Below are positions 1-64,000 of a stretch of DNA of 64,000 nucleotides, one piece after another. The translations under genes were made by a program, and so were the position numbers. The DNA is from Firmicutes bacterium UBA3930 (GTDB lineage: Bacteria > Bacillota > Clostridia > Caldicoprobacterales > Caldicoprobacteraceae), in NCBI GenBank assembly GCA_002385885.1, contig DGEI01000027.1, positions 7,530 through 71,529 of the forward strand, in the 5' to 3' direction. The notes beneath the pieces were generated by a model that did no database searches, had not been told where the DNA came from, and worked only from the letters and a program-made list of their open reading frames with translations. Every line of letters begins with the position of its first letter. The stretch's first letter is position 1.

Positions 1-130
1 GAAAAGGACATGATGGAATGAAAAATAATTGATGTATGAAAATTGAAATAAAGACTGTTTACTTGAAGAATGGTGATAACAATTAGAAAAGGGTTTTTAT
101 CAGTTTGGAAACTATTAAAAAGGCTTATTC

Positions 131-403
131 CTAATAGACATCCTCCAAAAAGTTGTTGTCAATAATTTTTGTGATTCCGAACATTGCTTCTACTTCGTCC
201 GGTCCTACAATTTGAATTTTAAATTTACATCCTCTGTTAATCCCCAGCGCCAGGATGGATAGTAAACTTTTCCCGTTTCCTATCTTTCCGTCTTTTATTA
301 TATAAACATCTGATTTGTAACTGTTTGCGACTTTTGTAAATGTAGCAGCGGGACGGGCATGAAGGCCGGCTTCATTGTCAATAATAAAATCTTTTTCAAC
401 CAT
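131..403 (-). CDS. ptsH: HPr-family phosphocarrier protein
   Basis: 90-aa ORF with the His-15 motif GLHARPA and the Ser-46 region GKSLLSILALG. An AAGGAG RBS lies upstream of the ATG. Confidence 0.9.
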   Translation of the reverse strand: MVEKDFIIDNEAGLHARPAATFTKVANSYKSDVYIIKDGKIGNGKSLLSILALGINRGCKFKIQIVGPDEVEAMFGITKIIDNNFLEDVY

Positions 404-527
404 CAGCTTCTCTTCTCCTTGTGTATTTAATTGTTGACAACGGCTATTTTTAAATGCTAAATCATTATTGTCTTATATTTTACTGCATTTTTGTATAAAA
501 TACGACGCTTTATCAATACTTTTTACA

Positions 528-566
528 TTCTAAAACACGCAACCCCTTGATCTGACAAGGGGTTGC
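528..566 (-). terminator. Rho-independent terminator downstream of trpB2-like gene
   Basis: 10-bp stem GCAACCCCTT/AAGGGGTTGC (539-548/557-566) with an 8-nt loop. On the minus strand it is followed by GUGUUUUAG. Confidence 0.65.
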
Positions 567-577
567 GTTTGCAGCAA

Positions 578-1951
578 TTATTCTATTACAGGGAGGCATT
601 TTAAGCCTTCTTTGAGCATTTCATCGGTATACTCTATATCCTCAAGATGATTATTAAAGTAAGCTTCATAGGCTGTGAGATCAAAATGCCCATGCCCGCT
701 TAAGCAAAACAAAATAGCCTTTGCCTCGCCTGATTCCCTGCACCTCACAGCTTCATCAATAGCTGCTTTAATGGCATGTGCCGATTCAGGCGCCGGAAGT
801 ATTCCTTCGGCCCTGGCAAATTTAATGGCGCTTTCAAATACAGCCTTTTGAAAAACAGCCCGGGCTTCAATCAATCCATCATTATATAATTGGCTTACCA
901 GTGCCGAATCGCCGTGATAGCGAAGCCCGCCGGCGTGAATACCCGGTGGGACAAATCCATGCCCCAATGTATACATCGATACGATTGGCGCCATTCTGGC
1001 CGTATCGCCGTAATCATATGCAAAAACACCTTTGGTCAATGTGGGACAGGCTGCCGGTTCTACTGCAATAGCCTGAACTTTTGCCCCGTTTCTTATCTTA
1101 TCCATCAGAAAGGGAAAACTAATGCCGGCAAAATTACTTCCGCCGCCGCAGCACCCGATGATTATATCGGGATACTCATCGATCTTTTCCATTTGAAGTT
1201 TTGCTTCCTGGCCGATTATAGTCTGGTGAAGTATTACATGGTTTAGAACGCTTCCAAGAGCATAGTTGGTATCATCATGGGTGGCTGCGTCTTCAACGGC
1301 TTCGCTTATAGCTATGCCCAGGCTTCCCAATGAATCGGGGTTTTCAGCCAGTGTCCTTCTGCCGGCCTCGGTGTTTTGGCTGGGGCTGGGTATAACGGTA
1401 GCGCCGTAAGTTTCCATCAGCATCTTCCGGTAAGGCTTTTGCTGATAGCTGACCTTAACCATGTACACAGTACATTCCAGATCAAACATGCTTGCTGCAA
1501 TACTTAATGCTGAACCCCACTGTCCGGCTCCGGTCTCGGTTGCCAGTCTTCTTACTCCCGATATCTTGTTATAGTATACCTGGGGGATGGCAGTGTTTAA
1601 TTTATGGCTGCCCGAGGGTGTCACACCTTCATACTTATAATAGATCCTTGCGGGGGTATCCAGTTCCTGCTCCAGGCGGTACGCCCTGCATAGGGGGGAC
1701 GGCCTGAAGGATTTGTACAATTCCTGAACTTCTTCAGGGATATCAATAAATCGTTCTGTAGTGACTTCCTGAAGGATCAAATCTTTAGGAAATATGGATG
1801 AAAGATCGTCAGGTGTAACGGGTTTCTTGGTTGCCGGATTCAATGCCGGCTTTAAAGGTGTGGGCAGATCAGCCTGAATGTTGTACCAACTGGTCGGAAG
1901 CTCCTGTTCAGATAAGTATACTCTGTAGGGAACTCTTCTCTTCTCTCTCAT
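578..1951 (-). CDS. TrpB-like PLP-dependent enzyme (tryptophan synthase beta-like, TrpB2 type), stand-alone
   Basis: N-terminus has [17 protein letters not shown] and the body has GSHKLNTA (PLP lysine) and [11 protein letters not shown]. Start chosen at the second ATG after AGGAG; 1960 is an alternative. The ORF-track start at 2020 has no RBS. No trpA is adjacent. Confidence 0.85.
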
Positions 1952-2377
1952 AATTCTCATCTCTCCTCTTATATAATTTTTATTGTTTACCATTGTACAC
2001 AAAAGAGGAGAAAAAAACAAGTATTATTTTGGCATTGTAAAGTGCAAAAAATGTTCTACCTCAATATAAAAAATGGAAATTATGGAAGCTCGTGCAAAAA
2101 AACTTGTGTAAAGAATTATTATATGATATAATTTTAACAAATAACAATATCAGATCAAACCTTAACAAAAGTCATATTTATAATGAGTTCATGCAAGTCT
2201 TTTGGTTTTTTTATTAGTAAATGATGTTTCATTAAATATAAAATAAATACCGAACTCTGTCCGGGCAAAACGCTGTGGTGTATTATACGGGATATTTATC
2301 CGGTTGTATGCAATTGGAATTGAATTATTAATTTGCTGTTTTCATATTGTTCCATGAAAAAGAGAGTAGGCGAAATA

Positions 2378-4987
2378 ATGGTTAAGGGAATTATCAGGAC
2401 AATTCCTGAGAAATGTGTGCAGTGTTATGCATGCGTACGCAATTGTCCTGTAAAGGCCGTGGCCATCCGGGACGGAAAGGCACAGATAATACAGGAAAGG
2501 TGCATTCACTGTGGGAACTGCGTTGATATTTGTTCCCAAAATGCAAAGGAGGTCTTAAACGGGACAGGCAACACACTGCATTTAATAGAGAAAGGAAATG
2601 CAATAGCCATAGTTGCACCCTCCTTTCCTGCGGCATTTAACGGCAGGGTGGGAAAGTTCCCATGCGCTCTCCGGAAGCTGGGCTTCGTACAGGTATGGGA
2701 AGTAGCGACAGGTGCAGAGCTTGTGGTGGAGGCGTGTAGATCTTTTCAATTTGGGGATCATCCATACATCAGTTCATCCTGTCCGGCAGTTGTTAATCTG
2801 ATAGAAAGGCACTACTCCCAGTTTGTGCCCTATCTCATTCCGGTAGTTTCACCCGCAATTGCAACTGCCAGGTTAATAAGGCATTGTTATCCAAATGACA
2901 GCTTCAATATAGTATTTATTGGGCCATGTATTGCAAAGAAAGGAGAGATCCGTCAATCCTCTGTCAGTGGGGATATTCAGGAAGTCCTTACATATGCAGA
3001 ACTTGACGAACTGCTTAAACTCAAAGGGATTGACTGGAACGGCTTAAATGAGGGATCTTTTGACGGGCCCCGGGCATCCCTTGCATACTCCTTTCCAATA
3101 TCCGGCGGACTTTTAAGGAATTTAAACCGTACCCAGGATATACTTCAGGAGGAATATGCAGTAATTGATGGTATGAAGAACTGGATGGATATTTTAGAGA
3201 TACTTGAACATGAGAAGAACAGGGTACGCCTTATAGACGGATTGTTTTGCAATGGGTGTATTGATGGATTTGGCATGAAGGGAAGGGGGAATATTCTGGC
3301 GAGGAAGTCGTCTCTTCTTCAGTATATACGTTCAATCCCGCTTAAAGAACAGGCTGAAGGGAAGGCATGGCTGCTTAGTGCGGACGTTGACCTGGGCCGC
3401 CGTTTTAAAGAACTGAAGGTAACCCTCCCCCAGCCTGATGAGGGGGACATAATTGAAATACTTCAGAGGACCGGCAAGGCAAAGCCTGAAGATCAGATGA
3501 ACTGCGGAGCATGCGGCTATCCATCATGCAGGGAAAAAGCAATTGCCGTATACCAGGGAATAGCAGAAGTGGAAATGTGCCTTCCTTATCTTTTGACTCA
3601 AAAAAGCCAACTGGTTGAATCCTTGGATAAAGAACTTGAAATGATCCGGGAACTTAAAAAAGAGCTGGATATCCTTATTGATGCTTCCTATGATGGAATA
3701 TGTATGACCGATAACCGTGGGAATATCCAAAGAGTAAACCGTACTTTTGAACAGTTTGTCGGTATTGATGAAGAAAAGCTTATAGGGCTGAATATGTCTT
3801 TCCTGGAAAAGGAGAACTTATTATTCCCTTCGGTTACTATGGCGGTGGTAAGAGCTAAAAAAGCCGTAACCTTTGTTCAAAGCCTGCATACCGGTAAGAA
3901 GATACTAGCCACCGGTAATCCTGTAATGGATGAAGATGGGAACATTGTGAGAATAATTGCCAATCTTCGTGATTTTGATCTGATGCAGAAGATACGGGAA
4001 GAACTGGACAATGTTTACCATCCGTCTGTCATTGAAAAAATTGATAAGGATAATCCAATTATTGCATTGAGCCGGGAATTTACCAGGATTTTGGAGATGG
4101 CTGCACGGGTGGCCGTGGCAGATTCGAATGTACTTATACTGGGTGAATCAGGAGTGGGAAAAGAGGTTATTGCCCGATTTATTCATAAAAACAGTCCAAG
4201 GGCCAATGGCCCGTTCGTAAAGATAAACTGCAGCGCACTACCCGAATCCCTGATAGAATCCGAATTGTTCGGTTATGAAACCGGCGCTTTTACAGGAGCC
4301 AGTCCCAAAGGGAAACCCGGCTTATTTGAAGTTGCCCAGGGTGGAACTCTGCTTTTGGATGAAATGGGTGAACTGCCCCTTTCGCAGCAGGCCAAATTAT
4401 TACAGGTAATTCAGGAAAAGCAGGCATTTCGTATAGGTGGTACCAAACCGCGGAAAATAGATGTTCGTATTCTGGCTGCCACCAACAGGGATTTGGCAGC
4501 TATGGTTAAGGAAGGAAATTTCCGTGCCGATCTGTTCTATAGATTGAATGTTATACCTATCCGTATTCCACCATTGAGAGAACGAAGGGATGATATTATA
4601 CCTCTGATGTACTTTTTCCTGGAACGGTATAACAAGCGTTATAATAAAGAATGCAGAATGTCAAAAGAAGCAAAAGAGGTTTTTATGCAGTACTACTGGC
4701 CGGGGAACGTACGGGAGCTGGAAAATATGGTGGAACGGTTGGTTGTCATAGCACAGAAAAATATAATTGATGTTGATGATTTGCCGCCTGTTATGAAAAA
4801 ACCCTATGAACCCGAAGAAATACTTGTGCTTCGGGAGATACTGCCCCTTAAGCAGGTGCTGGAGGAAGCAGAAAGGCAGCTGCTCATGAAAGCCAGGAGC
4901 GTTTACAACAGCACATATAAGATGGCACAGGCCTTGGGTGTTAACCAATCAACAGTAGTGCGAAAGCTGAAAAAATATTTCGATTAG
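2378..4987 (+). CDS. Sigma-54-dependent transcriptional activator with N-terminal ferredoxin + [FeFe]-hydrogenase-like (HydS-like) sensory domain, Fe-S motif, PAS, AAA+ and HTH
   Basis: Two CxxCxxCxxxCP motifs and degenerate H-cluster motifs SSSCPAV / GPCIAKKGE / FCNGCIDGFG. Also a CGACGYPSC..C motif, Walker A GESGVGKE, GAFTGA (4283-4300) and a C-terminal HTH (QALGVNQSTVVRKLKK). The start (M16 of the ORF-track protein) is uncertain. Confidence 0.85.
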   Translation: MVKGIIRTIPEKCVQCYACVRNCPVKAVAIRDGKAQIIQERCIHCGNCVDICSQNAKEVLNGTGNTLHLIEKGNAIAIVAPSFPAAFNGRVGKFPCALRKLGFVQVWEVATGAELVVEACRSFQFGDHPYISSSCPAVVNLIERHYSQFVPYLIPVVSPAIATARLIRHCYPNDSFNIVFIGPCIAKKGEIRQSSVSGDIQEVLTYAELDELLKLKGIDWNGLNEGSFDGPRASLAYSFPISGGLLRNLNRTQDILQEEYAVIDGMKNWMDILEILEHEKNRVRLIDGLFCNGCIDGFGMKGRGNILARKSSLLQYIRSIPLKEQAEGKAWLLSADVDLGRRFKELKVTLPQPDEGDIIEILQRTGKAKPEDQMNCGACGYPSCREKAIAVYQGIAEVEMCLPYLLTQKSQLVESLDKELEMIRELKKELDILIDASYDGICMTDNRGNIQRVNRTFEQFVGIDEEKLIGLNMSFLEKENLLFPSVTMAVVRAKKAVTFVQSLHTGKKILATGNPVMDEDGNIVRIIANLRDFDLMQKIREELDNVYHPSVIEKIDKDNPIIALSREFTRILEMAARVAVADSNVLILGESGVGKEVIARFIHKNSPRANGPFVKINCSALPESLIESELFGYETGAFTGASPKGKPGLFEVAQGGTLLLDEMGELPLSQQAKLLQVIQEKQAFRIGGTKPRKIDVRILAATNRDLAAMVKEGNFRADLFYRLNVIPIRIPPLRERRDDIIPLMYFFLERYNKRYNKECRMSKEAKEVFMQYYWPGNVRELENMVERLVVIAQKNIIDVDDLPPVMKKPYEPEEILVLREILPLKQVLEEAERQLLMKARSVYNSTYKMAQALGVNQSTVVRKLKKYFD

Positions 4988-5014
4988 AATTCATCCGGTA
5001 GTATAATGCAAAAA

Positions 5015-5058
5015 GGCATAAATGATGCAATTATGCATCATTTATGCCTTTTAATTTT
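5015..5058 (+). terminator. Rho-independent terminator after the sigma-54 activator gene
   Basis: Perfect 15-bp stem GGCATAAATGATGCA/TGCATCATTTATGCC (5015-5029/5034-5048), 4-nt loop, then TTTTAATTTTAT. Confidence 0.85.
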
Positions 5059-5177
5059 ATATGAGGATAGAAGGGTATAATGACCCGGATATGGAATGGT
5101 TTCAGGCCATATAGGCTTTTTTTGCCGGTATGTACTGGCATTTTTATTGAAAAAAGCATTTCTTTCTTTGGTACATA

Positions 5178-5193
5178 ATGCAATTCTGCATCA
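5178..5193 (+). promoter_or_regulatory. Candidate upstream activator site for the sigma-54 activator (ATGCAATTCTGCATCA)
   Basis: This 16-mer matches 15/16 with ATGCAATTATGCATCA at 5025-5040. It lies about 125 nt upstream of the -24/-12 promoter, a typical EBP distance. Confidence 0.35.
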
Positions 5194-5304
5194 AACCACC
5201 GGAAAGGTTATGTCTTTAGGTATGAAGCAGTTTTTTTATAATCCTGTAAACCCCTTGACAGAGCCAAAAAATTACTTATGACATTTTTGTTGTCAAAAAA
5301 AAAT

Positions 5305-5320
5305 TGGCATGGTTTTTGCT
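5305..5320 (+). promoter_or_regulatory. Sigma-54 (-24/-12) promoter of the hydrogenase operon
   Basis: TGGCATGGTTTTTGCT matches TGGCAC-N5-TTGCW with exact GG/GC spacing. It sits 45 nt upstream of the hndA-like ATG and immediately downstream of a sigma-54 activator gene. Confidence 0.8.
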
Positions 5321-5364
5321 GTTATATATTAGTAGAAGAATAAAGGAGGGCAGGTGTATAGCCA

Positions 5365-5871
5365 ATGGAGGTAAGGCAAGTCGATAATCCTGATGTTCAG
5401 AGGCAAAAAGTAGAGGACATTATATCGGCATACAGGGATAAGCCGGGAGCGCTTATACCGGTATTGCACGAAATTCAAAACGCTTTAGGGTATCTGCCTC
5501 GCTGGGTTCAGTACAGGGTATCCAATATCATGAATATTCCTGTCAGTGAAGTAAACAGCATTATAAGTTTTTATGCCTTGTTTTCTGAAAAACCAAAAGG
5601 AGAATATGCGATTGGTGTTTGCAAGGGAACGGCCTGTTATGTGCGTGGTGCGGATAAGATTATTGAAAAACTGGAAGAAGAGCTGGGCATAGAAGCGGGA
5701 GATACCACGCCTGACGGCAAATTTTCAATTGAGGTGATGCGCTGCCTTGGAGCCTGCGGTTTAGGTCCCGTTATGGTAATAAACGATGATATCTACACAA
5801 GAATTAAACCCGACAAGGTAAAGGACATAATAAATGCCATACGGCAGAAGGATGGGAGTGAGACCACATGA
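5365..5871 (+). CDS. NuoE-like [2Fe-2S] subunit of multimeric [FeFe] hydrogenase (HndA/HydC type)
   Basis: Cys motifs CKGTAC and CLGACGLGP. The stop overlaps the next start (ATGA). Confidence 0.9.
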   Translation: MEVRQVDNPDVQRQKVEDIISAYRDKPGALIPVLHEIQNALGYLPRWVQYRVSNIMNIPVSEVNSIISFYALFSEKPKGEYAIGVCKGTACYVRGADKIIEKLEEELGIEAGDTTPDGKFSIEVMRCLGACGLGPVMVINDDIYTRIKPDKVKDIINAIRQKDGSETT

Positions 5872-6239
5872 CATCTATGGAAGTGTATAACAGGCTTAAG
5901 GAAAACGTACTGAAGACGAAACGGGAATATGATGAAGGCTATATAAGCATAGTGATTCAGCTGGGGATATGCAGCCAGGCTGCAGGTGCAGTGGAAGTTG
6001 TAAAGGCTCTGGAAGAGGCCATATTTCATCAGGGTATAAAGAATGTAGTTATAACTAAAACCGGTTGTGCGGGATTTTGTGCCTATGAGCCTGTGGTAAC
6101 GATAAAAAGAAAGGGCTCTAAACCGGTTACCTACTGTCGGGTGACGCCCGACAAAGCCCGGATCCTGGTGTCCGAGTATGCGCTTAAAGGGCGGATCATT
6201 CAATCCTGGACATTGATGGGGAAGGATGTGATGCTGTAA
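5868..6239 (+). CDS. Thioredoxin-like [2Fe-2S] ferredoxin subunit (HndB-like)
   Basis: 123-aa ORF translationally coupled on both sides. It has a GCAGFCAYEP-type motif and the position expected in an hnd-type operon. Confidence 0.75.
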   Translation: MTSMEVYNRLKENVLKTKREYDEGYISIVIQLGICSQAAGAVEVVKALEEAIFHQGIKNVVITKTGCAGFCAYEPVVTIKRKGSKPVTYCRVTPDKARILVSEYALKGRIIQSWTLMGKDVML

Positions 6240-9200
6240 TGGAAATGTACAGAAATCATGTGCTGGTATGCGGAGGTGGCGGTTGTCAATCCTCGGGATG
6301 CCAGATCATCCGTGACAGGCTTATTGAAAGTATTAAGGATAAAGGACTGGAAGAGGAAATTAAAGTAATTGTTACAGGGTGTATGGGACCCTGCTCGCTG
6401 GGCCCTATGATGATAGTGTATCCCGAAGGTGTATTTTACTGTAAGCTGATTCCTGAATATGTGGATGATATAGTTGAAAAGCATCTATATCAGGGGACAC
6501 CGGCAGAGGAATATTTCTACAGGGATCCATATACCGGCGAGGCAATGGCTACTGTTCATGAAATTCCCTTTTTTACAAGGCAGAAAAAAATAGCATTAAG
6601 AAACGTTGGAACGATTGATCCATTAAATATAGATGAGTATATTGCATTCAACGGATATTTTGCTTTGGGAAGGGTGGTTACCCGGTTTACTCCGAAAGAA
6701 ACAATTGAAATTATAAAAAGATCCGGATTGAGAGGAAGAGGCGGAGCGGGTTTTCCCGCAGGGCTTAAATGGGAATTTACTGCTGAGGCTCAGGGAACGC
6801 CCAAATACGTGGTTTGCAACGCGGATGAAGGAGATCCGGGGGCTTTCATGGACAGAAGTATAATAGAGGGAGATCCACATACATTGATCGAGGGTATGGC
6901 CATTGCCGGATATGCTGTTGGTGCAAATCAGGGGTATGTCTATATTCGGGCCGAGTATCCGATGGCAGTGAAGCACCTTGAAAATGCAATAAGGCAGGCA
7001 AGGGAATACGGTTTGCTGGGATCAAATATACTGGGGACCGGGTTTGATTTTGATTTGGAGATCCGGGTAGGAGCAGGAGCATTTGTATGCGGGGAAGAGA
7101 CTGCGCTTCTGGCATCGGTTGAAGGCAAACGGGGTGAACCAAGGCCTAAGCCTCCGTTCCCGGCGCAGCAGGGTTTGTGGGGCAAACCTACACTTCTTAG
7201 CAATGTTGAGACATATGCCAATGTTCCTGCCATCATCCTGGAAGGCCCCGAGTGGTTCAGAAGCATAGGGACCGGGAAGAGCCCCGGAACAAAAGTGTTT
7301 GCCCTGGCAGGCCAGGTTGAGAACACCGGTTTGGTTGAAGTTCCCATGGGGACACCTCTTGGAGACATTATATTTGATATCGGCAGCGGAATTATCGATA
7401 AAAAGGAATTTAAAGGTGCTCAGACCGGCGGTCCTTCAGGGGGATGCATTCCTGCCGGCGGGCTTAACGTACCGGTGGATTACGAATCCCTGAGGGACTG
7501 GGGCACCATAATGGGTTCGGGGGGCCTCATCGTTATGGATGAAAATACCTGTATGGTAGACCTTGCCAAGTTCTTCCTGGAATTCTGTCAGGATGAATCC
7601 TGCGGCAAGTGTACCCCCTGCCGGTTGGGGACAAAAAGAATGCTGGAGATACTTCAGAGAATAAGCGAGGGCAAAGGCCGGGAAGGCGACATTGAAAAGC
7701 TCATTGAACTTGGTGAGGATATTATGGACACCGCACTGTGCGGTTTAGGTCAGACCGCTCCAAACCCGGTGCTTAATACCATCCGGTATTTCAGGCAGGA
7801 GTATGAAGAGCACATTCACCATAAATACTGCAGGGCTTCGGTATGTGCATCGCTTTTTGATGCACCGTGTCAGAATGCCTGTCCTGCAGGAGTAGATGTG
7901 CCTCAGTATATAGAGTATATACAGAGGGGAATGTATATGGAGGCGGTAAACAGTATCCGGGAGATGAATCCGTTTCCATCTGTATGCGGCAGGGTATGTA
8001 CCCATCCATGCGAGGCAAGGTGCAGGAGGGCACAACTGGATGAGCCTTTGGCTATCCGCAGCCTAAAAAGGTTTGCAGCAGATTATGAGCTTGAGCACGC
8101 TGATGCATTTTATTTTGATTTGGAAAGAGAAGGCAAAACTAAAAAGGGTAAGAAGGTGGCAGTTATAGGAGGAGGGCCTGCCGGGCTTACTGCTGCCTAT
8201 TATCTGGCAATATGGGGATATGACGTCACTATATTTGAAGCTTCCCAAAGACTGGGGGGGATGTTGAATTATGCCATTCCTCCGTATCGTCTGCCCAATG
8301 ATGTGCTGCATAAGGAGATCGATATAATACTCAAGTCGGGTGTAAATGTTATTACCGGTATTAAGGTGGGAGCTGACATAAGCCTGGATGTAATAAGAAA
8401 GAGCTTTGATGCCGTGTTTATGGGGATCGGCACTCAGCAGCCGGTAAAGCTTGGGGTTAAAGGTGAAGACGCCGAGGGTGTCATGACTGCGCTGGAATTT
8501 TTACGGATGATAAATGAGGGAAATATGCCAAGCGTCGGGAGGAAAGTTGTTGTTATTGGCGGCGGAAGTACTGCCTTTGATGCCGCGCGATCGGCTTTGA
8601 GACTGGGTGCCGAGGAAGTTGCCATTCTTTACAGAAGGAGCAGGTGGGATATGCCGGCGCTGCCCGAAGAAAAGATACATGCAGCCGAGGAAGGGGTAAA
8701 GATCTATGACTATATTGCACCTTTGGAGATCATAGTGGATCGCCATGGGAGGATGGAAGGGCTGCGCTGTATACGTATGGCAAAGGGTGAATTTGACAGC
8801 AGCGCCAGGCGAAGGCCGGTACCTATAAAGGGTTCGGAATTCAGGATGGATGCTGATACACTGCTTATAGCCATAGGTGCCCAGGGTGAGGTAGAAGGAT
8901 TTGGAGAGATAAAATCTACCAGGTGGAAGACATTTGAAGTCAACCGGGAAACCCTTGAAACTTCTTTAAAAGGTGTGTTTGCCGGTGGAGATTGTGTGCG
9001 TGGGCCTGACACGGTGATACAATCCATAGCCGATGGACGAAAAGCGGCTTTAGCCATTGACCGGTACCTGGGAGGAAACCGGATAGAGGCTGAAAAGGCG
9101 CGCAGAGAAAGGAAGCGGCAGTATTTTGCAACAATTATAGAAAACGAGCAGTCAAGGCTTACAATACCCGTGCTTGAGCCTGAAGAAAGAAAGAGAAATT

Positions 9201-9280
9201 TTGATGAAATAGAACTGCCCTTCGACCACAGAATCTGTCAGCAGGAGGCATTTCGCTGCCTGCGCTGCGATGTGAGATGA
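6239..9280 (+). CDS. NuoF-like flavoprotein subunit (HndC/HydB type) fused to a C-terminal GltD/NfnB-like NAD(P)H-FAD oxidoreductase module
   Basis: N-terminal 2Fe-2S thioredoxin-like fold (VLVCGGGGC, GCMGPC) and NuoF motifs GLRGRGGAGFPAGLKWEF, NADEGDPGAF, ESCGKCTPCR. From about 7825 there are GltD-type Fe-S motifs (CQNACPAG, CGRVCTHPCEARC) and two dinucleotide folds (VAVIGGGPAGLTAA, VVVIGGGSTAFDAA). Confidence 0.9.
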   Translation: MEMYRNHVLVCGGGGCQSSGCQIIRDRLIESIKDKGLEEEIKVIVTGCMGPCSLGPMMIVYPEGVFYCKLIPEYVDDIVEKHLYQGTPAEEYFYRDPYTGEAMATVHEIPFFTRQKKIALRNVGTIDPLNIDEYIAFNGYFALGRVVTRFTPKETIEIIKRSGLRGRGGAGFPAGLKWEFTAEAQGTPKYVVCNADEGDPGAFMDRSIIEGDPHTLIEGMAIAGYAVGANQGYVYIRAEYPMAVKHLENAIRQAREYGLLGSNILGTGFDFDLEIRVGAGAFVCGEETALLASVEGKRGEPRPKPPFPAQQGLWGKPTLLSNVETYANVPAIILEGPEWFRSIGTGKSPGTKVFALAGQVENTGLVEVPMGTPLGDIIFDIGSGIIDKKEFKGAQTGGPSGGCIPAGGLNVPVDYESLRDWGTIMGSGGLIVMDENTCMVDLAKFFLEFCQDESCGKCTPCRLGTKRMLEILQRISEGKGREGDIEKLIELGEDIMDTALCGLGQTAPNPVLNTIRYFRQEYEEHIHHKYCRASVCASLFDAPCQNACPAGVDVPQYIEYIQRGMYMEAVNSIREMNPFPSVCGRVCTHPCEARCRRAQLDEPLAIRSLKRFAADYELEHADAFYFDLEREGKTKKGKKVAVIGGGPAGLTAAYYLAIWGYDVTIFEASQRLGGMLNYAIPPYRLPNDVLHKEIDIILKSGVNVITGIKVGADISLDVIRKSFDAVFMGIGTQQPVKLGVKGEDAEGVMTALEFLRMINEGNMPSVGRKVVVIGGGSTAFDAARSALRLGAEEVAILYRRSRWDMPALPEEKIHAAEEGVKIYDYIAPLEIIVDRHGRMEGLRCIRMAKGEFDSSARRRPVPIKGSEFRMDADTLLIAIGAQGEVEGFGEIKSTRWKTFEVNRETLETSLKGVFAGGDCVRGPDTVIQSIADGRKAALAIDRYLGGNRIEAEKARRERKRQYFATIIENEQSRLTIPVLEPEERKRNFDEIELPFDHRICQQEAFRCLRCDVR

Positions 9281-9297
9281 GAGGGAGGGATTGAATA

Positions 9298-11055
9298 ATG
9301 CAGATAAAAATAAACGGAGTCGTATCAGAGGTACAACCCGGAATGACCATACTTGAAGCTGCCAGGGAAATGGGAATTGATATCCCTACCCTTTGTTACC
9401 TTGAAGGTGTGCATGAAGCTGGCGCCTGCCGTGTATGCATTGTAGAGGTCAAAGGAGCCAGAACCCTGGTACCTGCTTGTATAACCGAAGCAGCAGATGG
9501 TATGGAAATCTTCACACATACTTCGAGGGTAAGGCGGGCCCGAAGGACGATAATAGAGCTTATGCTTTCCGATCATCCCGATGAATGCCTGACCTGCGGA
9601 AAGAACAATCAGTGTGAGCTGCAAAAACTGGCCAGAGCCATGAATATACAGGAAAGAAAGTATGAGGGCGAGTATTCCTCAAGGGTGATAGATGACGGGT
9701 CTCCGGCAGTGATCAGGGATTCGGGCAAATGTATACTTTGCCGCCGGTGCCTTAGCGTATGCAGTATGATACAGGATGTGAATGCCATAGCTCCTATTGG
9801 CCGGGGTTTTAAAACTGTTATTGCACCGGCAGGGAAGGAGCCTATAAACCAGTCACCTTGCGTACAGTGCGGCCAGTGCGTAAATGTATGCCCAACAGGG
9901 GCCATCATTGAAAAAAGTGATGTTATCAGGGTATGGGAGGCATTGGAAGATCCGCGGAAGCACGTTGTAGTACAGGTTGCCCCGGCGGTAAGGGTGGCAA
10001 TTGGAGAAGTTTTTGGTCTGGAACCCGGAACATCCGTTACCTGGAAAATGGTTTCTGCTCTAAAGAAACTTGGATTTGACAGGGTATTTGATACCAACTT
10101 TACGGCTGATTTAACAATCATGGAAGAGGGAAGCGAGCTTATACAAAGAATTAATGAAGGTGGCAGGCTGCCAATGATTACATCCTGCAGCCCGGGCTGG
10201 ATAAATTACATGGAATACTTCTTCCCGCAGCTTGTTGAACATCTGTCCACCTGCAAATCACCTCAGCAGATGTTTGGAGCCGTTATTAAGACTTACTATG
10301 CTGATAAGGCCGGAATACCGGCTGAGAACATATTTGCAGTATCGGTTATGCCCTGTACCGCTAAAAAATATGAGAGCCAGCGGCCGGAAATGTATTCAAG
10401 CGGATACCGGGATGTTGATGCTGTGCTGACCACCAGGGAGTTGGGAGCTATGCTTAAGGAAGCCGGAATTGACCTGTTATCATGCGGCGAAGAAACTTTT
10501 GATCAGCCGTTTGGAGCCGGCAGCGGCGCAGGGGCTATATTCGGGAACACCGGCGGTGTCATGGAGGCAGCTTTAAGAACGGTATATGAAATACTGACCG
10601 GTGATGAGCTTGATAATTTGAATTTCCATCAGGTAAGAGGGTTAACCGGAGTTAAAGAAACTAGTGTAAAAATAGGAGGCAGGGAGTTTTCGGTTGCAGT
10701 AGTGCATGGCCTTGGGAATATCAGAAAAATATTGGAAGATATTGATAAGGGAAGGAGCAGATATCATTTTATTGAAGTCATGTGTTGTCCCGGAGGATGT
10801 ATTGGGGGCGGCGGCCAGCCCATTTCAAAAGATCCCGGGATAAAGGAAAAGCGTATTGCAGGTTTGTATAGGGAGGATGAGGGGCTTCCTGTTCGAAAGT
10901 CCCATGAAAATCCTGCAGTACAGGAACTGTATCGGGAATTTTTGGGCCATCCCCTTGGACACAGATCCCATGAGCTGCTGCATACCCGATATAGAAACCG
11001 AAGGGAGCAGGAATATGAGAACCATTGGAAGACAGACAGTTTGTCCAAAGCTTAG
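9298..11055 (+). CDS. hydA: [FeFe] hydrogenase catalytic subunit (M3-type, HndD/HydA)
   Basis: N-terminal 2Fe-2S domain, an HxxxCxxC..C cluster and two CxxCxxCxxxCP motifs. H-cluster motifs are TSCSPGW (L1, atypical), MPCTAKKYE (L2) and EVMCCPGGCIGGGGQP (L3). GGGAGGG RBS. Confidence 0.9.
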   Translation: MQIKINGVVSEVQPGMTILEAAREMGIDIPTLCYLEGVHEAGACRVCIVEVKGARTLVPACITEAADGMEIFTHTSRVRRARRTIIELMLSDHPDECLTCGKNNQCELQKLARAMNIQERKYEGEYSSRVIDDGSPAVIRDSGKCILCRRCLSVCSMIQDVNAIAPIGRGFKTVIAPAGKEPINQSPCVQCGQCVNVCPTGAIIEKSDVIRVWEALEDPRKHVVVQVAPAVRVAIGEVFGLEPGTSVTWKMVSALKKLGFDRVFDTNFTADLTIMEEGSELIQRINEGGRLPMITSCSPGWINYMEYFFPQLVEHLSTCKSPQQMFGAVIKTYYADKAGIPAENIFAVSVMPCTAKKYESQRPEMYSSGYRDVDAVLTTRELGAMLKEAGIDLLSCGEETFDQPFGAGSGAGAIFGNTGGVMEAALRTVYEILTGDELDNLNFHQVRGLTGVKETSVKIGGREFSVAVVHGLGNIRKILEDIDKGRSRYHFIEVMCCPGGCIGGGGQPISKDPGIKEKRIAGLYREDEGLPVRKSHENPAVQELYREFLGHPLGHRSHELLHTRYRNRREQEYENHWKTDSLSKA

Positions 11056-11121
11056 CCGATATTGCTTTATAAGAATATAATAGAATCAGAAGAATTCAGT
11101 TTTATATTAAAAGCTGCGGCG

Positions 11122-11175
11122 ACAGACAGGCAGCATGGCATATCATGCATGGCCTGTCTGTTATTTTTCTGTTTA
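11122..11175 (+). terminator. Rho-independent terminator of the hydrogenase operon
   Basis: 10-bp stem ACAGACAGGC/GCCTGTCTGT (11122-11131/11152-11161) followed by TATTTTTCTGTTTATTT. Confidence 0.75.
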
Positions 11176-11358
11176 TTTCATTATAAAAATGGCATTGCCG
11201 ATATGCCTTTTCAGGCAGGAGCATGGCAATTTACCTTATAATGTTATATAATGATCTCAGGTTTGGATTTGCGTTTTTTGAAGGTTGGCGGGCATATATC
11301 ATTTTATATGGTTATATGCTTGACAGTTGGTTTATAACAAGAAAAGGAGGTTTTTAAT

Positions 11359-12240
11359 ATGCCGGAAAACCAATTGGAGTTAGTCATTGATGCTAAAGCC
11401 ACATTAGGTGAGGGACCATGTTGGGACAATGATAAGCAGCTGCTTTATTGGGTGGATATTATGGGGGGAAATGTACATATCTATAATCCCAAAACTGGAA
11501 ACAACCGGACCATTCATGTAGACGGGTATCCCGGTACGGTAGTTCCAAGAGAGTCAGGTGGCCTGGTTGTGGCTATGAATCAGGGATTTTATGCGTTGGA
11601 TTTGGCTGCAGAAGAGCTTACTCTTCTGGTTAAGGCTGAGAACGAGCCGGACACCAACCGGTTTAATGACGGAAAATGTGATGCTTCCGGCAGATTCTGG
11701 GCAGGAACCATGCCTATGAGGAGCTCAGAACCTGCAGGCAACCTTTATTTTCTGGACCACGGTTTGAATGTTACACATGTATTGGATGGTATTTCCTGCT
11801 CTAACGGTATTGCATGGACCGGGGACAATAAAACCATGTACTACATAGATACGCCTACCAGGCAGGTTGTTGCCTTTGATTTTGATCTGTCTGCCGGAAA
11901 AATAAAGAACAAGAGAGCCGTGGTGACAATTCCTCCCGGAGAAGGGTCACCCGATGGGATGACTATTGATTCTGAAGGTATGATATGGGTTGCCCAGTGG
12001 GGCGGCAGCAAGGTGTCACGATGGAATCCGCAAAACGGTGAAAGACTGGAGATCATCCCGGTTCCGGCAGAGCGGGTTACTTCCTGTACTTTTGGGGGGG
12101 AAAACCTTGACGAATTATACATAACAACAGCCCGCATCGGTTTGAGTAATGAAGAGCTTCAACAACAGCCTTATGCAGGAGGAGTATTCAGGATTAAGGT
12201 TGGTGTGAAGGGAACAAAGAGTTATTCTTTCAGAGGGTAA
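11359..12240 (+). CDS. SMP-30/gluconolactonase/LRE-family protein
   Basis: 293 aa with a regucalcin-like repeat pattern (GEGPCWD, NDGKCD, PDGMTID, ITTA). AAGGAGG RBS. Confidence 0.8.
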   Translation: MPENQLELVIDAKATLGEGPCWDNDKQLLYWVDIMGGNVHIYNPKTGNNRTIHVDGYPGTVVPRESGGLVVAMNQGFYALDLAAEELTLLVKAENEPDTNRFNDGKCDASGRFWAGTMPMRSSEPAGNLYFLDHGLNVTHVLDGISCSNGIAWTGDNKTMYYIDTPTRQVVAFDFDLSAGKIKNKRAVVTIPPGEGSPDGMTIDSEGMIWVAQWGGSKVSRWNPQNGERLEIIPVPAERVTSCTFGGENLDELYITTARIGLSNEELQQQPYAGGVFRIKVGVKGTKSYSFRG

Positions 12241-12313
12241 TCTGTGATCGCAGCGGTAAAGCTTAATAAGTATTATTAAATCAAAAACCCGATGGATTTT
12301 CTTATAGGAGAGT

Positions 12314-12346
12314 AAAAGGCTGAAACTGTTCAGCCTTTTGTTTATT
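12314..12346 (+). terminator. Rho-independent terminator
   Basis: Stem GGCTGAA/TTCAGCC with a 4-nt loop, flanked by an A-run and by TTTTGTTTATT. Confidence 0.75.
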
Positions 12347-12473
12347 CTGAAGTGCATGTATATGCTTGTTTAAAGCTGCCGTTTATTCAGAAAATGGCAG
12401 AGTATAAACCTACAAAAATTGGGGAATTATTGAAGTAAAGCATTATCGTCAATAATAGGGGAGTTTTTGTTGT

Positions 12474-12737
12474 ATGAAAATTGATGAATTGTTGAAGGTA
12501 TATACAATAGAAGGAAATGAAAAACTGGATAAACAATATACCGGAACCCGGAAAGCCATTATGGAGCTTGCCGGAGACAAGGTGCGGGAATTTATCGTGA
12601 CGGCTGATGTGGGCTTGGATGCGGAAAGCAGAAATATTTTGGTATGTGTAATCTCCCGGAGCATGATGCAGAGTTTTTCACTGGGATACGGCATAGGCAA
12701 AATTGAGGGTAAGACCGACAGGCAGATATACTTGTAG
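12474..12737 (+). CDS. Hypothetical small protein (87 aa)
   Basis: ORF with an AGGGGAG RBS about 10 nt upstream. I recognise no motif. The overlapping minus-strand ORF has a junk-like composition. Confidence 0.4.
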   Translation: MKIDELLKVYTIEGNEKLDKQYTGTRKAIMELAGDKVREFIVTADVGLDAESRNILVCVISRSMMQSFSLGYGIGKIEGKTDRQIYL

Positions 12738-12903
12738 AAATATGGCGAATTATCACGAAAATATAAGCCGGTTGTATGGACATTCATCATCCGAAAAGGT
12801 ATAATTAAAATGAAGCTGTACGGAAAAATGCTTGCAATTGGTTAATTCTTGATATAAGTCAACTCTGTTATGGCAAAATCGGGGTTTGGGGGCAGGTTAG
12901 TAT

Positions 12904-13035
12904 ATGAAGGGCAGCACCTCAAAGCTGTTAAAAAGAGAGATTATAATCCTACTCTGCATAGTACTGGTTTCCATAATATTGTACTATATATTTTCATGCT
13001 GCACATATAAGGTATTTTTGCCGGATTTTTTTTAA
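12904..13035 (+). other. 43-codon ORF encoding a TM helix; probable detached N-terminus of the downstream PP2C sensor
   Basis: Encodes MKGSTSKLLKREIIILLCIVLVSIILYYIFSCCTYKVFLPDFF and stops inside the T8 run at 13026-13033. One extra T would fuse it in frame to the 13071 ORF. Confidence 0.55.
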
Positions 13036-13070
13036 CATGGCATTTATTTTTAGAATTTTCCAGCATTGTT

Positions 13071-14585
13071 ATGTCATTTTCGGTTTTTGCTATTACATAT
13101 TATACATACGAGGAGTCCAACCGGTTAAGGTCCATAATAATAGCCTGCACCTTTTTAGCCGTTTCACTGCTGGATCTGTTTCATATCTTTTCCTATAAGG
13201 GGATGCCGGTTTTTTTGACGGAAGCATCACCAGACAAGGCAACTGCATTTTGGATCCTTGCCCGTTTGACAATGAGCATAGGGTTGTTTATTGCCACTCT
13301 GATACCATGTGAGAAAAAGGTAAAACGCAGTCAGCAGGGGTTATGGGCAGTGATGACGATAATCTATTCAGTTTACTGGCTTCTGTCGGTAAGCTACCAT
13401 ATTGACTTATTCCCACCCTTGTTTATAGAGGGCCAGGGTTTGACCCCTCTTAAAATATATCTTGAATATTCTGTAGTATTCATACAGGTTATAACCGCTG
13501 CTCTGTTTTTTGTTGCTTTTATTAAAGGTGATTGCGAAGATATCGGACATATCCATGTTGTAAGAGCTCTTGTATTCAGTATTTTCAGTGAGATAGCTTT
13601 TACCCGTTATAATAATGTCTATGACACATATAATTACCTCGGCCATCTTTATAAGATTGTTGCTTATTATATACTATTCAGGGCATTATTTGTACAAAAC
13701 GTGCAAAAGCCCTATCAGGATCTTCGCACTGCTGAGAGGAAGCTTAGTGTTTATGTAGATAACCTGGAGCAGCTGGTGGCTATAAGAACAGATGAAATAA
13801 CCCAGGCAAACAGGAGTTTGATGAGAAACCTGGATTATGCAAAGAATATTCTTCTTGCCCTTCTTCCTGCCAGTTTTCCTGTTATAAAGGGTACGGAGTT
13901 TGCGGCCAAGTATATGCCGTGTGAAAAGGTGGGGGGCGACTTTTATAACGTGTTCAGGCTGGACGAGCAAAATGTTGGAATTCTTATTGGAGATGTAGCC
14001 GGACATGGTGTTTCGGCTGCCATGATCAATGTATTCATTAATCAGAATATATTCTTTAAAAAGGAATACGATGATGGGAGGCAACAGATATTTACTCCCA
14101 GGGGCGTTCTGATGAACTGTTATCACAAGTATAACGAGATGCCTTTTCCCGAAGAGGTTTACGTTGTCATGTTATATGGAATATATAATGTGATCACCGG
14201 CGAATTTACATACGCATCGGCAGGAATGAATACCAGTCCGCTGATCTTAAAGGCAGATGGCCGGGTAGCTGTTCTGGAAACAGACGGATTTCCCATATGC
14301 AAATTCGGATCACACTACAAACCGTCCTATCAGAGCAGGACAGCGCATTTAAGCCCCGGCGACGCCCTTATACTATACACTGATGGGCTTATCGAAATTG
14401 ATCCGAGAAAACCTGACCGGTTTTCCCGGGAACAGCTTGTACAGTTTATAACGGGTCTTAAGGATATTACTGCCCAGGAAATATGCGATGAAATCAGTGA
14501 TGCATACCATGCATTACGTGAGGACCAGGAAATGACAGATGATGTAACAATTCTGGTTGTTAAGGCAGGTAATGCCAATGTATAA
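13071..14585 (+). CDS. Membrane sensor (MASE3-like multi-TM domain) fused to PP2C/SpoIIE-type serine phosphatase
   Basis: The N-terminal half has many TM helices and a LLDLFHIFSYKGMPVF-type motif. The C-terminal half has GGDFY, GDVAGHGVSAAM, LYTDGL and DDVTILV. The conserved helix HLFLEFSSIV lies in frame upstream of the annotated ATG, so the true start is upstream. Confidence 0.85.
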   Translation: MSFSVFAITYYTYEESNRLRSIIIACTFLAVSLLDLFHIFSYKGMPVFLTEASPDKATAFWILARLTMSIGLFIATLIPCEKKVKRSQQGLWAVMTIIYSVYWLLSVSYHIDLFPPLFIEGQGLTPLKIYLEYSVVFIQVITAALFFVAFIKGDCEDIGHIHVVRALVFSIFSEIAFTRYNNVYDTYNYLGHLYKIVAYYILFRALFVQNVQKPYQDLRTAERKLSVYVDNLEQLVAIRTDEITQANRSLMRNLDYAKNILLALLPASFPVIKGTEFAAKYMPCEKVGGDFYNVFRLDEQNVGILIGDVAGHGVSAAMINVFINQNIFFKKEYDDGRQQIFTPRGVLMNCYHKYNEMPFPEEVYVVMLYGIYNVITGEFTYASAGMNTSPLILKADGRVAVLETDGFPICKFGSHYKPSYQSRTAHLSPGDALILYTDGLIEIDPRKPDRFSREQLVQFITGLKDITAQEICDEISDAYHALREDQEMTDDVTILVVKAGNANV

Positions 14586-14711
14586 TCCGATTGTGAGAAC
14601 CTGACCGCAGGGGAATATAGCCTGAGCGAGAGGGGGGAACGGTTTATAGAGGCATGATTATGCTGCAGTGAAACGTTTGTAAAAACACAAGGGTTGATGG
14701 AGGTATAAGTT

Positions 14712-14972
14712 TTGGAAAAGAGACTTGGAGTTATAGGGATTGTGGTTGACTGCCCGGATGAGACCGGTACTCAGGTAAGTAAATATATAAGTGAGTTTTC
14801 TTCTATAATTGTAGGGCGTATGGGCATTCCTTACCGCCAAAGAGGCGTGTCGGTGATTGCTCTTATAGTGGAAGGCACTACCGATGAGATAGGCGCTCTT
14901 ACCGGTAAGTTGGGAAACCTGGACGGAGTTACCGTCAAGAGTGCATTAACATCAAAAAAATTTATTGAGTAG
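14712..14972 (+). CDS. TM1266-family putative iron-only hydrogenase system regulator (small ACT/NikR-C-like protein)
   Basis: 86 aa with a TTG start 9 nt after GGAGG. The motif DEIGALTGKLGNLDGVTVK is characteristic of this family as I recall it. Confidence 0.75.
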   Translation: MEKRLGVIGIVVDCPDETGTQVSKYISEFSSIIVGRMGIPYRQRGVSVIALIVEGTTDEIGALTGKLGNLDGVTVKSALTSKKFIE

Positions 14973-14987
14973 GGAGACGATGATATT

Positions 14988-15521
14988 ATGAACAAGACTG
15001 TTATTTTTATTGCCAGGACTGCTATTCTATTGGCTCTGGCTGTGCTGTTTCAGTCGTTAAGGCTGTTTATTCCCATTCCTGCTGCAGTTGACCAGTATTT
15101 GGTTGGTTCCCTGGTTAATATGTGCCTGGTTGTTGCAGCGGTGATAGTTGGCATTCAGGGTGGATTAATAGTTGCTGTTCTGACGCCGGTTATTGCTTTT
15201 TTACAGAATGTGCTGGCAAACCCTGTTTTAGTTCCTTTTGTGGCGTTGGGAAATGCGGCAATTGTGGTAGTAGCAGCGCTGCTGTACAAAAGGAATAAAT
15301 ATGTTTCAATAATACTTGGCGCATTATCCAAATTCATAGTGCTGTATATCACGGTAGTGCACATTGCTATACCTGTTTTGCTTGGAAATATGCCGCCGCA
15401 GATGAAAGAGCTGATGTCTTTGAGGTTTAGCTGGCCGCAGCTGGTAACAGCCCTGGTAGGAAGCTGGTTGGCAGTGATGGTATTGCCATTGCTGAAAAGG
15501 GCATTGAAACCTTTATCGTAA
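14988..15521 (+). CDS. Integral membrane protein, ECF-transporter S-component-like
   Basis: 177 aa with about 5-6 hydrophobic helices. Size and pattern fit an S component; the substrate is unknown. Confidence 0.55.
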   Translation: MNKTVIFIARTAILLALAVLFQSLRLFIPIPAAVDQYLVGSLVNMCLVVAAVIVGIQGGLIVAVLTPVIAFLQNVLANPVLVPFVALGNAAIVVVAALLYKRNKYVSIILGALSKFIVLYITVVHIAIPVLLGNMPPQMKELMSLRFSWPQLVTALVGSWLAVMVLPLLKRALKPLS

Positions 15522-15561
15522 GCTGCTTTATATTCGTTGTGCCGGGATTGATAAGGAAGAC

Positions 15562-15595
15562 AAAGGGCCTGGATTAACAGGCCCTTTATCTTTCC
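15562..15595. terminator. Bidirectional terminator between convergent genes
   Basis: 10-bp stem AAAGGGCCTG/CAGGCCCTTT with a 6-nt loop and A/T runs on both sides. Confidence 0.75.
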
Positions 15596-15607
15596 GGTCT
15601 CTTGCTG

Positions 15608-16636
15608 TTAGTCAGAAGCTTGTGACAACAATTTCAACAGTCTGAGTATCATCTCCAGGGATTGATCCTGGTTCTGGCTGTCCGGAGATTCCCGATTGCT
15701 ATCATTGCTTTTTCCTTTCGCTTCATCATATGCCAGGTTTTTTTCGTATTGAGTGGTGCCATCGTTTATGATGTCTTCCCCGCTTTTCTCTTTATTTGCA
15801 TGATGGTTAGGATCTTCCCGGACATTATGCTCTGCAGTATCCATGTCAGAGCCATTACCTTTTATTGCTTCACTAAAATCCATTACTTGAGCGATCTGCA
15901 GGAGTTTCTGCATCCTTTCGATTCTGTTTTGCTGCTGTTGGGGTATAATCGGCTTAATAATCTTTATAATCTCGTTCATTTGCTCGATTGGATTGGGTTT
16001 CTCTCCATCCGACAGTTCTAGGTTATTTGAATAAATTTTATAATTATTGCCCAGCCTTTCCAGAGATTCATATATCTGAATGGTTTTTTCAACGGCTGTG
16101 CGTCTGTTTTCGGGAATATAGTCTGACAATGCCTTTATTATTCCCAGGCCCTTATCATCATGCCGGGCAGGCACCGGTGTTTGCTGCATGCGGTAAATCT
16201 GATAGTTTCCATCGCTTATTCCCTTCAATATATATATGACTTCCAGCATTCCTATAATGGAATATACTGCTTCCTGTTCCGGCGTGTCGAGATAAGGGCT
16301 CACGGCAATGAGCATATCATGTATTTCGTACTTGGATATTGTCTGTTCAATGGAACGGTAAATATCATTAAGGCTTCCTATTTTCTGTTTTGTATGTACC
16401 TCGGGCAGGATAATACTTATTACAGCAAACAGCAAAAATAGCGAAAGCGGGTCATTGTGGGCAGACAGGAAACCGGGAATCTTTCTTTCAACAGTTGTGG
16501 TGCCGGGAGTTAGCTGGGAAACCTGTTGTGACAAATCGAATACAGCCCGGGGTTCCCGGCTTTCGTTTTTTTCAGGGTCATGACTGTAATATGTTGTGTC
16601 CAGAGGTATTGGTGTTATAGGCTGTTGGAATGTCAT
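15608..16636 (-). CDS. Hypothetical protein with one TM segment and low-complexity C-terminus
   Basis: 342-aa ORF with an AAGGAGG RBS 7 nt upstream. No motif recognised. Confidence 0.7.
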   Translation of the reverse strand: MTFQQPITPIPLDTTYYSHDPEKNESREPRAVFDLSQQVSQLTPGTTTVERKIPGFLSAHNDPLSLFLLFAVISIILPEVHTKQKIGSLNDIYRSIEQTISKYEIHDMLIAVSPYLDTPEQEAVYSIIGMLEVIYILKGISDGNYQIYRMQQTPVPARHDDKGLGIIKALSDYIPENRRTAVEKTIQIYESLERLGNNYKIYSNNLELSDGEKPNPIEQMNEIIKIIKPIIPQQQQNRIERMQKLLQIAQVMDFSEAIKGNGSDMDTAEHNVREDPNHHANKEKSGEDIINDGTTQYEKNLAYDEAKGKSNDSNRESPDSQNQDQSLEMILRLLKLLSQASD

Positions 16637-16953
16637 AGAATTCCTCCTTAATTATATGAAGTTCATGTCACGCAAGTCAGTACAAGAAATATAAAATAGA
16701 AAAACAGATGATTCAATTCAAAACGCACATTCCATATAAGGCTTAATATCATAAAGAAGAACAGTACGTTTGTACCATTAAACATATCAGTTGGTTTGGC
16801 AAAAAGCATAAATGGCTCACCATCCTATATGGTTTCTCTACCCATATTATGCGGTTAAACCAAAAGTGTGCACGAAAACATCCAAAAGGTGTCAGATTTC
16901 CGTTTCCTGAATAATATGTAATAAGACCATATTGTTTTGGAGGGATGGCGCTA

Positions 16954-17181
16954 ATGGATATAGGAAGCCAGGACATTAAAAGACTGATGCAAGCCTTTCA
17001 GAGTGTACAGGGAAAATCGGAGGATGAGCTGATACGGGAATTGGTGGATATGATCAAATCGGGAAAGGGGGGACTTACACCCAGAAAAGCCGAAAGCATA
17101 ATAAAAGCAGTGGAACAAATGGTGAACCCGAAGCAAAGGAGAATTCTTGATAAGCTGCTTAGGGAACTGCATAAACGGTAA
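16954..17181 (+). CDS. Hypothetical small helical protein (75 aa)
   Basis: GGAGGG RBS 9 nt upstream of the second ATG. Charged, helical composition. Confidence 0.5.
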   Translation: MDIGSQDIKRLMQAFQSVQGKSEDELIRELVDMIKSGKGGLTPRKAESIIKAVEQMVNPKQRRILDKLLRELHKR

Positions 17182-17261
17182 ACGAATTTTCCTAAACCCT
17201 TAACAACTTGCCTTGAGCATACATAGAATGTATCAGGCGCAAGCTGAAGGGGGGGAATTTT

Positions 17262-18512
17262 TTGAATATTCTGTTTGGAATGATGCTGTTCCCGATTTTA
17301 GGCAGAATTGCTAAGGGAGAAGGAAAGATAGATCAAAGACTAATCAAAAAAACCCAGACTTTAAACTCAACGAGTAAGCTTTCAGCTATCATTTTCTCCA
17401 AGGAAAAGCAGGGTACAATATGCAAGGAATGCCTGAAGGAAATGGGGGTTACCATTGTACATGAATTTCCATTTATCAATGCTTATGCGGTTGAGGTTCC
17501 CGGCTCCATGCTGGAGAAGGTAGCTAAAATAGAATCAATTAAGTATATTTCTGATGATATTGAAACGAGTTCTCTTTTAGATATAGCCACCCAAGGGGTT
17601 GGTGCAAGAACTGCAAATAAAATGGGCTATACCGGTAAAGGAATAGGTATTGCGGTGCTGGATACCGGAATATATCCACATCCGGATCTGATAAGGCCAA
17701 GAAACAGGATTACGGCATTTAAAGATTTTGTAAACCAGAAAGATGGGCCTTATGATGATAACGGGCATGGAACATTTGTTGCCGGGGTGGCTGCCGGTAA
17801 CGGATATTCATCAGGCGGTAAATACGCAGGTGTTGCACCGGAAGCCAGTATAATCGGGGTTAAGGTAATGAACAAAAATGGGGAAGGTAACGCGTCAAAA
17901 ATAGTTGCAGGCATGCAGTGGGTACTGGATCACAGGTATGATTATAACATAAGGATTGCATGTCTTTCCCTGGGTTCCCTGTCATCAGGTTCTCTGGCTA
18001 ACGATCCTCTTGTGGTGGCTTCCAGTGCACTATGGAAACAGGGAATTTTTGTAACGGCTGCGGCAGGAAATGCAGGACCTAAACAGGGAACAATTACAAC
18101 ACCCGGTGTATGTCCCAGTATAGTGACAGTCGGTGCTGTGGACGACAAGCGAACTGCAGATCCAAGCGATGATGTGGTTGCAGAATTTTCGAGCCGGGGA
18201 CCGGCACGGGGAAGAGTGGCAAAACCGGATGTGGTGGCTCCGGGGGTAGGCGTAATATCACTAAACACTGATCGCGATTATATCAGTGGTCTGAGGCTTT
18301 ATTCCCTGGAGAGAGCATACGCCACAATGTCCGGAACATCGGTGGCAGCTCCTGTAGTAGCCGGGATAGCAGCCCTGATACTGGAGAAGCATCCGGATTA
18401 TAAGCCTGATGATATAAAAAAGCTGCTGCAAAAATATGCGCGAAACATAGATGGCAATATATATGCCCAGGGAAAAGGGCTGGTTGACTTAGAAAGAATA
18501 CTGAAAGTATAA
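17262..18512 (+). CDS. S8-family subtilisin-like serine peptidase with I9-like propeptide
   Basis: Catalytic triad motifs VLDTGI (Asp), HGTFVAG (His) and GTSVAAP (Ser). TTG start after a G-rich RBS. Confidence 0.85.
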   Translation: MNILFGMMLFPILGRIAKGEGKIDQRLIKKTQTLNSTSKLSAIIFSKEKQGTICKECLKEMGVTIVHEFPFINAYAVEVPGSMLEKVAKIESIKYISDDIETSSLLDIATQGVGARTANKMGYTGKGIGIAVLDTGIYPHPDLIRPRNRITAFKDFVNQKDGPYDDNGHGTFVAGVAAGNGYSSGGKYAGVAPEASIIGVKVMNKNGEGNASKIVAGMQWVLDHRYDYNIRIACLSLGSLSSGSLANDPLVVASSALWKQGIFVTAAAGNAGPKQGTITTPGVCPSIVTVGAVDDKRTADPSDDVVAEFSSRGPARGRVAKPDVVAPGVGVISLNTDRDYISGLRLYSLERAYATMSGTSVAAPVVAGIAALILEKHPDYKPDDIKKLLQKYARNIDGNIYAQGKGLVDLERILKV

Positions 18513-18542
18513 TATTGTGTAATGCCCTATATGGATAGAGAA

Positions 18543-18588
18543 AGAAACCATGCATAAAACATACGGAGATGCAGGGTTTCTTTTTTTA
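18543..18588 (+). terminator. Rho-independent terminator
   Basis: 13-bp stem with one mismatch (AGAAACCATGCAT/ATGCAGGGTTTCT) followed by a T7 run. Confidence 0.75.
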
Positions 18589-18654
18589 TTTATAGAAAAC
18601 AATTGATGTTTTATTCCATGAAAATCAAAGCAATGCGCCTGATAAAATCTGCTG

Positions 18655-19794
18655 TTACAGCCGGGTTAACTGTTCCAGTGCCCTAATGCATTGTTTAGCC
18701 TCGTCCAGGGTGTTAAAGATGCCCGGGCTGAACCTTACTGTCCCCTGTTCCAGCGTTCCTATGGTTTTATGTGCCATAGGGGAACAGTGAATGGCTCCGC
18801 GGGTTGCAATGTTGTATTTTTGATCCAAAAGGCCTGCTATATATGCCGAATCAAAATCTTTGACATTTATGGATATAACTCCAATCCGGTTCTCCATCCT
18901 GGCGGGGCCGTATACTTTTATACCGGGTATTTGCAGCAAGGCATCCAGAAAAAACTTCTCAATACGGGTGATACGGGACAGCAGTTTGTTTTGTCCTTCC
19001 CGCAGTATATAGTTGATTCCGGCACCCAGCCCGGCAATTCCGGGAGTATTAAGTGTGCCCGCTTCATAGCGGTCGGGTAAGAATTCGGGATGAAAAAGGC
19101 TTTCGGATTGGCTGCCGGTACCTCCTTCTTTCAACTGTTTCAGTTTCACATGGGGAGCTATGTACAAAACGCCGGTTCCCTGAGGGCCAAGCAGCCCTTT
19201 ATGTCCTGACATGGCCATCATATCCACCGGCAGCGATGACAGATCTATCGGTATTATACCTGCCGTTTGCGCTGCATCGACCAGATACAGTATTTCGTGT
19301 TCTCTTGCTATCCTGCCTATTTCACGAATGGGGATCAGGGTTCCTGTCACGTTGGAGGCGTGAGTTGTAATAATCAGCTTCGTGTTGATACGGATAGCCT
19401 TTCTAATATCATCGGGATCAATTTCTCCCTGGCTGTTTGCCCTCACATATGTGGCGGCAACATCTCTTTTCTCAAGTTCCTTAAGGGGACGGGCCACTGA
19501 ATTGTGCTCCATGGAAGTGGTTACTATATGGTCACCGGGCTGTATGCTGCCTTTGATGGCTAAGTTTAAACTTTCGGTGGCATTTATGGTAAACACCATC
19601 CGGAATGGATTATCTGCCGAAAAAAGCTGACACAGCATTTCCCGGGTATACAACAGGATATTGCCCGCTTCAATAGCCATTCTGTGACCTGAACGGCCCG
19701 GATTGGCGCCATGTTTCCTCATGCAGTTTAAAACCGCTGTATACACCGGTTCGGGTTTTGGCCAGGAAGTGGCTGCATTGTCCATGTATATCAT
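18655..19794 (-). CDS. Class-V aminotransferase-fold PLP enzyme, cysteine desulfurase family
   Basis: Has IYMDNAATSWPKP, the SGHK PLP-lysine motif and a C-terminal RGAIHCSPMAH active-site Cys. AAAGGAGG RBS. Confidence 0.85.
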   Translation of the reverse strand: MIYMDNAATSWPKPEPVYTAVLNCMRKHGANPGRSGHRMAIEAGNILLYTREMLCQLFSADNPFRMVFTINATESLNLAIKGSIQPGDHIVTTSMEHNSVARPLKELEKRDVAATYVRANSQGEIDPDDIRKAIRINTKLIITTHASNVTGTLIPIREIGRIAREHEILYLVDAAQTAGIIPIDLSSLPVDMMAMSGHKGLLGPQGTGVLYIAPHVKLKQLKEGGTGSQSESLFHPEFLPDRYEAGTLNTPGIAGLGAGINYILREGQNKLLSRITRIEKFFLDALLQIPGIKVYGPARMENRIGVISINVKDFDSAYIAGLLDQKYNIATRGAIHCSPMAHKTIGTLEQGTVRFSPGIFNTLDEAKQCIRALEQLTRL

Positions 19795-19824
19795 TATGAG
19801 ACCTCCTTTGGTGTTTGCTTTCTG

Positions 19825-21558
19825 TCAGTTTGTCAGGTTGCGGCCTAACAGCCTGCTTAATAAACCTTTTTTGTTTTGTTTGCTTAACAGATATTTTAGT
19901 TCTTCAAAATCATGACTAAGGATTTCCCATTGACGCTTATTCTCTATTGAACGTCTTCGAAGGGTTTCTATTTCACGCATGATTACCTGGTTCTGAGCCT
20001 GGACTTCCTCAGCTTTTTTGAACCATGAATTCAGAAGTTTTTCAGGTTCATATAAGTCAATTATACTGTTAGCCTGTTCTTCGGTTTGAATGGCTGAAGC
20101 GGCTTCGGATTCCGGTTTGGAAGGCGTAATCCCTTCCTGTGGGGAAGTATTCTCTGTTTGAGAGGAAGCATTTCCAACCTTTGCCGGTGAAATCTCAGAC
20201 GAGGTTTTCCGGCTTTTTTCCTGCTGCAGAGGCGGTAGTGTATTTTTTTGAGCTTGCTCATAGGGTTTTATATTCAAATCCGGTACCTTTGCAGGAAAAG
20301 ATGAGTATTCCCCTATGACCGGGAGTTCAAGGCCGGTGTCCAGGTTTGCAAATATCCGGTGGACCTTGAAAGCGGCCAGGTCTTCAGGAAAATTGCTGCA
20401 GTATCTTATACAGCAGCACTGTTTGTAATCAGACCATCCTATTGGTTTTGCCCCGGTCCATGTGATACCGTCATCAGACGAGGAGCAGCAGTAGATATCG
20501 TTATTTTGATACCACAAACACCACAGCCGGTTATCTGCCTGCAGCAGCTGGGGATACATACAGTTGGATTCATTGTTTGAAAGAAGAATATCGGATTCGT
20601 CGCCTTTTTTATAGTACTGGTTATAGTTCCAGCCTGTATATTTTATCTGCAGGTTGGCGTTTTTTACATATGCCCAGGCTAAATGGATTTTGTTCCCATG
20701 GACAAGAAGGCTGGGGGAGATACAGTCTGTCTGGCTGCGGGTTATCCTTTCAGGTTTGCTCCAGCGGTTAAGGCTGTTGTCAAGACGGCAGTGGAACAAT
20801 TGATATTTGCCATAATATATACCCCGGTATATCATATGAAGGTTTCTTTTGCTAAAATCAAAATACAACGGGCTTGGCTGATTGTGGGTTGTATATCCGG
20901 TTATCTCATCATCAATCCATTTTCCTTCATGGAAATGGCAGTGATGAATTTTCCAGCCGTCGGAAGGCGGATTGGAACCAACGCTGAAGAATACATGAAC
21001 ACGTTCATTGAATGTTACAACCGATACCGACCGGGCAATATATTCGGATGAATCATACCGGGCAATCATCTGTTTATCCCAGTTTTTTCCGTTGTATATC
21101 ATATATTGTATTTGTCCGTCATGATCCTGGAAAACCAGATGAAGCATGTCATTTCTGTCGACAGACAGGGAAAAATAATCCTGTGCATCGGGTATCAGCT
21201 GCATACTGTTCTGCCAGCCATGGTTTTGGTCAAGCCGCCTGTAATGTATTCCGAAACCCTTCCTGGAGAAAAAGTGCCACACTTTGCCGCTTTTAAATCT
21301 TACTATGTGATCGTTTCCATGCTGTAATCTCACCGGATCATCACCTCGATATTTTTTGTTGTACATACTTAACCGGATTGATAATTGTAAAACTACGCCG
21401 GAATAAATATATTTACCGGTTAATGGGATGACGGTTTGTATGTGGGACGGGTAGTCCAGTATATCTATATGCAGCATAAGGGAATAATTTGCACGTTTTT
21501 TTATGTATATATCCGTTGATAAGAATTTTTTACTGTGGTTTATCCACCTGCGATTCAT
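19825..21558 (-). CDS. Hypothetical BNR/Asp-box repeat protein with C-terminal low-complexity linker and coiled coil
   Basis: 577 aa with an Asp-box (SSDDGITW), a W/Y/H-rich beta-propeller-like body and a heptad-like C-terminus. AGGAGG RBS 6 nt before the first ATG. Confidence 0.7.
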   Translation of the reverse strand: MNRRWINHSKKFLSTDIYIKKRANYSLMLHIDILDYPSHIQTVIPLTGKYIYSGVVLQLSIRLSMYNKKYRGDDPVRLQHGNDHIVRFKSGKVWHFFSRKGFGIHYRRLDQNHGWQNSMQLIPDAQDYFSLSVDRNDMLHLVFQDHDGQIQYMIYNGKNWDKQMIARYDSSEYIARSVSVVTFNERVHVFFSVGSNPPSDGWKIHHCHFHEGKWIDDEITGYTTHNQPSPLYFDFSKRNLHMIYRGIYYGKYQLFHCRLDNSLNRWSKPERITRSQTDCISPSLLVHGNKIHLAWAYVKNANLQIKYTGWNYNQYYKKGDESDILLSNNESNCMYPQLLQADNRLWCLWYQNNDIYCCSSSDDGITWTGAKPIGWSDYKQCCCIRYCSNFPEDLAAFKVHRIFANLDTGLELPVIGEYSSFPAKVPDLNIKPYEQAQKNTLPPLQQEKSRKTSSEISPAKVGNASSQTENTSPQEGITPSKPESEAASAIQTEEQANSIIDLYEPEKLLNSWFKKAEEVQAQNQVIMREIETLRRRSIENKRQWEILSHDFEELKYLLSKQNKKGLLSRLLGRNLTN

Positions 21559-21676
21559 GGCAAACCTCCTATAGAAATAAAACCGTTATATGCCAAAACA
21601 CAGTGTATGTAGTATAATAGGAAAAAACGATGATGAAATATATTACAGCTTATATGAAAGGAGCAGACATGCTAAT

Positions 21677-22345
21677 ATGGATAATGAAAGATACAAAAAG
21701 ATCCTTGATGAATTAGAAATCCACTATAAAGGGGCGACAACTGCATTGAAGTATAAAACCCCGTTTCAGCTGCTGGTAGCTACAATACTATCAGCCCAGT
21801 GTACCGACAAACAGGTTAACAGCATAACCTCAAAGCTGTTTCAGAAGTATCCGGGGCCGGAAGATTTTGCCGGGCTGTCTCCCGGGGAGCTGGAGAAGGA
21901 TATATACAGCTGCGGGTTTTACAGGAATAAAAGCAGGAATATAATAAAGACCAGCCAGATACTTATAAGTAAATACGGGGGACAGGTACCTCAGAGTATT
22001 GAGGAACTCCGGGAATTGCCGGGAGTTGGAAGGAAAACAGCAAATGTTGTGGCCAGCAATGCTTTCGGCATGGATGCTATTGCGGTGGATACCCATGTTT
22101 TCCGGGTTTCCAACCGGCTGGGGCTGGCCAATGCAAAAACTCCTGAAGAAACCGAAAAACAGCTTATGAGGAACATACCAAAGAACAAATGGTCAAAAGC
22201 CCATCATTGGTTAATCCAGCACGGCAGAAGGGTGTGCATTGCCCGAAACCCAAGGTGCGGTCAGTGTTTTCTTGCTGAGTATTGTGACTATTATAACCAT
22301 TCGGGCTCAGGAAAAAAAACGGAGAAATCAGACGATAGTAAATAA
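21677..22345 (+). CDS. nth: Endonuclease III
   Basis: PFQLLVATILSAQCTD, HhH motif LPGVGRKTANVV and the Fe-S motif CIARNPRCGQCFLAEYC. Start chosen at MDNERYKK after AAGGAG; the ORF-track start at 21590 has no RBS. Confidence 0.9.
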   Translation: MDNERYKKILDELEIHYKGATTALKYKTPFQLLVATILSAQCTDKQVNSITSKLFQKYPGPEDFAGLSPGELEKDIYSCGFYRNKSRNIIKTSQILISKYGGQVPQSIEELRELPGVGRKTANVVASNAFGMDAIAVDTHVFRVSNRLGLANAKTPEETEKQLMRNIPKNKWSKAHHWLIQHGRRVCIARNPRCGQCFLAEYCDYYNHSGSGKKTEKSDDSK

Positions 22346-22371
22346 ACAAGTATATGAAAGGGGATCAGGTA

Positions 22372-23544
22372 ATGGATATACAACAGGAATCACTAAAACT
22401 TCATAAACAGTGGAAGGGTAAAATAGAGGTGATCAGCCGGGTAGATGTTAAGGACAGAATTGATTTGTCTCTTGCCTATACACCGGGTGTTGCACAGCCA
22501 TGCATGGCTATAAAGGAGGATGTCAATCTATCATATGTGTATACCAGGAGATGGAATCTGGTTGCCGTTATAACTGACGGGTCGGCTGTTTTAGGCCTGG
22601 GTGATATAGGGCCTGAAGCCGGTATGCCGGTTATGGAGGGAAAATGCGTACTGTTCAAGATGTTTGCTGATGTGGATGCCTTTCCCATTTGTATAAAATC
22701 CAGGGATGTGGACGAGATAGTTAATACTGTTAAATTGATATCGGGGAGTTTTGGCGGCATCAACCTGGAGGATATATCTGCCCCAAGGTGTTTTGAGATA
22801 GAAAGAAGGCTGAAAGACGAATGCGATATACCGATATTTCATGACGATCAGCACGGCACGGCGGTGGTAACCCTGGCTGCTTTAATCAATGCCCTGAAAA
22901 TTACAGGGAAGGATTTGCAGGATGTATCGGTGGTGATTAACGGTTCCGGTGCAGCGGGGATCGGGGTTACCAGGTTGCTGCTGTCGGTGGGACTGAAGGA
23001 TATCATACTGTGTGACAGGAAAGGAGCCATTTATGAGGGCAGGGATAATCTGAATCCTGAAAAAGCCGATATAGCAAAGGTTACCAATCCGGAACACAGG
23101 AAAGGTTCATTGAAAGAAGTAATTGAGGGCGCAGATGTGTTCATTGGCTTATCAGGACCCGGTCTGGTGACCGGGGATATGGTGAAAAGCATGGCCAGGG
23201 AACCGATAATATTTGCCATGGCCAATCCTATTCCGGAGATTATGCCGGACGAGGCCAGGAAGGCAGGTGCACGGGTGATAGGAACCGGGCGTTCGGATTT
23301 TCCCAACCAGATAAACAACGTTCTGGCATTTCCGGGAATTTTCAGAGGTGCTTTGGACGTACTGGCCCGGGATATAAATGATGAGATGAAGATAGCAGCT
23401 GCCCACGCCATAGCATCGCTGGTTAACCCGCATGAACTGAACGAAGAATATATACTGCCTTTTCCTTTTGACAACAGGGTTGGCAGGACGGTTGCGGATG
23501 CTGTAGCCCATGCAGCAAGAGAAACCGGAGCAGCCAGGCTATGA
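22372..23544 (+). CDS. NAD(P)-dependent malic enzyme (short MaeB-type)
   Basis: SLAYTPGVA, GLGDIGPEAGMPVMEGK, FGGINLEDI and GSGAAGIG motifs. The RBS precedes the second ATG. Confidence 0.9.
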   Translation: MDIQQESLKLHKQWKGKIEVISRVDVKDRIDLSLAYTPGVAQPCMAIKEDVNLSYVYTRRWNLVAVITDGSAVLGLGDIGPEAGMPVMEGKCVLFKMFADVDAFPICIKSRDVDEIVNTVKLISGSFGGINLEDISAPRCFEIERRLKDECDIPIFHDDQHGTAVVTLAALINALKITGKDLQDVSVVINGSGAAGIGVTRLLLSVGLKDIILCDRKGAIYEGRDNLNPEKADIAKVTNPEHRKGSLKEVIEGADVFIGLSGPGLVTGDMVKSMAREPIIFAMANPIPEIMPDEARKAGARVIGTGRSDFPNQINNVLAFPGIFRGALDVLARDINDEMKIAAAHAIASLVNPHELNEEYILPFPFDNRVGRTVADAVAHAARETGAARL

Positions 23545-23647
23545 GAAACAAAGCAGCTTTTTTGTTGAAAAATAAATTCTTTAACTTTCCCTGAAAAACA
23601 ATGTATAATAAGTATATATATAATATACAAAATGGGGGGAAGCAAAC

Positions 23648-25162
23648 ATGTTAAGAAGAGTAGTTGTTGAAAATGGGGCACTGGAAGGGCTTCCTGCAGC
23701 CGATCCAAGGATTACCGTGTTTAAAGGGATTCCCTTTGCCGCCCCTCCGGTAGGGGACTTAAGATGGCGCCCGCCGCAGCCGTGCCCTGATTGGGAAGGT
23801 GTTTACAAAGCTTATACTTTTGCTCCCATCTCTGTACAGGAAACGCCGGGTTGGGATCCTGACAGTATTTATACTAAGGAGTTCTGGGTGGATCCAAATG
23901 TTCCAATGAGTGAGGACTGCCTGTATCTGAATGTATGGACGCCGGCTAAGCATCCGGATGAAAAACTTCCCGTAATGGTTTGGATTTTTGGCGGGGGTTT
24001 GGAGGTAGGTTACACCTCGGAGATGGAATTTGACGGTGAACGTATTGCCCGCAGGGGAGTCATTCTTGTAAGCGTGAATTACAGGGTAAATGTCTTTGGC
24101 TTCTTTGCCCATAAAGAGATTTCAGCCGAGAACCCGGACGGTCCAAAAGCGAACTTTGGCCTGCTGGACCAGATGGCAGGCATTGCCTGGGTAAAACGGA
24201 ATATTGCTGCCTTTGGCGGAGACCCGGATAACATTACAATCTTTGGCCAATCTGCAGGCGGTGGCAGCGTAACTGCCCATGTAACTTCACCTGTAGCTGA
24301 AGGCTTGTTCCAAAAGGCAATAATTCAAAGTGGTGTAAGTTTTATTCCCCATCCTAACCGAAGGTATCCCGAACTGGAAGACGCCGAGAAAACAGGAGAA
24401 GAATTCTTTAAATTCTTAGGTGTAAGCTCATTGGATGAAGCCCGTAAAATCGATGCAAAGGAGCTTTTTGAAAAGTATAAAGCCTTTGGGCGCAGATGGG
24501 GTTTTGTCAAGGACGGGCATTACATAGTGGAGAATCCGGTAAATCTTATACTTGAAGGGAATTGGAATAAAATCCCCTTAATGATTGGTCATACGGGCGA
24601 TGAGTTTCTTGTAATGTCGGATGCAAAGACAATGGAGGAGTTTAAGGATTATGCATACAAGCAGTATCAGGAGGATGCAGAAGAATACCTGAGGCTGTGC
24701 AAGGTTGACGATAACGATGTTGAAAAAATGCGCAAGAAAGGCGCTGTCAACATGTGCGAAACAGGCAATTTAATGTGGTGTAAACATAATGCGGAAAAAC
24801 AGGACACCACCATATACTGCTATTGTTTTGACCCGGAAATCCCGGGGGATGACGCCGGTTCCTTCCATTCATCCGAACTGTGGTTTGTATTTGAAACACT
24901 TGCGAAATGCTGGCGGCCGTTTGTCGGCAAACACTATGATTTGGCCCGGCAGATATGCAATTACTGGACTAACTTTGCCAAGAAAGGAGATCCTAACGGT
25001 TCTGACCATGATGGCACACCCATGCCCGAGTGGCGGCCTTATACAAAAGAGGAACCGTTTATAATGCTCTTTGGGGATAAGCCGGGCAAAGATCCGGAGA
25101 GGCCGACGGAACTGATGAAGTTTATAGTGGAGCATTATTTCAAGCGGCTTAAAACAAAATAG
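23648..25162 (+). CDS. Type-B carboxylesterase/lipase family protein
   Basis: GIPFAAPPVGDLRW, EDCLYLNVW and the nucleophile elbow GQSAGG. Confidence 0.9.
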   Translation: MLRRVVVENGALEGLPAADPRITVFKGIPFAAPPVGDLRWRPPQPCPDWEGVYKAYTFAPISVQETPGWDPDSIYTKEFWVDPNVPMSEDCLYLNVWTPAKHPDEKLPVMVWIFGGGLEVGYTSEMEFDGERIARRGVILVSVNYRVNVFGFFAHKEISAENPDGPKANFGLLDQMAGIAWVKRNIAAFGGDPDNITIFGQSAGGGSVTAHVTSPVAEGLFQKAIIQSGVSFIPHPNRRYPELEDAEKTGEEFFKFLGVSSLDEARKIDAKELFEKYKAFGRRWGFVKDGHYIVENPVNLILEGNWNKIPLMIGHTGDEFLVMSDAKTMEEFKDYAYKQYQEDAEEYLRLCKVDDNDVEKMRKKGAVNMCETGNLMWCKHNAEKQDTTIYCYCFDPEIPGDDAGSFHSSELWFVFETLAKCWRPFVGKHYDLARQICNYWTNFAKKGDPNGSDHDGTPMPEWRPYTKEEPFIMLFGDKPGKDPERPTELMKFIVEHYFKRLKTK

Positions 25163-25204
25163 AAAAGACAGTTCAGTATTGAATTAAATACGTTATTTTT
25201 ATCG

Positions 25205-25231
25205 AGGGTTGTTTAACAACCCTTTTTTTTA
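25205..25231 (+). terminator. Rho-independent terminator
   Basis: Stem AGGGTTG/CAACCCT followed by a T8 run. Confidence 0.8.
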
Positions 25232-25477
25232 TAATGCTAAATCCCAGATCACGCTTTGTACAAGGCTGGTGCTGTGATAGCGGTACAAGTTTCAAACCGG
25301 CAGATGGCTTTGCATGGGAAAATGTATCAACGGGACTAAACATGTGCTGCAAAAAATAACTGATTTTAATTTTACCTGTGTTGTGCTACAATAAATATGT
25401 GTAGGTTAATACAAGCTTGCATGATAAGTTTATAAAAAGTATGCAAGTATATTAGGATATGTAAGGAGAAGACAGGC

Positions 25478-26290
25478 TTGAAGGTTTATGCGCTGGTTGG
25501 GCAAAGCGGTACGGGGAAGAGCTATAAAGCCCATACATTGGCCAGTGAAAAGGGAATTGAATATATAATCGATGACGGTTTGTTTATAAAAGGGAATAAA
25601 ATAATTGCGGGTGTTTCGGCCAAAAAGGAATCTACAAAGATAGCGGCTGTGCGGAGGGCGCTTTTTATACATCCCGAACATGCCCGCGAGGTAAGGGAAG
25701 CAATCAGGCAGGTTGAACCTGAGTCGGTATTGATACTGGGGACATCAGCCAGAATGATCAATCGGATAATTTCCAGGCTGGATCTTCCGCCGGTTCAGGA
25801 AATTATAAGAATTGAAGCTGTTGCAACCGGAGGAGAAATTAGAAGGGCGCAAAAGTATCGCCGTGAACAGGGTAAGCATGTTATTCCCGTGCCTACGTTT
25901 GAAATCCGCAAGGACTTTTCGGGTTATTTTATTGATCCGCTGAAGATATTCAGAATAGCCGGTAAGGGAAAAAGGATAGAAACCCTGGAGAAAACGGTGG
26001 TGAGGCCTACCTACAGCTATATGGGAAGGTTCTATATTGCCGATACGGCTATAGAGGCTGTTGCAGCCTATAATGCCGTTAATGTGGAAGGTGTACGAAA
26101 GGTTTTGTCCACCAGCATAAAGAGCAGGGATGACGGATTGTTTATATTCATAGAAGTTGCCGTGAGATATGGATATAAGATCCATGATGTGCTGGAAACC
26201 ATACAGTCCAGCGTTGCAAAAGATGTGGACAGATTAACCGGTATGAATGTCATACAGGTAAATGTCACTGCCAGGAGCCTGGTAGTCTGA
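25478..26290 (+). CDS. P-loop NTPase domain fused to Asp23/Gls24-like domain
   Basis: TTG start after AAGGAG, then Walker A GQSGTGKS followed by IIDDG. The C-terminal roughly 100 aa look like the Asp23 family (RFYIADTAIEAVA..., VNVTARSL). Confidence 0.7.
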   Translation: MKVYALVGQSGTGKSYKAHTLASEKGIEYIIDDGLFIKGNKIIAGVSAKKESTKIAAVRRALFIHPEHAREVREAIRQVEPESVLILGTSARMINRIISRLDLPPVQEIIRIEAVATGGEIRRAQKYRREQGKHVIPVPTFEIRKDFSGYFIDPLKIFRIAGKGKRIETLEKTVVRPTYSYMGRFYIADTAIEAVAAYNAVNVEGVRKVLSTSIKSRDDGLFIFIEVAVRYGYKIHDVLETIQSSVAKDVDRLTGMNVIQVNVTARSLVV

Positions 26291-26330
26291 TTATATGACA
26301 GAACCAGAAAATGTTTTAAGGGGGAGCGGT

Positions 26331-27161
26331 ATGTATAAAATTGTTTATAAAGAAAAACTGGCTTCAGGTATTTGGATGATGAAGGTTATGGCTCCGCTTG
26401 TAGCAAGGAAAGCCATGCCGGGACAGTTTATTATCCTTCGGGTAGATGAAGAAGGGGAAAGGATCCCGTTGACCATAGCAGATTTTGATCGGCAGGAGGG
26501 GTGGATAACCATTATATTTCAGGAGGTTGGATTGACCACACGTCTTCTGGCTGCTCTAAACGAAGGAGACAGCATTCTCGATTTTGCGGGTCCGCTGGGC
26601 AGACCGTCGGAGCTTGATGGTTTAAAGCGGGTGTTATGCATCGGCGGCGGGGTTGGCGTAGCGCCTTTGTATCCCCAGGTCAAACACCTCTGGGATAATA
26701 ACTGCAGCGTTGATGTTATTATTGGAGCAAGAAACAAGGATTATCTGTTATTGGAGAAAGAAATGAAAGCTGTATGCAATAACCTGTATATAACAACCGA
26801 CGACGGTTCCTGCGGACGAAAAGGATTTGTTTCGGATGTGCTTAAGGAGTTGTTGGAACAAGGGAATCAATATGATATGGTAATCGCTATTGGTCCCTTA
26901 ATCATGATGAAAGTGGTGTCACAGATAACCAAACAGTATGATGTGCCTACAATTGTCAGTATGAATCCGGTGATGATAGATGGTACCGGGATGTGCGGTG
27001 GCTGCCGTGTTACAGTGGGAGGAGAAGTGAGATATGCCTGTGTTGACGGCCCCGACTTTGACGGTCATCTTGTAGATTTTGACGAAGCCATGAGGAGACA
27101 GCAGATGTACAGGGAAGAAGAAAACCATATCTGCAGGATAATGGGAATGGAGGGTGTATAA
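26331..27161 (+). CDS. nfnA: NfnA-type ferredoxin-NADP reductase-like subunit (sulfide/dihydroorotate dehydrogenase-like FAD/NAD-binding protein)
   Basis: Has PGQFIILRV, GGGVGVAPL and a C-terminal CGGCRV..C 2Fe-2S motif. GGGGGAG RBS. The stop overlaps the nfnB start. Confidence 0.85.
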   Translation: MYKIVYKEKLASGIWMMKVMAPLVARKAMPGQFIILRVDEEGERIPLTIADFDRQEGWITIIFQEVGLTTRLLAALNEGDSILDFAGPLGRPSELDGLKRVLCIGGGVGVAPLYPQVKHLWDNNCSVDVIIGARNKDYLLLEKEMKAVCNNLYITTDDGSCGRKGFVSDVLKELLEQGNQYDMVIAIGPLIMMKVVSQITKQYDVPTIVSMNPVMIDGTGMCGGCRVTVGGEVRYACVDGPDFDGHLVDFDEAMRRQQMYREEENHICRIMGMEGV

Positions 27162-28546
27162 TGGCTTTGATATTGAAAAAAGTTTCCATGAAGGAACAGG
27201 ATCCACAGGCAAGACGCAGCAATTTCAGAGAGGTAGCCCTGGGGTACAGCCTTGAGGAGGCCATGGAAGAGGCCCGGCGCTGTCTTAATTGTAAAAGACC
27301 CCTATGTGTGGAAGGCTGTCCCGTAAATGTTAACATCCCTCAGTTTATACAGGCTATAACCCGGGGGGACATACAGCAGGCATACAGTATAATATGTCAA
27401 ACCAATAATCTTCCTGCCATATGCGGGCGGGTTTGCCCACAGGAAACACAATGCGAGCAAAAGTGCGTACTGGGGAAACGGGGCGAACCGGTAGCCATTG
27501 GACGGCTTGAGCGGTTTGCGGCCGATTATTGCATAGAACGCGGAATTGAAGAGAATGTGGAAATACAGCCTAACGGGCGAAAAGTGGCAGTTATAGGAGC
27601 GGGGCCTGCCGGGCTTACGGCTGCTGCTGATCTGACCAAACTCGGGTACGAAGTAACGATTTTTGAAGCTTTCCACGAACCGGGTGGAGTTCTGATATAC
27701 GGCATACCCGAATTCAGATTGCCCAAATCTCTGGTCAAGAAAGAGATTGGAGGTCTGAAGAAGCTGGGCGTAAATATCCGGACCAATGTTATTGTCGGCA
27801 AAACTATTACCATTGATGAACTGATTGATGCCGGATTTGAAGCTGTGTTCATAGGAAGTGGTGCAGGCCTTCCCAAATTTATGGGTATTCCCGGTGAAAA
27901 TCTGTGCGGCGTGTATTCCGCCAATGAATATCTGACCCGCATCAATCTGATGAAAGCCTTTGATTTTCCCAACAGTCATACACCGGTAAAACACGGGCAA
28001 AGAGTGGCTGTTGTCGGAGGCGGCAATGTAGCTATGGATGCTGCCCGGTGCGCTCTCAGGCTGGGCGCCGGTGAGGTGTATATTGTGTACCGGCGTTCGG
28101 AAGCCGAAATGCCTGCAAGGGTTGAGGAGATACACCACGCAAAGGAAGAGGGTATTATATTCGAATTGCTGACCAATCCGGTGGAAATCATTGGTGAGGA
28201 CGGATGGGTAAAAGGTTTGAAATGTATAAGGATGGAGCTGGGGCAGCCGGATCAATCGGGCAGGAGGAGGCCTGTTCCGGTGAAGGGCTCGGAATTTGTT
28301 ATGGATATTGATATTGTAATAATGGCAATTGGTACCAGCCCCAATCCGCTGATTGCATCTACAACACCGGAACTGGCGGTTGAAAGCTGGGGTGGTATTA
28401 TAGTTGATGAAGAGACCGGAGCTACCAGTAAGGATGGTGTATATGCCGGCGGTGATGCCGTAACCGGAGCTGCTACGGTTATACTGGCCATGGGAGCCGG
28501 GAAAAAGGCAGCCAGGGCAATTCATGAGAAGCTGTCCGGTCAATAA
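27161..28546 (+). CDS. nfnB: NfnB / NADPH-dependent glutamate synthase small-chain-like oxidoreductase
   Basis: CLNCKRPLCVEGCPV, CGRVCPQETQCEQKC, VAVIGAGPAGLTAA and VAVVGGGNVAMDAA. Confidence 0.9.
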   Translation: MALILKKVSMKEQDPQARRSNFREVALGYSLEEAMEEARRCLNCKRPLCVEGCPVNVNIPQFIQAITRGDIQQAYSIICQTNNLPAICGRVCPQETQCEQKCVLGKRGEPVAIGRLERFAADYCIERGIEENVEIQPNGRKVAVIGAGPAGLTAAADLTKLGYEVTIFEAFHEPGGVLIYGIPEFRLPKSLVKKEIGGLKKLGVNIRTNVIVGKTITIDELIDAGFEAVFIGSGAGLPKFMGIPGENLCGVYSANEYLTRINLMKAFDFPNSHTPVKHGQRVAVVGGGNVAMDAARCALRLGAGEVYIVYRRSEAEMPARVEEIHHAKEEGIIFELLTNPVEIIGEDGWVKGLKCIRMELGQPDQSGRRRPVPVKGSEFVMDIDIVIMAIGTSPNPLIASTTPELAVESWGGIIVDEETGATSKDGVYAGGDAVTGAATVILAMGAGKKAARAIHEKLSGQ

Positions 28547-28611
28547 AGCCCAACAGGTGAAATTTATGGGTACAAATTGACAGTGTACTTTGCCGGCAAA
28601 GGGGATAAGAC

Positions 28612-29487
28612 ATGGAGGTTACTGAATTAAGCAATGGTATTTGTATAAAAGGTGTTTCGCACTTTTACCCCGAACACATTTTTGAATGCGGACAGGCATT
28701 CAGATGGGACAGGAAGGGGCAGGTTTACACAGGTGTTGTTGACGGCAGGGTTGCCGAGCTGGTTTTTGACCGGGGGGATATCATCATAAAAAATACATCC
28801 ATAAGGGAATATGAACTGTTTTGGATGCACTATTTCGATATGGACAGGGACTACGGGAAGATAAAGAGGGTTCTGTCCCGGGACCCGGTTGTTGATAAGG
28901 CTGTCAAGTTCGGATGGGGAATCCGGATATTGAACCAGGATCCATGGGAAACTCTGATCTCGTTTATAATATCGGCCAATAACAATATATCCAGGATCAA
29001 AAAGATTATAAAAAATCTGTCCAGAAGGTACGGCAGCAGCTTGATATGGAACGGCAGCGAATTTTTTTCGTTTCCTGCCCCTGATGCTTTGGCCAATGCA
29101 TCCATCGATGATCTCATGGATTGCGGATGCGGTTACAGGGCGCGGTATATCAAGGAAACGGCCGGAATAATATACCGGGGAGATATTGATTTGGATGGCT
29201 TGAAGAAGGCTTCGTATGAGCAGGCGCATAAAGAACTTCTGGCCTGTCCCGGAGTCGGGCCTAAGGTGGCTGACTGTATTCTTTTATTCTCCTGCGGAAA
29301 AGGAGAAGCCTTTCCCGTTGATGTGTGGATAAAAAGAACCATGCAGCATTTTTACCCCCGGCATTCAGGGTCAAACAAAGAGATTCGGCAGTTTGTTGAA
29401 GACAGATTTGGCCGTTTGGCGGGATTTGCCCAGCAGTACCTGTATTATTATGCCCGGGACGGTCTCAGGTTGTTTACCAAGGATTAA
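28612..29487 (+). CDS. ogg: 8-oxoguanine DNA glycosylase / HhH-GPD family (Ogg-like)
   Basis: OGG N-terminal-like region plus an HhH-GPD region (CPGVGPKVADCILLF, FPVDVWIKR). Confidence 0.8.
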   Translation: MEVTELSNGICIKGVSHFYPEHIFECGQAFRWDRKGQVYTGVVDGRVAELVFDRGDIIIKNTSIREYELFWMHYFDMDRDYGKIKRVLSRDPVVDKAVKFGWGIRILNQDPWETLISFIISANNNISRIKKIIKNLSRRYGSSLIWNGSEFFSFPAPDALANASIDDLMDCGCGYRARYIKETAGIIYRGDIDLDGLKKASYEQAHKELLACPGVGPKVADCILLFSCGKGEAFPVDVWIKRTMQHFYPRHSGSNKEIRQFVEDRFGRLAGFAQQYLYYYARDGLRLFTKD

Positions 29488-29532
29488 TGTATTTTACGTT
29501 GGCGGAAACAAGCAATAAAACAGGAGGGTAAC

Positions 29533-29949
29533 ATGAGGATTGCTGTAATTGACGGTCAGGGGGGAGGCATGGGGAAGTATATTACCGAGAAGCTCAGAAA
29601 GGAGTTTGGCGAGGCCATAGAGATCTTAGCCCTGGGAACAAATGCCATGGCTACCATCCAGATGTTGAAGGGGGGCGCCAACGAGGGGGCTACAGGAGAA
29701 CATGCTATTGTATATAATACCGATAAGGTTGATTTAATCATTGGCTCCCTTTCAATTGTACTGGCAAATTCAATGCTTGGGGAACTGACACCTGCTATGG
29801 CTGCAGCAGTGGCTTCCAGCCCTGCTCCTAAACTCTTGCTGCCTATACATAAAAGCAACGTGAATATTGTTGGGACTGTCAAAGAGCCTTTACCCCATGC
29901 AATGGAAAATGTTATTGAGTATATAAAACAATGGATGGAGAGTGAATGA
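29533..29949 (+). CDS. DUF3842-family protein
   Basis: Has the family's MRIAVIDGQGGGMGK N-terminus as I recall it. Tightly coupled to the next gene. Confidence 0.7.
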   Translation: MRIAVIDGQGGGMGKYITEKLRKEFGEAIEILALGTNAMATIQMLKGGANEGATGEHAIVYNTDKVDLIIGSLSIVLANSMLGELTPAMAAAVASSPAPKLLLPIHKSNVNIVGTVKEPLPHAMENVIEYIKQWMESE

Positions 29950-29950
29950 A

Positions 29951-30142
29951 ATGTGTGAAGCAACGGTATATTTTGAAGATGATGAGGGTCTCAAACTGTA
30001 TTTTGACAATGTGGACAAAATTTTTCCTGGGGAAGATCAGCTTATCCTGGAAGATATATTTGGCCAGAAAAAAATTATTAAAGCACGGCTCAAAGAGCTT
30101 CATTTGGTGGATCATAAGATCATTATAGAAAGGACTAAATAA
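29951..30142 (+). CDS. cooT: CooT-family nickel-binding protein
   Basis: About 63 aa starting MCEA (Cys2 signature of CooT). The ATG lies 2 nt after the DUF3842 stop, with a GGAGAG RBS 8 nt upstream. Confidence 0.7.
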   Translation: MCEATVYFEDDEGLKLYFDNVDKIFPGEDQLILEDIFGQKKIIKARLKELHLVDHKIIIERTK

Positions 30143-30163
30143 TGGAGAATTCAGCCCCGGGTG

Positions 30164-30192
30164 TTGACACTTGAATATCGTTCTGGTAGACT
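30164..30192 (+). promoter_or_regulatory. SigA-type promoter upstream of guaB
   Basis: TTGACA (30164-30169), 17-nt spacer, TAGACT (30187-30192). Confidence 0.55.
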
Positions 30193-30262
30193 ATTTTTCA
30201 ATATTTAAACGTGAGTTGGACAATGTGGATTGTTGTTTGAAATGGCCAGAAAATAGTAATAA

Positions 30263-31753
<1,491 letters not shown>

Positions 31754-31845
31754 TGTCGTAATATTATGTCATAGCAGTATAATCCCAAGGCATATATTTC
31801 TTTTGTGCTTATGTGCAGGTTATCTGCTGGAAATGGAGGATATAA

Positions 31846-32697
31846 ATGCTGTATAAGGGTGAAAAGGAGAAGGCAGGGTTAGAGCAAAAATTTCAGGCCC
31901 TTAAGGACTATCTGTCTGGGCTGGGCAGTGCAGCAGTAGCATTTTCAGGCGGAGTGGACAGTACGCTTCTGTTGAAAGTAGCCTGCGATGTCCTGGGGGA
32001 CAAGGTAATAGCAGTTACGGCTTCATCCCCTGTTTCACCCGGATGGGAGCTTGAACAGGCTTCTCTCCTGGCTGAAGAAATGGGAGTACGCCATATTGTA
32101 ATTAAGTCATCAGAACTGGATATGGAAGAATTTATACGAAATGATAAAAATCGCTGTTATTACTGTAAAAAACAACGGTTTAAAGGGATATTGGATATAG
32201 CAGAACAGAATGGTATACTGCACGTAATTGATGGATCCAATTACGATGATCTTGGGGATTTCAGGCCGGGAATGGAGGCTGCCAAAGAGCTTGGTGTTTT
32301 AAGTCCGTTAATGGAAGTTATGATGACCAAAGCCGATATTCGCCAGCTGTCAAAAATGTTTGGCCTTCCTACCTGGGATAAGCCCGCATATGCCTGCCTT
32401 GCATCCCGCATTCCTTATGGCCAATCCATAGATACCCGGAAGCTGGGTATGATTGAAAAGGCTGAGGAACTGCTGTTGAGCAGACTTGGTTTTAAACAGG
32501 TCAGGGTACGGCATCATGGTGATACAGCCAGGATAGAGGTTGGCAGCAATGAAAGGAATAAGTTCTTTGACACTGAAATCATGGATTTTGTTGACAGAGA
32601 GCTCAAAAAAATTGGTTTTACTTATGTTGCACTGGATTTATCGGGGTACCGGTCGGGTAGTATGAACGAGACATTAAGGCTGAAGGGAGAAATATAA
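31846..32697 (+). CDS. larE: LarE, ATP-dependent sacrificial sulfur transferase of nickel-pincer cofactor synthesis
   Basis: PP-loop AFSGGVDSTLL and the conserved Cys in YACLASRIPYG. Adjacent to larB. Confidence 0.85.
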   Translation: MLYKGEKEKAGLEQKFQALKDYLSGLGSAAVAFSGGVDSTLLLKVACDVLGDKVIAVTASSPVSPGWELEQASLLAEEMGVRHIVIKSSELDMEEFIRNDKNRCYYCKKQRFKGILDIAEQNGILHVIDGSNYDDLGDFRPGMEAAKELGVLSPLMEVMMTKADIRQLSKMFGLPTWDKPAYACLASRIPYGQSIDTRKLGMIEKAEELLLSRLGFKQVRVRHHGDTARIEVGSNERNKFFDTEIMDFVDRELKKIGFTYVALDLSGYRSGSMNETLRLKGEI

Positions 32698-32698
32698 A

Positions 32699-33454
32699 AT
32701 GGAACCTGATAACCTGAAGAGTATTCTTGAAGATGTTAAAGCAGGGCGCCGGACAGTAGATGATGCGATTGAAGATTTAAAATACCTGCCTTTTGAAGAT
32801 CTGGGCTTTGCAAAACTGGATCACCACCGCCAGCTCCGGAACGGCTATCCTGAGGTGATTTACTGCCAGGGGAAAAAACTTGATCATATACAGGCGATAG
32901 TAGAACGGATGGCAGCCAGAGGGCAGGTAAATATACTGGCCACCAGGGCCGGCAGGGACGTGTATGAAGCTGTCAAAAAAGTGGTTCCGGATGCCGAGTT
33001 TCATGAATTAGCCAGAATTGTTACTGTAAGAAGGGTTCAAATACCTCCTTTGAAGGGCAAAATAGCTGTAGTCAGCGCCGGTACGTCAGATCTTCCTGTA
33101 GCTGAAGAGGCGGCTGTTACTGCTGAGGTTCTGGGCAATACTGTAGAACGTATGTATGATGTGGGCGTGGCCGGACTGCATAGATTGCTGGCAAACGCCA
33201 GAACATTAAATGAAGCCAATGTAATCATAGTTGTTGCGGGTATGGAAGGGGCCTTGGCCAGTGTTGTGGGAGGTCTCGTGGACAAGCCTGTTATAGCCGT
33301 CCCGACAAGTGTTGGGTATGGCGCAAATTTTGGCGGTCTTTCGGCTTTGCTGTGCATGCTTAACAGCTGTGCCAGCGGAGTGGCCGTTGTCAATATTGAT
33401 AACGGCTTTGGCGCCGGATATATGGCCAGTACCATAAACCGTTTGGCCCAATAA
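32699..33454 (+). CDS. larB: LarB, pyridinium-3,5-biscarboxylic acid mononucleotide synthase (PurE-like)
   Basis: N-terminal helical region plus an AIR-carboxylase-like fold (IAVVSAGTSDLPVAEEA, VVAGMEGALASVVGG). Confidence 0.85.
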   Translation: MEPDNLKSILEDVKAGRRTVDDAIEDLKYLPFEDLGFAKLDHHRQLRNGYPEVIYCQGKKLDHIQAIVERMAARGQVNILATRAGRDVYEAVKKVVPDAEFHELARIVTVRRVQIPPLKGKIAVVSAGTSDLPVAEEAAVTAEVLGNTVERMYDVGVAGLHRLLANARTLNEANVIIVVAGMEGALASVVGGLVDKPVIAVPTSVGYGANFGGLSALLCMLNSCASGVAVVNIDNGFGAGYMASTINRLAQ

Positions 33455-33471
33455 TGCGGGAGGTTGGTGTG

Positions 33472-33498
33472 CCGAGGTATTCCTCGGTGTTTTTGTTT
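33472..33498 (+). terminator. Weak terminator-like hairpin after larB
   Basis: 6-bp stem CCGAGG/CCTCGG followed by TGTTTTTGTTT. Confidence 0.45.
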
Positions 33499-33627
33499 AG
33501 AACCGTTTACTGGATATTTATAACAATATACATTATATAATCCGGCCGGGCAGCAAAAAGATATGATAGCATATGATATACTGTTTATATTGTAATGTGT
33601 CGCAGCGAATAAACGGAGGGATGTTAA

Positions 33628-34524
33628 GTGAAAGTATTGTATTTTGATTGTTTTTCAGGGATCAGCGGTGATATGACCCTGGGAGCGCTGCTGGATCTGG
33701 GCCTGGACCAGCAATCCTTTTTACAACAGCTGAGCAAACTAGGGTTGAATAACGAATACGATATAGAAATTAAAAAGAATACAAAAAATGGGATTACCGG
33801 ATTGGATGTCAATGTGATACTTAAAGGGAATGCCAATTCTGAAAACCACCGGCATACCGATCAACCTCATGAACACGCCGAAGAGAGCCGTGGCGGTATT
33901 TATCAGCATCATCATGATCATTCCCATCATGGAGGACATTCTCATCATGACTCCCGTCACCATCACCATCATGGCTCCCATCATCATTCCCATAACGGTT
34001 CAGGGATACAAAGAGATTTCAGCAAGATAAAGGAATTAATAGAATCCAGCGATTTATCCGCGAATGTTAAAGAAATTGCATTGAAGATATTTGAAAAATT
34101 GGCCAGAGCTGAGGGCAAAATACATAATGTCCCCTATGAAAGAGTTCATTTCCATGAAGTCGGGGCAGTGGATTCAATCGTTGATATTGTGGGTACGGCT
34201 ATATGCATTGATATGTTGAAACCGGATGTTATTATGGCGTCCCCGGTCCACCTGGGGGGAGGCTTTATAAAATGCCAGCACGGCATATTCCCTGTTCCGG
34301 CTCCTGCCACGCTGGAGTTGCTGAAAGGCATTCCGGTTTACTCCAGGGGCTTCCAGGGGGAACTGGTTACCCCAACAGGAGCTGCTATATTATCGGCATT
34401 GTGCAGTGAGTTTGCGGATTTCCCGCCCATGGTGGTTGAAAAGGTGGGATATGGGTTAGGAAAGAGAAACTATGAGATTCCCAACTGTTTACGGGTATGC
34501 ATGGGTGAGTCGTTAAAAAAATAG
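33628..34524 (+). CDS. larC: LarC N-terminal part (LarC1-like) with His-rich tract
   Basis: GTG start after GGAGGG, then MKVLYFDCFSGISGDM. The His-rich segment is HHHDHSHHGGHSHHDSRHHHHHGSHHHSH. The ORF ends at TAG directly after an A7 run. Confidence 0.85.
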   Translation: MKVLYFDCFSGISGDMTLGALLDLGLDQQSFLQQLSKLGLNNEYDIEIKKNTKNGITGLDVNVILKGNANSENHRHTDQPHEHAEESRGGIYQHHHDHSHHGGHSHHDSRHHHHHGSHHHSHNGSGIQRDFSKIKELIESSDLSANVKEIALKIFEKLARAEGKIHNVPYERVHFHEVGAVDSIVDIVGTAICIDMLKPDVIMASPVHLGGGFIKCQHGIFPVPAPATLELLKGIPVYSRGFQGELVTPTGAAILSALCSEFADFPPMVVEKVGYGLGKRNYEIPNCLRVCMGESLKK

Positions 34525-34973
34525 TGTCCCCCGGGGAGGTTAAGGTCATCGAGACAAATATAGATGACATGAGCGGAGAGATTTTCGGGTATATAATGGA
34601 GCGGTTGATGGAGAATAATGCCCTTGATGTATGGTATACGCCGGTATATATGAAAAAGAATCGTCCGGGTGTAGTGATCAGCGTGTTGTGCAGTCCGGAG
34701 GATGAAAAAGCTTTAGCGGATATTCTCTTAAATGAAACCACCACCCTGGGGGTAAGAAGCTATACTGCATATAGGAGCGTGCTGAACAGGCAGTGGAAAA
34801 CGGTTCATACCAAATATGGCGATATACGGATAAAAATTGCACAGGATGGAAATACTTATAAAGCAGCGCCCGAGTACGAGGACTGCAAAAAAGCGGCTGA
34901 GAGATACGGCGTTTCGTTCAGAGAAGTATATGATGCAGCCAGGCTGGCTTATGAAAGAATGAAATGCAAATAG
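34524..34973 (+). CDS. larC: LarC C-terminal part (LarC2-like), in the -1 frame relative to larC1
   Basis: VKVIETNIDDMSGE... continues the DUF111/LarC fold. This frame is open from 34509, and no independent RBS is evident. Confidence 0.8.
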   Translation: MSPGEVKVIETNIDDMSGEIFGYIMERLMENNALDVWYTPVYMKKNRPGVVISVLCSPEDEKALADILLNETTTLGVRSYTAYRSVLNRQWKTVHTKYGDIRIKIAQDGNTYKAAPEYEDCKKAAERYGVSFREVYDAARLAYERMKCK

Positions 34974-35038
34974 CCGCAGTCCGGTGCGGCTGGCGATATT
35001 CAACACAATAATAAGAAGACATCAAATAATAGACGATT

Positions 35039-35082
35039 CATTCCGAACATTTAGTACAATAACTTAAGAAATGTTCAAATTT
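35039..35082 (+). promoter_or_regulatory. Candidate PurR operator (inverted PurBox pair)
   Basis: cATTCCGAACATT (35039-35051) and its inverted partner AATGTTCAAATTT (35070-82), compared with the Firmicute PurBox AWWWCCGAACWWT. Spacing is 18 nt, and the pair abuts the -35 of the pur promoter. Confidence 0.45.
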
Positions 35083-35086
35083 TTTA

Positions 35087-35115
35087 TTGACAAATCCCCC
35101 TTGCTCTGATAGGAT
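35087..35115 (+). promoter_or_regulatory. SigA-type promoter of the pur operon
   Basis: TTGACA (35087-35092), 17-nt spacer, TAGGAT (35110-35115). Confidence 0.6.
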
Positions 35116-35285
35116 TAAAGCGTAATATACAGACTTCATTGCTGAGCCGGTTGATATGCAATCAGGGATGATAAGATATACGGGGGAAGTTAACTGTGGT
35201 AAAGCAATTCATTTTTGTAAAAGAATATATAATAGCGATAAGCATAAGCAGCTGTACTTATGCGCTGCTGTAATGCCATACGGGA

Positions 35286-35322
35286 GAAATCCGATTAGTT
35301 TTAATCGGATTTCAGTTTTTTT
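35286..35322 (+). terminator. Leader terminator (attenuator) upstream of purE
   Basis: 11-bp perfect stem GAAATCCGATT/AATCGGATTTC with a 6-nt loop, followed by AG and a T7 run. It lies about 30 nt before the purE RBS. Confidence 0.8.
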
Positions 35323-35354
35323 AGTAAAGAATTACATCGGGTGGAGGTATGGAA

Positions 35355-35846
35355 ATGCCAAAAGTTGGGATTGTCATGGGAAGCATATCTGACTTTGAAG
35401 TTGTAAAGAAAGCCATTGAAGTTCTGAAAGAGTTTAACATAGAAGTTGAGGCCAGGATATTGTCTGCCCATCGTACACCTTATGACGCAGCAGAATATGC
35501 CCGGACAGCTGAGAGAAGAGGGATAAATGTAATAATTGCAGCGGCTGGAAAGGCTGCACACCTGCCCGGGGTATTGGCGTCCTACACCGTTTTGCCGGTA
35601 ATTGGGCTGCCGATTAAGTCTTCAACCATGGATGGCCTGGATTCGCTTTTATCAATTGTACAGATGCCGGCCGGGATACCCGTGGCTACTGTGGCCGTTA
35701 ACGGAAGTGAAAATGCCGCCCTGCTGGCTGTGCATATACTGTCTGTGGGTTATCCTTATCTGGCAGAACGGCTTCAGGAATACAGGGAGGCCATGGCACG
35801 GCGCGTTTATCAACAGGACAGTAAACTGCAGGAGGAGTTGTCCTGA
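35355..35846 (+). CDS. purE: 5-(carboxyamino)imidazole ribonucleotide mutase
   Basis: [18 protein letters not shown] and LPGVLAS motifs. The RBS GGTGGAGG is best spaced for the second ATG. Confidence 0.95.
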
Positions 35847-35848
35847 AT

Positions 35849-35911
35849 ATGAGAGAATTACAGTTATTATACGAAGGGAAGGCAAAAAAGATTAGAGGAT
35901 CGATGGCATGA
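35849..35911 (+). pseudogene. purC: Vestigial purC (first ~15 codons of SAICAR synthetase, then out-of-context stop)
   Basis: Encodes MRELQLLYEGKAKKIRGSMA*. LLYEGKAKKI is the conserved PurC N-terminal motif. The position between purE and purF is where purC sits in Firmicute pur operons, and the stop overlaps the purF ATG. Confidence 0.7.
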
Positions 35912-37299
35912 ATAAAACAGTTTTATATAATTGGGATAAATTAAATGAGGAATGCGGTGTTTTCGGAGTATTTGCCCGGGATGATCTGGATGTCACTGAA
36001 TTAACATACTACGGCCTGTATGCTCTGCAGCATAGAGGGCAGGAAAGCACTGGCATAGCGGTAGCTGATGGTAAAACGATTAAGCACCACAAGGACAGAG
36101 GGCTTGTCCCCGAAGTATTCGACCAGGATAAGCTGGAGGCATTAGAGGGCGGCAATATTGCCATAGGACATGTCCGGTATCCCACCCATGGCGATACAAG
36201 TATATTCAACGCCCAGCCTCTGGTCATAAGGTATAAAAAGGGCTATCTGGCTTTGGCCCATAACGGCAGTCTGACCAACGCCGATCGGCTCCGTTCGGAA
36301 CTGGAGGAGGCGGGAGCCGTATTCCAGACCTCGGCAGACAGCGAGGTAATTGTCAACCTGATTGCACGGCAAATCGACCTGGGCTTGGAAGCGGCCATAA
36401 CAAGCACCATATCCAGGCTGCGAGGAGCCTATGCCCTGCTCCTGATGACCGAGGATACACTCGTTGCTATACGGGACCCATACGGGATGCGCCCTCTTGC
36501 TTTGGGGAGAATCGACAACTCCTATGTTGTTGCTTCCGAATCATGTGCTTTTGATACCGTAGGCGCTGATTTTATAAGAGATGTAAAACCGGGTGAGGTT
36601 ATCATAATCACTCAGGACGGATTGAAGAGTATTCAGACCCCTGCGCCATTAAGCTCAGCTTTGTGTATATTTGAATTTATATATTTTGCAAGAACCGACA
36701 GTGTCATAGACGGGGTAAGCGTATATACTGCCAGAAAAGAAGCGGGCAAAATTCTGGCTTCAGAGCATCCTGTTGAAGCCGATCTGGTTATCGGTGTTCC
36801 TGATTCGGGAACCACGGCTGCCCTGGGATATGCAGAAGGTTCGGGCATTCCATTTGGTGAAGGCCTGATCAAGAACCGTTATGTAGGCAGGACCTTTATA
36901 AGTCCCAGTCAATCAATCCGGGAGCAGGGTGTCCGCATCAAACTCAACGCCCTTAAAAAAGTGGTTAAGGGTAAGCGGATTGTAATGATAGATGATTCAA
37001 TCGTAAGAGGGACTACCAGTAAAAAGATAGTGGAGATGCTGAGACTGGCAGGCGCCAGGGAAGTCCATATGCGTATAAGCTCGCCCCCGGTGCGTTTTCC
37101 CTGCTATTTTGGCATAGATACGCCCAGTAAAGAGCAATTGCTTGGCGCTTCTTACAGCGTTGATGAGATATGCCGTATTATAGGCACTGATTCCCTGGAG
37201 TATTTAAGCATGGAAGGCCTGTTGAAGACCGTTGAGACCAGTGGGTGTGAATTCTGCCTGGGATGTTTTAACGGTCAATACCCTGTAGAGATAGAATGA
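35908..37299 (+). CDS. purF: Amidophosphoribosyltransferase
   Basis: Propeptide followed by CGVFGV (Cys1), then the PRT motif VMIDDSIVRGTT and C-terminal Fe-S cysteines. Confidence 0.95.
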   Translation: MNKTVLYNWDKLNEECGVFGVFARDDLDVTELTYYGLYALQHRGQESTGIAVADGKTIKHHKDRGLVPEVFDQDKLEALEGGNIAIGHVRYPTHGDTSIFNAQPLVIRYKKGYLALAHNGSLTNADRLRSELEEAGAVFQTSADSEVIVNLIARQIDLGLEAAITSTISRLRGAYALLLMTEDTLVAIRDPYGMRPLALGRIDNSYVVASESCAFDTVGADFIRDVKPGEVIIITQDGLKSIQTPAPLSSALCIFEFIYFARTDSVIDGVSVYTARKEAGKILASEHPVEADLVIGVPDSGTTAALGYAEGSGIPFGEGLIKNRYVGRTFISPSQSIREQGVRIKLNALKKVVKGKRIVMIDDSIVRGTTSKKIVEMLRLAGAREVHMRISSPPVRFPCYFGIDTPSKEQLLGASYSVDEICRIIGTDSLEYLSMEGLLKTVETSGCEFCLGCFNGQYPVEIE

Positions 37300-37464
37300 A
37301 GGGCATATGGATTTATGTTTGCCATATATCGAAGATGATTGAAACCAATAAGCATTTGATGCAAAACATATATAAATTTAAACGGTAACGCAGGTTAAGG
37401 ATTGCTGTGGACCGGCAGAAGGGCGCAGCTGGGAATATCAGGCGATGGAAAGGAGTGAAATAAT

Positions 37465-38493
37465 ATGGGTTACACATATAAGGATTCCGGTGTGGACGTG
37501 GAGGCAGGATACAGGGCTGTCAGGCTTATGAAAGAGCATATCGAAAGGACACACAATAAAAATGTGATTGGTGGAATAGGCAAGTTTGCAGGCCTGTATT
37601 CTCTTGATATGGAGGAAATAAGCCAACCGGTGCTTGTAGCGGGGACCGATGGAGTGGGAACAAAGCTGCAGCTGGCTTTTATAATGGATAAGCATGATAC
37701 CGTGGGTCAGGATTGTGTGGCTATGTGTGTAAATGACGTGATATGCCAGGGAGCAAAACCCCTGTTTTTCCTGGATTATATTGCAACAGGCAAGCTGGAG
37801 CCCGAAAAGGTGGCAATGATAGTAAAGGGTATTGCTGACGGATGCCTTGAAGCGGGCTGTGCTTTAATTGGAGGCGAAACTGCTGAGATGCCGGGGTTTT
37901 ACAGGGAGAATGAATATGATCTTGCCGGATATGCAGTTGGAATTGTGGAACGGCAAAAGATTATAGACGGTTCTGCAGTAGTTGAAGGAGATATTCTTGT
38001 AGGGCTCGGTTCATCGGGTGTACACAGCAACGGCTATTCTCTGATCAGGAAACTGGTGCTTCAGGATAATGACCGGATTAATGAAAGATACGAATCCCTT
38101 GGATGTACTGTGGGCGAGGAGCTCCTTAAACCAACGCGGATATATGTGAAAGGAGTTCTGAAAGCTGTCGGCAGATATAATGTTAAGGGCATTGCTCATA
38201 TAACCGGAGGAGGGTTTATCGAAAACATACCGCGAATGCTGCCTGAAGGTTTAACGGCTGAAATAAGGATGGGAAGCTGGCCGGTACTGCCCATTTTTAC
38301 GCTGCTTAAAGAATGGGGTAATATAGAAGACAGGGAGATGTTCAATACCTTTAATATGGGAATAGGGATGGTACTGGCGTGCAGCCCTGATCACGCAGAG
38401 GGTATTTTGGATCTTTTCTGCCAGGAAGGATATGGGGCATATATAATCGGAAAAGTGGTACAAGGAAGCCAGGGGGTGGTGTTTGTTCCATGA
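37465..38493 (+). CDS. purM: Phosphoribosylformylglycinamidine cyclo-ligase
   Basis: [17 protein letters not shown] and GGETAEMPG motifs. Confidence 0.95.
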
Positions 38494-39110
38494 AGCGTAT
38501 CGGAGTGCTGATTTCAGGCAACGGCACAAACTTACAGGCAATAATTGACGGGATTGAGTCGGGAAATATACCGGGTGAGATCGCTGTTGTCATATCAAAC
38601 CGCAGTACCGCATATGGCCTGGAGAGAGCCAGAATGCACGGCATACCAGCAAAATGCATATTAAAGAAGGATTATAACAACGATCATGAATTTAACAAAG
38701 CAATATTGGAAACCTTGCAATACTATAATGTGGAGCTTGTGGTACTGGCAGGGTATTTAAGCATATTGTCTCCCGATGTGGTTAAGGCCTATCGCAACCG
38801 CATTATAAATACTCATTGCTCCCTTATTCCTGCTTTCTGCGGAAAAGGGTTTTATGGAAAAAAAGTGCACAGGGCTGTATTGGAATACGGCGTAAAGGTG
38901 ACGGGCGCTACCGTACATTTTGCGGATGAGGGAGCTGACACCGGGCCAATTATACTCCAGCAGCCGGTTGCGATCAGGGATGACGATGATGTGGATTCAC
39001 TGGCTCAAAGGGTCCTGGATGTTGAACACCAATTGCTGTCCCGGGCTGTAAAACTGCTTATTGAAGGCAAGGTAAAGGTCAACGGCAGAAAGGTAAGTAT
39101 CAGTGAATAA
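38490..39110 (+). CDS. purN: Phosphoribosylglycinamide formyltransferase
   Basis: [22 protein letters not shown] and [11 protein letters not shown]. Overlaps the purM stop. Confidence 0.95.
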
Positions 39111-39211
39111 AAATTGTAATAAACCATTCAGGATAATGTTTTTTAAAAGATGGGCAGCAGGTTTCTGTCTGCCGGAGGATGAGATAATTAATAAAAGGAG
39201 TGGGATGACAA

Positions 39212-40759
39212 ATGAAGAGGCGGGCGATAATAAGTGTATCCGATAAGACCGGTATAATAGATTTGGCCAAGAGGCTCAGCGATTTGGGTATAGAGATCAT
39301 ATCAACCGGAGGTACAGCCAAGGTTCTTGTTGAGGCGGGTATTCCTGTAACCGGTGTGAGCAGCATCACCGGCTTTCCCGAATGCCTTGACGGAAGGGTA
39401 AAAACTCTGCATCCTGCGGTTCATGCCGGTATTCTGGCTGTCAGAAACAATGCTAAGCATATGAACCAAATAAATGAACTGGGGATACAGCCCATTGATT
39501 TTGTTGTAATAAATTTATATCCATTTAAACAGACGATTCTAAAGGAAAATGTGGATCTTCAGGAAGCTATAGAGAATATTGACATAGGCGGGCCAACCAT
39601 GCTCAGGGCTGCTGCAAAGAATTATCAGGATGTTGTTGTATTGGTAGATCCGGCAGATTACCACCAGGTATTGACCGAGCTGGAAACCAACAAACAGGTT
39701 TCAATCAGCACCAAGTTCAGGCTTGCAGCCAAGGTATTTGAGCATACCGCACATTACGATGCTTTGATTGCGGAATACTTGAGGAAACAATGTGATGGTG
39801 AAATCTTCCCTGATGTTCTTACACTTACCTATGAGAAAGCCCAGGATCTCCGGTATGGAGAAAATCCCCATCAAAAGGCCGTGTTTTACAGGGAAATAAC
39901 ACCTGCTGCCGGAAGCCTTGTGAAAGCTCAGCAGCTTCATGGAAAGGAACTTTCCTTTAACAATATAAACGATACAAACGGAGCTTTGGATCTTTTACGG
40001 GAGTTTGAGGAACCTACGGTAGTGGCGGTAAAACATGCCAATCCATGCGGAGTGGGCAGCGCTTCCTCTGTATACGATGCGTATATGAAGGCTTATGAGG
40101 CGGATCCGGTATCGATCTTTGGCGGGATAGTTGTGGCCAACCGCGGTATAGATGCTCCCACAGCAGAGGAAATAAACAAGATCTTTGTTGAAATTGTGGT
40201 GGCTCCTTCCTATACAAAGGAAGCCCTTGATATATTGAAAAGAAAGAAAAATATCCGTATTCTGCTTCTTGAAGATATAGCTTCTGAACTGCCGGCCGGA
40301 CTCATGGACTCCAAGAAAGTGCTGGGGGGCTTGCTGTTACAGGAAATTGACAATCAGCTGCTGCCCGACATGTCACAGTTAAAAGTTGTAACCGAGAAAA
40401 AACCGGCCCAGGAGGAAATGGATGATCTGATATTTGCCTGGAAGATAGTCAAGCATACCAAATCCAACGGCATAGCCATTGCTAAGAATAAACAGTCCCT
40501 CGGAATAGGGCCGGGACAGGTAAACAGGATTTGGGCGGTTGAACATGCCATACACAGGAGCGGAGATAAAGTTAAGGGTGCAGTTCTGGCTTCCGATGCT
40601 TTCTTCCCCTTTTCGGATTGTGTTGAAGCAGCCGCAAAAGCAGGGATTTCGGCCATTATCCAGCCGGGCGGTTCAATAAGGGATCAGGAATCAATCGATG
40701 CATGCAATAAGTACGGAATTTCCATGATATTCACCGGCATGCGGCATTTTAAGCATTAA
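39212..40759 (+). CDS. purH: Bifunctional AICAR transformylase / IMP cyclohydrolase
   Basis: [26 protein letters not shown] and the C-terminal FTGMRHFKH. Confidence 0.95.
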
Positions 40760-40872
40760 AATATATGAAGCTATCATATACCAATGCATCCGGGTAATCT
40801 ATACCGGTTGCAATATGTACTGAACATGATATTAGCAGATAAAGCTGATACGGGCTGACGGGAGGGAAAGCT

Positions 40873-42132
40873 ATGAAGATATTGGTGGTTGGAGGAGGAG
40901 GACGGGAGCACGCGCTTGTATGGAAGATCAGTCATAGTCCCAAAGTTAAAAAGATATATTGCGCACCAGGCAACGGAGGCATATCGGAATTGGCAGAGTG
41001 CGTTGATATAGCTGCAGCTAATGTGACGGAGCTGGTGGAATTTGCAAAAAATCATAGTATAGACTTAACCGTGGTAGCGCCTGAAGATCCTCTTGCCATG
41101 GGAATGGCAGACGCTATGCAAAAGGCAGGGTTGAGGGTATTTGGACCGGCGAAGGATGCCGCTGCAATTGAGAGCAGCAAGGTTTTTGCTAAAAACCTTA
41201 TGAAAAAATACGGTATTCCCACTGCAGAATACCGGGTTTTTGAAGAATACAATGAAGCTGTTGAATATGTAAAAAAAGCCCGGTATCCCATTGTCATAAA
41301 AGCTGAAGGACTGGCATTGGGCAAAGGCGTTATAATAGTAAAAAATGCCGATGAGGCAAATCAAGCTTTGAAAGCCATGATGGTGGATTATGCCTTTGGA
41401 CAGGCAGGCCAGAGGGTGGTTGTTGAGGAGTATCTGACCGGCTCTGAGGTTACCGTCATGGCGTTTACCGATGGTAAGAACTTCAAGCCAATGGTAAGCG
41501 CCCAGGATCATAAAAGGGTTTATGACAATGATGAAGGAAGCAACACCGGGGGAATGGGCGCCTTTTCACCCAGCCGGGTGTATACACCCGGTATTGCAAA
41601 GCAGGTGGAGGAAATAATAATAGGGCCTACAATAGAAGCTATGGCCAAAGAGGGAAGGCCGTTCCAGGGCGTGCTCTATTTTGGATTGATGCTGACGGAA
41701 AAAGGGCCAAAAGTGCTGGAATATAATGCAAGATTTGGAGATCCGGAAACCCAGGTTGTGTTACCACGCCTAAAGACCGATATCATTGATATTTTCGAGG
41801 CGGTTACGGAAAAAAGGCTGGATCAAATAGACATCCAATGGGAAGATAATGCGGCGGTGTGTGTTGTTTTGGCATCTGGTGGCTACCCCGGAGAGTACAG
41901 TAAAGGGTATAAGATAACCGGCATTGAGAGCGCTGTGGATGATTCCGGCGTAATTGTGTTCCATTCCGGAACCCGGCAGGAAGACGGAGAGTTTTATACA
42001 AACGGCGGCAGGGTACTGGGAGTAACGGCCGTAGCCGGGGATCTGGATTCAGCCATACATAAGGTGTACCAAGGCGTGGATAAAATACATTTTCAGCATA
42101 TGCATTACCGGAGGGATATAGGCAGGAAATGA
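40873..42132 (+). CDS. purD: Phosphoribosylamine-glycine ligase
   Basis: MKILVVGGGGREHAL, an ATP-grasp region and RFGDPETQ. Confidence 0.95.
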   Translation: MKILVVGGGGREHALVWKISHSPKVKKIYCAPGNGGISELAECVDIAAANVTELVEFAKNHSIDLTVVAPEDPLAMGMADAMQKAGLRVFGPAKDAAAIESSKVFAKNLMKKYGIPTAEYRVFEEYNEAVEYVKKARYPIVIKAEGLALGKGVIIVKNADEANQALKAMMVDYAFGQAGQRVVVEEYLTGSEVTVMAFTDGKNFKPMVSAQDHKRVYDNDEGSNTGGMGAFSPSRVYTPGIAKQVEEIIIGPTIEAMAKEGRPFQGVLYFGLMLTEKGPKVLEYNARFGDPETQVVLPRLKTDIIDIFEAVTEKRLDQIDIQWEDNAAVCVVLASGGYPGEYSKGYKITGIESAVDDSGVIVFHSGTRQEDGEFYTNGGRVLGVTAVAGDLDSAIHKVYQGVDKIHFQHMHYRRDIGRK

Positions 42133-42156
42133 TTCCGGCCATATCCCGTTTTTTAT

Positions 42157-42350
42157 CAGGTTCTTGGCCTTGAGCTTCAGCGGGCGGGATAGTATTCTGC
42201 AAAACTGCATTATGAATCATGCGATTATCATCAGACTGTGGAGTATATGTTGTGTGAAGAATAATTATGGAGCGAGCATTGCGGAAAGGCTCAGAACCAG
42301 TTAGCGAAGTAAAGGATAAGCCGGATAGAATAATATACAGCCTATGTACC
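42157..42350 (+). repeat. Mosaic intergenic repeat, copy A (one ~120-nt unit plus a diverged second unit)
   Basis: 20/20 identity of 42157-42176 with 63709-63728, and 23/23 identity of 42254-42276 with 63681-63703. The remaining blocks align with copies B and C. Confidence 0.8.
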
Positions 42351-42474
42351 ATCAATAACAGCCCATTGATACGGTATAATACTTCCTTTTTGGATAATAT
42401 AAATAATAGACCGGGATAAATGCGTTATAAGGCAATTTCATAAGACAGCATTAACGGGAAGTGGAGGCTTTACT

Positions 42475-43005
42475 ATGAAACAAGGATATGTCCAGGTATA
42501 TACAGGTGATGGCAAGGGAAAAACGACTGCCGCATTGGGCCTTGGATTAAGGGCAGCCGGCAGGGGGTTAAAAGTCCTGATGATCCAGTTTCTTAAGGGA
42601 ACGGACAGCGGCGAACTTGAGGCGGTTAAGAGGCTGGCGCCGGACTTCCACATAATCCGGTTTGCTGAGACAAAAAAATTTTTTTGGGAACTGACCGATG
42701 ATGAAAAAGCACGGCTTAAGAATAAGACCCGGCAGGAGATGCAAAACCTGGAGGAGTACCTGAAGGACAATTACTGCCATGTACTGATACTGGATGAAAT
42801 CATGGCAGCCATCCATGGGGATCTGGTGAGGGTTGAACAGGTATGCAGAATAATCGATCAGAAGCCCAAAGGTATGGAATTGGTTTTGACCGGGCGGAAT
42901 GTGCCTGATGAGATTGCTGAAAGGGCAGATTTAATCACCGAAATGAAGAAGATCAAACACTATATGGACAAAGGAGTACCTGCGAGGACAGGCATTGAAT
43001 ATTGA
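42475..43005 (+). CDS. cobO: Cob(I)yrinic acid a,c-diamide adenosyltransferase (CobO/BtuR type)
   Basis: GYVQVYTGDGKGKTTAALGLGLRAAG, and LILDE as Walker B. Confidence 0.9.
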   Translation: MKQGYVQVYTGDGKGKTTAALGLGLRAAGRGLKVLMIQFLKGTDSGELEAVKRLAPDFHIIRFAETKKFFWELTDDEKARLKNKTRQEMQNLEEYLKDNYCHVLILDEIMAAIHGDLVRVEQVCRIIDQKPKGMELVLTGRNVPDEIAERADLITEMKKIKHYMDKGVPARTGIEY

Positions 43006-43108
43006 GCATATGCTTTTTCGACATATCAGTTAACGATGAATTAGTATGAATGTCTGTTTGTATCAATACACACAGAACGGCCGGACGCAGAAACATATCA
43101 GGATATTC

Positions 43109-44494
43109 TTAAGAAACAGCTTCCTCTCCTTTTGATTTATTTCGTTCTTCTATCTCCTGCCATTTAACATCGGCAAAAGGTTTCCAATTATTAGCTATTC
43201 CTTCAATTTTTTCCCCGGCGCTGCCAAACAGTACGGCCCCTGCACCATCATGGGTTTCAACAGCTCCTGACTCTGCGACTATTTCCCGCAAGGCTTGAGG
43301 TACATCTATGAAGGGGCAGGGCCGCAGTAAGTTCCTGCTGAAAGGCTGCCTTTTTTGATATGCGGAAAACAGGGGAGAGTTCAAAACCTGTTTCAACGAT
43401 TTACCCTTTATGTTATCAACTGCAAAATGGACGAAAGCGCAGGGTTCCACATCGCCGGCAGCATTTATATGAAAATAGTATTTTCCCCCAGCTATGCATC
43501 CCTGGGTCATCTGTCCATCATTCCAGAAATCGGCTATTTGAATTGGTTTATGAGATCGTATATAACGAACCCTGTCAATTAACCAGGCCCGCTGTTCGGG
43601 CTTCAGGACAAGAGAAAAATCAGGGCTGCGTCCTATTGGCATATAATGAAAGGACCATCCGTAAAGAACGCCTTTGTGTATCATTGCGTCTATGAATTCA
43701 TCCGAAAACACTTCAAGGTAGTTTTGGCTGGTTACGGTAAGGCTGATACCGAAAATGATGCCATGCTTTTTAAGGTTATCCATGGCTGCCATTATTGTGT
43801 CGTATACTCCGGTTCCGCGTCTGCTGTCTGTATATTCCCGACCTCCTTCCAGGCTTATAGCGGGTGTTATATTACCTGCCTGCTGCATTTTTTCAGCCGT
43901 AGCCTCATCAATTAATGTACCGTTGGTATATATCATGAATGCCGCATCCCCATGTTTTTCACATAGTTGGAAAATATACGGCCACATCAGGGGTTCTCCG
44001 CCTGACATTACGAAAAAATAAATGCCCAGTTCTTTGGCTTCAGTTATTATTCTATCAACTTCTTCAAAGCTTAAGTCTTTGTGGTTGGGATAAGCTCCGG
44101 CCCAGCAGCCTTTGCACTTTAGATTGCACTTGCTTGTCGGATCGATCAATATGGTATAGGGTATGTTGTACCCAAGCTCCTGCGATAGTTTTATATGTTT
44201 TGGTATACCGATCAGGCTTGCATTTATAAAGAGATTAAACAAAAAACGCTGCTGCACATTTTCGTTTACCTCTGTCAGTATACGGTTGAAATAAATTTTC
44301 ATTACAGGACTGTTTTCAAATAAAAGCTTTAGCTGCTGGATAAGCTGACGGTGACGGGGCGCTATGGGAGCCCTGCACAAAAGATCCAAGGCCCGTGGAA
44401 TGTTGGACATGGGATCCTGTTTTAAATAATTCAGCAGTTGGTTTATTATTCTTTCCCCAAGGTGTTGTTTGGCTATTTTTAAGTTAGATAACAT
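43109..44494 (-). CDS. Radical SAM protein with C-terminal Cys-rich (SPASM-like) extension
   Basis: CNLKCKGCW (Cx3Cx2C), MSGGEPL and downstream Cys residues (GCIAG, EPCAF, RPCPF). There is also a roughly 100-aa helical N-terminal domain. Confidence 0.8.
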   Translation of the reverse strand: MLSNLKIAKQHLGERIINQLLNYLKQDPMSNIPRALDLLCRAPIAPRHRQLIQQLKLLFENSPVMKIYFNRILTEVNENVQQRFLFNLFINASLIGIPKHIKLSQELGYNIPYTILIDPTSKCNLKCKGCWAGAYPNHKDLSFEEVDRIITEAKELGIYFFVMSGGEPLMWPYIFQLCEKHGDAAFMIYTNGTLIDEATAEKMQQAGNITPAISLEGGREYTDSRRGTGVYDTIMAAMDNLKKHGIIFGISLTVTSQNYLEVFSDEFIDAMIHKGVLYGWSFHYMPIGRSPDFSLVLKPEQRAWLIDRVRYIRSHKPIQIADFWNDGQMTQGCIAGGKYYFHINAAGDVEPCAFVHFAVDNIKGKSLKQVLNSPLFSAYQKRQPFSRNLLRPCPFIDVPQALREIVAESGAVETHDGAGAVLFGSAGEKIEGIANNWKPFADVKWQEIEERNKSKGEEAVS

Positions 44495-44604
44495 AAAAAG
44501 CCTGCTCCTTCCATTGTATTGGTATTACTTATTATAATTACCAAAAATCTGAAAATTATAGATACGTTTTATATATTCAGGAAAGAGCAAACTTCTTTAA
44601 CAGT

Positions 44605-45825
44605 CTACAGTTCAAAGGCCATCATAAGAGCTTCCAGGGCTTTCTTTTCATCCTGACGCTCAATAATATATGAAACCTTGGTTTCGGATGTGGTTATCGC
44701 TTTAATGCTGATGTTTTGTTCGGCCATAATCGTAAAAATCTTTGCTGCTATTCCGGGCTGGTGTTCCATTCCCGTTCCTTCAACCGATAATTTGACTATA
44801 TGGCCGTTTGTATTAAGGCTTATGGCGGGATATGCTGATTGAAGCTCGTTTACCGCTGTAACTGCCTTTTGAAGATCTTCACGCGGCAGGGAAAAGGAAA
44901 TATTGATCTTTCCGTCCACGGGTGCGGTCTGGCTTATCATGTCAATATTTATATTTTGCTTTGCCAGTGATTGGAATATCGCTGCCACGGCATAAGCGTC
45001 ATAGGGTACATCGTTGATGGTAACCAGGGCTTCCCTGTTGCTGGAACTGATATTGGTAACGGCTGTCTGCTGGGTTAACATATCCTTCATGTTATACAGT
45101 CCCGGCGGTTTGGTAACAACATACTTACAAGCATTCAGGGCGCCTAATGCAAATATCCGCCTGGAGAATGCCGTATGGGTTATCTTCAGGACTTCATCGT
45201 TGCCTGCAAACAGAACAGTATGTTCACCAGGTATGGTGCCGCCGCGGACGGCATGTATACCTATTTCTGATTTGGAACGCTTATCATGTTTTGAAAACCT
45301 TCCGTAAACATAATTCTTTGAATTAAGCAGTGTTTCGTTTATGGCATCGGCAAGAGCGTAAGCAGTCCCGCTTGGCGAATCAAGTTTTTGGTTATGATGC
45401 TGTTCAATGATTTCAATATCAAACAGGCTGCCAATGGCCAAAGCGGCATTTTTGGCAAGCTCCAGCATCACGTTAACGCCCAGGGACATATTGGCAGACT
45501 GAAAAACCGGAATGCTTTGAGAAGCCTTTCCTATTAAGCCGAAATCATCATTTGAGAAACCCGTAGTAGCAATAACAACCGGAATATTCCGGTTAACAGC
45601 ATAATCCAGCAAATTGGGAAGGGCAGCGGGTATTGAAAAATCAATGATAACATCAGCATCTTCACTGCATTCCTCCAGGGAACCGTATGCAGGGAAGGGA
45701 TTGTTTTCCTTATCGGGGAACTTATCCACTCCTGCAGCTACTTGTATCGTTGGGTCTGCAGCAGCTGCCGCTGCAACTGCCTGACCCATTCTTCCATTAC
45801 AGCCGTGAATAATAACATTTATCAT
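44605..45825 (-). CDS. dapB: 4-hydroxy-tetrahydrodipicolinate reductase fused to C-terminal tandem ACT (aspartokinase-regulatory-like) domains
   Basis: DapB motifs GCNGRMG and EQHHNQKLDSPSGTA lie in the first ~260 aa. The last ~145 aa resemble an aspartokinase beta/ACT pair (KLSVEGTGMEHQPGIAAKIF...). Confidence 0.85.
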   Translation of the reverse strand: MINVIIHGCNGRMGQAVAAAAAADPTIQVAAGVDKFPDKENNPFPAYGSLEECSEDADVIIDFSIPAALPNLLDYAVNRNIPVVIATTGFSNDDFGLIGKASQSIPVFQSANMSLGVNVMLELAKNAALAIGSLFDIEIIEQHHNQKLDSPSGTAYALADAINETLLNSKNYVYGRFSKHDKRSKSEIGIHAVRGGTIPGEHTVLFAGNDEVLKITHTAFSRRIFALGALNACKYVVTKPPGLYNMKDMLTQQTAVTNISSSNREALVTINDVPYDAYAVAAIFQSLAKQNINIDMISQTAPVDGKINISFSLPREDLQKAVTAVNELQSAYPAISLNTNGHIVKLSVEGTGMEHQPGIAAKIFTIMAEQNISIKAITTSETKVSYIIERQDEKKALEALMMAFEL

Positions 45826-45859
45826 TAGTTGTTGTTCACTCCGTTTCTTTCTTGCTTAC

Positions 45860-46747
45860 TTATGCCTGGATTTCAAAACCGTATTCTATCATTTCCTGTT
45901 TCAAAATCTTTAGGTTTTCTTCTGACATATCGGTTAAGGGCATACGAAGTTTGCCTGCATTCATTCCCATCAGGTTCATGGCGGTTTTTACAGGGATAGG
46001 ACTGACTTCCATAAACAGGGCTTTAACCAGGGGATAGAGTTTAAACTGAAGTTTACGGGCTCCTTCAATATCGCCGTCAAAGAACCTGGCTACCATGTCA
46101 TGGGTATCCCGGGGAGCGATGTTGGCAACCACTGAGATAACACCTTTGCCTCCTACTGATAGTAAGGGAACTACCATATCATCGTTTCCTGAGTACAGAT
46201 CTATAACTCCTTCACACAGCCGTGCCATATCAACTACCTGGGCTATATCCCCGCTTGCCTCTTTTATGCCTGCAATATTGTCTATCTTTGAGAGCTCCTT
46301 CAATGTTGACGGAGTTATGTTCAAATTTGTTCTGGAAGGAACATTATAGATAATGATAGGAATATGAACGGTATCGGCTATGGCTGCATAATGTTGAATC
46401 AATCCTTTTTGCGTAGTTCTGTTATAATAGGGAGTGACAATAAGCAGCGCATCGGCGCCCAGTCTCTCCGCTTCCTTGGAATCTTCAATGACAGCAGCCG
46501 TATTGTTTCCTCCTGTTCCGGCCAGGACCGGCAGCCTTTTTGCAGCTTTTTCAACGGTAAAGCCAATAACTGAATATCTCTCTTCTTTGGTCATGGTGGA
46601 AGGCTCTCCGGTTGTACCGCAGGCTAGCAGTGCATCAGTGCCTTCCCGGATTTGAAACTCAATCTGATTTGCCAGGGAATCAAAATTTATACCGTTTTCG
46701 GTAAAAGGGGTAACCATTGCAACACATGAACCTGTAAAGACACTCAT
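45860..46747 (-). CDS. dapA: 4-hydroxy-tetrahydrodipicolinate synthase
   Basis: VAMVTPF, GTTGE, YNRT and the active-site Lys context [19 protein letters not shown] 9 nt before MSVFTG. Confidence 0.95.
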
Positions 46748-46789
46748 GTTTTTAATCACTCCTTAATATCAAAGTCGGTTAAATCAGAA

Positions 46790-47809
46790 TCAGCGGTCTA
46801 GCTGGCCGTTTTCCCAGTAATCGATCAGCTTTTGAGCTATTTGAACGGTGTTTGTAGCGGCGCCCTTGCGTACATTATCTGAGACTACCCATAGATTTAC
46901 ACCACTTGGAACGCTTTCATCCCTCCGGATACGGCCGACAAACACCTCATCCTTGTTTTCTGCATACAGCGGCATTGGGTATTTATTGTTCTTCGGATCG
47001 TCCACCACAACAATACCGGGGGAGTTCGCCAGTATATCTTTGAGCTCATTAAGATCAAAATCTTTTTCAAACTCTACATTTATGGACTCACTATGTCCAT
47101 GGAAAACCGGGACCCGTACCGTAGTTGCAGTTATTCTGATACTGTAGTCGCCTATTATTTTTTGCGTTTCCTGTATCATTTTCATCTCTTCTTTGGTGTA
47201 CCCGTTATCCAGAAAATCATCTATGTGGGGAATACAGTTTGCAAAAATGGGATGAGGGAATTTCAAAAGCGTATTGTTGCCCTCAATTCCATTTTTGAGA
47301 TCCATGTAGCCGTTTAAACCCGCTCCGGATACGGCCTGATAGGTGGAGTATACAATCCGTTTAATCCTGTAATGCCGGTGCAACGGATTTAATGCTACTA
47401 CTGCCTGGATGGTAGAACAATTGGGATTGGCGATTATGCCCTTATGTTTCAATATATCAGCCGGATTGACTTCCGGCACAACCAGGGGCACTTCCCCATC
47501 CATTCTCCAGGCACTGCTGTTATCGATGACGACAATACCTTTGGAAGCAGCTATTGGAGCATACTTTCGGCTGACACTTGCGCCGGCTGAAAACAATGCT
47601 ATATCAATTTCTTTGTCGTCAAAGCATGTTTCAGTCAGCTCATTTATAATATGTTCTTTTCCCATAAACTTTACACGCTTTCCGGCAGATCGAGCTGATG
47701 CAAACAGGTAATAATTCAACGCAGGCAGCTGCCTTTCTTCCAGAACCTCCAGGAATTTGCGGCCTACCATTCCCGTCGCTCCGACTATAGCTATATTGTA
47801 TTTCTTCAT
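46790..47809 (-). CDS. asd: Aspartate-semialdehyde dehydrogenase
   Basis: IVGATGMVG, NPNCSTI (active-site Cys) and the VPVFHGHS motif. GGGAGG RBS. Confidence 0.95.
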   Translation of the reverse strand: MKKYNIAIVGATGMVGRKFLEVLEERQLPALNYYLFASARSAGKRVKFMGKEHIINELTETCFDDKEIDIALFSAGASVSRKYAPIAASKGIVVIDNSSAWRMDGEVPLVVPEVNPADILKHKGIIANPNCSTIQAVVALNPLHRHYRIKRIVYSTYQAVSGAGLNGYMDLKNGIEGNNTLLKFPHPIFANCIPHIDDFLDNGYTKEEMKMIQETQKIIGDYSIRITATTVRVPVFHGHSESINVEFEKDFDLNELKDILANSPGIVVVDDPKNNKYPMPLYAENKDEVFVGRIRRDESVPSGVNLWVVSDNVRKGAATNTVQIAQKLIDYWENGQLDR

Positions 47810-47907
47810 AATGCTTTCCTCCCATATTTATAGAATTATTACAAAAAATCCGTTCAAAGCCGGCCTAATACCATCATATGTGGTTATTATTTGTGTGTGC
47901 CTTAACA

Positions 47908-48185
47908 GTAAAACGCAAATAAAGCGGCTGATGGACACCAGCCGCTTTCGTACCACAAAAACAACATGTCAATGCAGTCGGTCAAAATCTGCATACGGTT
48001 TGCGATGCGAAAGCAGTTAGCGCTCCATCATTACAAATGATGACAGTCCCAGGGCTGTTAACCCTGGGCCCAGGACATGGATAACGGGACATCTCATATC
48101 CTTCGGCACCTTTTCCTTTCAGCAGCTTTCATCAAATCCCGTATTCTCCAGCATTTTACTTATAAAAGGTGCGCCTCTAAACTGC
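47908..48185 (-). promoter_or_regulatory. Lysine riboswitch (L-box) with terminator, leader of asd-dapA-dapB
   Basis: The minus strand reads AGAGGCGC...GGUGCCGAAGG...ACUGUCAUCAUUUGUAAUGAUGGAGCGCU, the L-box core elements. A terminator hairpin AAAGCGGCUG/CAGCCGCUUU (47921-47947) follows, then AUUUGCGUUUU. Confidence 0.85.
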
Positions 48186-48207
48186 TCTATGCTTTTTTAT
48201 TTTTTTA

Positions 48208-48236
48208 ATAATAACATTGATTATTTTAAAAGTCAA
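48208..48236 (-). promoter_or_regulatory. SigA-type promoter driving the L-box leader
   Basis: On the minus strand: TTGACT (48236-48231), 17-nt spacer, TATTAT (48213-48208). It lies about 25 nt upstream of AGAGGCGC. Confidence 0.55.
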
Positions 48237-48327
48237 ACACTTTTGACTGTCTGCTTTACCCGGATTTGAATGTATATAACAACAATACATGGCCTGGTGC
48301 AGAATTATTTTGGAAAAACAAAAGAAT

Positions 48328-48399
48328 ATGAAAAGAAGGATTTTTGACTGCATTGATAAAAGAAGTGAAGAGATCATTGAGTCGGTAAACCGGATATAG
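48328..48399 (+). pseudogene. Possible remnant of an M20 amidohydrolase N-terminus
   Basis: The 23-codon ORF MKRRIFDCIDKRSEEIIESVNRI* resembles typical M20/amidohydrolase N-termini. It sits in an AT-rich 570-bp gap with no other credible ORF. Confidence 0.25.
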
Positions 48400-48766
48400 G
48401 TGATTTATCATCCTTGATGCCGGTTCTTGAAGCCATGCTTGGCGGCGTAAAAGGAAGAATATTTTAAATACGTGGACGCGCTTTTTGGAACGAGGATTTA
48501 CTATGAAGGAGATATTTTCAAATAAGGGTTAGTTTGCTAAAATTTGTTTATAAATAATATAGAGCGAATACCAGAGCCTTTCTTGATTTTAGCGGGTACA
48601 TATGTTAGGATTAGATTGGGATTTTTTCATGGTTGTACGTATATACTAAGATCTGCTATATTGGGCGTATATATAACAGTTGTACATATTATGCCATTTT
48701 TCTCCAGAATACAGTCAGCGCCCTTCAATGCCATTACAATAAATATATTACAAAGGAGGAAGTATA

Positions 48767-49939
48767 ATGGAGAACTTCGTATTTCAAAGTCCCACAAAAA
48801 TTATATTCGGAAAAGGTACTGAGTGTCAGGTGGGTGCTGAAACCCGGGTTTACAGCAAAAAAATTCTTCTGCACTATGGTGGCGGCAGCATAAAACGTAT
48901 TGGCCTTTACGATAAGGTTGTCAAATCCCTTAATGAGGCCGGTGTTGAGTTTATAGAGCTTCCGGGGGCACAACCCAATCCTCGCTTGAGCCTGGTAAAA
49001 GAGGGGATTGAAATCTGCCGGAAAAATAATATCGATTTTATACTGGCTGTAGGCGGCGGAAGCGCCATAGACTCGGCTAAGGCAATAGCTGTTGGCGTAC
49101 CCTATGAAGGAGATGTATGGGATTTTTACAGCGGAGCGGCTGTACCGGAAAAAGCACTTCCGGTGGGTGTTATACTTACTATTCCTGCTGCCGGCAGCGA
49201 AGCCAGCAAAAGTTCGGTTATAACCAATGAAGATGGATGGTACAAGAGGGGACTCAATGTTAATATCATCAGACCAAAATTTGCAATAATGAACCCCGAA
49301 ATAACGTATACCCTTCCTCCATATCAAACTGCATGTGGAGCGGCCGATATTATGGCTCATGTAATGGAGCGTTATTTTACCCACCAAAAAGATGTGGATT
49401 TTACCGACAGATTGTGTGAAGCCACGTTAAAAACAATAATTAAAAACGTTCCAATAGCTCTTCAGGATCCGGAAAATTATCAGGCAAGAGCTGAGATTAT
49501 GTGGGCAAGCACTGTTGCGCACAACGATTTAGTAGGCACCGGCAGGATTGAAGACTGGGCATCCCATAACATAGAACACGAACTGAGCGGAATTTACGAT
49601 GTGGCACATGGTGCGGGGCTGGCTGTGGTATTTCCCGCCTGGATGAAATATGTATATAAACACAACATTGACAGATTTGTTCAGTTTGCAGCAAGAGTGT
49701 GGGATGTGGATATCGATTTTGCATGTCCTGAAAGAACAGCACTTGAGGGTATAAAACGGCTCGAACAGTTCTTTGTAAGTATCGGTTTGCCCGTTACTTT
49801 GGAAGGATTGGATATTCCCGAAGATCGGCTTGAAGAGATGGCAGACAAATGTACAGACAATAACAGGAAGAAAATTGGAAGCTTCGTTCAACTGGACAGG
49901 GAGGACGTGCTCAATATTCTTAAGATAGCAGCAAAATAA
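48767..49939 (+). CDS. Iron-containing (group III) alcohol dehydrogenase, butanol dehydrogenase/YqhD-like
   Basis: GGGSAIDSAK and the His-rich metal-site motifs (DIMAHVMERYF, HNIEHELS). AAGGAGG RBS. Confidence 0.9.
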   Translation: MENFVFQSPTKIIFGKGTECQVGAETRVYSKKILLHYGGGSIKRIGLYDKVVKSLNEAGVEFIELPGAQPNPRLSLVKEGIEICRKNNIDFILAVGGGSAIDSAKAIAVGVPYEGDVWDFYSGAAVPEKALPVGVILTIPAAGSEASKSSVITNEDGWYKRGLNVNIIRPKFAIMNPEITYTLPPYQTACGAADIMAHVMERYFTHQKDVDFTDRLCEATLKTIIKNVPIALQDPENYQARAEIMWASTVAHNDLVGTGRIEDWASHNIEHELSGIYDVAHGAGLAVVFPAWMKYVYKHNIDRFVQFAARVWDVDIDFACPERTALEGIKRLEQFFVSIGLPVTLEGLDIPEDRLEEMADKCTDNNRKKIGSFVQLDREDVLNILKIAAK

Positions 49940-49965
49940 TCCGGTTTATATCTGGATAAGAGCAG

Positions 49966-50011
49966 AGGGCAACATTTTCAAGTCATGGATATTAGCTGAA
50001 AATGTTGCCCT
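49966..50011 (+). terminator. Long hairpin after adh (terminator candidate, poor U-tract)
   Basis: 16-bp perfect stem AGGGCAACATTTTCAG/CTGAAAATGTTGCCCT with a 14-nt loop, followed by TAATATATA. Confidence 0.5.
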
Positions 50012-50055
50012 TAATATATAAAACATTTATTCAGTAAAACAGCGGAGGAATGGTT

Positions 50056-51210
50056 ATGAAATTTGACGGCGAAATCCTTTCCCTAAGAGATCGGTTGATG
50101 CAGCACAGAAGATACCTGCATCGTTATCCCGAAACTGATTTTGAGGTTGCACGTACAAGGGATTATATAGTGAACCGGGTAAAAGAATTGGGTTTTGAGG
50201 AAATCAGCATATTGGCAAAAAACGGTGTTAAAGCAGTCATGAGGAGTGGTAAGCCCGGCAAAACCCTTGCCTTTAGGGCCGATATGGACGGATTGCCGGT
50301 TGAGGAAGAAACAGGTGTAGAGTATGCATCTCTAAATAAAGGGCTTATGCATTCGTGCGGACATGACGGACATATGGCCATTCTGCTTGGACTTGCCGAA
50401 TGGATAGGAAAAATGAGAGACACAATAAATGGAGACTTGGTACTGGTCTTTCAACCGGCTGAAGAAACAGTTGGTGGTGCTCTTCCAATGATAAAAGAGG
50501 GTGTATTGGAGGATCCAAAGGTTGACGCCATATTTGGACTGCATTTGCTGCCCGATATCCCCCAGGGAAAGGCAGCTGTTAAGCCGGGGGTTGTAATGGC
50601 CCAGGCATGCGAGTTCGATGTAGAGATCAAAGGCAGGCCAGCCCACGGGGCAACCCCCTGCCGTGGCATAGATGCCCTCCTGGCTTCATGTAATTTTGTA
50701 AATATGCTCCAGGGAGTATTAACCCGCCAGATTCCTCCCGGTGAGAAAGCTGTCGTAACTATCGGAAGGATGGAAGCAGGGGAGATAAGAAACATAATTG
50801 CCGGGAAGGCCAGGATGGAAGGAACCATCCGGTCCTATGACAATAAAGTGTACAGCATTATAAAAGAAAATATTGTAAAGCTGCTGCAAGGACTTGAACA
50901 TAGCCATGGTATCAAAGGCCGGTATAGCGAATTGGTCTACTATCCCGCTGTTAACAATGATGTGCAGCTAACCAGGCGGGTAGCAGGCTTAATTGATCCT
51001 GATATGCTCGTGGATATAGAGCCGCTTATGATTGCCGAGGATTTCTCTTATTACCAGGAGAAGGTGCCAGGAACATTTATGTTCCTGGGCTGCAGGAATG
51101 AGGATAAGGGATTTACATTCCCTCTCCACAGCAGCAAATTTAACTTTGATGAAGAGGTGCTGCTGCTCGGGGTACAGATATATGTAAACATAATCAAGAG
51201 TTTTAGCTGA
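50056..51210 (+). CDS. M20-family amidohydrolase (N-acyl-L-amino acid amidohydrolase/hippurate hydrolase-like)
   Basis: HRYPE, HSCGHDGH, FQPAEE and GEDF-like motifs. The GGAGG RBS is spaced for the ATG at 50056. Confidence 0.9.
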   Translation: MKFDGEILSLRDRLMQHRRYLHRYPETDFEVARTRDYIVNRVKELGFEEISILAKNGVKAVMRSGKPGKTLAFRADMDGLPVEEETGVEYASLNKGLMHSCGHDGHMAILLGLAEWIGKMRDTINGDLVLVFQPAEETVGGALPMIKEGVLEDPKVDAIFGLHLLPDIPQGKAAVKPGVVMAQACEFDVEIKGRPAHGATPCRGIDALLASCNFVNMLQGVLTRQIPPGEKAVVTIGRMEAGEIRNIIAGKARMEGTIRSYDNKVYSIIKENIVKLLQGLEHSHGIKGRYSELVYYPAVNNDVQLTRRVAGLIDPDMLVDIEPLMIAEDFSYYQEKVPGTFMFLGCRNEDKGFTFPLHSSKFNFDEEVLLLGVQIYVNIIKSFS

Positions 51211-51231
51211 GCTAAATGATTAACTTGTCAA

Positions 51232-51400
51232 TGCAGAATGCTATGGAGCTTGCCTTATGTAAAAGCTCAGAACCTGTTAGCGAAGAGGAGGATAAGCCGG
51301 AACCAGTCTGACGCGCCGGTGAGTTTTGGTGAAGGCCCGGAGCGAGCAATACAGATTCTTAGCCTTGAATTCCAGCGAACGGAATAATATTCTGCAATGC
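51232..51400 (+). repeat. Mosaic intergenic repeat, copy B
   Basis: Contains AGCTCAGAACCTGTTAGCGAAGAGGAGGATAAGCCGGAA (compare 42288-42325) and GGAGCGAGCAATACAGATTCTTAGCCTTGAATTCCAGCGAACGGAATAATATTCTGCAA (compare 63696-63755). Confidence 0.75.
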
Positions 51401-51512
51401 ATATTTCCAAGTTTTAAAAACTACGCGTTTGAGTAAATCCTGTTGAATAATCACAAATTTCTTGTTACAATGAGAGGCGGAAAATAGATTTGCTTTTGAA
51501 AGGACTGTTTAT

Positions 51513-52316
51513 ATGTTTGGCGGTTTTTTTAACCGGATGTATTATGGAAACCCAAATAAGCCGGACTTAGGATATGAAGATCTCAAAAAAAGGCGGTTTA
51601 AACTGTTTTTTACCGTCCTTCAGATTAGGTTTTGGAAGCTAATACAGCTGAATCTTTTATATTCAATATTCTGGCTTCCCACCTTTATATGGATATATGT
51701 TCAATCCGTTGTAACGGCTGAAACAGGTGAGCCTGTAACCCTGTTCTTCTTTTTGATATTGCTTCCATGCCTGCTTTTTGCGGGCCCTGCCACTGCAGGA
51801 ACAACTTATGTGGTCCGAAACTGGGCAAGGGACGAGCATGCGTGGCTGTTTAGCGACTTTAAAGATGCCTGGAAGATGAACTGGAAGGAAAGCCTGTTGA
51901 TTATGTTCATCAACGGTGTTGTATTGATGCTTTTTTATGTGGCTGTTATCTTCTATAATGCTTTGGCTGTGAAAAGCATATTATATCTGGCGCTGTATTA
52001 CTTTATACTGATGATCGGGCTTGTATATGCAATGATGAATATATATATTTTCCCTTTGCTGGTTACCTACAAACTTACTATACGGCAAATTTATCGAAAC
52101 GCTTTTATTTTCACCATAGGCAAACTGCCCCATACATTTGGTATTTTCGTTCTTATGGCTGGAGTATTTATAGCAAGCACCTGGTATATCTTTCCGCTTT
52201 TCCTGGTGGGGTTGACTTTCCCGATGCTTATAGGTGTTTCCCTTGCCAACTGGGTATTTGACAAGTATATGAACGTTAAGCTGGAAGATTATCAGGATGA
52301 AAGCGGTGTTGAATAA
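51513..52316 (+). CDS. YesL-family (DUF624) membrane protein
   Basis: Typical N-terminus MFGGFF...K..F, followed by 5-6 TM helices. Confidence 0.75.
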   Translation: MFGGFFNRMYYGNPNKPDLGYEDLKKRRFKLFFTVLQIRFWKLIQLNLLYSIFWLPTFIWIYVQSVVTAETGEPVTLFFFLILLPCLLFAGPATAGTTYVVRNWARDEHAWLFSDFKDAWKMNWKESLLIMFINGVVLMLFYVAVIFYNALAVKSILYLALYYFILMIGLVYAMMNIYIFPLLVTYKLTIRQIYRNAFIFTIGKLPHTFGIFVLMAGVFIASTWYIFPLFLVGLTFPMLIGVSLANWVFDKYMNVKLEDYQDESGVE

Positions 52317-52380
52317 TCCTGAATACGGATGCCCGTTTTAGTATCTTGTAGGATCATTGAAATATAGTAAAAGGGAGAAG

Positions 52381-53124
52381 ATGGAGATATATAACCATTT
52401 TGCTTATATTTACGATGTTTTGATGGATGATGTGGATTACTCCGGATGGGTGGATTATATAGAACGAATACTGAAAATATACGGTGTAAAGCCTGCCCGA
52501 ATTGTTGATCTGGCCTGTGGTACCGGGAATATAACCATAATGTTGAAAGCAAGAGGTTATGATGTAATAGGAATTGATCAATCCGAGGACATGCTGTCGG
52601 TTGCTAAAGACAAGGCAGAAAAAAGCTTTATGGATATTCCCTTTATATGCCAGGATATGAGATTTTTGGAACTTCATGGCCCTGTTGATGCTATTACCTG
52701 TATATGTGATGGTATAAATTATATTCTCTCGCTGAGAGATCTGGATATGTTATTTCAGAGTGTGCGCCGTTATCTGAACCCAAACGGTATTTTCATATTT
52801 GATATCAGTTCCTATTATAAGCTTTCATCAATTCTGGGAGATAATATCATGGTGGAAACCGATGAGGAGATCAGCTATATATGGATTAATAATTTTGACA
52901 GACGGACCGGCATATGTGAAATGAATTTATCATTTTTTGTAAAAGACGGAGAACATTACAGAAGATTTGATGAAACCCATTATCAGCGGGCCTATAAAGT
53001 GGATGAAATAGTACACCGTTTGAAGCATAACGGCTTTAAAAGCATTGAGGTGTATCAGCCTTTCATGCTAAAGCCGCCAAAGAAGAGGGCCGAGCGTATT
53101 TTTTTCGCAGCCCGGAAGATTTGA
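52381..53124 (+). CDS. Class I SAM-dependent methyltransferase
   Basis: The YDVLMDDVDY region and motif I VDLACGTGN. Start chosen at MEIYNHF. Confidence 0.85.
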   Translation: MEIYNHFAYIYDVLMDDVDYSGWVDYIERILKIYGVKPARIVDLACGTGNITIMLKARGYDVIGIDQSEDMLSVAKDKAEKSFMDIPFICQDMRFLELHGPVDAITCICDGINYILSLRDLDMLFQSVRRYLNPNGIFIFDISSYYKLSSILGDNIMVETDEEISYIWINNFDRRTGICEMNLSFFVKDGEHYRRFDETHYQRAYKVDEIVHRLKHNGFKSIEVYQPFMLKPPKKRAERIFFAARKI

Positions 53125-53190
53125 ATTTGAATAAGAACAGATTGTTTCCATAATTAACTCAGGCAATTCGATAACAGGAGTGAATAAGGT

Positions 53191-54084
53191 ATGAAGGACT
53201 ATGTAGTGAGGGTTACAGCCGGAGACGGTGCTGTCCGGGCTTTTGCAGCCAGAGTTACCAACCTTGTAAATGAAGCTCAAAGGCTCCATGGTTTACATCC
53301 GGTGGCTGCTGCTGCCCTGGGAAGAACTATGGCGGCAGCGGCAATGATGGCAGTTGATATGAAGGGACAAAAAGACACTCTATCAATGATTGTAAAGGGT
53401 GACGGGCCGTTGGGCAGCATTATAGTGGTTGCGAATCCCGGTGGGGACATTAAAGGATATGTTGGGAATCCATCGCTGGATTTGCCCCTCAATGAGTTTA
53501 AAAAACTTGATGTGGCGGCAGCTGTTGGAAAAAATGGAAAGATAACCGTCATAAAAGACCTGGGGCTTAAAGATCCTTACATTGGCCAGACTGAACTCGT
53601 ATCCGGGGAGATTGGGGAGGATGTGGCGTATTATCTGACAGTGTCGGAACAGCAGCCTTCAGCAGTGGCTTTGGGTGTGCTTATAAACCCCGATTACTCT
53701 GTAAAAGCTGCAGGTGGTTATATAATTCAGCCTATGCCGGGTGCGCCCGAGAATATAATCGATGAAATAGAATACAGGATAAATAATTCAGCGCCAATTT
53801 CCAGGCTGTTTGAACAGGGGAAAAAGCCGGAAGAAGTACTGTATAATTTTCTTGGTGGAATGGGCATGAAATTGAATGCCCAAGCCGGTATAAGGTTTAG
53901 ATGTGATTGCAGCAGAGAGCGTCTCCGGAGAGTCTTGATGGGAATTCAGGAAGATGAGCTCACCGATATAATTGAAACTGATAAAAAAGCAGAACTGGTA
54001 TGCCATTACTGCAATAAAAAATATATATTTTGCATTGATGAACTTAACCAGCTGCTGGAAGAAAAGAAAAGAATCAAAATGTAA
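53191..54084 (+). CDS. hslO: Hsp33-family redox-regulated chaperone
   Basis: The C-terminal zinc centre CDCS...CHYC and a typical N-terminal DYVVRV... region. Confidence 0.9.
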   Translation: MKDYVVRVTAGDGAVRAFAARVTNLVNEAQRLHGLHPVAAAALGRTMAAAAMMAVDMKGQKDTLSMIVKGDGPLGSIIVVANPGGDIKGYVGNPSLDLPLNEFKKLDVAAAVGKNGKITVIKDLGLKDPYIGQTELVSGEIGEDVAYYLTVSEQQPSAVALGVLINPDYSVKAAGGYIIQPMPGAPENIIDEIEYRINNSAPISRLFEQGKKPEEVLYNFLGGMGMKLNAQAGIRFRCDCSRERLRRVLMGIQEDELTDIIETDKKAELVCHYCNKKYIFCIDELNQLLEEKKRIKM

Positions 54085-54164
54085 AAAACAGTTATTGTTA
54101 TAGAGGTTTTTTCTGATATATGCTATAATGAAACCTATAATAACAGTAAGGTTAGGAGAGAGAG

Positions 54165-55910
54165 ATGGCAAGAGAAGTATGTTTGAAATCCAAGAGTAAG
54201 GTTGTTCCATTTGATCAGAATGGTCAATTTTATTATAAAAAAGCAAAAAAATATATGGAGAATAACAATTATATAAATGCCCTGAGTTTTTATCGCAAGG
54301 CTGTGGAAAAGGATCCGGAAAACCTGGATTATAGAGTGGACCTTGCTGAGGTTTTTACTGAAATGGGCTACTATGAGGTATCCAGTCAGATACTTTTTTC
54401 AGTGCTGCAGAAAGATGAAAGCAAAGCTAATTGCTATTTCTACCTGGGATGTAATTACCTGGGACTGCAGGATTATGAGAAAGCCAAGGAGTGTTTTGAA
54501 AGGTATATTTTTATGGAGCCGTACGGTGTATACTCGTATGAAGCGCGTGAACTGCGTGACATTCTTAAAAGCCAGGAATTTTATGCTGAAACTGAAATAG
54601 ATGTAATAAACCCGGCAAAAGAGAAGCTTTACAGGATGGCAAACAAAGGGAAAAATTATCTGGACGCAGGAGATTATAAAAAGGCCATACGTTGCCTGGA
54701 AAATGCTGTATCAAAAGATCCGTCCCTGGTATTTGCAAAGAATAATCTTGCCTTGGCATATTTCTGTATAGGAGAATTGGATAAAGCGATTGATATTTGC
54801 AATGAGGTACTGAAGGACTATCCTTACAATGTTCATGCCAACTGTAATATATCTATATTTCTACAGGAAAAGGGATGTAGTGAAGAAAGTGAAAAACATC
54901 TTGATACCTTACTGGGTATGCAGACCAAAGATCCTGAGGAGACCCATAAGATTGCGGTTACCCTTTGCGAATTAAAAAAGCACAAGGAAGCTAACAGGCT
55001 TCTCAAAAAACTGCTTATATACAAACCTTACGATATAAAAATTTTGCATTATATTGCCGTTTCGTACTTTAATATGCAAATGTATAATGATGCGTTAACA
55101 TACTGGGACAAGATAGACAAGATAGTACCTCATAATACCATCAGCAGCTTTTATAAGAGGCTGGCACGGGCAATTATGAAGAAGGAAAGGGAGTTCAGAG
55201 AGATTCCCTACCATTTCCAGGTTCCCTATGAGGAGGTAATTTACCGGATTAAGAAGATAAATGATTTGCTGAAACTTCCCGAAAGAGCTTTGAGGCAGAG
55301 ATGGGAGACCGGAGATGAGCTGATGGCCTTGCTTGGATGGGGGCTTGGACTAAATGATATTTCTATAAAAAAAGCCATCCTGAATGTTGTAGCTTCCTTT
55401 GGAGATCAAAAGACAGAGCGCTTTTTAAGGGAATTTCTGCTGAAGAAAAATGTTGAGGATGAGCTGAAAAAAGAGGCTGTGGCGCTTCTTAAGCAGATGA
55501 AAGCAAGGGAACCATACATTGCATATATAAATAATACGGTAGTAGAAATATGGGTGGATATATTAGAAAAAGTATCCAGCGGTGAGATTCCCCGGATATA
55601 TTATGATGTACTTGAGATAGCTACTCAAAAGATGAAAGATCGGTACGAAGATGGATATGAACTGAAGATTCGGGAAATGTGGGAGAAGTTTATCAGGGCA
55701 GCACAAGCAAAAAGACTGCCAAGGATACGAAAAGCAGAAGCCTGGGCTGCTGCCCTTGAGCTGTACTTCTGTCATAAATCGGGTATAGACGTCAATATGA
55801 AGAGAATTGCAGAGTTTTACGAAGCTGCCTATTCTACGGTATATAACAATTGGCATTATATATTCTATACCATCCTGGAAGAAAAATATGGAGTGTCTAT
55901 ACTAAAATGA
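54165..55910 (+). CDS. Tetratricopeptide-repeat protein
   Basis: Multiple TPR-like 34-aa repeats (A..Y.KA...DP.N). Confidence 0.75.
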   Translation: MAREVCLKSKSKVVPFDQNGQFYYKKAKKYMENNNYINALSFYRKAVEKDPENLDYRVDLAEVFTEMGYYEVSSQILFSVLQKDESKANCYFYLGCNYLGLQDYEKAKECFERYIFMEPYGVYSYEARELRDILKSQEFYAETEIDVINPAKEKLYRMANKGKNYLDAGDYKKAIRCLENAVSKDPSLVFAKNNLALAYFCIGELDKAIDICNEVLKDYPYNVHANCNISIFLQEKGCSEESEKHLDTLLGMQTKDPEETHKIAVTLCELKKHKEANRLLKKLLIYKPYDIKILHYIAVSYFNMQMYNDALTYWDKIDKIVPHNTISSFYKRLARAIMKKEREFREIPYHFQVPYEEVIYRIKKINDLLKLPERALRQRWETGDELMALLGWGLGLNDISIKKAILNVVASFGDQKTERFLREFLLKKNVEDELKKEAVALLKQMKAREPYIAYINNTVVEIWVDILEKVSSGEIPRIYYDVLEIATQKMKDRYEDGYELKIREMWEKFIRAAQAKRLPRIRKAEAWAAALELYFCHKSGIDVNMKRIAEFYEAAYSTVYNNWHYIFYTILEEKYGVSILK

Positions 55911-55946
55911 AAGGCTGCTGACAATACAAATCAGCAGCCTTTTTAT
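55909..55946. terminator. Bidirectional terminator between convergent genes
   Basis: 11-bp stem AAGGCTGCTGA/TCAGCAGCCTT with a 9-nt loop and A/T runs on both sides. Confidence 0.8.
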
Positions 55947-55992
55947 GTGTAATATTATGAGGGGAATAGTGAATGCCTGGACTAATATTTGC

Positions 55993-56334
55993 TTATTCGT
56001 CTTCGGATTCATCATCGGATGTTTGCTCTGTATCGCTTTCATCGGATGATTCCTGCCCGGTTCCTTCTTCATCTTCACCGGATTCCTGAGAGTCATCATT
56101 CGTTTCATCTTCCAGGGATTCTTCAGCAGTGTCGTCGGATTCCTCGGTGTCAGATGAGTCATCCGGATTATCTGCTTCCTCCGTATCAGTAAGTTCACCT
56201 CCGTCAGTTGCCTGGTCAGTTTGCCCGGATTCTTCAGGAGTTGTTGAAGATTGGCTCTGACATCCGGTGAAAGCTGCCGATACCAAAAGGAAGACAGCTG
56301 CCAGCAGTATGGCAGTCAATCTTTTAACTCTCAC
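55993..56334 (-). CDS. Highly acidic, low-complexity lipoprotein
   Basis: GTG start after AAGGAGGTG, then a signal peptide with the lipobox AFTGC. The mature part is almost entirely D/E/S/T/G. Confidence 0.75.
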   Translation of the reverse strand: MRVKRLTAILLAAVFLLVSAAFTGCQSQSSTTPEESGQTDQATDGGELTDTEEADNPDDSSDTEESDDTAEESLEDETNDDSQESGEDEEGTGQESSDESDTEQTSDDESEDE

Positions 56335-56510
56335 AGAATCACCTCCTTATGTAGAATTTCATATGCTGACCGGCACTGAGGAAATTATAGCCATGATATT
56401 TGAAAAAACAATGAACAAATTGTAAATTCAATGTAAATGTTTTGCATGATTTACTCTTAACAAATTCATGGTAAAATGATATTATGAGCTATGAGAGGAG
56501 GAAAACCGGA

Positions 56511-56720
56511 ATGCGATGGAATGCGGTAATAAAATCAATTACTCACAAACAGGCAGTGATAGAATTATTTGATGATGGCGATGACATTATTATTCCGGTA
56601 AAGTATTTGCCCTGTGGATGCCGTGTCGGAGATGTAATACAGATTGATATATCTTTTAGCCCGTTTGACACTTTGAACCATTTACTGGACAGAATTAATA
56701 ATCAGGCTATTTCAGAATGA
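56511..56720 (+). CDS. DUF3006-family small protein
   Basis: Family-like pattern (AVIELFDDGDDIIIPVKYLP..RVGDVI). GAGGAGGA RBS 8 nt before this ATG. Confidence 0.65.
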   Translation: MRWNAVIKSITHKQAVIELFDDGDDIIIPVKYLPCGCRVGDVIQIDISFSPFDTLNHLLDRINNQAISE

Positions 56721-56777
56721 TTTTGGATGCTTCCGAATATTTATATATGTAATGAAACATGGATATTCGGAAGGCGG

Positions 56778-57827
56778 ATGTGGTTTTTGAGGATCAGGGA
56801 GGAAATAGTTCAGGCAACAAAAATCGCTTTTGCGTATATAGGCACTGTTGTAGGGGCCGGTTTTGCATCCGGCCAGGAAATAATGCGTTTCTTTACCGTA
56901 TACGGTATATATTCCATATGGCCCATACTGATTGCAGCCTCTCTTTTTATATTTATAGGCACTAAAATATTAAGGCTTGGGTCTAAGCTCAATTCTCAAT
57001 CGTATAAAGCAATAATAGAACATACCTTTGGTATCATTTCTCCTTTTGTCAGTGGATACATAGCACTGGCCATGGTGTTAATCGGCGCTGCTATGCTGGC
57101 CGGTTCCGGAGCATTGTTCAATGAATATGCCGGTATTCCCTATTGGATTGGAACCGGTGTAACAGCAGCAGCAGCTTTGATAGTTGTATTATTTGGCATA
57201 AAGGGTATTCTGGCAATCAATACCTGGATAGTTCCACTGATACTGATGTTTAGCCTTATTGTATACGGGTACAGTCTGCAGGGAAACGGGTCCGGGCAGG
57301 AGATTACGGCAATATATGAAATAACTCCTGTTGAATTGGTCATGAACGGAGTGCTGTACGCTGCATTCAATATAATACTCTCCATCGGGGTTTTATCTTC
57401 CGCTGCATCCAAAGTGAAGGAACCGCGGGCCTTGACTATTGGAGGAATTATGGGCGGCGGGATCCTGGGAATAATGATATTTATCAATAATTATTCATTG
57501 CGAGCCCAGGGACCGGGGATTTATGATTATGAGGTACCGATGTTGTATATAGTCAATCATATGGGCCCGCTTTTTTCCGGATTATATGCCGCTGTTACCT
57601 GGGGGGCGATATTTACCACGTTAATTGCCAACTTTTTTTCGTTATCTTCGGTGATTAATGATGTGTTCAGAGTGCCGGTGTCCCTGTCACTGCTGATGGT
57701 AACATGTTTGTGTTTTGTCATTTCGTTTATGGGCTTTTCACAAATTGTAGCCTTTTTTTATCCCTTACTCGGGATATTTGGTTTTGTATTAACTGTCATT
57801 ATGTTTGTTTCCACATTCAAAAATTAG
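56778..57827 (+). CDS. YkvI-family membrane protein
   Basis: IAFAYIGTVVGAGFASGQEIMRFF and about 10 TM helices. The start is uncertain. Confidence 0.75.
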   Translation: MWFLRIREEIVQATKIAFAYIGTVVGAGFASGQEIMRFFTVYGIYSIWPILIAASLFIFIGTKILRLGSKLNSQSYKAIIEHTFGIISPFVSGYIALAMVLIGAAMLAGSGALFNEYAGIPYWIGTGVTAAAALIVVLFGIKGILAINTWIVPLILMFSLIVYGYSLQGNGSGQEITAIYEITPVELVMNGVLYAAFNIILSIGVLSSAASKVKEPRALTIGGIMGGGILGIMIFINNYSLRAQGPGIYDYEVPMLYIVNHMGPLFSGLYAAVTWGAIFTTLIANFFSLSSVINDVFRVPVSLSLLMVTCLCFVISFMGFSQIVAFFYPLLGIFGFVLTVIMFVSTFKN

Positions 57828-57856
57828 CTTTGTGTTATTTATCTGCTTGTTTGGCA

Positions 57857-59236
57857 TTACGTCCGCATCTGTCTGAAGACAGCTTTTAGCCTGGATAAAA
57901 GCTGTTGTTTGTCATTGCATTCGGGATCCATAAGCACCCATTCATAAGCCTGATTCAGGGCTTTGCCGATAATCCGTTTATCTTTCGTGCCTATCCCGAT
58001 GCCCAGCACGTCATTCCCGTTTATGGCCATTTGAGACATGGTAACCGGGTCACCTCTTGAAATGATTTCATTTACTATATTTGTATACCGGCGTATGCAT
58101 TTTACTCCCTGCTGCTGACCTGCAGCTGACAGATATGCCTGCTCAAGTTCAAGGAGCCTATAGGTATCAGCCTGGCCAATTTTTCCGATTATTTTTCTTA
58201 AATGATAGGCTGCTTCGGCTTCTTTTAGGTTAAGAGGTAATGGAGAGCTTGTTACAAGAGACAGGACCCGGCGCGTGGTTGCACCGTCGTACCGCAGCCG
58301 TTTGAGTGAAAGCTCCGCTGCTTTTGCAAAACAGCCGGCAGCTTGTATGTTTATTGGCCCGGATGTATCGGCCCATATCAGTTTATTGATATTGTTTAGG
58401 CAGTACAATGCAGCAAGACGGAGGATAATATCGCTTCTGCACAGGCTTACAGCCTTTATTGCCAGGTGAAATCCGTCCCGGAATGAACATGATAACGCCG
58501 TAGAATGGCCATAATATTGCCATAAATCCGGTAGTATGATTTTGAATAATCCAAGCTGGTGCAGCATCATTAAAGGATAAAACGGATCTGATACCAGCAA
58601 AATCCTGTTAAGCTCATCTCTTATTCTTTCGAAGGATATTTGGGAGAGTAAGCGGCCGTATGTTCGTGCCGCCTCCATGGCCTTGCTATCCAGTTCAAAA
58701 CTAAGCTCGGCGGAAAAACGGATCCCTCGCAGAATACGCAGCGGATCCTCCGAAAACCGTTCGCCGGGGGAGCCTACCGTCCTGATTGTTCTTTTTGTTA
58801 TATCAACAACTCCGCCGAAGGGATCTATGAATGCAGGTGTCAAATACGGGTTGTAAGCCATGGCATTGACGGTAAAATCACGCCTTGCCAGATCATCGGC
58901 AATATCAGACAGAAAAACAACCCGGTTTGGACGGCGGAAATCGAGATATTCTCCCTCACCGCGGTATGTGGTTACCTGTATAGGCTTGCCGTTCATTATT
59001 ACTATTACGGTGCCGTACTTTTTGCCGACGGATATGGTACGGGTATGGGAGAACAGCCTTTCTATATCATCGGGCTTAAGAGAAGTCGCAATATCCCAGT
59101 CGTTTATCGGCCTGCCCAGTAAAGCATCGCGAATGGCGCCCCCTACTATATATGCTTCACCGCCATGTTCCATTATCCGGGTTAGTATTTCATTAATTTC
59201 ACAGGGAAGGGAGATGTTTATTTCCGTATTCATCAT
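57857..59236 (-). CDS. cca: CCA tRNA nucleotidyltransferase (poly(A) polymerase family)
   Basis: GGAIRDALLGRPINDWDIAT, the RDFTVNAMA motif and EDPLRILRGIRF. Confidence 0.9.
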   Translation of the reverse strand: MMNTEINISLPCEINEILTRIMEHGGEAYIVGGAIRDALLGRPINDWDIATSLKPDDIERLFSHTRTISVGKKYGTVIVIMNGKPIQVTTYRGEGEYLDFRRPNRVVFLSDIADDLARRDFTVNAMAYNPYLTPAFIDPFGGVVDITKRTIRTVGSPGERFSEDPLRILRGIRFSAELSFELDSKAMEAARTYGRLLSQISFERIRDELNRILLVSDPFYPLMMLHQLGLFKIILPDLWQYYGHSTALSCSFRDGFHLAIKAVSLCRSDIILRLAALYCLNNINKLIWADTSGPINIQAAGCFAKAAELSLKRLRYDGATTRRVLSLVTSSPLPLNLKEAEAAYHLRKIIGKIGQADTYRLLELEQAYLSAAGQQQGVKCIRRYTNIVNEIISRGDPVTMSQMAINGNDVLGIGIGTKDKRIIGKALNQAYEWVLMDPECNDKQQLLSRLKAVFRQMRT

Positions 59237-61431
59237 GATCCCCCCGGTTTGTTGGCATATATGTTCCGAAGTTCGGTTTCAGGATAATAGTGCCGGATGA
59301 TCTCGTCATAGGAATAGCCCAGCAGGGACATACCGTATGCCCCGTACTGGCTCATACCGACGCCATGGCCGTATCCCCCTCCTGAAATGACTATATTGGT
59401 GATCGTTCCTTCGGTGTTTCTTTCAAGGTCAATATAAGCAAAAGCACTGGGCAGGATGGGAAAATTCTCCCTTACCGATCCGTCAAAGCATTGCAATACT
59501 ATAGGCTTGCCTCCATCAAGGTAGTTGACCGGACGCAATACCTGACGTACATTATACTCTTTGATAACCCTGAATGTACCCCGGGTTGTGCTGATATCCA
59601 GTTCCATTATATTTCCGCCCTGACCTCGGCGCGCAACCTGTATATTTAACAGTTGTCCTGTTTCATCCGGTATATTGTCCCGGACAAATATACCATTGTC
59701 TTTTCTTGTCAATACAAAGGAGGGATCGGCCTGTTGGATTCGGGACAGATTATTTTGGATAATGGCTTCCAGTTCCTCGCGTTTCAATGTAATTGACCAT
59801 CTGAAAAAAGGTGAAAAGCGGTCATATCCGTCCAAATCCTTTTGAATAATAAAAGCCCGGAAATTTTCTTCATTATGAAGATCGGGTACATTGCTTGGGA
59901 ATTGGGGTCTTGAAATCAGATAAGGAATTTCATTACCCGGGAAGCTGCGGTTTTTATCGCTCCATACTTCATGAAAGTTAGCGGTATATCCGCAGGAAGT
60001 TGAAAAAAACCTGGAATCTATGACTTCTCCTTCATAAAAGGCAGCTAAACCATAGGTTTCATTAACTGCCTGTATCGATATCGATTGTTCAGATATTGAA
60101 TTATACACCTGACTGGCTGTACTGTCATCAACATGTGCACCATAAGCAGCATACCCCTCGGAAGTTAAACACCGAAGAGCGTATGAACGGGAGGCGATAG
60201 CCTGGGCTTTCAGCGCTTCCAGGCCGAATTTAACAGGCATTTCACTGGGAACCACCGAATAAAGGTATTCCTCCAGGTTTACTTCATTAATCAAAAACAA
60301 TTCACCGTTATTGTATGATACCTCCAACGTTCCACGGTATGGAACAGAGGATAGGGAACTGCCTGTATCCGACTGTTTATTCAAGATTTTCAACATGCCC
60401 TGGCCTGATGGACGTATGTACCATCTGTCAGGGGAAGACCCTGTCTGCTTGTTGTTATGAATAAGGACGATCCCGTTTTCCGAAGCTTTTAATGTTAAAA
60501 CATCATGTGCTGAAAAAGAAAATGAAGAGTGGTTTATCAATGTTTCGGCAGTAAAACCGGTATCACATGTGATCATTATCTGGTTGTGACCGGCAGTGTT
60601 GCTGTCCTTACTTCGGATAAGCACTCTTATTCCGTCTTCAGGCACGGAAGGATCCTGGGCTATGAGCGCCCGTCCCAGGCCATCATCGTCATAGTATAAT
60701 GTTGAATTGGCAGACCCCACTAATACAGACATATTGCCCCGGTATGATGGTATGTTGTCCTGCATTTGATATACCGGAAAATCGCCGGTTACCGGTATTA
60801 TGCCTTTCAGTTTGTCCTCTATATATGACTGTGAACGTGAAACAGCCATCACCTTGGTTAGTTTTGCAGGTTTTAAAGGCTGGATATCCACCAGCTGGTT
60901 TTCAACCAGGGTTATGTCTGACGGGACCAGGTTATGGATCATATTAACCGGCAGTGTACGAGTGCAGAGAATGGTGCTGCCGGCAATATCCAGCCGGAGC
61001 TCATTTCCCGCTTTGCCGGCCTCACTTTTTATAATTGGAATGGCCGCAGGAAGATGAACCACAGAAGGTAGAGACTGCACAAGCCATCCTTCTTCGGTTT
61101 TTGCTATTGTTATTGGTATGACAATTGAGCCATAATTTAAATTTAGCGTTATCCATGAACGAAATTCACCGTTTGCGGCGGCTTTTGTTTCATTTATGTT
61201 AAAGCCGGTAAACAGTTTTTCTTGTAAAGCCAGTTTTATAAAAGGATGTTCCCTGTCCACATGCTTGTCCATATAAGAAAACAGCCTGTCATTGGGAGAT
61301 GTTATGAGATTGTCGAGGAACATCTTTATGGTTTTTTCAGGCTGCGAAAGGTACAGAAAGCGATATAGCGTAATTATGGCAAATGCCAGCAGTACAATCC
61401 CTATGATAAAAACAAACCGTTTTTTTCTCAT
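59233..61431 (-). CDS. SpoIID/LytB-domain protein (large, N-terminal TM anchor)
   Basis: SpoIID-domain motifs (YLYSVVPSEMP, EALKAQAIASRSYAL, FFSTSCGYT). Start chosen at MRKKRFVF after a G-rich RBS. The stop overlaps the cca start. Confidence 0.85.
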   Translation of the reverse strand: MRKKRFVFIIGIVLLAFAIITLYRFLYLSQPEKTIKMFLDNLITSPNDRLFSYMDKHVDREHPFIKLALQEKLFTGFNINETKAAANGEFRSWITLNLNYGSIVIPITIAKTEEGWLVQSLPSVVHLPAAIPIIKSEAGKAGNELRLDIAGSTILCTRTLPVNMIHNLVPSDITLVENQLVDIQPLKPAKLTKVMAVSRSQSYIEDKLKGIIPVTGDFPVYQMQDNIPSYRGNMSVLVGSANSTLYYDDDGLGRALIAQDPSVPEDGIRVLIRSKDSNTAGHNQIMITCDTGFTAETLINHSSFSFSAHDVLTLKASENGIVLIHNNKQTGSSPDRWYIRPSGQGMLKILNKQSDTGSSLSSVPYRGTLEVSYNNGELFLINEVNLEEYLYSVVPSEMPVKFGLEALKAQAIASRSYALRCLTSEGYAAYGAHVDDSTASQVYNSISEQSISIQAVNETYGLAAFYEGEVIDSRFFSTSCGYTANFHEVWSDKNRSFPGNEIPYLISRPQFPSNVPDLHNEENFRAFIIQKDLDGYDRFSPFFRWSITLKREELEAIIQNNLSRIQQADPSFVLTRKDNGIFVRDNIPDETGQLLNIQVARRGQGGNIMELDISTTRGTFRVIKEYNVRQVLRPVNYLDGGKPIVLQCFDGSVRENFPILPSAFAYIDLERNTEGTITNIVISGGGYGHGVGMSQYGAYGMSLLGYSYDEIIRHYYPETELRNIYANKPGGS

Positions 61432-61639
61432 AAATGTACCCCCCTGTCCAGTACAGGCTGCTTTATATTCTAGCACAATCCAATTGTTATTTCACTTATA
61501 TTTTTGCTGATACCTTGCTGATGTTTATGTTTCAACAGGCTGGCTAACTATAATTAACAGTTTCTAATATATTTTATTATATGTTTATGGAATTAGAAAA
61601 GCATTCGTGGTAAAATAAAAAAAGATAGGGGGTTTTTTT

Positions 61640-63475
61640 GTGAGAAAAGTTGTTGCTTTAATTCCAGTATTATTGGTTCTTGCCTTATTCGCGTCAACAG
61701 TTTATGCAGATGATTCAATAACATATTCTATAAATGACTGGCATATTCATGCAGCTGTCAATCAGGACGGTTCCATGAATGTAAAAGAGTATATTACTTA
61801 TAAGGTTTCACCTGAGCATGAAGGCCCCGTGAAAAGAGATATAAATATTTCACGGGCTTCTTATATGGATGAACTGAGTGTATCCGTGGTTACTACGGTG
61901 GACCCCGAGGATATTACCAGATCGGAAGTTGAACCGTATAAGCTTGTTGACAATCCTGAGCAGCTCGTAGAAGGAACATATGCAGTACAGCCCGGAGCCA
62001 ATGCTGATGAAATCCAGGAAGTCCATATTTACCTTCCTGATGATACGCAGGAAAAAACATTTGTTTTGAGTTATAAACTTCTGGACTTTGCATTTTTGTA
62101 CCGTGATACGGCAGCAGTTTTCTGGAATCCGGTTGTAACCGGATACGGTAACGGTATTCAAAACATTGATATTAGATTCTCTCTTCAAAAAGTGGTTGGG
62201 ACTGATACAATACACTCCTTTGTTTACGGCGCTTTGGATGGAGAGAGCCTGGTCCTTGAAGATGGGACTATCAATATAACCGGATATGATTTAAAGCCTG
62301 AAGAGTTTATGGATGTTACGGTACTGTTCCCAAAGACGGCTGTAGATGAAGGAAGAAAGCTGATTGATAATGACGCAATGCAGAAGGTGCTCCAGGAAGA
62401 GCAGGCAAAGATGGAGGAAATGGAGCTTTTACGGGAAAAAAGAGAACAAGAACGGCGTTTTCGCAAAACAGTTACCATTTTAGTTGCTGCAGGTGTTTTA
62501 GCCATTATTCTTTGCGGCTGTTTGCTGTATGTCAGGAATCGTCATATCAGGAAAGATAAAGAGAAACCTGATAAGGCTGATAAGCATATGCAAATGCCTT
62601 ATAATGTTTCGGATAAAGCCAGGCAGCTGATGCATAGAGTTAAAACCGGTTCCAGAGGTGTACTGGATCAGATTAAAGGGAAACTGCCAAAAAAGAAGGA
62701 AGTAACGGTATTTGATAATCTGCCGGCTGACTATTATAGTCCCGCAGAACTGAGCGTGCTGATGCATGGAAGAGGTGTCAGATCCAGGGACGTTGCGGCA
62801 ACATTGATGGATCTGGTTGTAAGGCGGTATATTGAAATAAAGGCCGTTGAAACGGATGATGATAGGTATTATGTTTTTAGACTGAAGGATTATCAAGCTA
62901 ACAGTTTAAAGGCTCATGAGGAATATCTGGTGAACTGGTTTTTCAAAGATGTTGGCGATGGGAATGAAGTTACATCGAAGGCAATAAAGCAGGCTGCCTA
63001 TGGTTCAGGCAGTGTCGGACTGTTTAGTACCAAGTTTATTGTATGGAAAAAACTGGTTTTAAATCAGGCCTGGCGCTGGAAATTTTGGGAACGGGAAGGG
63101 ATTTTCCGTTGGTATAAAAGAACTGAATTTGGAGTGAATCACTATAAAGAATGGATCGAATTCAGAAAGTTTTTGAAGGGGATGGGCAATGATGTAGGAA
63201 GCATACCATATGATAAGTTGGAAACATACTTAGTATATGCTTTTCCCCTGGGCATAGCCGGACAGGTAGTAAAAGCTTTGAAGGCGGCTTTTGCTGACGG
63301 TACACCCATTGATGACCAATTGACCATCCTAAACGGGTTAAATTTTCATGCGTTTGATGAATGGTTCAGCCTGATTAACAGTTTTAATTTCCTTAGGAAT
63401 ATAACAACAAAGCTGAGGCAGCGTATATCTTCAGTTTCCCGTATAGTCGTCAAAAACAGGGACAGGGCTATGTAG
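61640..63475 (+). CDS. DUF2207-family membrane protein
   Basis: GTG start after AGGGGG and a signal peptide. The N-terminal domain (Y.I..W.I.A.V..DGS..V.E.I.Y) and a central TM segment fit the typical family architecture. Confidence 0.75.
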   Translation: MRKVVALIPVLLVLALFASTVYADDSITYSINDWHIHAAVNQDGSMNVKEYITYKVSPEHEGPVKRDINISRASYMDELSVSVVTTVDPEDITRSEVEPYKLVDNPEQLVEGTYAVQPGANADEIQEVHIYLPDDTQEKTFVLSYKLLDFAFLYRDTAAVFWNPVVTGYGNGIQNIDIRFSLQKVVGTDTIHSFVYGALDGESLVLEDGTINITGYDLKPEEFMDVTVLFPKTAVDEGRKLIDNDAMQKVLQEEQAKMEEMELLREKREQERRFRKTVTILVAAGVLAIILCGCLLYVRNRHIRKDKEKPDKADKHMQMPYNVSDKARQLMHRVKTGSRGVLDQIKGKLPKKKEVTVFDNLPADYYSPAELSVLMHGRGVRSRDVAATLMDLVVRRYIEIKAVETDDDRYYVFRLKDYQANSLKAHEEYLVNWFFKDVGDGNEVTSKAIKQAAYGSGSVGLFSTKFIVWKKLVLNQAWRWKFWEREGIFRWYKRTEFGVNHYKEWIEFRKFLKGMGNDVGSIPYDKLETYLVYAFPLGIAGQVVKALKAAFADGTPIDDQLTILNGLNFHAFDEWFSLINSFNFLRNITTKLRQRISSVSRIVVKNRDRAM

Positions 63476-63533
63476 CGACAGTGGATGTTTTGTTGAATGC
63501 TTAATGTATCCCTATGATAGATACACGTTTCAT

Positions 63534-63561
63534 ACTCCCGTTGTAAGCGGGAGTTTTTTTA
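63534..63561 (+). terminator. Rho-independent terminator
   Basis: 7-bp stem ACTCCCG/CGGGAGT followed by a T7 run. Confidence 0.8.
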
Positions 63562-63585
63562 TTATCTTGAAAAACCAATGTGTTA

Positions 63586-63810
63586 AACTTCATTGCCTTA
63601 AGCTCCAGTGATTGAAACAGTATTCTGCAAATACACATTATGAGTCATACAATTATCATTAGACTAACGGGAATATCCATGTGAAGAATAATTATGGAGC
63701 GAGTTATACAGGTTCTTGGCCTTGAGCTCCAGCGAGCGGAATAATATTCTTCATATACACTATGTACGATGTTACTGTTACCGATGAGCATAGTCTGCAG
63801 AATACTCTGA
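63586..63810 (+). repeat. Mosaic intergenic repeat, copy C (two tandem ~120-nt units plus an inverted end fragment)
   Basis: Unit 1 is 63586-63703 and unit 2 runs from 63704. Long identical blocks are shared with copy A. The terminal CTGCAGAATACT is the inverted form of AGTATTCTGCA at 63620-63630. Confidence 0.8.
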
Positions 63811-64000
63811 AAACCAACTTGTGATAGGGCTTAAAACTAAAAAATTTTTGAGTTGATTTTCCAAAAATATGATATAATGTTTAAAATATGATGCCTGACA
63901 AATATGCAATAATATCATAGAACAGTTATATACAATCAAATACCATTACAGGCCGTTTCATATATTGGATTTGGCCGTTCATTGACAGCATGTATGCTTT

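Follow-up and report, generated by a model that had tools for sequence, protein, structure and literature searches.

A candidate one-component H2 sensor: a HydS-like [FeFe]-hydrogenase module fused to a sigma-54 enhancer-binding protein

One well-studied H2-sensing cascade comprises a regulatory hydrogenase acting with HoxJ and HoxA; it is activated by H2 and, in Ralstonia, where the regulatory hydrogenase is a [NiFe] enzyme, works through sigma-54. In the HoxBC–HoxJ–HoxA and HupUV–HupT–HupR systems (HydDB class 2b), a slow hydrogenase senses H2 and the output is an NtrC-family activator, the signal passing from a [NiFe] sensor through a phosphorelay, with three or four separate proteins in all. 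The [FeFe] hydrogenases of groups C and D are also termed sensory, on indirect grounds. HydDB classes C1–C3 are linked to kinases, chemotaxis proteins and phosphatases, in line with the preliminary description of the present locus, and recent biochemical papers note that the partners and signalling path of sensory hydrogenases are still to be identified (PMC13104023, PMC8924675). Amongst these enzymes, TmHydS of Thermotoga maritima (group C, type M2f) has two [4Fe-4S] clusters, a four-ligand H-domain, a C-terminal Cx2Cx4Cx16C motif and then a PAS domain, after which it ends; the M2f layout (N-terminal 2x[4Fe-4S], C-terminal [4Fe-4S] motif, then PAS) is described in PMC13104023. Control of AAA+ sigma-54 activators by an N-terminal metal centre is described in PMC2941729 and PMC8359166: NorR senses NO through mononuclear iron in a GAF domain and OrpR senses redox through an Fe–S cluster on a PAS domain, neither being of hydrogenase fold. 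FhlA, a one-component sigma-54 activator of a hydrogenase operon, responds to formate via GAF domains.

The gene analysed here lies in a 64,000-nucleotide stretch of DNA (hereafter the window) and encodes an 869 amino acid protein. In common with TmHydS, this protein has the M2f layout (as Pfam Fer4, FeS and PAS matches), has lost the C299 relay cysteine and carries a small residue at M353 and a non-methionine residue at M497. Unlike TmHydS, it has AAA+ and HTH output domains on the same polypeptide, its third H-cluster motif is one residue shorter and its C299 equivalent is serine rather than alanine. The closest sequence relatives of its sensor module (about 45% identity) are the histidine-kinase-linked proteins of class C1, which have the same shortened C-x-G-C motif and often neighbour the same NuoF::GltD–HydA operon but whose kinase output (HisKA plus HATPase) needs a separate response regulator; Pfam finds no HisKA or HATPase match in the present protein. 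Compared with HoxBC–HoxJ–HoxA, putative H2 sensing by an [FeFe]-type module and the output would here be combined on one polypeptide, which has no phosphorylation domain. As in NorR and OrpR, a putative N-terminal metal centre would control the activator, and NCBIfam detects an AAA+/HTH core in common with FhlA, though with a score of 255.5 against a cut-off of 830. A protein of similar type, TherJR_2992 of Thermincola potens JR, is a PAS-less Fer4–Fe_hyd_lg_C–FeS sigma-54 activator with HTH_8 that appears as a domain string, one of 431 activators, in a supplementary table row and figure legend of Nie et al. (2019), where it is given no target, regulon, motif or function. That listing was the sole mention found in our literature search, which returned no study of the sigma-54 fusion: the architecture has apparently been listed once and never studied. 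The reading that we favour, and hold to be reasonably probable, is that of a one-component, hydrogenase-derived sensor-activator that is activated by H2 and drives the adjoining operon. The gene and the domains of its product are as follows.

2378..4987, forward strand: gene for the HydS-like sensor/sigma-54 enhancer-binding protein, 869 aa (ORF, Pfam domain order)
2396..2545, forward strand: 2x[4Fe-4S] ferredoxin-like F-cluster domain with two CxxCxxCxxxCP motifs, aa 7–56 (Pfam Fer4_10/Fer4/Fer4_7)
2600..3268, forward strand: [FeFe]-hydrogenase H-domain, aa 75–297 (Pfam PF02906, alignments, AlphaFold model)
3494..3586, forward strand: C-terminal Fe–S motif CGACGYPSC-x16-C, aa 373–403 (Pfam PF04060, E = 1.1e-10)
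3581..3685, forward strand: long predicted helix running from the Fe–S motif to PAS, aa 402–436 (secondary structure of the full-length model)
3668..3973, forward strand: PAS domain, aa 431–532 (Pfam PAS/PAS_9)
4061..4807, forward strand: sigma-54 AAA+ module and lid, aa 562–810 (Pfam PF00158, E = 6.8e-68; PF25601)
4847..4978, forward strand: C-terminal helix-turn-helix, aa 824–867 (Pfam HTH_50, E = 5.1e-12; HTH_8 weak)

The open reading frame spans 2333..4987 on the forward strand, with the ATG at 2378 as the likely translation start because homologues open at the equivalent M..IIxT..KCxQCYAC. Pfam profile searches recovered the domains of the preliminary description in the order given there (2x[4Fe-4S] ferredoxin, H-domain, Cx2Cx4Cx16C Fe–S motif, PAS, sigma-54 AAA+ with GAFTGA, HTH), with Fer4, Fe_hyd_lg_C, PF04060, PAS, Sigma54_activat and HTH_8 all matched, the last weakly. 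The eight cysteines of the F-cluster domain are all invariant in two N-terminal alignments (A2 and A4), and in an alignment of 58 full-length sequences (A3) conservation is at least 90% for the first four and complete for the second four; all four cysteines of the C-terminal motif (C376, C379, C384 and C401) are invariant in the alignments. In the output half, the Sigma54_activat match covers residues 562–728 and is followed by AAA_lid_14. The AAA+ module carries Walker A (GESGVGKE), GAFTGA and Walker B (DE), and the residues of Walker A/B, GAFTGA and the arginine fingers (G589/G592/G594/K595, G636/F638/G640/A641, E662, R716 and R722) are invariant in the alignment. A Foldseek search with the full-length model matched this domain to the AAA+ domains of FleQ, FlrC and NtrC1 (TM 0.94); dominated by AAA+, the search was uninformative on the sensor and was redone with the N-terminal module. 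All named sigma-54 equivalogs (PrdR, NifA, AtoC, NorR, FhlA and others) fell far below their NCBIfam cut-offs and matched the C-terminal half only. PrdR scored best, at 399.9 bits where 795 would be needed, and its match was confined to residues 417–867.

Downstream of the regulator gene lie a short intergenic region and four hydrogenase genes.

5011..5052, forward strand: terminator-like hairpin with 19-bp stem and T-rich tail, ending the regulator gene and containing palindrome 1
5025..5038, no strand assigned: palindrome 1, ATGCAATTATGCAT, a candidate activator binding site (enhancer) that lies 267 bp upstream of the -24 element (motif search)
5178..5191, no strand assigned: palindrome 2, ATGCAATTCTGCAT, a second candidate enhancer that lies 114 bp upstream of the -24 element (motif search)
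5305..5320, forward strand: sigma-54 -24/-12 promoter, TGGCATGGTTTTTGCT, with 44 bp between its end and operon gene 1 (pattern match, conserved in orthologous loci)
5365..5871, forward strand: gene 1, NuoE/HydC-like thioredoxin-like [2Fe-2S] protein (Pfam PF01257, E = 5.3e-52)
5868..6239, forward strand: gene 2, small HndB-like [2Fe-2S] protein (weak PF01257, 2Fe-2S ferredoxin NCBIfam matches, conserved position)
6239..9280, forward strand: gene 3, 1013-aa fusion of a NuoF-like flavoprotein with a GltD/NfnB-like module for NAD(P)H binding (Pfam)
9298..11055, forward strand: gene 4, catalytic [FeFe] hydrogenase HydA (NCBIfam FeFe_hydrog_A6, Pfam)

Gene 3 matches Complex1_51K, NADH_4Fe-4S, Fer4_20 and Pyr_redox_2 in Pfam, and HydA scores 898.6 bits against the FeFe_hydrog_A6 cut-off of 765, with Fe_hyd_lg_C (E = 3.1e-102) and Fe_hyd_SSU matches; the operon encodes a multimeric [FeFe] hydrogenase that probably uses NAD(P)H. 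Among 20 large ORFs lying past 14 kb in the window, a Pfam scan found neither hydEFG nor rpoN; a radical-SAM ORF at 43109–44494 had a generic Radical_SAM match only.

The promoter (TGGCAT-N5-TTGCT) has the invariant GG and GC correctly spaced but is not the ‘perfect’ -24/-12 element of the preliminary description, having one mismatch to TGGCAC-N5-TTGCW. Sites of this quality number two in the window against 2.5 expected, which is not above chance; the second, at 55706–55721 on the reverse strand, lies antisense within a TPR-protein gene and was discarded as chance level. The site at 5305–5320 is instead significant because it is conserved in orthologous loci. From the terminator of the regulator gene as far as position 5358 no sigma-70-like promoter was found, and an Rfam search of the intergenic region returned no known RNA element, only sub-threshold hairpin matches to the terminator. 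Exact ATGCA-N4-TGCAT occurs twice in the 64 kb, both times in this gap, with 0.15 sites expected. Palindrome 1 sits within the terminator hairpin and could exist for that reason alone.

The same protein architecture is present in at least 118 protein clusters, and the sensor-activator family is fairly large and widespread. In all nine PAS-type loci with downstream DNA, the regulator is followed by NuoE, HndB, NuoF::GltD and HydA in this order (identity of 46–63% for loci L002–L004 and 36–45%, N-terminal, for those from the genome scan), and the nine span distant Clostridia and a Halanaerobium-like genome. A strict-pattern -24/-12 promoter lies in the gap in seven of them and a relaxed-pattern one in the other two (background 0.054 per kb per strand), whilst every one of the nine gaps holds one to three copies of an ATGC-N6-GCAT palindrome (background 0.036 per kb). 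Synteny, promoter and upstream palindrome together give comparative backing to the earlier proposal that the regulator acts on its neighbours through sigma-54; it almost certainly switches on the adjoining hydrogenase operon. A ‘100% identical’ protein, P0121 (842 aa, GCA_900198705.1), was not used for gene context: its record matches the window over 2405–7356 only (98.6% DNA identity), diverges on both sides and has a gene call that drops the first Fe–S motif.

Related regulators extend the range of targets. Members of a sister subfamily of ~740 amino acids lack PAS and keep the sensor module; in the Peptococcaceae or Desulfosporosinus type, all five loci place the regulator before an operon for [NiFe] small subunit, large subunit, cytochrome b and protease, each with a sigma-54 promoter and a distinct palindrome, TGTCTA-N5-TAGACA. 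These [NiFe] hydrogenases are Tat-exported and, with their cytochrome b, typical H2-uptake enzymes. A further member (L024) precedes a HydS/HydABC cluster and another (L023) flanks a NuoF::GltD operon with its own sigma-54 promoter. Histidine-kinase-fused relatives adjoin the same NuoF::GltD operon in eight loci, so that the sensor–hydrogenase link is older than the sigma-54 fusion. A sigma-54 promoter precedes only one of these eight operons, and the two-component relatives are thus not sigma-54 systems in general. An NtrC-like activator is found nearby in six kinase-type loci. A sigma-54 subfamily from the Desulfuromonadales was not counted as support, since its members do not adjoin hydrogenases and their site is degraded (K358 to Gly).

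What the sensor module might bind can be judged from its fold and residues. The hydrogenase-like region first recognised by eye gives a significant Fe_hyd_lg_C (PF02906) match over residues 75–297 (E = 2.8e-44), scoring 152 bits where the cut-off is 22.1, and the AlphaFold model of the N-terminal sensor module (pLDDT 90.8, pTM 0.91) has [FeFe] hydrogenases as all of its top 50 PDB matches (TMq 0.62–0.72). When the H-domain is aligned to solved hydrogenases and to HydA of the same window, SSSCP falls on TSCCP, with the relay cysteine replaced by serine and the ligand cysteine retained, GPCIAKKGE on MPCxxKxxE and FCNGC on CPGGC. The ligands C135 (nt 2780–2782), C184 (2927–2929), C291 (3248–3250) and C294 (3257–3259) pair with C300, C355, C499 and C503, and are invariant in 86/86 related sensor domains, in agreement with the preliminary description, in which all four were kept. 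That description also saw in relay loss with ligand retention a sensory pattern; the substitutions C299 to S134, M353 to G182 and M497 to L289 fit the one published for sensory enzymes (PMC10055695, PMC10407848). K187, E190 and S82 are retained; equivalents of K358, E361 and S232 are present in 11/11 PAS-type members, where the P231 equivalent and bridging cysteine are also invariant. The position corresponding to Q325 holds Ala or Met.

The third motif had been read as CxxGCxxG, a spacing that proved wrong: it reads C-N-G-C and so has one residue fewer than C-x-G-G-C of the catalytic enzymes. The deletion is common to the PAS-containing sigma-54 and histidine-kinase types, and is absent from stand-alone HydS-like proteins, which keep C-x-G-G-C. 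As C-x-G-C spacing was found in no characterised hydrogenase, H-cluster binding by the sensor-activator is only putative. The eukaryotic Nar1/NARF proteins have the four cysteines but no [2Fe] subsite, and retention of the cysteines is thus no guarantee of the subsite. In a neighbour-joining tree built without support values or HydDB reference sequences, the module lies nearest to HydS-like proteins of the kinase-fused and stand-alone kinds and a long way from catalytic HydA as outgroup. Judged by its sequence, the input module appears to be an [FeFe] hydrogenase of group-C type (‘HydS’), catalytically disabled and with a putative H-cluster site.

It is conceivable, if unlikely, that such a module senses cellular redox state or Fe–S integrity rather than H2, the H-domain binding [4Fe-4S] only, as in Nar1/NARF-type proteins; its clusters would then report ferredoxin or NAD(P)H reduction, or O2 damage, and hydrogenase expression would be tuned to redox load. 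The non-canonical third motif, the missing Q325 equivalent and the NAD(P)H-type modules of the target enzyme are all compatible with this, as is the precedent of OrpR, in which an Fe–S cluster does the sensing for a sigma-54 activator (PMC8359166). A simple [4Fe-4S] protein would, however, have no need of the [2Fe]-subsite residues (K358, S232, E361 and P231 equivalents) that are invariant, with the bridging cysteine, in the PAS-type family, and TmHydS, a group C protein of comparable layout, accepts a working H-cluster (PMC10055695). Moreover, the [FeFe] and [NiFe] operons share H2, not a common electron carrier, and no argument now at hand speaks more strongly for H2 as the signal than this linkage of one sensor family to unrelated hydrogenases.

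The sign of the response is a separate matter. A regulator active at low H2 and switched off by H2, such that an H2-evolving enzyme is made when H2 can escape, is distinctly improbable, even though PMC6288185 and PMC8924675 describe multimeric [FeFe] hydrogenases as reversible and the latter cites work tying Ruminococcus albus HydS to regulation by H2 partial pressure. Activation by H2 is the most likely sign by analogy, since the sister regulators precede Tat-exported [NiFe] uptake hydrogenases with cytochrome b, enzymes that are normally induced by their substrate. The well-studied regulatory hydrogenase/HoxJ/HoxA cascade is likewise switched on by H2.

We consider it very unlikely that PAS is the true input, for an unrelated small molecule, with the hydrogenase-like module a remnant or scaffold. 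Of the 387 one-component sigma-54 activators of Clostridia, 357 are indeed PAS-regulated (PMC6615313), but the PAS-less ~740 amino acid sisters keep both the sensor module and hydrogenase targets, and all 16 cluster-ligand cysteines are at least 90% conserved, 12 of them invariant, over 58 full-length members down to 44% identity, which is unlike decay. A chance adjacency, with the regulator acting at other sites, is scarcely credible: taken alone, the promoter match lacks significance in the window, but synteny, promoter and palindrome are jointly conserved in 9/9 loci and the strict palindrome occurs nowhere else in the window.

For the H2-activated sensor-activator, the following sequence of events can be proposed. 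The sensor module would be the N-terminal 410 residues, with two accessory [4Fe-4S] clusters, an H-cluster site without proton relay and the C-terminal [4Fe-4S] motif, and the long helix and PAS would couple it to the sigma-54 AAA+ ATPase and HTH. HydEFG would install the H-cluster; H2 would then be bound or slowly oxidised, with a redox or conformational change of the sensor module, as work on TmHydS and TamHydS suggests. By analogy with NorR and DmpR, a signal passing via the Fe–S motif, helix and PAS may relieve control of the AAA+ domain and allow oligomerisation; this relay step is complicated by the finding that H2 does not reduce the C-terminal cluster in TamHydS (PMC13104023). The HTH is predicted from conservation to anchor the oligomer on the ATGCA-N4-TGCAT palindromes at 5025–5038 and 5178–5191, and ATP hydrolysis would remodel sigma-54 RNA polymerase at 5305–5320, leading to transcription of the operon. 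For this last step the elements themselves (promoter, enhancer, synteny) are seen by comparison across loci.

More broadly, there is a somewhat better than even chance, in our estimation, that these proteins are a family of one-component sigma-54 activators responsive to H2, the AAA+ ATPase being gated directly by an H-cluster. Their transcriptional, sigma-54 output makes a fourth class beside the kinase, chemotaxis and phosphatase classes of HydDB. The output is on the same polypeptide as the sensor and the predicted target, consisting of two palindromes and a -24/-12 promoter, is defined to single base pairs, so that the sensor hypothesis can be reduced to simple assays with and without H2, and the protein could directly test what ‘sensory hydrogenases’ do. 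A compact H2-responsive activator/promoter pair would also have uses in the engineering of anaerobes. Across the family, a single sensor type is wired to unrelated hydrogenases, the target operons being of three kinds, namely NAD(P)H-linked [FeFe], [NiFe] uptake and classical HydABC-type. If the proposal is true, H2 would be converted into transcription without kinase, phosphatase or partner protein, and this would be the first direct physiological read-out of the ‘sensory’ role of [FeFe] hydrogenases.

The regulator, the putative sensor-activator gene of the window, lies in an open reading frame spanning 2333..4987 (+). The N-termini of its homologues align with the ATG at 2378 (M-x-x-I-I-x-T-x-x-x-K-C-x-Q-C-Y-A-C), and the product is therefore 869 amino acids in length, as the preliminary description had assumed. 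The domains claimed for this product are all recovered by Pfam, in the order proposed.

Domains of the regulator product (Pfam)
aa 7-56, ferredoxin-type dicluster domain
aa 75-297, Fe_hyd_lg_C (E = 2.8e-44; 152 bits, cut-off 22)
aa 373-403, PF04060 Fe-S motif
aa 431-532, PAS
aa 562-728, Sigma54_activat (E = 6.8e-68)
after Sigma54_activat and before the HTH, AAA+ lid
aa 824-867, HTH

An NCBIfam scan of the regulator returned no named equivalog above its cut-off; PrdR, the best match, was rejected at 400 bits against a cut-off of 795, over the C-terminal half only. The 58 full-length members share without exception the Walker A residues G589, G592, G594 and K595, the GAFTGA residues G636, F638, G640 and A641, the Walker B residue E662 and the arginine fingers, and the modelled AAA+ domain superposes on those of FleQ, FlrC and NtrC1 with a TM of 0.94. 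Motifs and fold together indicate that the regulator is a complete sigma-54 enhancer-binding protein and, as it has no receiver domain, a one-component system.

The sensor module, the N-terminal HydS-like part of the protein, was aligned by profile to solved hydrogenases and to the window's own HydA (residues below follow CpI numbering). I-S-S-S-C-P aligns with T-S-C-C-P, the relay residue Cys299 being replaced by serine and the ligand Cys300 retained; F-I-G-P-C-I-A-K-K-G-E aligns with M-P-C-x-x-K-x-x-E, with M353 replaced by glycine but C355, K358 and E361 kept; and L-F-C-N-G-C aligns with M-x-C-P-G-G-C, with M497 replaced by leucine and both cysteines kept. Loss of the relay cysteine with retention of all four cluster ligands, first read from the sequence by eye, is thus borne out, but the third motif, originally given as CxxGCxxG, is in fact C-x-G-C, one residue shorter than in the catalytic enzymes. 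This short motif is common to the PAS-type sigma-54 proteins (~870-aa relatives with a PAS domain) and the histidine-kinase-fused relatives; ~580-aa stand-alone HydS-like proteins keep the canonical spacing. The four ligand cysteines are invariant in all 86 sensor-type domains compared, which were drawn from species-representative genomes and metagenomes, and the equivalents of K358, E361 and S232 are invariant in 11/11 PAS-type members. P81, equivalent to P231, is invariant in both full-length and N-terminal alignments. In sensory enzymes C299 is mainly replaced by Ala, with ~10% Pro and ~10% Ser, M353 is replaced by Gly, Ser or Thr and the M497 position is variable (PMC10055695; PMC10407848), a pattern that the substitutions in the regulator match.

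The flanking Fe-S sites are similarly conserved. Both N-terminal alignments show no change in any of the eight ferredoxin cysteines; among the 58 full-length sequences this holds for the second four, and conservation of the first four is at least 90%. The four cysteines of the C-terminal Fe-S motif are invariant in all three alignments. A confident AlphaFold model of aa 1-414 (pLDDT 90.8, pTM 0.91) has [FeFe] hydrogenases as its best 50 PDB matches without exception, at query-normalised TM values of 0.62-0.72.

Directly downstream of the regulator, on the same strand, lies its predicted target operon.

Genes of the predicted target operon
5365-5871 (+), NuoE/HydC-like [2Fe-2S] protein
5868-6239 (+), small HndB-like [2Fe-2S] protein
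6239-9280 (+), NuoF-like flavoprotein (FMN site and [4Fe-4S]) fused to a GltD/NfnB-like pyridine-nucleotide (FAD/NAD(P)H) module, 1013 aa
9298-11055 (+), catalytic [FeFe] hydrogenase HydA (NCBIfam group A6; 899 bits, cut-off 765)

The NuoF::GltD fusion occurs beside sigma-54-type sensors at eight of the numbered database loci carrying relatives of the regulator (L002, L004, L005, L019, L023, L029, L033 and L074) and, in other phyla, beside those of kinase type (L007, L010, L011, L015, L016, L027, L037 and L040). We found no characterised enzyme with such a subunit in the literature; its composition points to use of NADPH or to a bifurcating enzyme with three substrates. The window's HydA reads T-S-C-S-P-G-W at aa 295-299 (10180-10194) instead of T-S-C-C-P-x-W, with serine aligned to the [4Fe-4S]H ligand Cys300 and the relay Cys299 retained. 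The same motif, of which no discussion was found in the literature, recurs at L002-L004 in the HydA orthologues and at L004 also in the HydABC-type HydA, and is therefore not a sequencing error.

Two further features of the region deserve mention. Both the window (13071-14585, +) and its two closest relatives (L002, 19373-20628; L003, 18913-20340) encode a MASE3-SpoIIE (PP2C phosphatase) membrane protein after the hydrogenase operon. Since PP2C phosphatases are partners of HydDB class C3 sensors (PMC5037454), a link to the sensor system is conceivable, but the arrangement may equally be plain synteny of close relatives. At 26295-28546 (+), a 288-aa ORF followed by a 461-aa GltD-like protein (Fer4_20 and Pyr_redox_2) looks like an NfnAB-type transhydrogenase, and thus a separate NADPH/ferredoxin module in the same genome region.

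The gap between regulator and operon (4988-5364) opens with a terminator (5011-5052, 19-bp stem), and no sigma-70-like promoter was found in it before 5358. A sigma-54 -24/-12 match, TGGCATGGTTTTTGCT, is located at 5305-5320, 44 bp upstream of the first start codon. Taken alone, TGGCATGGTTTTTGCT is a chance-level match for 64 kb. Among the matches listed, however, all nine PAS-type loci with downstream sequence, the window included, have the same gene order (regulator, NuoE-like, HndB-like, NuoF::GltD, HydA), and at two of them the HndB-like gene either forms a fusion with its neighbour downstream or went undetected. A strict [T/C]GGCA-N6-TTGC site is present in the gap at seven of these nine listed loci, against a background of 0.054 per kb per strand, and the other two carry the near matches AGGTATGAAAATTGCT and TGGCATATAATATGCA. 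Each of the nine gaps also holds one to three copies of an ATGC-N6-GCAT palindrome, whose background is 0.036 per kb (1.34 Mb of loci). The longer form ATGCA-N4-TGCAT occurs exactly twice in the 64-kb window (0.15 expected), at 5025-5038 and 5178-5191, both within the gap. Their distances upstream of the -24 element, 267 and 114 bp, are those usual for enhancer sites. Since the first copy sits inside the terminator hairpin, close to the loop, its palindromic nature has a second possible cause. A second sigma-54-like match, TGGCAGTCTTTTTGCT at 55706-55721 (-), was discarded: it is at chance level, runs antisense within the gene of a TPR-repeat protein (54165-55910) and lacks a neighbouring ATGCA-N4-TGCAT palindrome.

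When the sensor module alone is used as query, kinase-fused proteins rank first at ~45% identity; their architecture (Fer4, Fe_hyd_lg_C, FeS, HisKA, HATPase) corresponds to HydDB class C1. The full-length query retrieves at least 118 clusters (90% identity clustering), with a lowest identity of 42%, all of the regulator's architecture and annotated at source only as 'sigma 54-interacting transcriptional regulator' or 'PAS domain S-box protein'. Among the sources given by name are Thermoanaerobacteraceae, Tepidanaerobacteraceae, Thermovenabulum, Caloranaerobacter, Alkaliphilus, Wukongibacter, Lucifera, Halanaerobiales, Mahellales and Peptococcaceae. Clustering at 50% identity leaves about 16 representatives of two kinds, one of ~870 aa that has PAS and a sister form of ~740 aa that does not. 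The best 80 loci of a scan using one genome per species, whose counts are samples rather than censuses, gave 23 sigma-54-type, 34 kinase-type and 25 stand-alone sensors. One record, L001 (GCA_900198705.1, FZPS01000018.1), holds a '100% identical' protein, called at 842 aa with a start 27 residues late and the first CxxCxxCxxxCP motif lost. It matches the window at 98.6% identity over 2405-7356 only (4952 bp), with both flanks unrelated, and this 4.4-Mb record looks like a concatenation or rearranged assembly. Cluster members carry the names Clostridiales or Caldicoprobacteraceae, and the source organism is a Clostridia bacterium.

In a rough neighbour-joining tree of the sensors, drawn without support values, the sigma-54 proteins of Firmicutes form one group, whether or not they have PAS, and this group adjoins the stand-alone sensors. 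A Desulfuromonadales sigma-54 group is placed apart, among the kinase types, suggesting that the fusion may have arisen more than once. These Desulfuromonadales and Geobacteraceae proteins (760-795 aa; L049, L060, L063, L065, L075, L077 and L079) have a more degraded H-site, with LGCS for APS, DSA for SPM and YISSCIAGKFE, in which K358 is replaced by Gly. No hydrogenase genes are adjacent to them at these seven loci, and they may sense another signal or have lost the cofactor.

A HydS-type sensor module and a sigma-54 activator, each of them complete, are joined with an HTH on a single chain, and the enhancer-like palindrome pair, putative -24/-12 promoter and target operon are conserved. In the mechanism that we propose, HydEFG would install an H-cluster in the sensor module, whose state would be changed by H2 binding or slow oxidation. 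The signal would pass from the Fe-S motif through a long helix (aa 402-436 in the model) and the PAS domain to the AAA+ domain, and the palindrome-bound oligomer would open the sigma-54 promoter complex at the expense of ATP. The relay is the least certain step, because H2 does not reduce the C-terminal cluster of TamHydS (PMC13104023) and because functional-looking sister proteins have no PAS domain.

These PAS-less sisters come from Paradesulfitobacterium ferrireducens, Peptococcaceae bacterium CEB3, Desulfosporosinus sp. I2, an uncultured Desulfosporosinus genome and a Bacillota MAG. In 5/5 such loci among the matches listed (L021, L032, L034, L039 and L042; regulator at ~10000-12200, operon from ~12600), a sigma-54 promoter and then a [NiFe] hydrogenase operon come after the regulator, the operon encoding a Tat-signal small subunit, large subunit, cytochrome b and maturation protease, genes confirmed by Pfam in three of the five. 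Here an [FeFe]-type sensor appears to control a [NiFe] enzyme. Their gaps share a different palindrome, TGTCTA-N5-TAGACA, which fits the different HTH (HTH_8) of the sister proteins. Two further PAS-less members lie upstream of a HydS/HydABC-type cluster (L024) and beside a NuoF::GltD-HydA operon with its own sigma-54 promoter (L023). Kinase-fused relatives lie directly downstream of NuoF::GltD-HydA operons at eight of the loci listed, from Spirochaetota, Planctomycetota, Armatimonadota and other lineages. Six kinase-fused sensors (L008, L017, L018, L026, L030 and L036) lie within 4 kb of a sigma-54 activator of ~450-470 aa, presumably a response regulator of the NtrC type; such a pair is the two-component equivalent of the window's fusion protein.

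A Thermoanaerobacteraceae genome (L004) encodes two systems in tandem: a classical cluster at 1220-8732 (a 449-aa group-D-like HydS, DRTGG, HATPase and PHP genes, and HydABC) and, directly after it at 9001-17693, a sigma-54-fused sensor with a NuoF::GltD-HydA operon. This organism therefore has two different putative H2 sensors, each beside its own hydrogenase.

The enzymes associated with the sensor family share neither cofactor, subunits nor electron carriers, leaving H2 as the common factor; this is the strongest non-experimental argument that H2 would be the signal. The resemblance of the [NiFe] enzymes to uptake hydrogenases suggests that H2 may act as an activator.

HydDB divides group C, the putative sensory [FeFe] hydrogenases, into kinase-linked, chemotaxis-linked and phosphatase-linked subclasses (PMC5037454), the same three couplings (kinase, MCP, PP2C) that the preliminary description had named. 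In reviews and recent biochemical work group C is described as H-domain plus PAS, its sensory role 'putative' and its partners unknown (PMC13104023, PMC8924675, PMC10407848). For clostridial sigma-54 activators, the regulatory domains given by Nie et al. (2019) include Fer4, Fe_hyd_lg_C and FeS. One protein of this kind among 431, TherJR_2992 of Thermincola potens, appears in the supplement; it lies outside all 39 of their regulon groups and is given no hydrogenase target. Beyond that study the fusion was not found in the full-text literature covered, which omits many subscription papers, so that an earlier mention is possible. The [NiFe] regulatory hydrogenase with HoxJ and HoxA already follows the same logic, and HydS sensors and enhancer-binding proteins are both known components; what appears undescribed is their direct fusion, together with the DNA sites predicted for it and its connection to several hydrogenase classes.

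Follow-up and report, generated by a model that had tools for sequence, protein, structure and literature searches.

A HydB-type flavoprotein subunit of a soluble [FeFe] hydrogenase with a complete GltD-type module, a candidate NADP(H) port, in place of its ferredoxin-type domain

The window, which is the whole stretch of 64,000 nucleotides of Firmicutes bacterium UBA3930 that was analysed, contains a group of hydrogenase genes with a HydS-like gene upstream, and the features considered here all lie on the forward strand:

2333..4987 (+): HydS-like protein of 884 aa with a sensory [FeFe]-hydrogenase domain, PAS, sigma-54 AAA+ activator and HTH (Pfam Fe_hyd_lg_C 90-312, PAS, Sigma54_activat 577-743, HTH_50)
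5305..5319 (+): promoter-like element of the sigma-54 (-24/-12) kind, TGGCATGGTTTTTGC (found by pattern search; differs from TGGCAC-N5-TTGC at one position)
5365..5871 (+): HydC/BfuC (NuoE-like) subunit of 168 aa with the [2Fe-2S] "C1" cluster (Pfam 2Fe-2S_thioredx 17-159, E 5e-52; NCBIfam NuoE/HoxE models)
5868..6239 (+): small thioredoxin-like [2Fe-2S] ferredoxin (HndB/"BfuD"-like) of 123 aa (NCBIfam fdxn_Clost, E 1e-6; weak Pfam 2Fe-2S_thioredx)
6239..7858 (+): core of the fused HydB (HydB*/BfuB, aa 1-540), with N-terminal [2Fe-2S], FMN/NAD(H) site, [4Fe-4S] B1 and four-helix bundle (phmmer, AF2, conservation)
7811..7846 (+): conserved hinge with the Zn ("B2") site motif H525-x5-C531-x4-C536 (alignment to canonical HydB, conservation)
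7868..9079 (+): GltD-type body (aa 544-947), with a 2x[4Fe-4S] helical domain, FAD Rossmann fold and NADPH Rossmann fold (PDB matches, conservation)
9155..9280 (+): tail at the C-terminus (aa 973-1013), which holds the Cys pair C1007/C1010 (RCLRC) (alignment to NfnB 7-44 and to 9bov_A/8oh5_C)
9298..11055 (+): HydA/BfuA catalytic [FeFe] hydrogenase of 585 aa (Pfam Fe_hyd_lg_C, E 3e-102, Fe_hyd_SSU, Fer2_4, NADH-G_4Fe-4S_3)

HydA comprises an N-terminal [2Fe-2S] domain, NuoG-like clusters, an H-cluster domain and a small-subunit domain; it scores 898.6 bits against the NCBIfam model NF040763 (cut-off 765) and displays the H-cluster motifs TSCSPGW, MPCTAK and EVMCCPGGC. The NuoE-like subunit shares 45% identity with its NuoE counterpart in the canonical operon of the same genome. 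From their sequences, we assign the genes at 5365-11055 to a HydABC/Bfu-type soluble [FeFe] hydrogenase made of a NuoE-like HydC, a small [2Fe-2S] protein, a fused HydB and HydA, and we consider the identity and architecture of this complex nearly certain. The HydS-like sigma-54 activator is probably the regulator of the operon, and a full-length or partial homolog was found upstream of the fused-HydB operon at 14 of the 40 fused loci whose flanks we surveyed in other genomes (at least 30 families). The sigma-54-like element precedes the first hydrogenase gene by 45 nt; since such matches are no commoner in the window than expected by chance, it is only this position that speaks for the element.

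The fused HydB is encoded by a single unbroken frame (6239..9280, + strand) of 1013 aa. Its Pfam domains are 2Fe-2S_thioredx (5-81), Complex1_51K (159-330) and NADH_4Fe-4S (441-525), followed in the C-terminal half by Fer4_20 (530-620), the model of DPD domain II, and Pyr_redox_2 (638-933), and the NCBIfam model PRK12771 matched over 496-1010, above its cut-off. By these matches, residues 1-540 form a HydB/BfuB flavoprotein and residues 544-1013 make up a GltD-type module that is complete, with two predicted [4Fe-4S] sites and with FAD and NADPH motifs. The original prediction, made from the bare letters, had described just such an HndC/HydB-type flavoprotein whose ferredoxin-type C-terminal domain is swapped for a complete GltD-type module, and this was confirmed: all the motifs that it named are present, those for FAD and NADPH are intact, and the module occupies the interval 7825-9280 to which it had been mapped, with a start at about aa 530-544 (nt 7826-7868). 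An AF2 model of the fused protein reached a pLDDT of 87 and a pTM of 0.83, with pLDDT values below 50 only at 537-540 and 629-632 and of 86-92 across 961-1010.

In phmmer searches, the core matched HydB/NfnB/StnB chains with 619-768 bits, including 768 bits for A. woodii HydB (7q4v_B, over 4-544) and 760 bits for A. mobile HydB (7t2r_B), and the AF2 model superposed on 9bov_B with a Z of 55.1 and an rmsd of 2.0 over 524 residues. Residue conservation was counted in an alignment of 42 fused sequences, 41 of which are complete. The core cysteines C455/C458/C461/C501 are invariant (42/42), as are G201, A202, M204 and D205 of the GAFMD motif, in which F203 is found in 40/42. This region aligns without gaps to residues 151-260 of A. 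mobile HydB (7t2r_B), where A202 and M204 are identical; these two residues (A. mobile numbering) were described as a Bfu signature near the FMN that is absent from non-bifurcating homologs (PMC9304861). The ligands C11, C16, C48 and C52 of the N-terminal thioredoxin-like [2Fe-2S] cluster (B5) are also present, and H525, C531 and C536 are invariant in 42/42 and match the HydB/StnB/NfnB hinge motif, the hinge stretch aligning to "EYEAHIRDKKCPAGVC" of 7q4v_B, 8oh5_B, 8a6t_B and 9bov_B. Judged by these residues, the fused HydB keeps the Bfu-specific N-terminal [2Fe-2S] cysteines, B1 cysteines, zinc hinge and A202/M204 pair (PMC9304861, PMC11829005).

The same genome encodes a canonical HydB paralog of 598 aa (L003 8370-10166), which is 65% identical to residues 1-540 of the fused core and has a Fer4 dicluster domain at its end. 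This bears out the statement that subunits of this kind usually close with two [4Fe-4S] ferredoxin motifs. Homology between the fused protein and canonical HydB stops at 540-544, at the exact start of this Fer4 dicluster domain; Pfam found no Fer4 dicluster domain (the B3/B4 ferredoxin port) in the fused HydB, and Fer4_20 and Pyr_redox_2 instead. On this comparison, the ferredoxin-type B3/B4 domain is exactly replaced, directly past the conserved zinc hinge.

The best PDB matches of the module were Csac NfnA (9bov_A 102-567, 429 bits), T. sibiricus NfnA (9n5u_A, 409 bits) and StnC (8oh5_C, 349 bits), compared with 313 and 311 bits for the NfnL chains 4ylf_B and 5jca_L. Its FAD- and NADPH-binding residues, checked by alignment, are invariant: the FAD GxGxxG (G644/G646/G649) and the NADPH GxGxxA (G774-G776, A779) with Y798-R799-R800 (YRR) are found in 42/42, and E667 in 41/42 with an Asp in the remaining one, so that these motifs suggest a specificity for NADPH. 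The cysteines C544, C548, C583, C587, C591 and C595 and the lysine K610 are invariant as well (42/42). K610 aligns to K170 of StnC/NfnA, a strictly conserved Lys ligand of the FAD-proximal [4Fe-4S] cluster that is a Glu in NfnB (PMC10482914), and the NfnB encoded in the window reads "RLERF" there (Glu).

BLASTP aligned the module to this NfnB (27161-28546) with 45% identity over 419 aa (E 7e-101), and the first ~45 residues of NfnB, with the RCLNC Cys pair, matched residues 973-1010 of the fusion tail (E 1e-4). With the N-terminus of NfnB matching the opposite end of the fusion, the module and NfnB are related by a circular permutation; the likeness to NfnB that had been seen along the whole module thus holds for its body, but the permutation had been missed. 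The tail also aligns to residues 530-567 of both 9bov_A and 8oh5_C, including the "RCLEC" stretch at 563-567, and C1007 and C1010 are present in 41/41 complete sequences. This pair is the counterpart of the N-terminal CxxC of NfnB and would complete the distal [4Fe-4S] site. The suggestion that Nfn-like chemistry is built into the complex fared less well, as the bit scores, the permuted C-terminal RCLxC and the Lys610 in place of Glu put the module with the StnC/NfnA (Nfn-Bfu) type, a Stn-type assignment that we propose as new. Published mutagenesis and structures describe the FAD of this type as a non-bifurcating NADPH entry point, and for the modules of Stn and NfnABC it was either demonstrated or argued that this FAD does not bifurcate (PMC10482914, PMC11829005).

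Of 400 genomes sampled from the phylum, 65 contain the fusion, as 67 junction-spanning open frames of ~1010-1060 aa; it was found at no fewer than 598 loci in many phyla, and the best 120 database homologs are all ~1010 aa long and 58-100% identical, nearly all of them spanning the full query. This is far beyond chance, and the architecture is a real and very widespread design. A survey for NuoF-GltD fusions beside hydA, which the original prediction had called for, showed the fused gene between NuoE-like and HydA genes in 36 of the 40 cases with readable flanks, in operons of the form NuoE-[HATPase]-[2Fe2S]-fused HydB-HydA. A NuoE-like gene stands beside the fused gene at all 40 loci (fused to an FdhA-like gene at locus L065), and a small [2Fe-2S] ferredoxin homolog lies between NuoE and the fused HydB at 21 of them. 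Other loci pair the fused BfuB with a Sec-containing FdhA, and this pairing with selenocysteine formate dehydrogenases appears to be new. The tree of NuoF cores requires at least four changes of module type, and syntenic loci of the same genus differ only in having a ferredoxin-type CTD or a GltD body. The C-terminal module of the fused HydB thus behaves as an exchangeable port, and the module swap within one genus, which left a fossil tail, also appears to be new.

Since the GltD-type module is intact, the complex should have two flavin/pyridine-nucleotide sites, as had been predicted. Our best explanation overall, to which we give about an even chance, is that of a Bfu-type hydrogenase in which the mobile ferredoxin-type CTD (B3/B4, the ferredoxin-reducing port) would be replaced, past the zinc hinge, by an NADP(H) port corresponding to the 2x[4Fe-4S]-FAD-NADPH cassette of the Stn/Nfn-Bfu large subunit. 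H2 would be oxidised at the H-cluster and electrons would pass via the HydA clusters to the B1-FMN-C1 site, from where one pair would leave as a hydride from FMN to NAD+ and the other would travel through the [2Fe-2S] cluster of HydC and the two clusters of the GltD module to the FAD and NADP+. NADP(H) would then take the place of ferredoxin on the low-potential branch, with a net reaction of 2 H2 + NAD+ + NADP+ = NADH + NADPH + 2 H+. We hold such a ferredoxin-free coupling of NAD(H) and NADP(H) only tentatively, at somewhat less than an even chance. Some VIA alignments of the AF2 model to CTD-including NfnB chains extend to model residues 596-606, and the model weakly suggests that the GltD clusters take up the position of B3/B4. 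A fermenter would probably run the reaction in reverse, co-oxidising NADH and NADPH to H2; calculated from the physiological potentials of -280 mV for NADH and -380 mV for NADPH (PMC9304861), this would permit H2 to accumulate to roughly 10^2 Pa, compared with only a few Pa from NADH alone. The organism also encodes NfnAB and a canonical HydABC, so that the fused enzyme is not needed for connecting these pools.

Could the fusion be an artefact, separate hydB and gltD/nfnB-like genes having been run together near 7800-7870 by a mistake in sequencing or assembly? The source assembly is 83% complete and in 47 contigs, but this reading has next to no chance of being right: no missed stop or frameshift was found near the junction, since the fusion is conserved across hundreds of genomes, and it is refuted by the recurrence of the same continuous frame in independent assemblies numbering in the hundreds, complete genomes among them, together with a conserved junction (P543 in 41/42, C544 in 42/42). 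Another possibility is that the complex has two bifurcating centres, the module FAD splitting an NADPH pair into high- and low-potential branches as in NfnB/NfnL, with ferredoxin still a substrate. This is the reading of the original prediction, and such a second bifurcating FAD was postulated for sub-type I BfuB (PMC11406978); it would fit with the identity to NfnB along the whole body and with the retention of R684 (NfnB R201/StnC R239), which is invariant in alignment A2, and the distal [4Fe-4S] of NfnL is the ferredoxin site in NfnSL (PMC10482914), so that ferredoxin might likewise dock at the distal cluster of the fused HydB. We nevertheless regard this reading as quite improbable, given that the proximal-cluster ligand is a Lys and not the Glu of NfnB in every sequence, that the module is most closely related to those of StnC/NfnA, in which the FAD terminates a linear chain and is considered not to bifurcate, and that no NfnA/NfnS-like [2Fe-2S]/FAD partner is found in the window operon or at 38 of the 40 loci, the exceptions (L055 and L065) having complete separate nfnAB-like pairs.

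The complex might also not bifurcate at all, NADH at the FMN and NADPH at the FAD being independent doors that each exchange with the H-cluster, much as in Syntrophomonas wolfei Hyd1ABC plus NADPH. Under standard conditions, H2 can reduce NAD+ and NADP+ alike without coupling, so that the selective value of a bifurcating core is an argument and not a result. The HydB proteins of S. wolfei and S. aciditrophicus, which lack B3/B4, do not bifurcate (PMC7311640, PMC9304861), and CTD-less HydB genes (548-551 aa) nest within the fused clade and adjoin fused operons (L050, L052). However, the fused HydB keeps the N-terminal [2Fe-2S], zinc hinge and A202/M204 that are absent or changed in non-bifurcating homologs, and the PMC11829005 structures suggest that a module placed after the hinge would be reached via the gated HydC cluster and not by the mid-potential B1 path; we thus consider independent doors unlikely. 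Far less probable still is a different acceptor, such as polysulfide or sulfur (SudA/NsoC), Fe(III) (SfrB) or the large subunit of glutamate synthase (a true GltD), even though the GltD family includes such enzymes (PMC7483475) and a tie of group A2 to glutamate synthase was a speculation of HydDB (PMC5037454). The only gene of the genome with an above-cut-off Glu_synthase domain is ~129 kb away on the contig, a screen of the surveyed loci that covered the reference proteins showed no Glu_synthase-type gene next to the fused gene, and the NADPH motifs of the module are invariant. SudA/Nso/Sfr enzymes, moreover, themselves use NADPH at the GltD-type site.

The Bfu-type hydrogenase with an NADP(H) port that we favor resembles several known systems. 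It shares the three core subunits and gene order with HydABC (A. woodii 7q4v, T. kivui 8a6t, T. maritima 7p5h; Bfu Type 1, PMC9304861): canonical HydB and residues 1-540 of the fused HydB are co-linear, with the FMN site, B1, N-terminal [2Fe-2S], zinc hinge and A202/M204 in common, and HydA is in both cases a full H-cluster enzyme as judged by its motifs. Unlike in HydABC, the fused HydB lacks the ferredoxin-like B3/B4 C-terminal domain, which the definition of the Bfu family treats as an invariant ferredoxin-reducing site (PMC9304861), and has 470 extra residues with an FAD and an NADPH site. The cassette of StnABC/NfnABC (8oh5, 9bov, 9n5u; PMC10482914, PMC11829005, PMC12018979) is the closest relative of the module, with which it shares the permuted C-terminal RCLxC, the Lys ligand and NuoE/NuoF-type partner subunits. 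There, however, it lies inside the large BfuA-type subunit, between [2Fe-2S] and NuoG/Fdh-like domains, and feeds the mid-potential input path, BfuB retaining its ferredoxin domain, whereas here BfuB carries it where its ferredoxin domain would be, and the BfuA subunit is a true hydrogenase. We therefore rejected the complex as a Stn/NfnABC, its NADP(H) cassette being alike but positioned on BfuB. The large subunit of NfnAB/NfnSL (window 27161-28546; T. maritima 4ylf_B, P. furiosus 5jca_L) has the GltD fold and cofactor set in common with the module, but its N-terminal CxxC, proximal-cluster Glu, bifurcating FAD and obligatory NfnA/NfnS partner have no equivalent in the fused HydB; with a C-terminal Cys pair, Lys for Glu and no adjacent nfnA/nfnS, the module was rejected as an NfnB/NfnL. 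The sole nfnA of the window (26295-27161) pairs with its own nfnB, 17 kb from the fused gene.

HydDB group A2 requires a GltD-type neighbour without NuoF, a NuoF-bearing neighbour leading to A3 (PMC5037454). Since the neighbour of hydA carries NuoF domains (Pfam), this rule assigns A3, and the link to glutamate-synthase-linked hydrogenases drawn in the original prediction falls away. Nor is the architecture as novel as had been implied, as it was published in 2024 in mSystems (PMC11406978) and Cell (PMC11216029). In archaeal group F hybrid [FeFe]/[NiFe] hydrogenases, HydB was modelled by combining a NuoF-type chain with the small chain of a glutamate synthase, which is the same fusion, but its partners differ (a HydA-HyhS fusion, HyhL and HydD), and the acceptor at this module was guessed to be ferredoxin (PMC11216029). 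The "sub-type I" BfuB of Hydrogenedentota and other phyla, described from sequence and predicted structure only, has B3/B4 replaced by DPD_II (2x[4Fe-4S]) and a C-terminal FAD/NAD(P) domain, an architecture identical to that of the fused HydB, and its gene forms a cluster with bfuA, bfuC and in some cases bfuD, as in the window operon (PMC11406978). Compared with that report, the window member comes from a Firmicute-type MAG and has a HydS-sigma-54 activator as its probable regulator, and where a second bifurcating FAD was suggested (PMC11406978), the Lys ligand and the StnC/NfnA-type module found here rather favor a plain NADP(H) port.

The reading frame of HydB*, the 1013-aa flavoprotein encoded at 6239-9280, is unbroken, and its fusion of a NuoF/HydB-type core (residues 1-540) to a GltD-type module (544-1013) recurs in many genomes. 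The best 120 of more than 8000 protein database matches were all about 1010 aa long and 58-100% identical to it, nearly all of them spanning the whole query; these 120 relatives carry the name “NuoF” and no more. Cultured carriers of the fusion include Thermanaeromonas toyohensis ToBE, among the database matches, and Syntrophus gentianae DSM 8423 (PMC11406978). When 173 residues across the fusion junction were used as a query on 400 genomes drawn from the whole phylum, 65 of them yielded a total of 67 open frames, about 1010-1060 aa long, that span the junction. A junction-alignment scan, with one genome per species, confirmed the fusion at a minimum of 598 loci, which include Clostridia, Syntrophales, Desulfobacterales, Dehalococcoidia, Bacteroidales, Spirochaetes, Planctomycetota, Armatimonadota, Omnitrophota, Acidobacteria and a Loki archaeon. 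Thus, the missed stop or frameshift between two separate genes that the original prediction had considered is excluded, as is an assembly artefact.

The hydrogenase operon of the window consists of four genes on the + strand, with a putative regulatory gene directly upstream:

2333-4987, directly upstream of the operon, 884-aa protein with a HydS-like [FeFe]-hydrogenase domain, an FeS motif, PAS, a sigma-54 AAA+ activator domain and HTH
5365-5871, + strand, HydC/BfuC, a NuoE-like [2Fe-2S] protein
5868-6239, + strand, small thioredoxin-like [2Fe-2S] ferredoxin
6239-9280, + strand, HydB*, 1013-aa flavoprotein
9298-11055, + strand, HydA, full [FeFe] hydrogenase (NCBIfam NF040763, 898.6 bits versus a cut-off of 765)

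A sigma-54-like element is found at 5305-5319; since such elements are not above chance counts in the window, its position alone is suggestive. Pfam divides HydB* as follows:

residues 5-81, 2Fe-2S_thioredx
residues 159-330, Complex1_51K
residues 441-525, NADH_4Fe-4S
residues 530-620, Fer4_20 (match restricted to profile positions 18-111)
residues 638-933, Pyr_redox_2

All the motifs named in the original prediction were found in HydB*, its coordinates for the second module (7825-9280) bracket that module correctly, and the architecture that it proposed, a NuoF-type core with a GltD module in place of the ferredoxin domain, is right. An AlphaFold2 model built with 49 homologs (mean pLDDT 87, pTM 0.83) falls below a pLDDT of 50 at 537-540, just past the hinge cysteine, and at 629-632 only, the C-terminal tail being confident. 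The first half of this model superposes on 9bov_B with a Z of 55.1 and an rmsd of 2.0 over 524 residues; the matches listed for the whole model were filled by NuoF chains and thus bear on the first half only, while the fold of the GltD half is settled by sequence matches (E 1e-127).

Residues 1-544 match Acetobacterium woodii HydB (7q4v_B) with 768 bits, and also A. mobile HydB, T. kivui HydB, StnB and C. saccharolyticus NfnB. The alignment to HydB chains extends to the end of “EYEEHIHHKYCRASVC”, which corresponds to the conserved “EYEAHIRDKKCPAGVC”; this region holds the zinc (“B2”) site ahead of the mobile C-terminal domain that carries the B3/B4 clusters (PMC11829005). Besides HydB*, the source genome (assembly of 1.9 Mb, 83% complete) encodes a single NuoF-type protein, a canonical HydB of 598 aa. 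This paralog shares 65% identity with residues 1-540 of HydB* and continues from there into a Fer4 dicluster domain. Since HydB homology stops after the hinge and the paralog carries this dicluster domain beyond it, it is exactly the ferredoxin-type domain whose place the GltD module has taken. The paralog belongs to a second operon, whose subunits are 38-65% identical to their counterparts in the window:

locus L003 6599-14295 (contig C25 of the same genome), - strand, canonical hydrogenase operon: HydS-like (439 aa), PHP, NuoE (162 aa), HATPase (184 aa), 2Fe-2S (128 aa), HydB (598 aa), HydA (582 aa)

The organism thus has ferredoxin-port and NADP-port enzymes side by side, in addition to NfnAB (26295-28546).

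Across 42 aligned fused proteins, which represent 30 or more families, the core retains its B1 cysteines (455, 458, 461, 501) and the hinge residues H525, C531 and C536 without exception. The GAFMD motif is equally conserved (G201, A202, M204 and D205 invariant, F203 in 40 of 42), and A202 and M204, listed as specific to bifurcating enzymes (PMC9304861), lie in an ungapped alignment to A. mobile HydB 151-260.

The module is closest to the GltD-like regions of the Nfn-Bfu transhydrogenases Stn and NfnABC (Bfu being the family of the electron-bifurcating HydABC), whose large subunits StnC and NfnA carry an NADP(H) cassette. Matches of HydB* 542-1011 were:

9bov_A (102-567), GltD-like region of C. 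saccharolyticus NfnA, 429 bits
9n5u_A, T. sibiricus NfnA, 409 bits
8oh5_C (102-567), StnC, 349 bits
4ylf_B, NfnL, 313 bits
5jca_L, NfnL, 311 bits

The window NfnB (27161-28546) is 45% identical to the module over 419 aa, but its N-terminal “RCLNC” segment pairs with the C-terminal tail of HydB* (973-1010), whereas StnC and NfnA share the permuted arrangement of HydB*, with “RCLEC” at 563-567. Among the 42 fused proteins, cysteines 544, 548, 583, 587, 591 and 595 are invariant, and C1007 and C1010 are present in all 41 complete sequences; with C544 and C595 they would bind the distal GltD cluster. The module does not lack FAD- or NADPH-binding residues, as the original prediction had allowed: G644/G646/G649 of the FAD motif and G774-G776, A779 and Y798-R799-R800 of the NADPH motifs are invariant, and E667 occurs in 41 of 42 proteins, with Asp in the remaining one. 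K610, also invariant, aligns with K170 of StnC/NfnA, the lysine ligand of the FAD-proximal cluster, while NfnB has a glutamate there (“RLERF” in the window NfnB). The lysine ligand and permuted tail mark the module as Stn-type, so that the suggestion of Nfn-type chemistry built into the hydrogenase is not supported.

Gene neighbourhoods were compared at 40 loci holding 41 fused genes, one of which lies at a contig end that leaves its downstream neighbour unreadable. Of the 40 readable fused genes, 36 are flanked by a NuoE-like gene on one side and by full-length HydA on the other, and a HATPase-like gene and/or the small 2Fe-2S gene often intervenes. The remaining four adjoin genes for molybdopterin formate-dehydrogenase alpha subunits instead:

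L055 10594-11658, formate-dehydrogenase alpha gene
L063 4780-5844, formate-dehydrogenase alpha gene
L059 11481-14267, formate-dehydrogenase alpha gene
L065 5101-8346, formate-dehydrogenase alpha gene

In two of the four, a TGA interrupts the frame within “HCARL*H” and the frame is otherwise open to about 896 aa, as would be expected of a selenocysteine codon. The FdhA-like protein of L065 is additionally fused to a NuoE domain. At L055 (G254:C21, 4108-20000), two fused genes lie 8 kb apart, one with the Sec-FdhA and the other with HydA, and an nfnA/nfnB-like pair precedes them. Two regulatory layouts recur: an upstream HydS-PAS-sigma-54 activator, as in the window, or a short HydS with PHP and HATPase, as in the genome's canonical operon; homologs of the 884-aa activator, some without the hydrogenase part, precede the fused-HydB operon at 14 of 40 loci. 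At L050 (12893-16818) and L052 (2674-6579), a second NuoE-HydB-HydA set directly adjoins the fused-type operon, its HydB being 548-551 aa long and free of a C-terminal cluster domain, like the non-bifurcating Syntrophomonas type. HydA of the window reads TSCSPGW rather than TSCCPxW (10180-10200). The canonical paralog shares this motif, as do 37 of the 39 other HydA genes compared (L035-L073, L003), the exceptions being one TSCSPAW and one non-adjacent copy without a match; it thus characterises this HydA lineage and does not set the window locus apart.

A quick NuoF-core tree (LG+G4, SH-aLRT only, midpoint root; 42 fused and 25 non-fused sequences, 67 rows) placed 39 fused sequences in one clade with 95% support. 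This clade also holds two canonical and two CTD-less HydBs, with the short HydBs of L050/L052 nested inside it, and three of the four formate-dehydrogenase-paired fused genes branch outside it. The tree requires four or more changes of module type and does not support a single origin of the fusion. A same-genus pair gives evidence, from sequence comparison, that the module was swapped as a cassette. Genome G282 (L071) carries HydS-sigma54, NuoE, a fused HydB and HydA, and G384 (L178), whose locus is without the HydS-sigma-54 gene, carries NuoE, a canonical 608-aa HydB and HydA; flanks and cores are 84-87% identical. Where L071 has the GltD body (9896-11225), G384 has a ferredoxin-type domain, and beyond the G384 HydB stop lies an untranslated remnant of the final ~40 codons of the fused gene:

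L178 9642-9761 (G384:C74) versus L071 11226-11345 (G282:C2), relic of ~120 bp, 87% DNA identity

The relic still reads “...RNFSEIRLGFTEDMAVAEAVSCCRCDVREP” (“...GFTEDMAVAEA..C.RCDVREP”); a 53-codon ORF from an internal Met could still span it. Its position past the stop indicates that the ferredoxin port replaced the NADP(H) port in the G384 lineage, leaving a fossil tail.

The original prediction linked the operon to the “glutamate synthase-linked” [FeFe] hydrogenases, HydDB group A2. That link is wrong: A2 requires a neighbour with GltD and without NuoF, and the presence of NuoF assigns the enzyme to the bifurcating group A3 (PMC5037454), inside which the fused variant is therefore hidden. 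A functional tie to glutamate synthase is also improbable, as no Glu_synthase-domain gene of the genome other than one ~129 kb away exceeds the family cut-off:

G000:C22:144471-145388 (same genome, outside the window), 436-aa open frame with a Glu_synthase domain

No GltD-type gene goes with it: the genome has two GltD-type modules only, those of NfnB and HydB*. The Bfu family paper holds the BfuB cofactor set, including B3/B4, to be invariant and leaves the fused variant unmentioned (PMC9304861); its choice of BfuB partly by a 4Fe-4S ferredoxin-type signature may be the cause.

In Bfu enzymes, the mobile HydC cluster takes up low-potential electrons at the B1-FMN-C1 site, and B3/B4 pass them on to ferredoxin (PMC11829005). 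In HydB*, the bifurcation-type core is kept and the B3/B4 domain has given way to a pair of [4Fe-4S] clusters, from which electrons would pass to FAD and an NADPH site, as in the non-bifurcating Stn type. The simplest reading puts NADP(H) in ferredoxin's place, 2 H2 + NAD+ + NADP+ = NADH + NADPH + 2 H+, the FAD collecting both one-electron transfers of the low-potential branch. It is possible, if somewhat short of probable, that the enzyme is a ferredoxin-free, pyridine-nucleotide-only bifurcating/confurcating hydrogenase, whose Bfu flavin-cluster site would split H2 electrons to NAD+ and, via a gated low-potential branch, NADP+, or in reverse make H2 from NADH and NADPH, with ferredoxin and NADP(H) ports as interchangeable cassettes swapped among close relatives and used with formate dehydrogenases too. 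With physiological potentials of -280 mV for NADH and -380 mV for NADPH (PMC9304861), the mean of -330 mV equals the calculated H+/H2 couple at roughly 10^2 Pa H2 (25 C, pH 7), and co-oxidation of both could therefore sustain H2 formation where NADH alone cannot.

In a less probable alternative, the FAD would be a further bifurcating centre and ferredoxin would still take part. Such a second bifurcating FAD was postulated for “sub-type I BfuB” of Hydrogenedentota, which has exactly the HydB* architecture and homologs in several phyla (PMC11406978). For the Stn counterpart, where K170 is essential, the FAD was argued from structure not to be bifurcating (PMC10482914), and the NfnABC study took the same view because the FAD ends a linear chain (PMC11829005). 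At the glutamate synthase-type domain of archaeal HydB, modelled from a NuoF chain and a glutamate synthase small chain, ferredoxin was guessed to be the acceptor (PMC11216029). That the module serves an acceptor other than NADP(H) is improbable, the NADPH motifs being invariant among the fused proteins. NADH and NADPH may otherwise enter independently and uncoupled at the two nucleotide sites, a possibility to be set beside the retained A202 and M204.

About one in six sampled genomes of the phylum carries the variant, which also extends from Syntrophales to Dehalococcoidia and Asgard archaea, and genome surveys do not set it apart from the ordinary ferredoxin/NAD “group A3 bifurcating” hydrogenases, or label it plain “NuoF”. 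If its H2 exchange is with NADH and NADPH rather than ferredoxin, a major redox valve is mis-assigned in models of many fermenters, syntrophs and acetogens.

The novelty that the original prediction implied for the NuoF-GltD architecture does not stand, as it has been published twice (PMC11406978, PMC11216029). A HydB with a GltD module goes unmentioned in Losey 2020, Schut 2022, Baymann 2018, the ANME preprint and the Pelotomaculum paper, and we found no assay of any fused member in the literature. The window gene is a further member of a class known from sequence and models, to which we add the Stn-type assignment, the evidence for cassette swapping, the prevalence estimate and the pairing with formate dehydrogenases. 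The variant would be a natural experiment on the Bfu mechanism, with ferredoxin replaced at the end of the low-potential branch by a flavin/NADP+ sink for two electrons, and the same-genus pair, differing in the module only, would offer ready-made chimeras.
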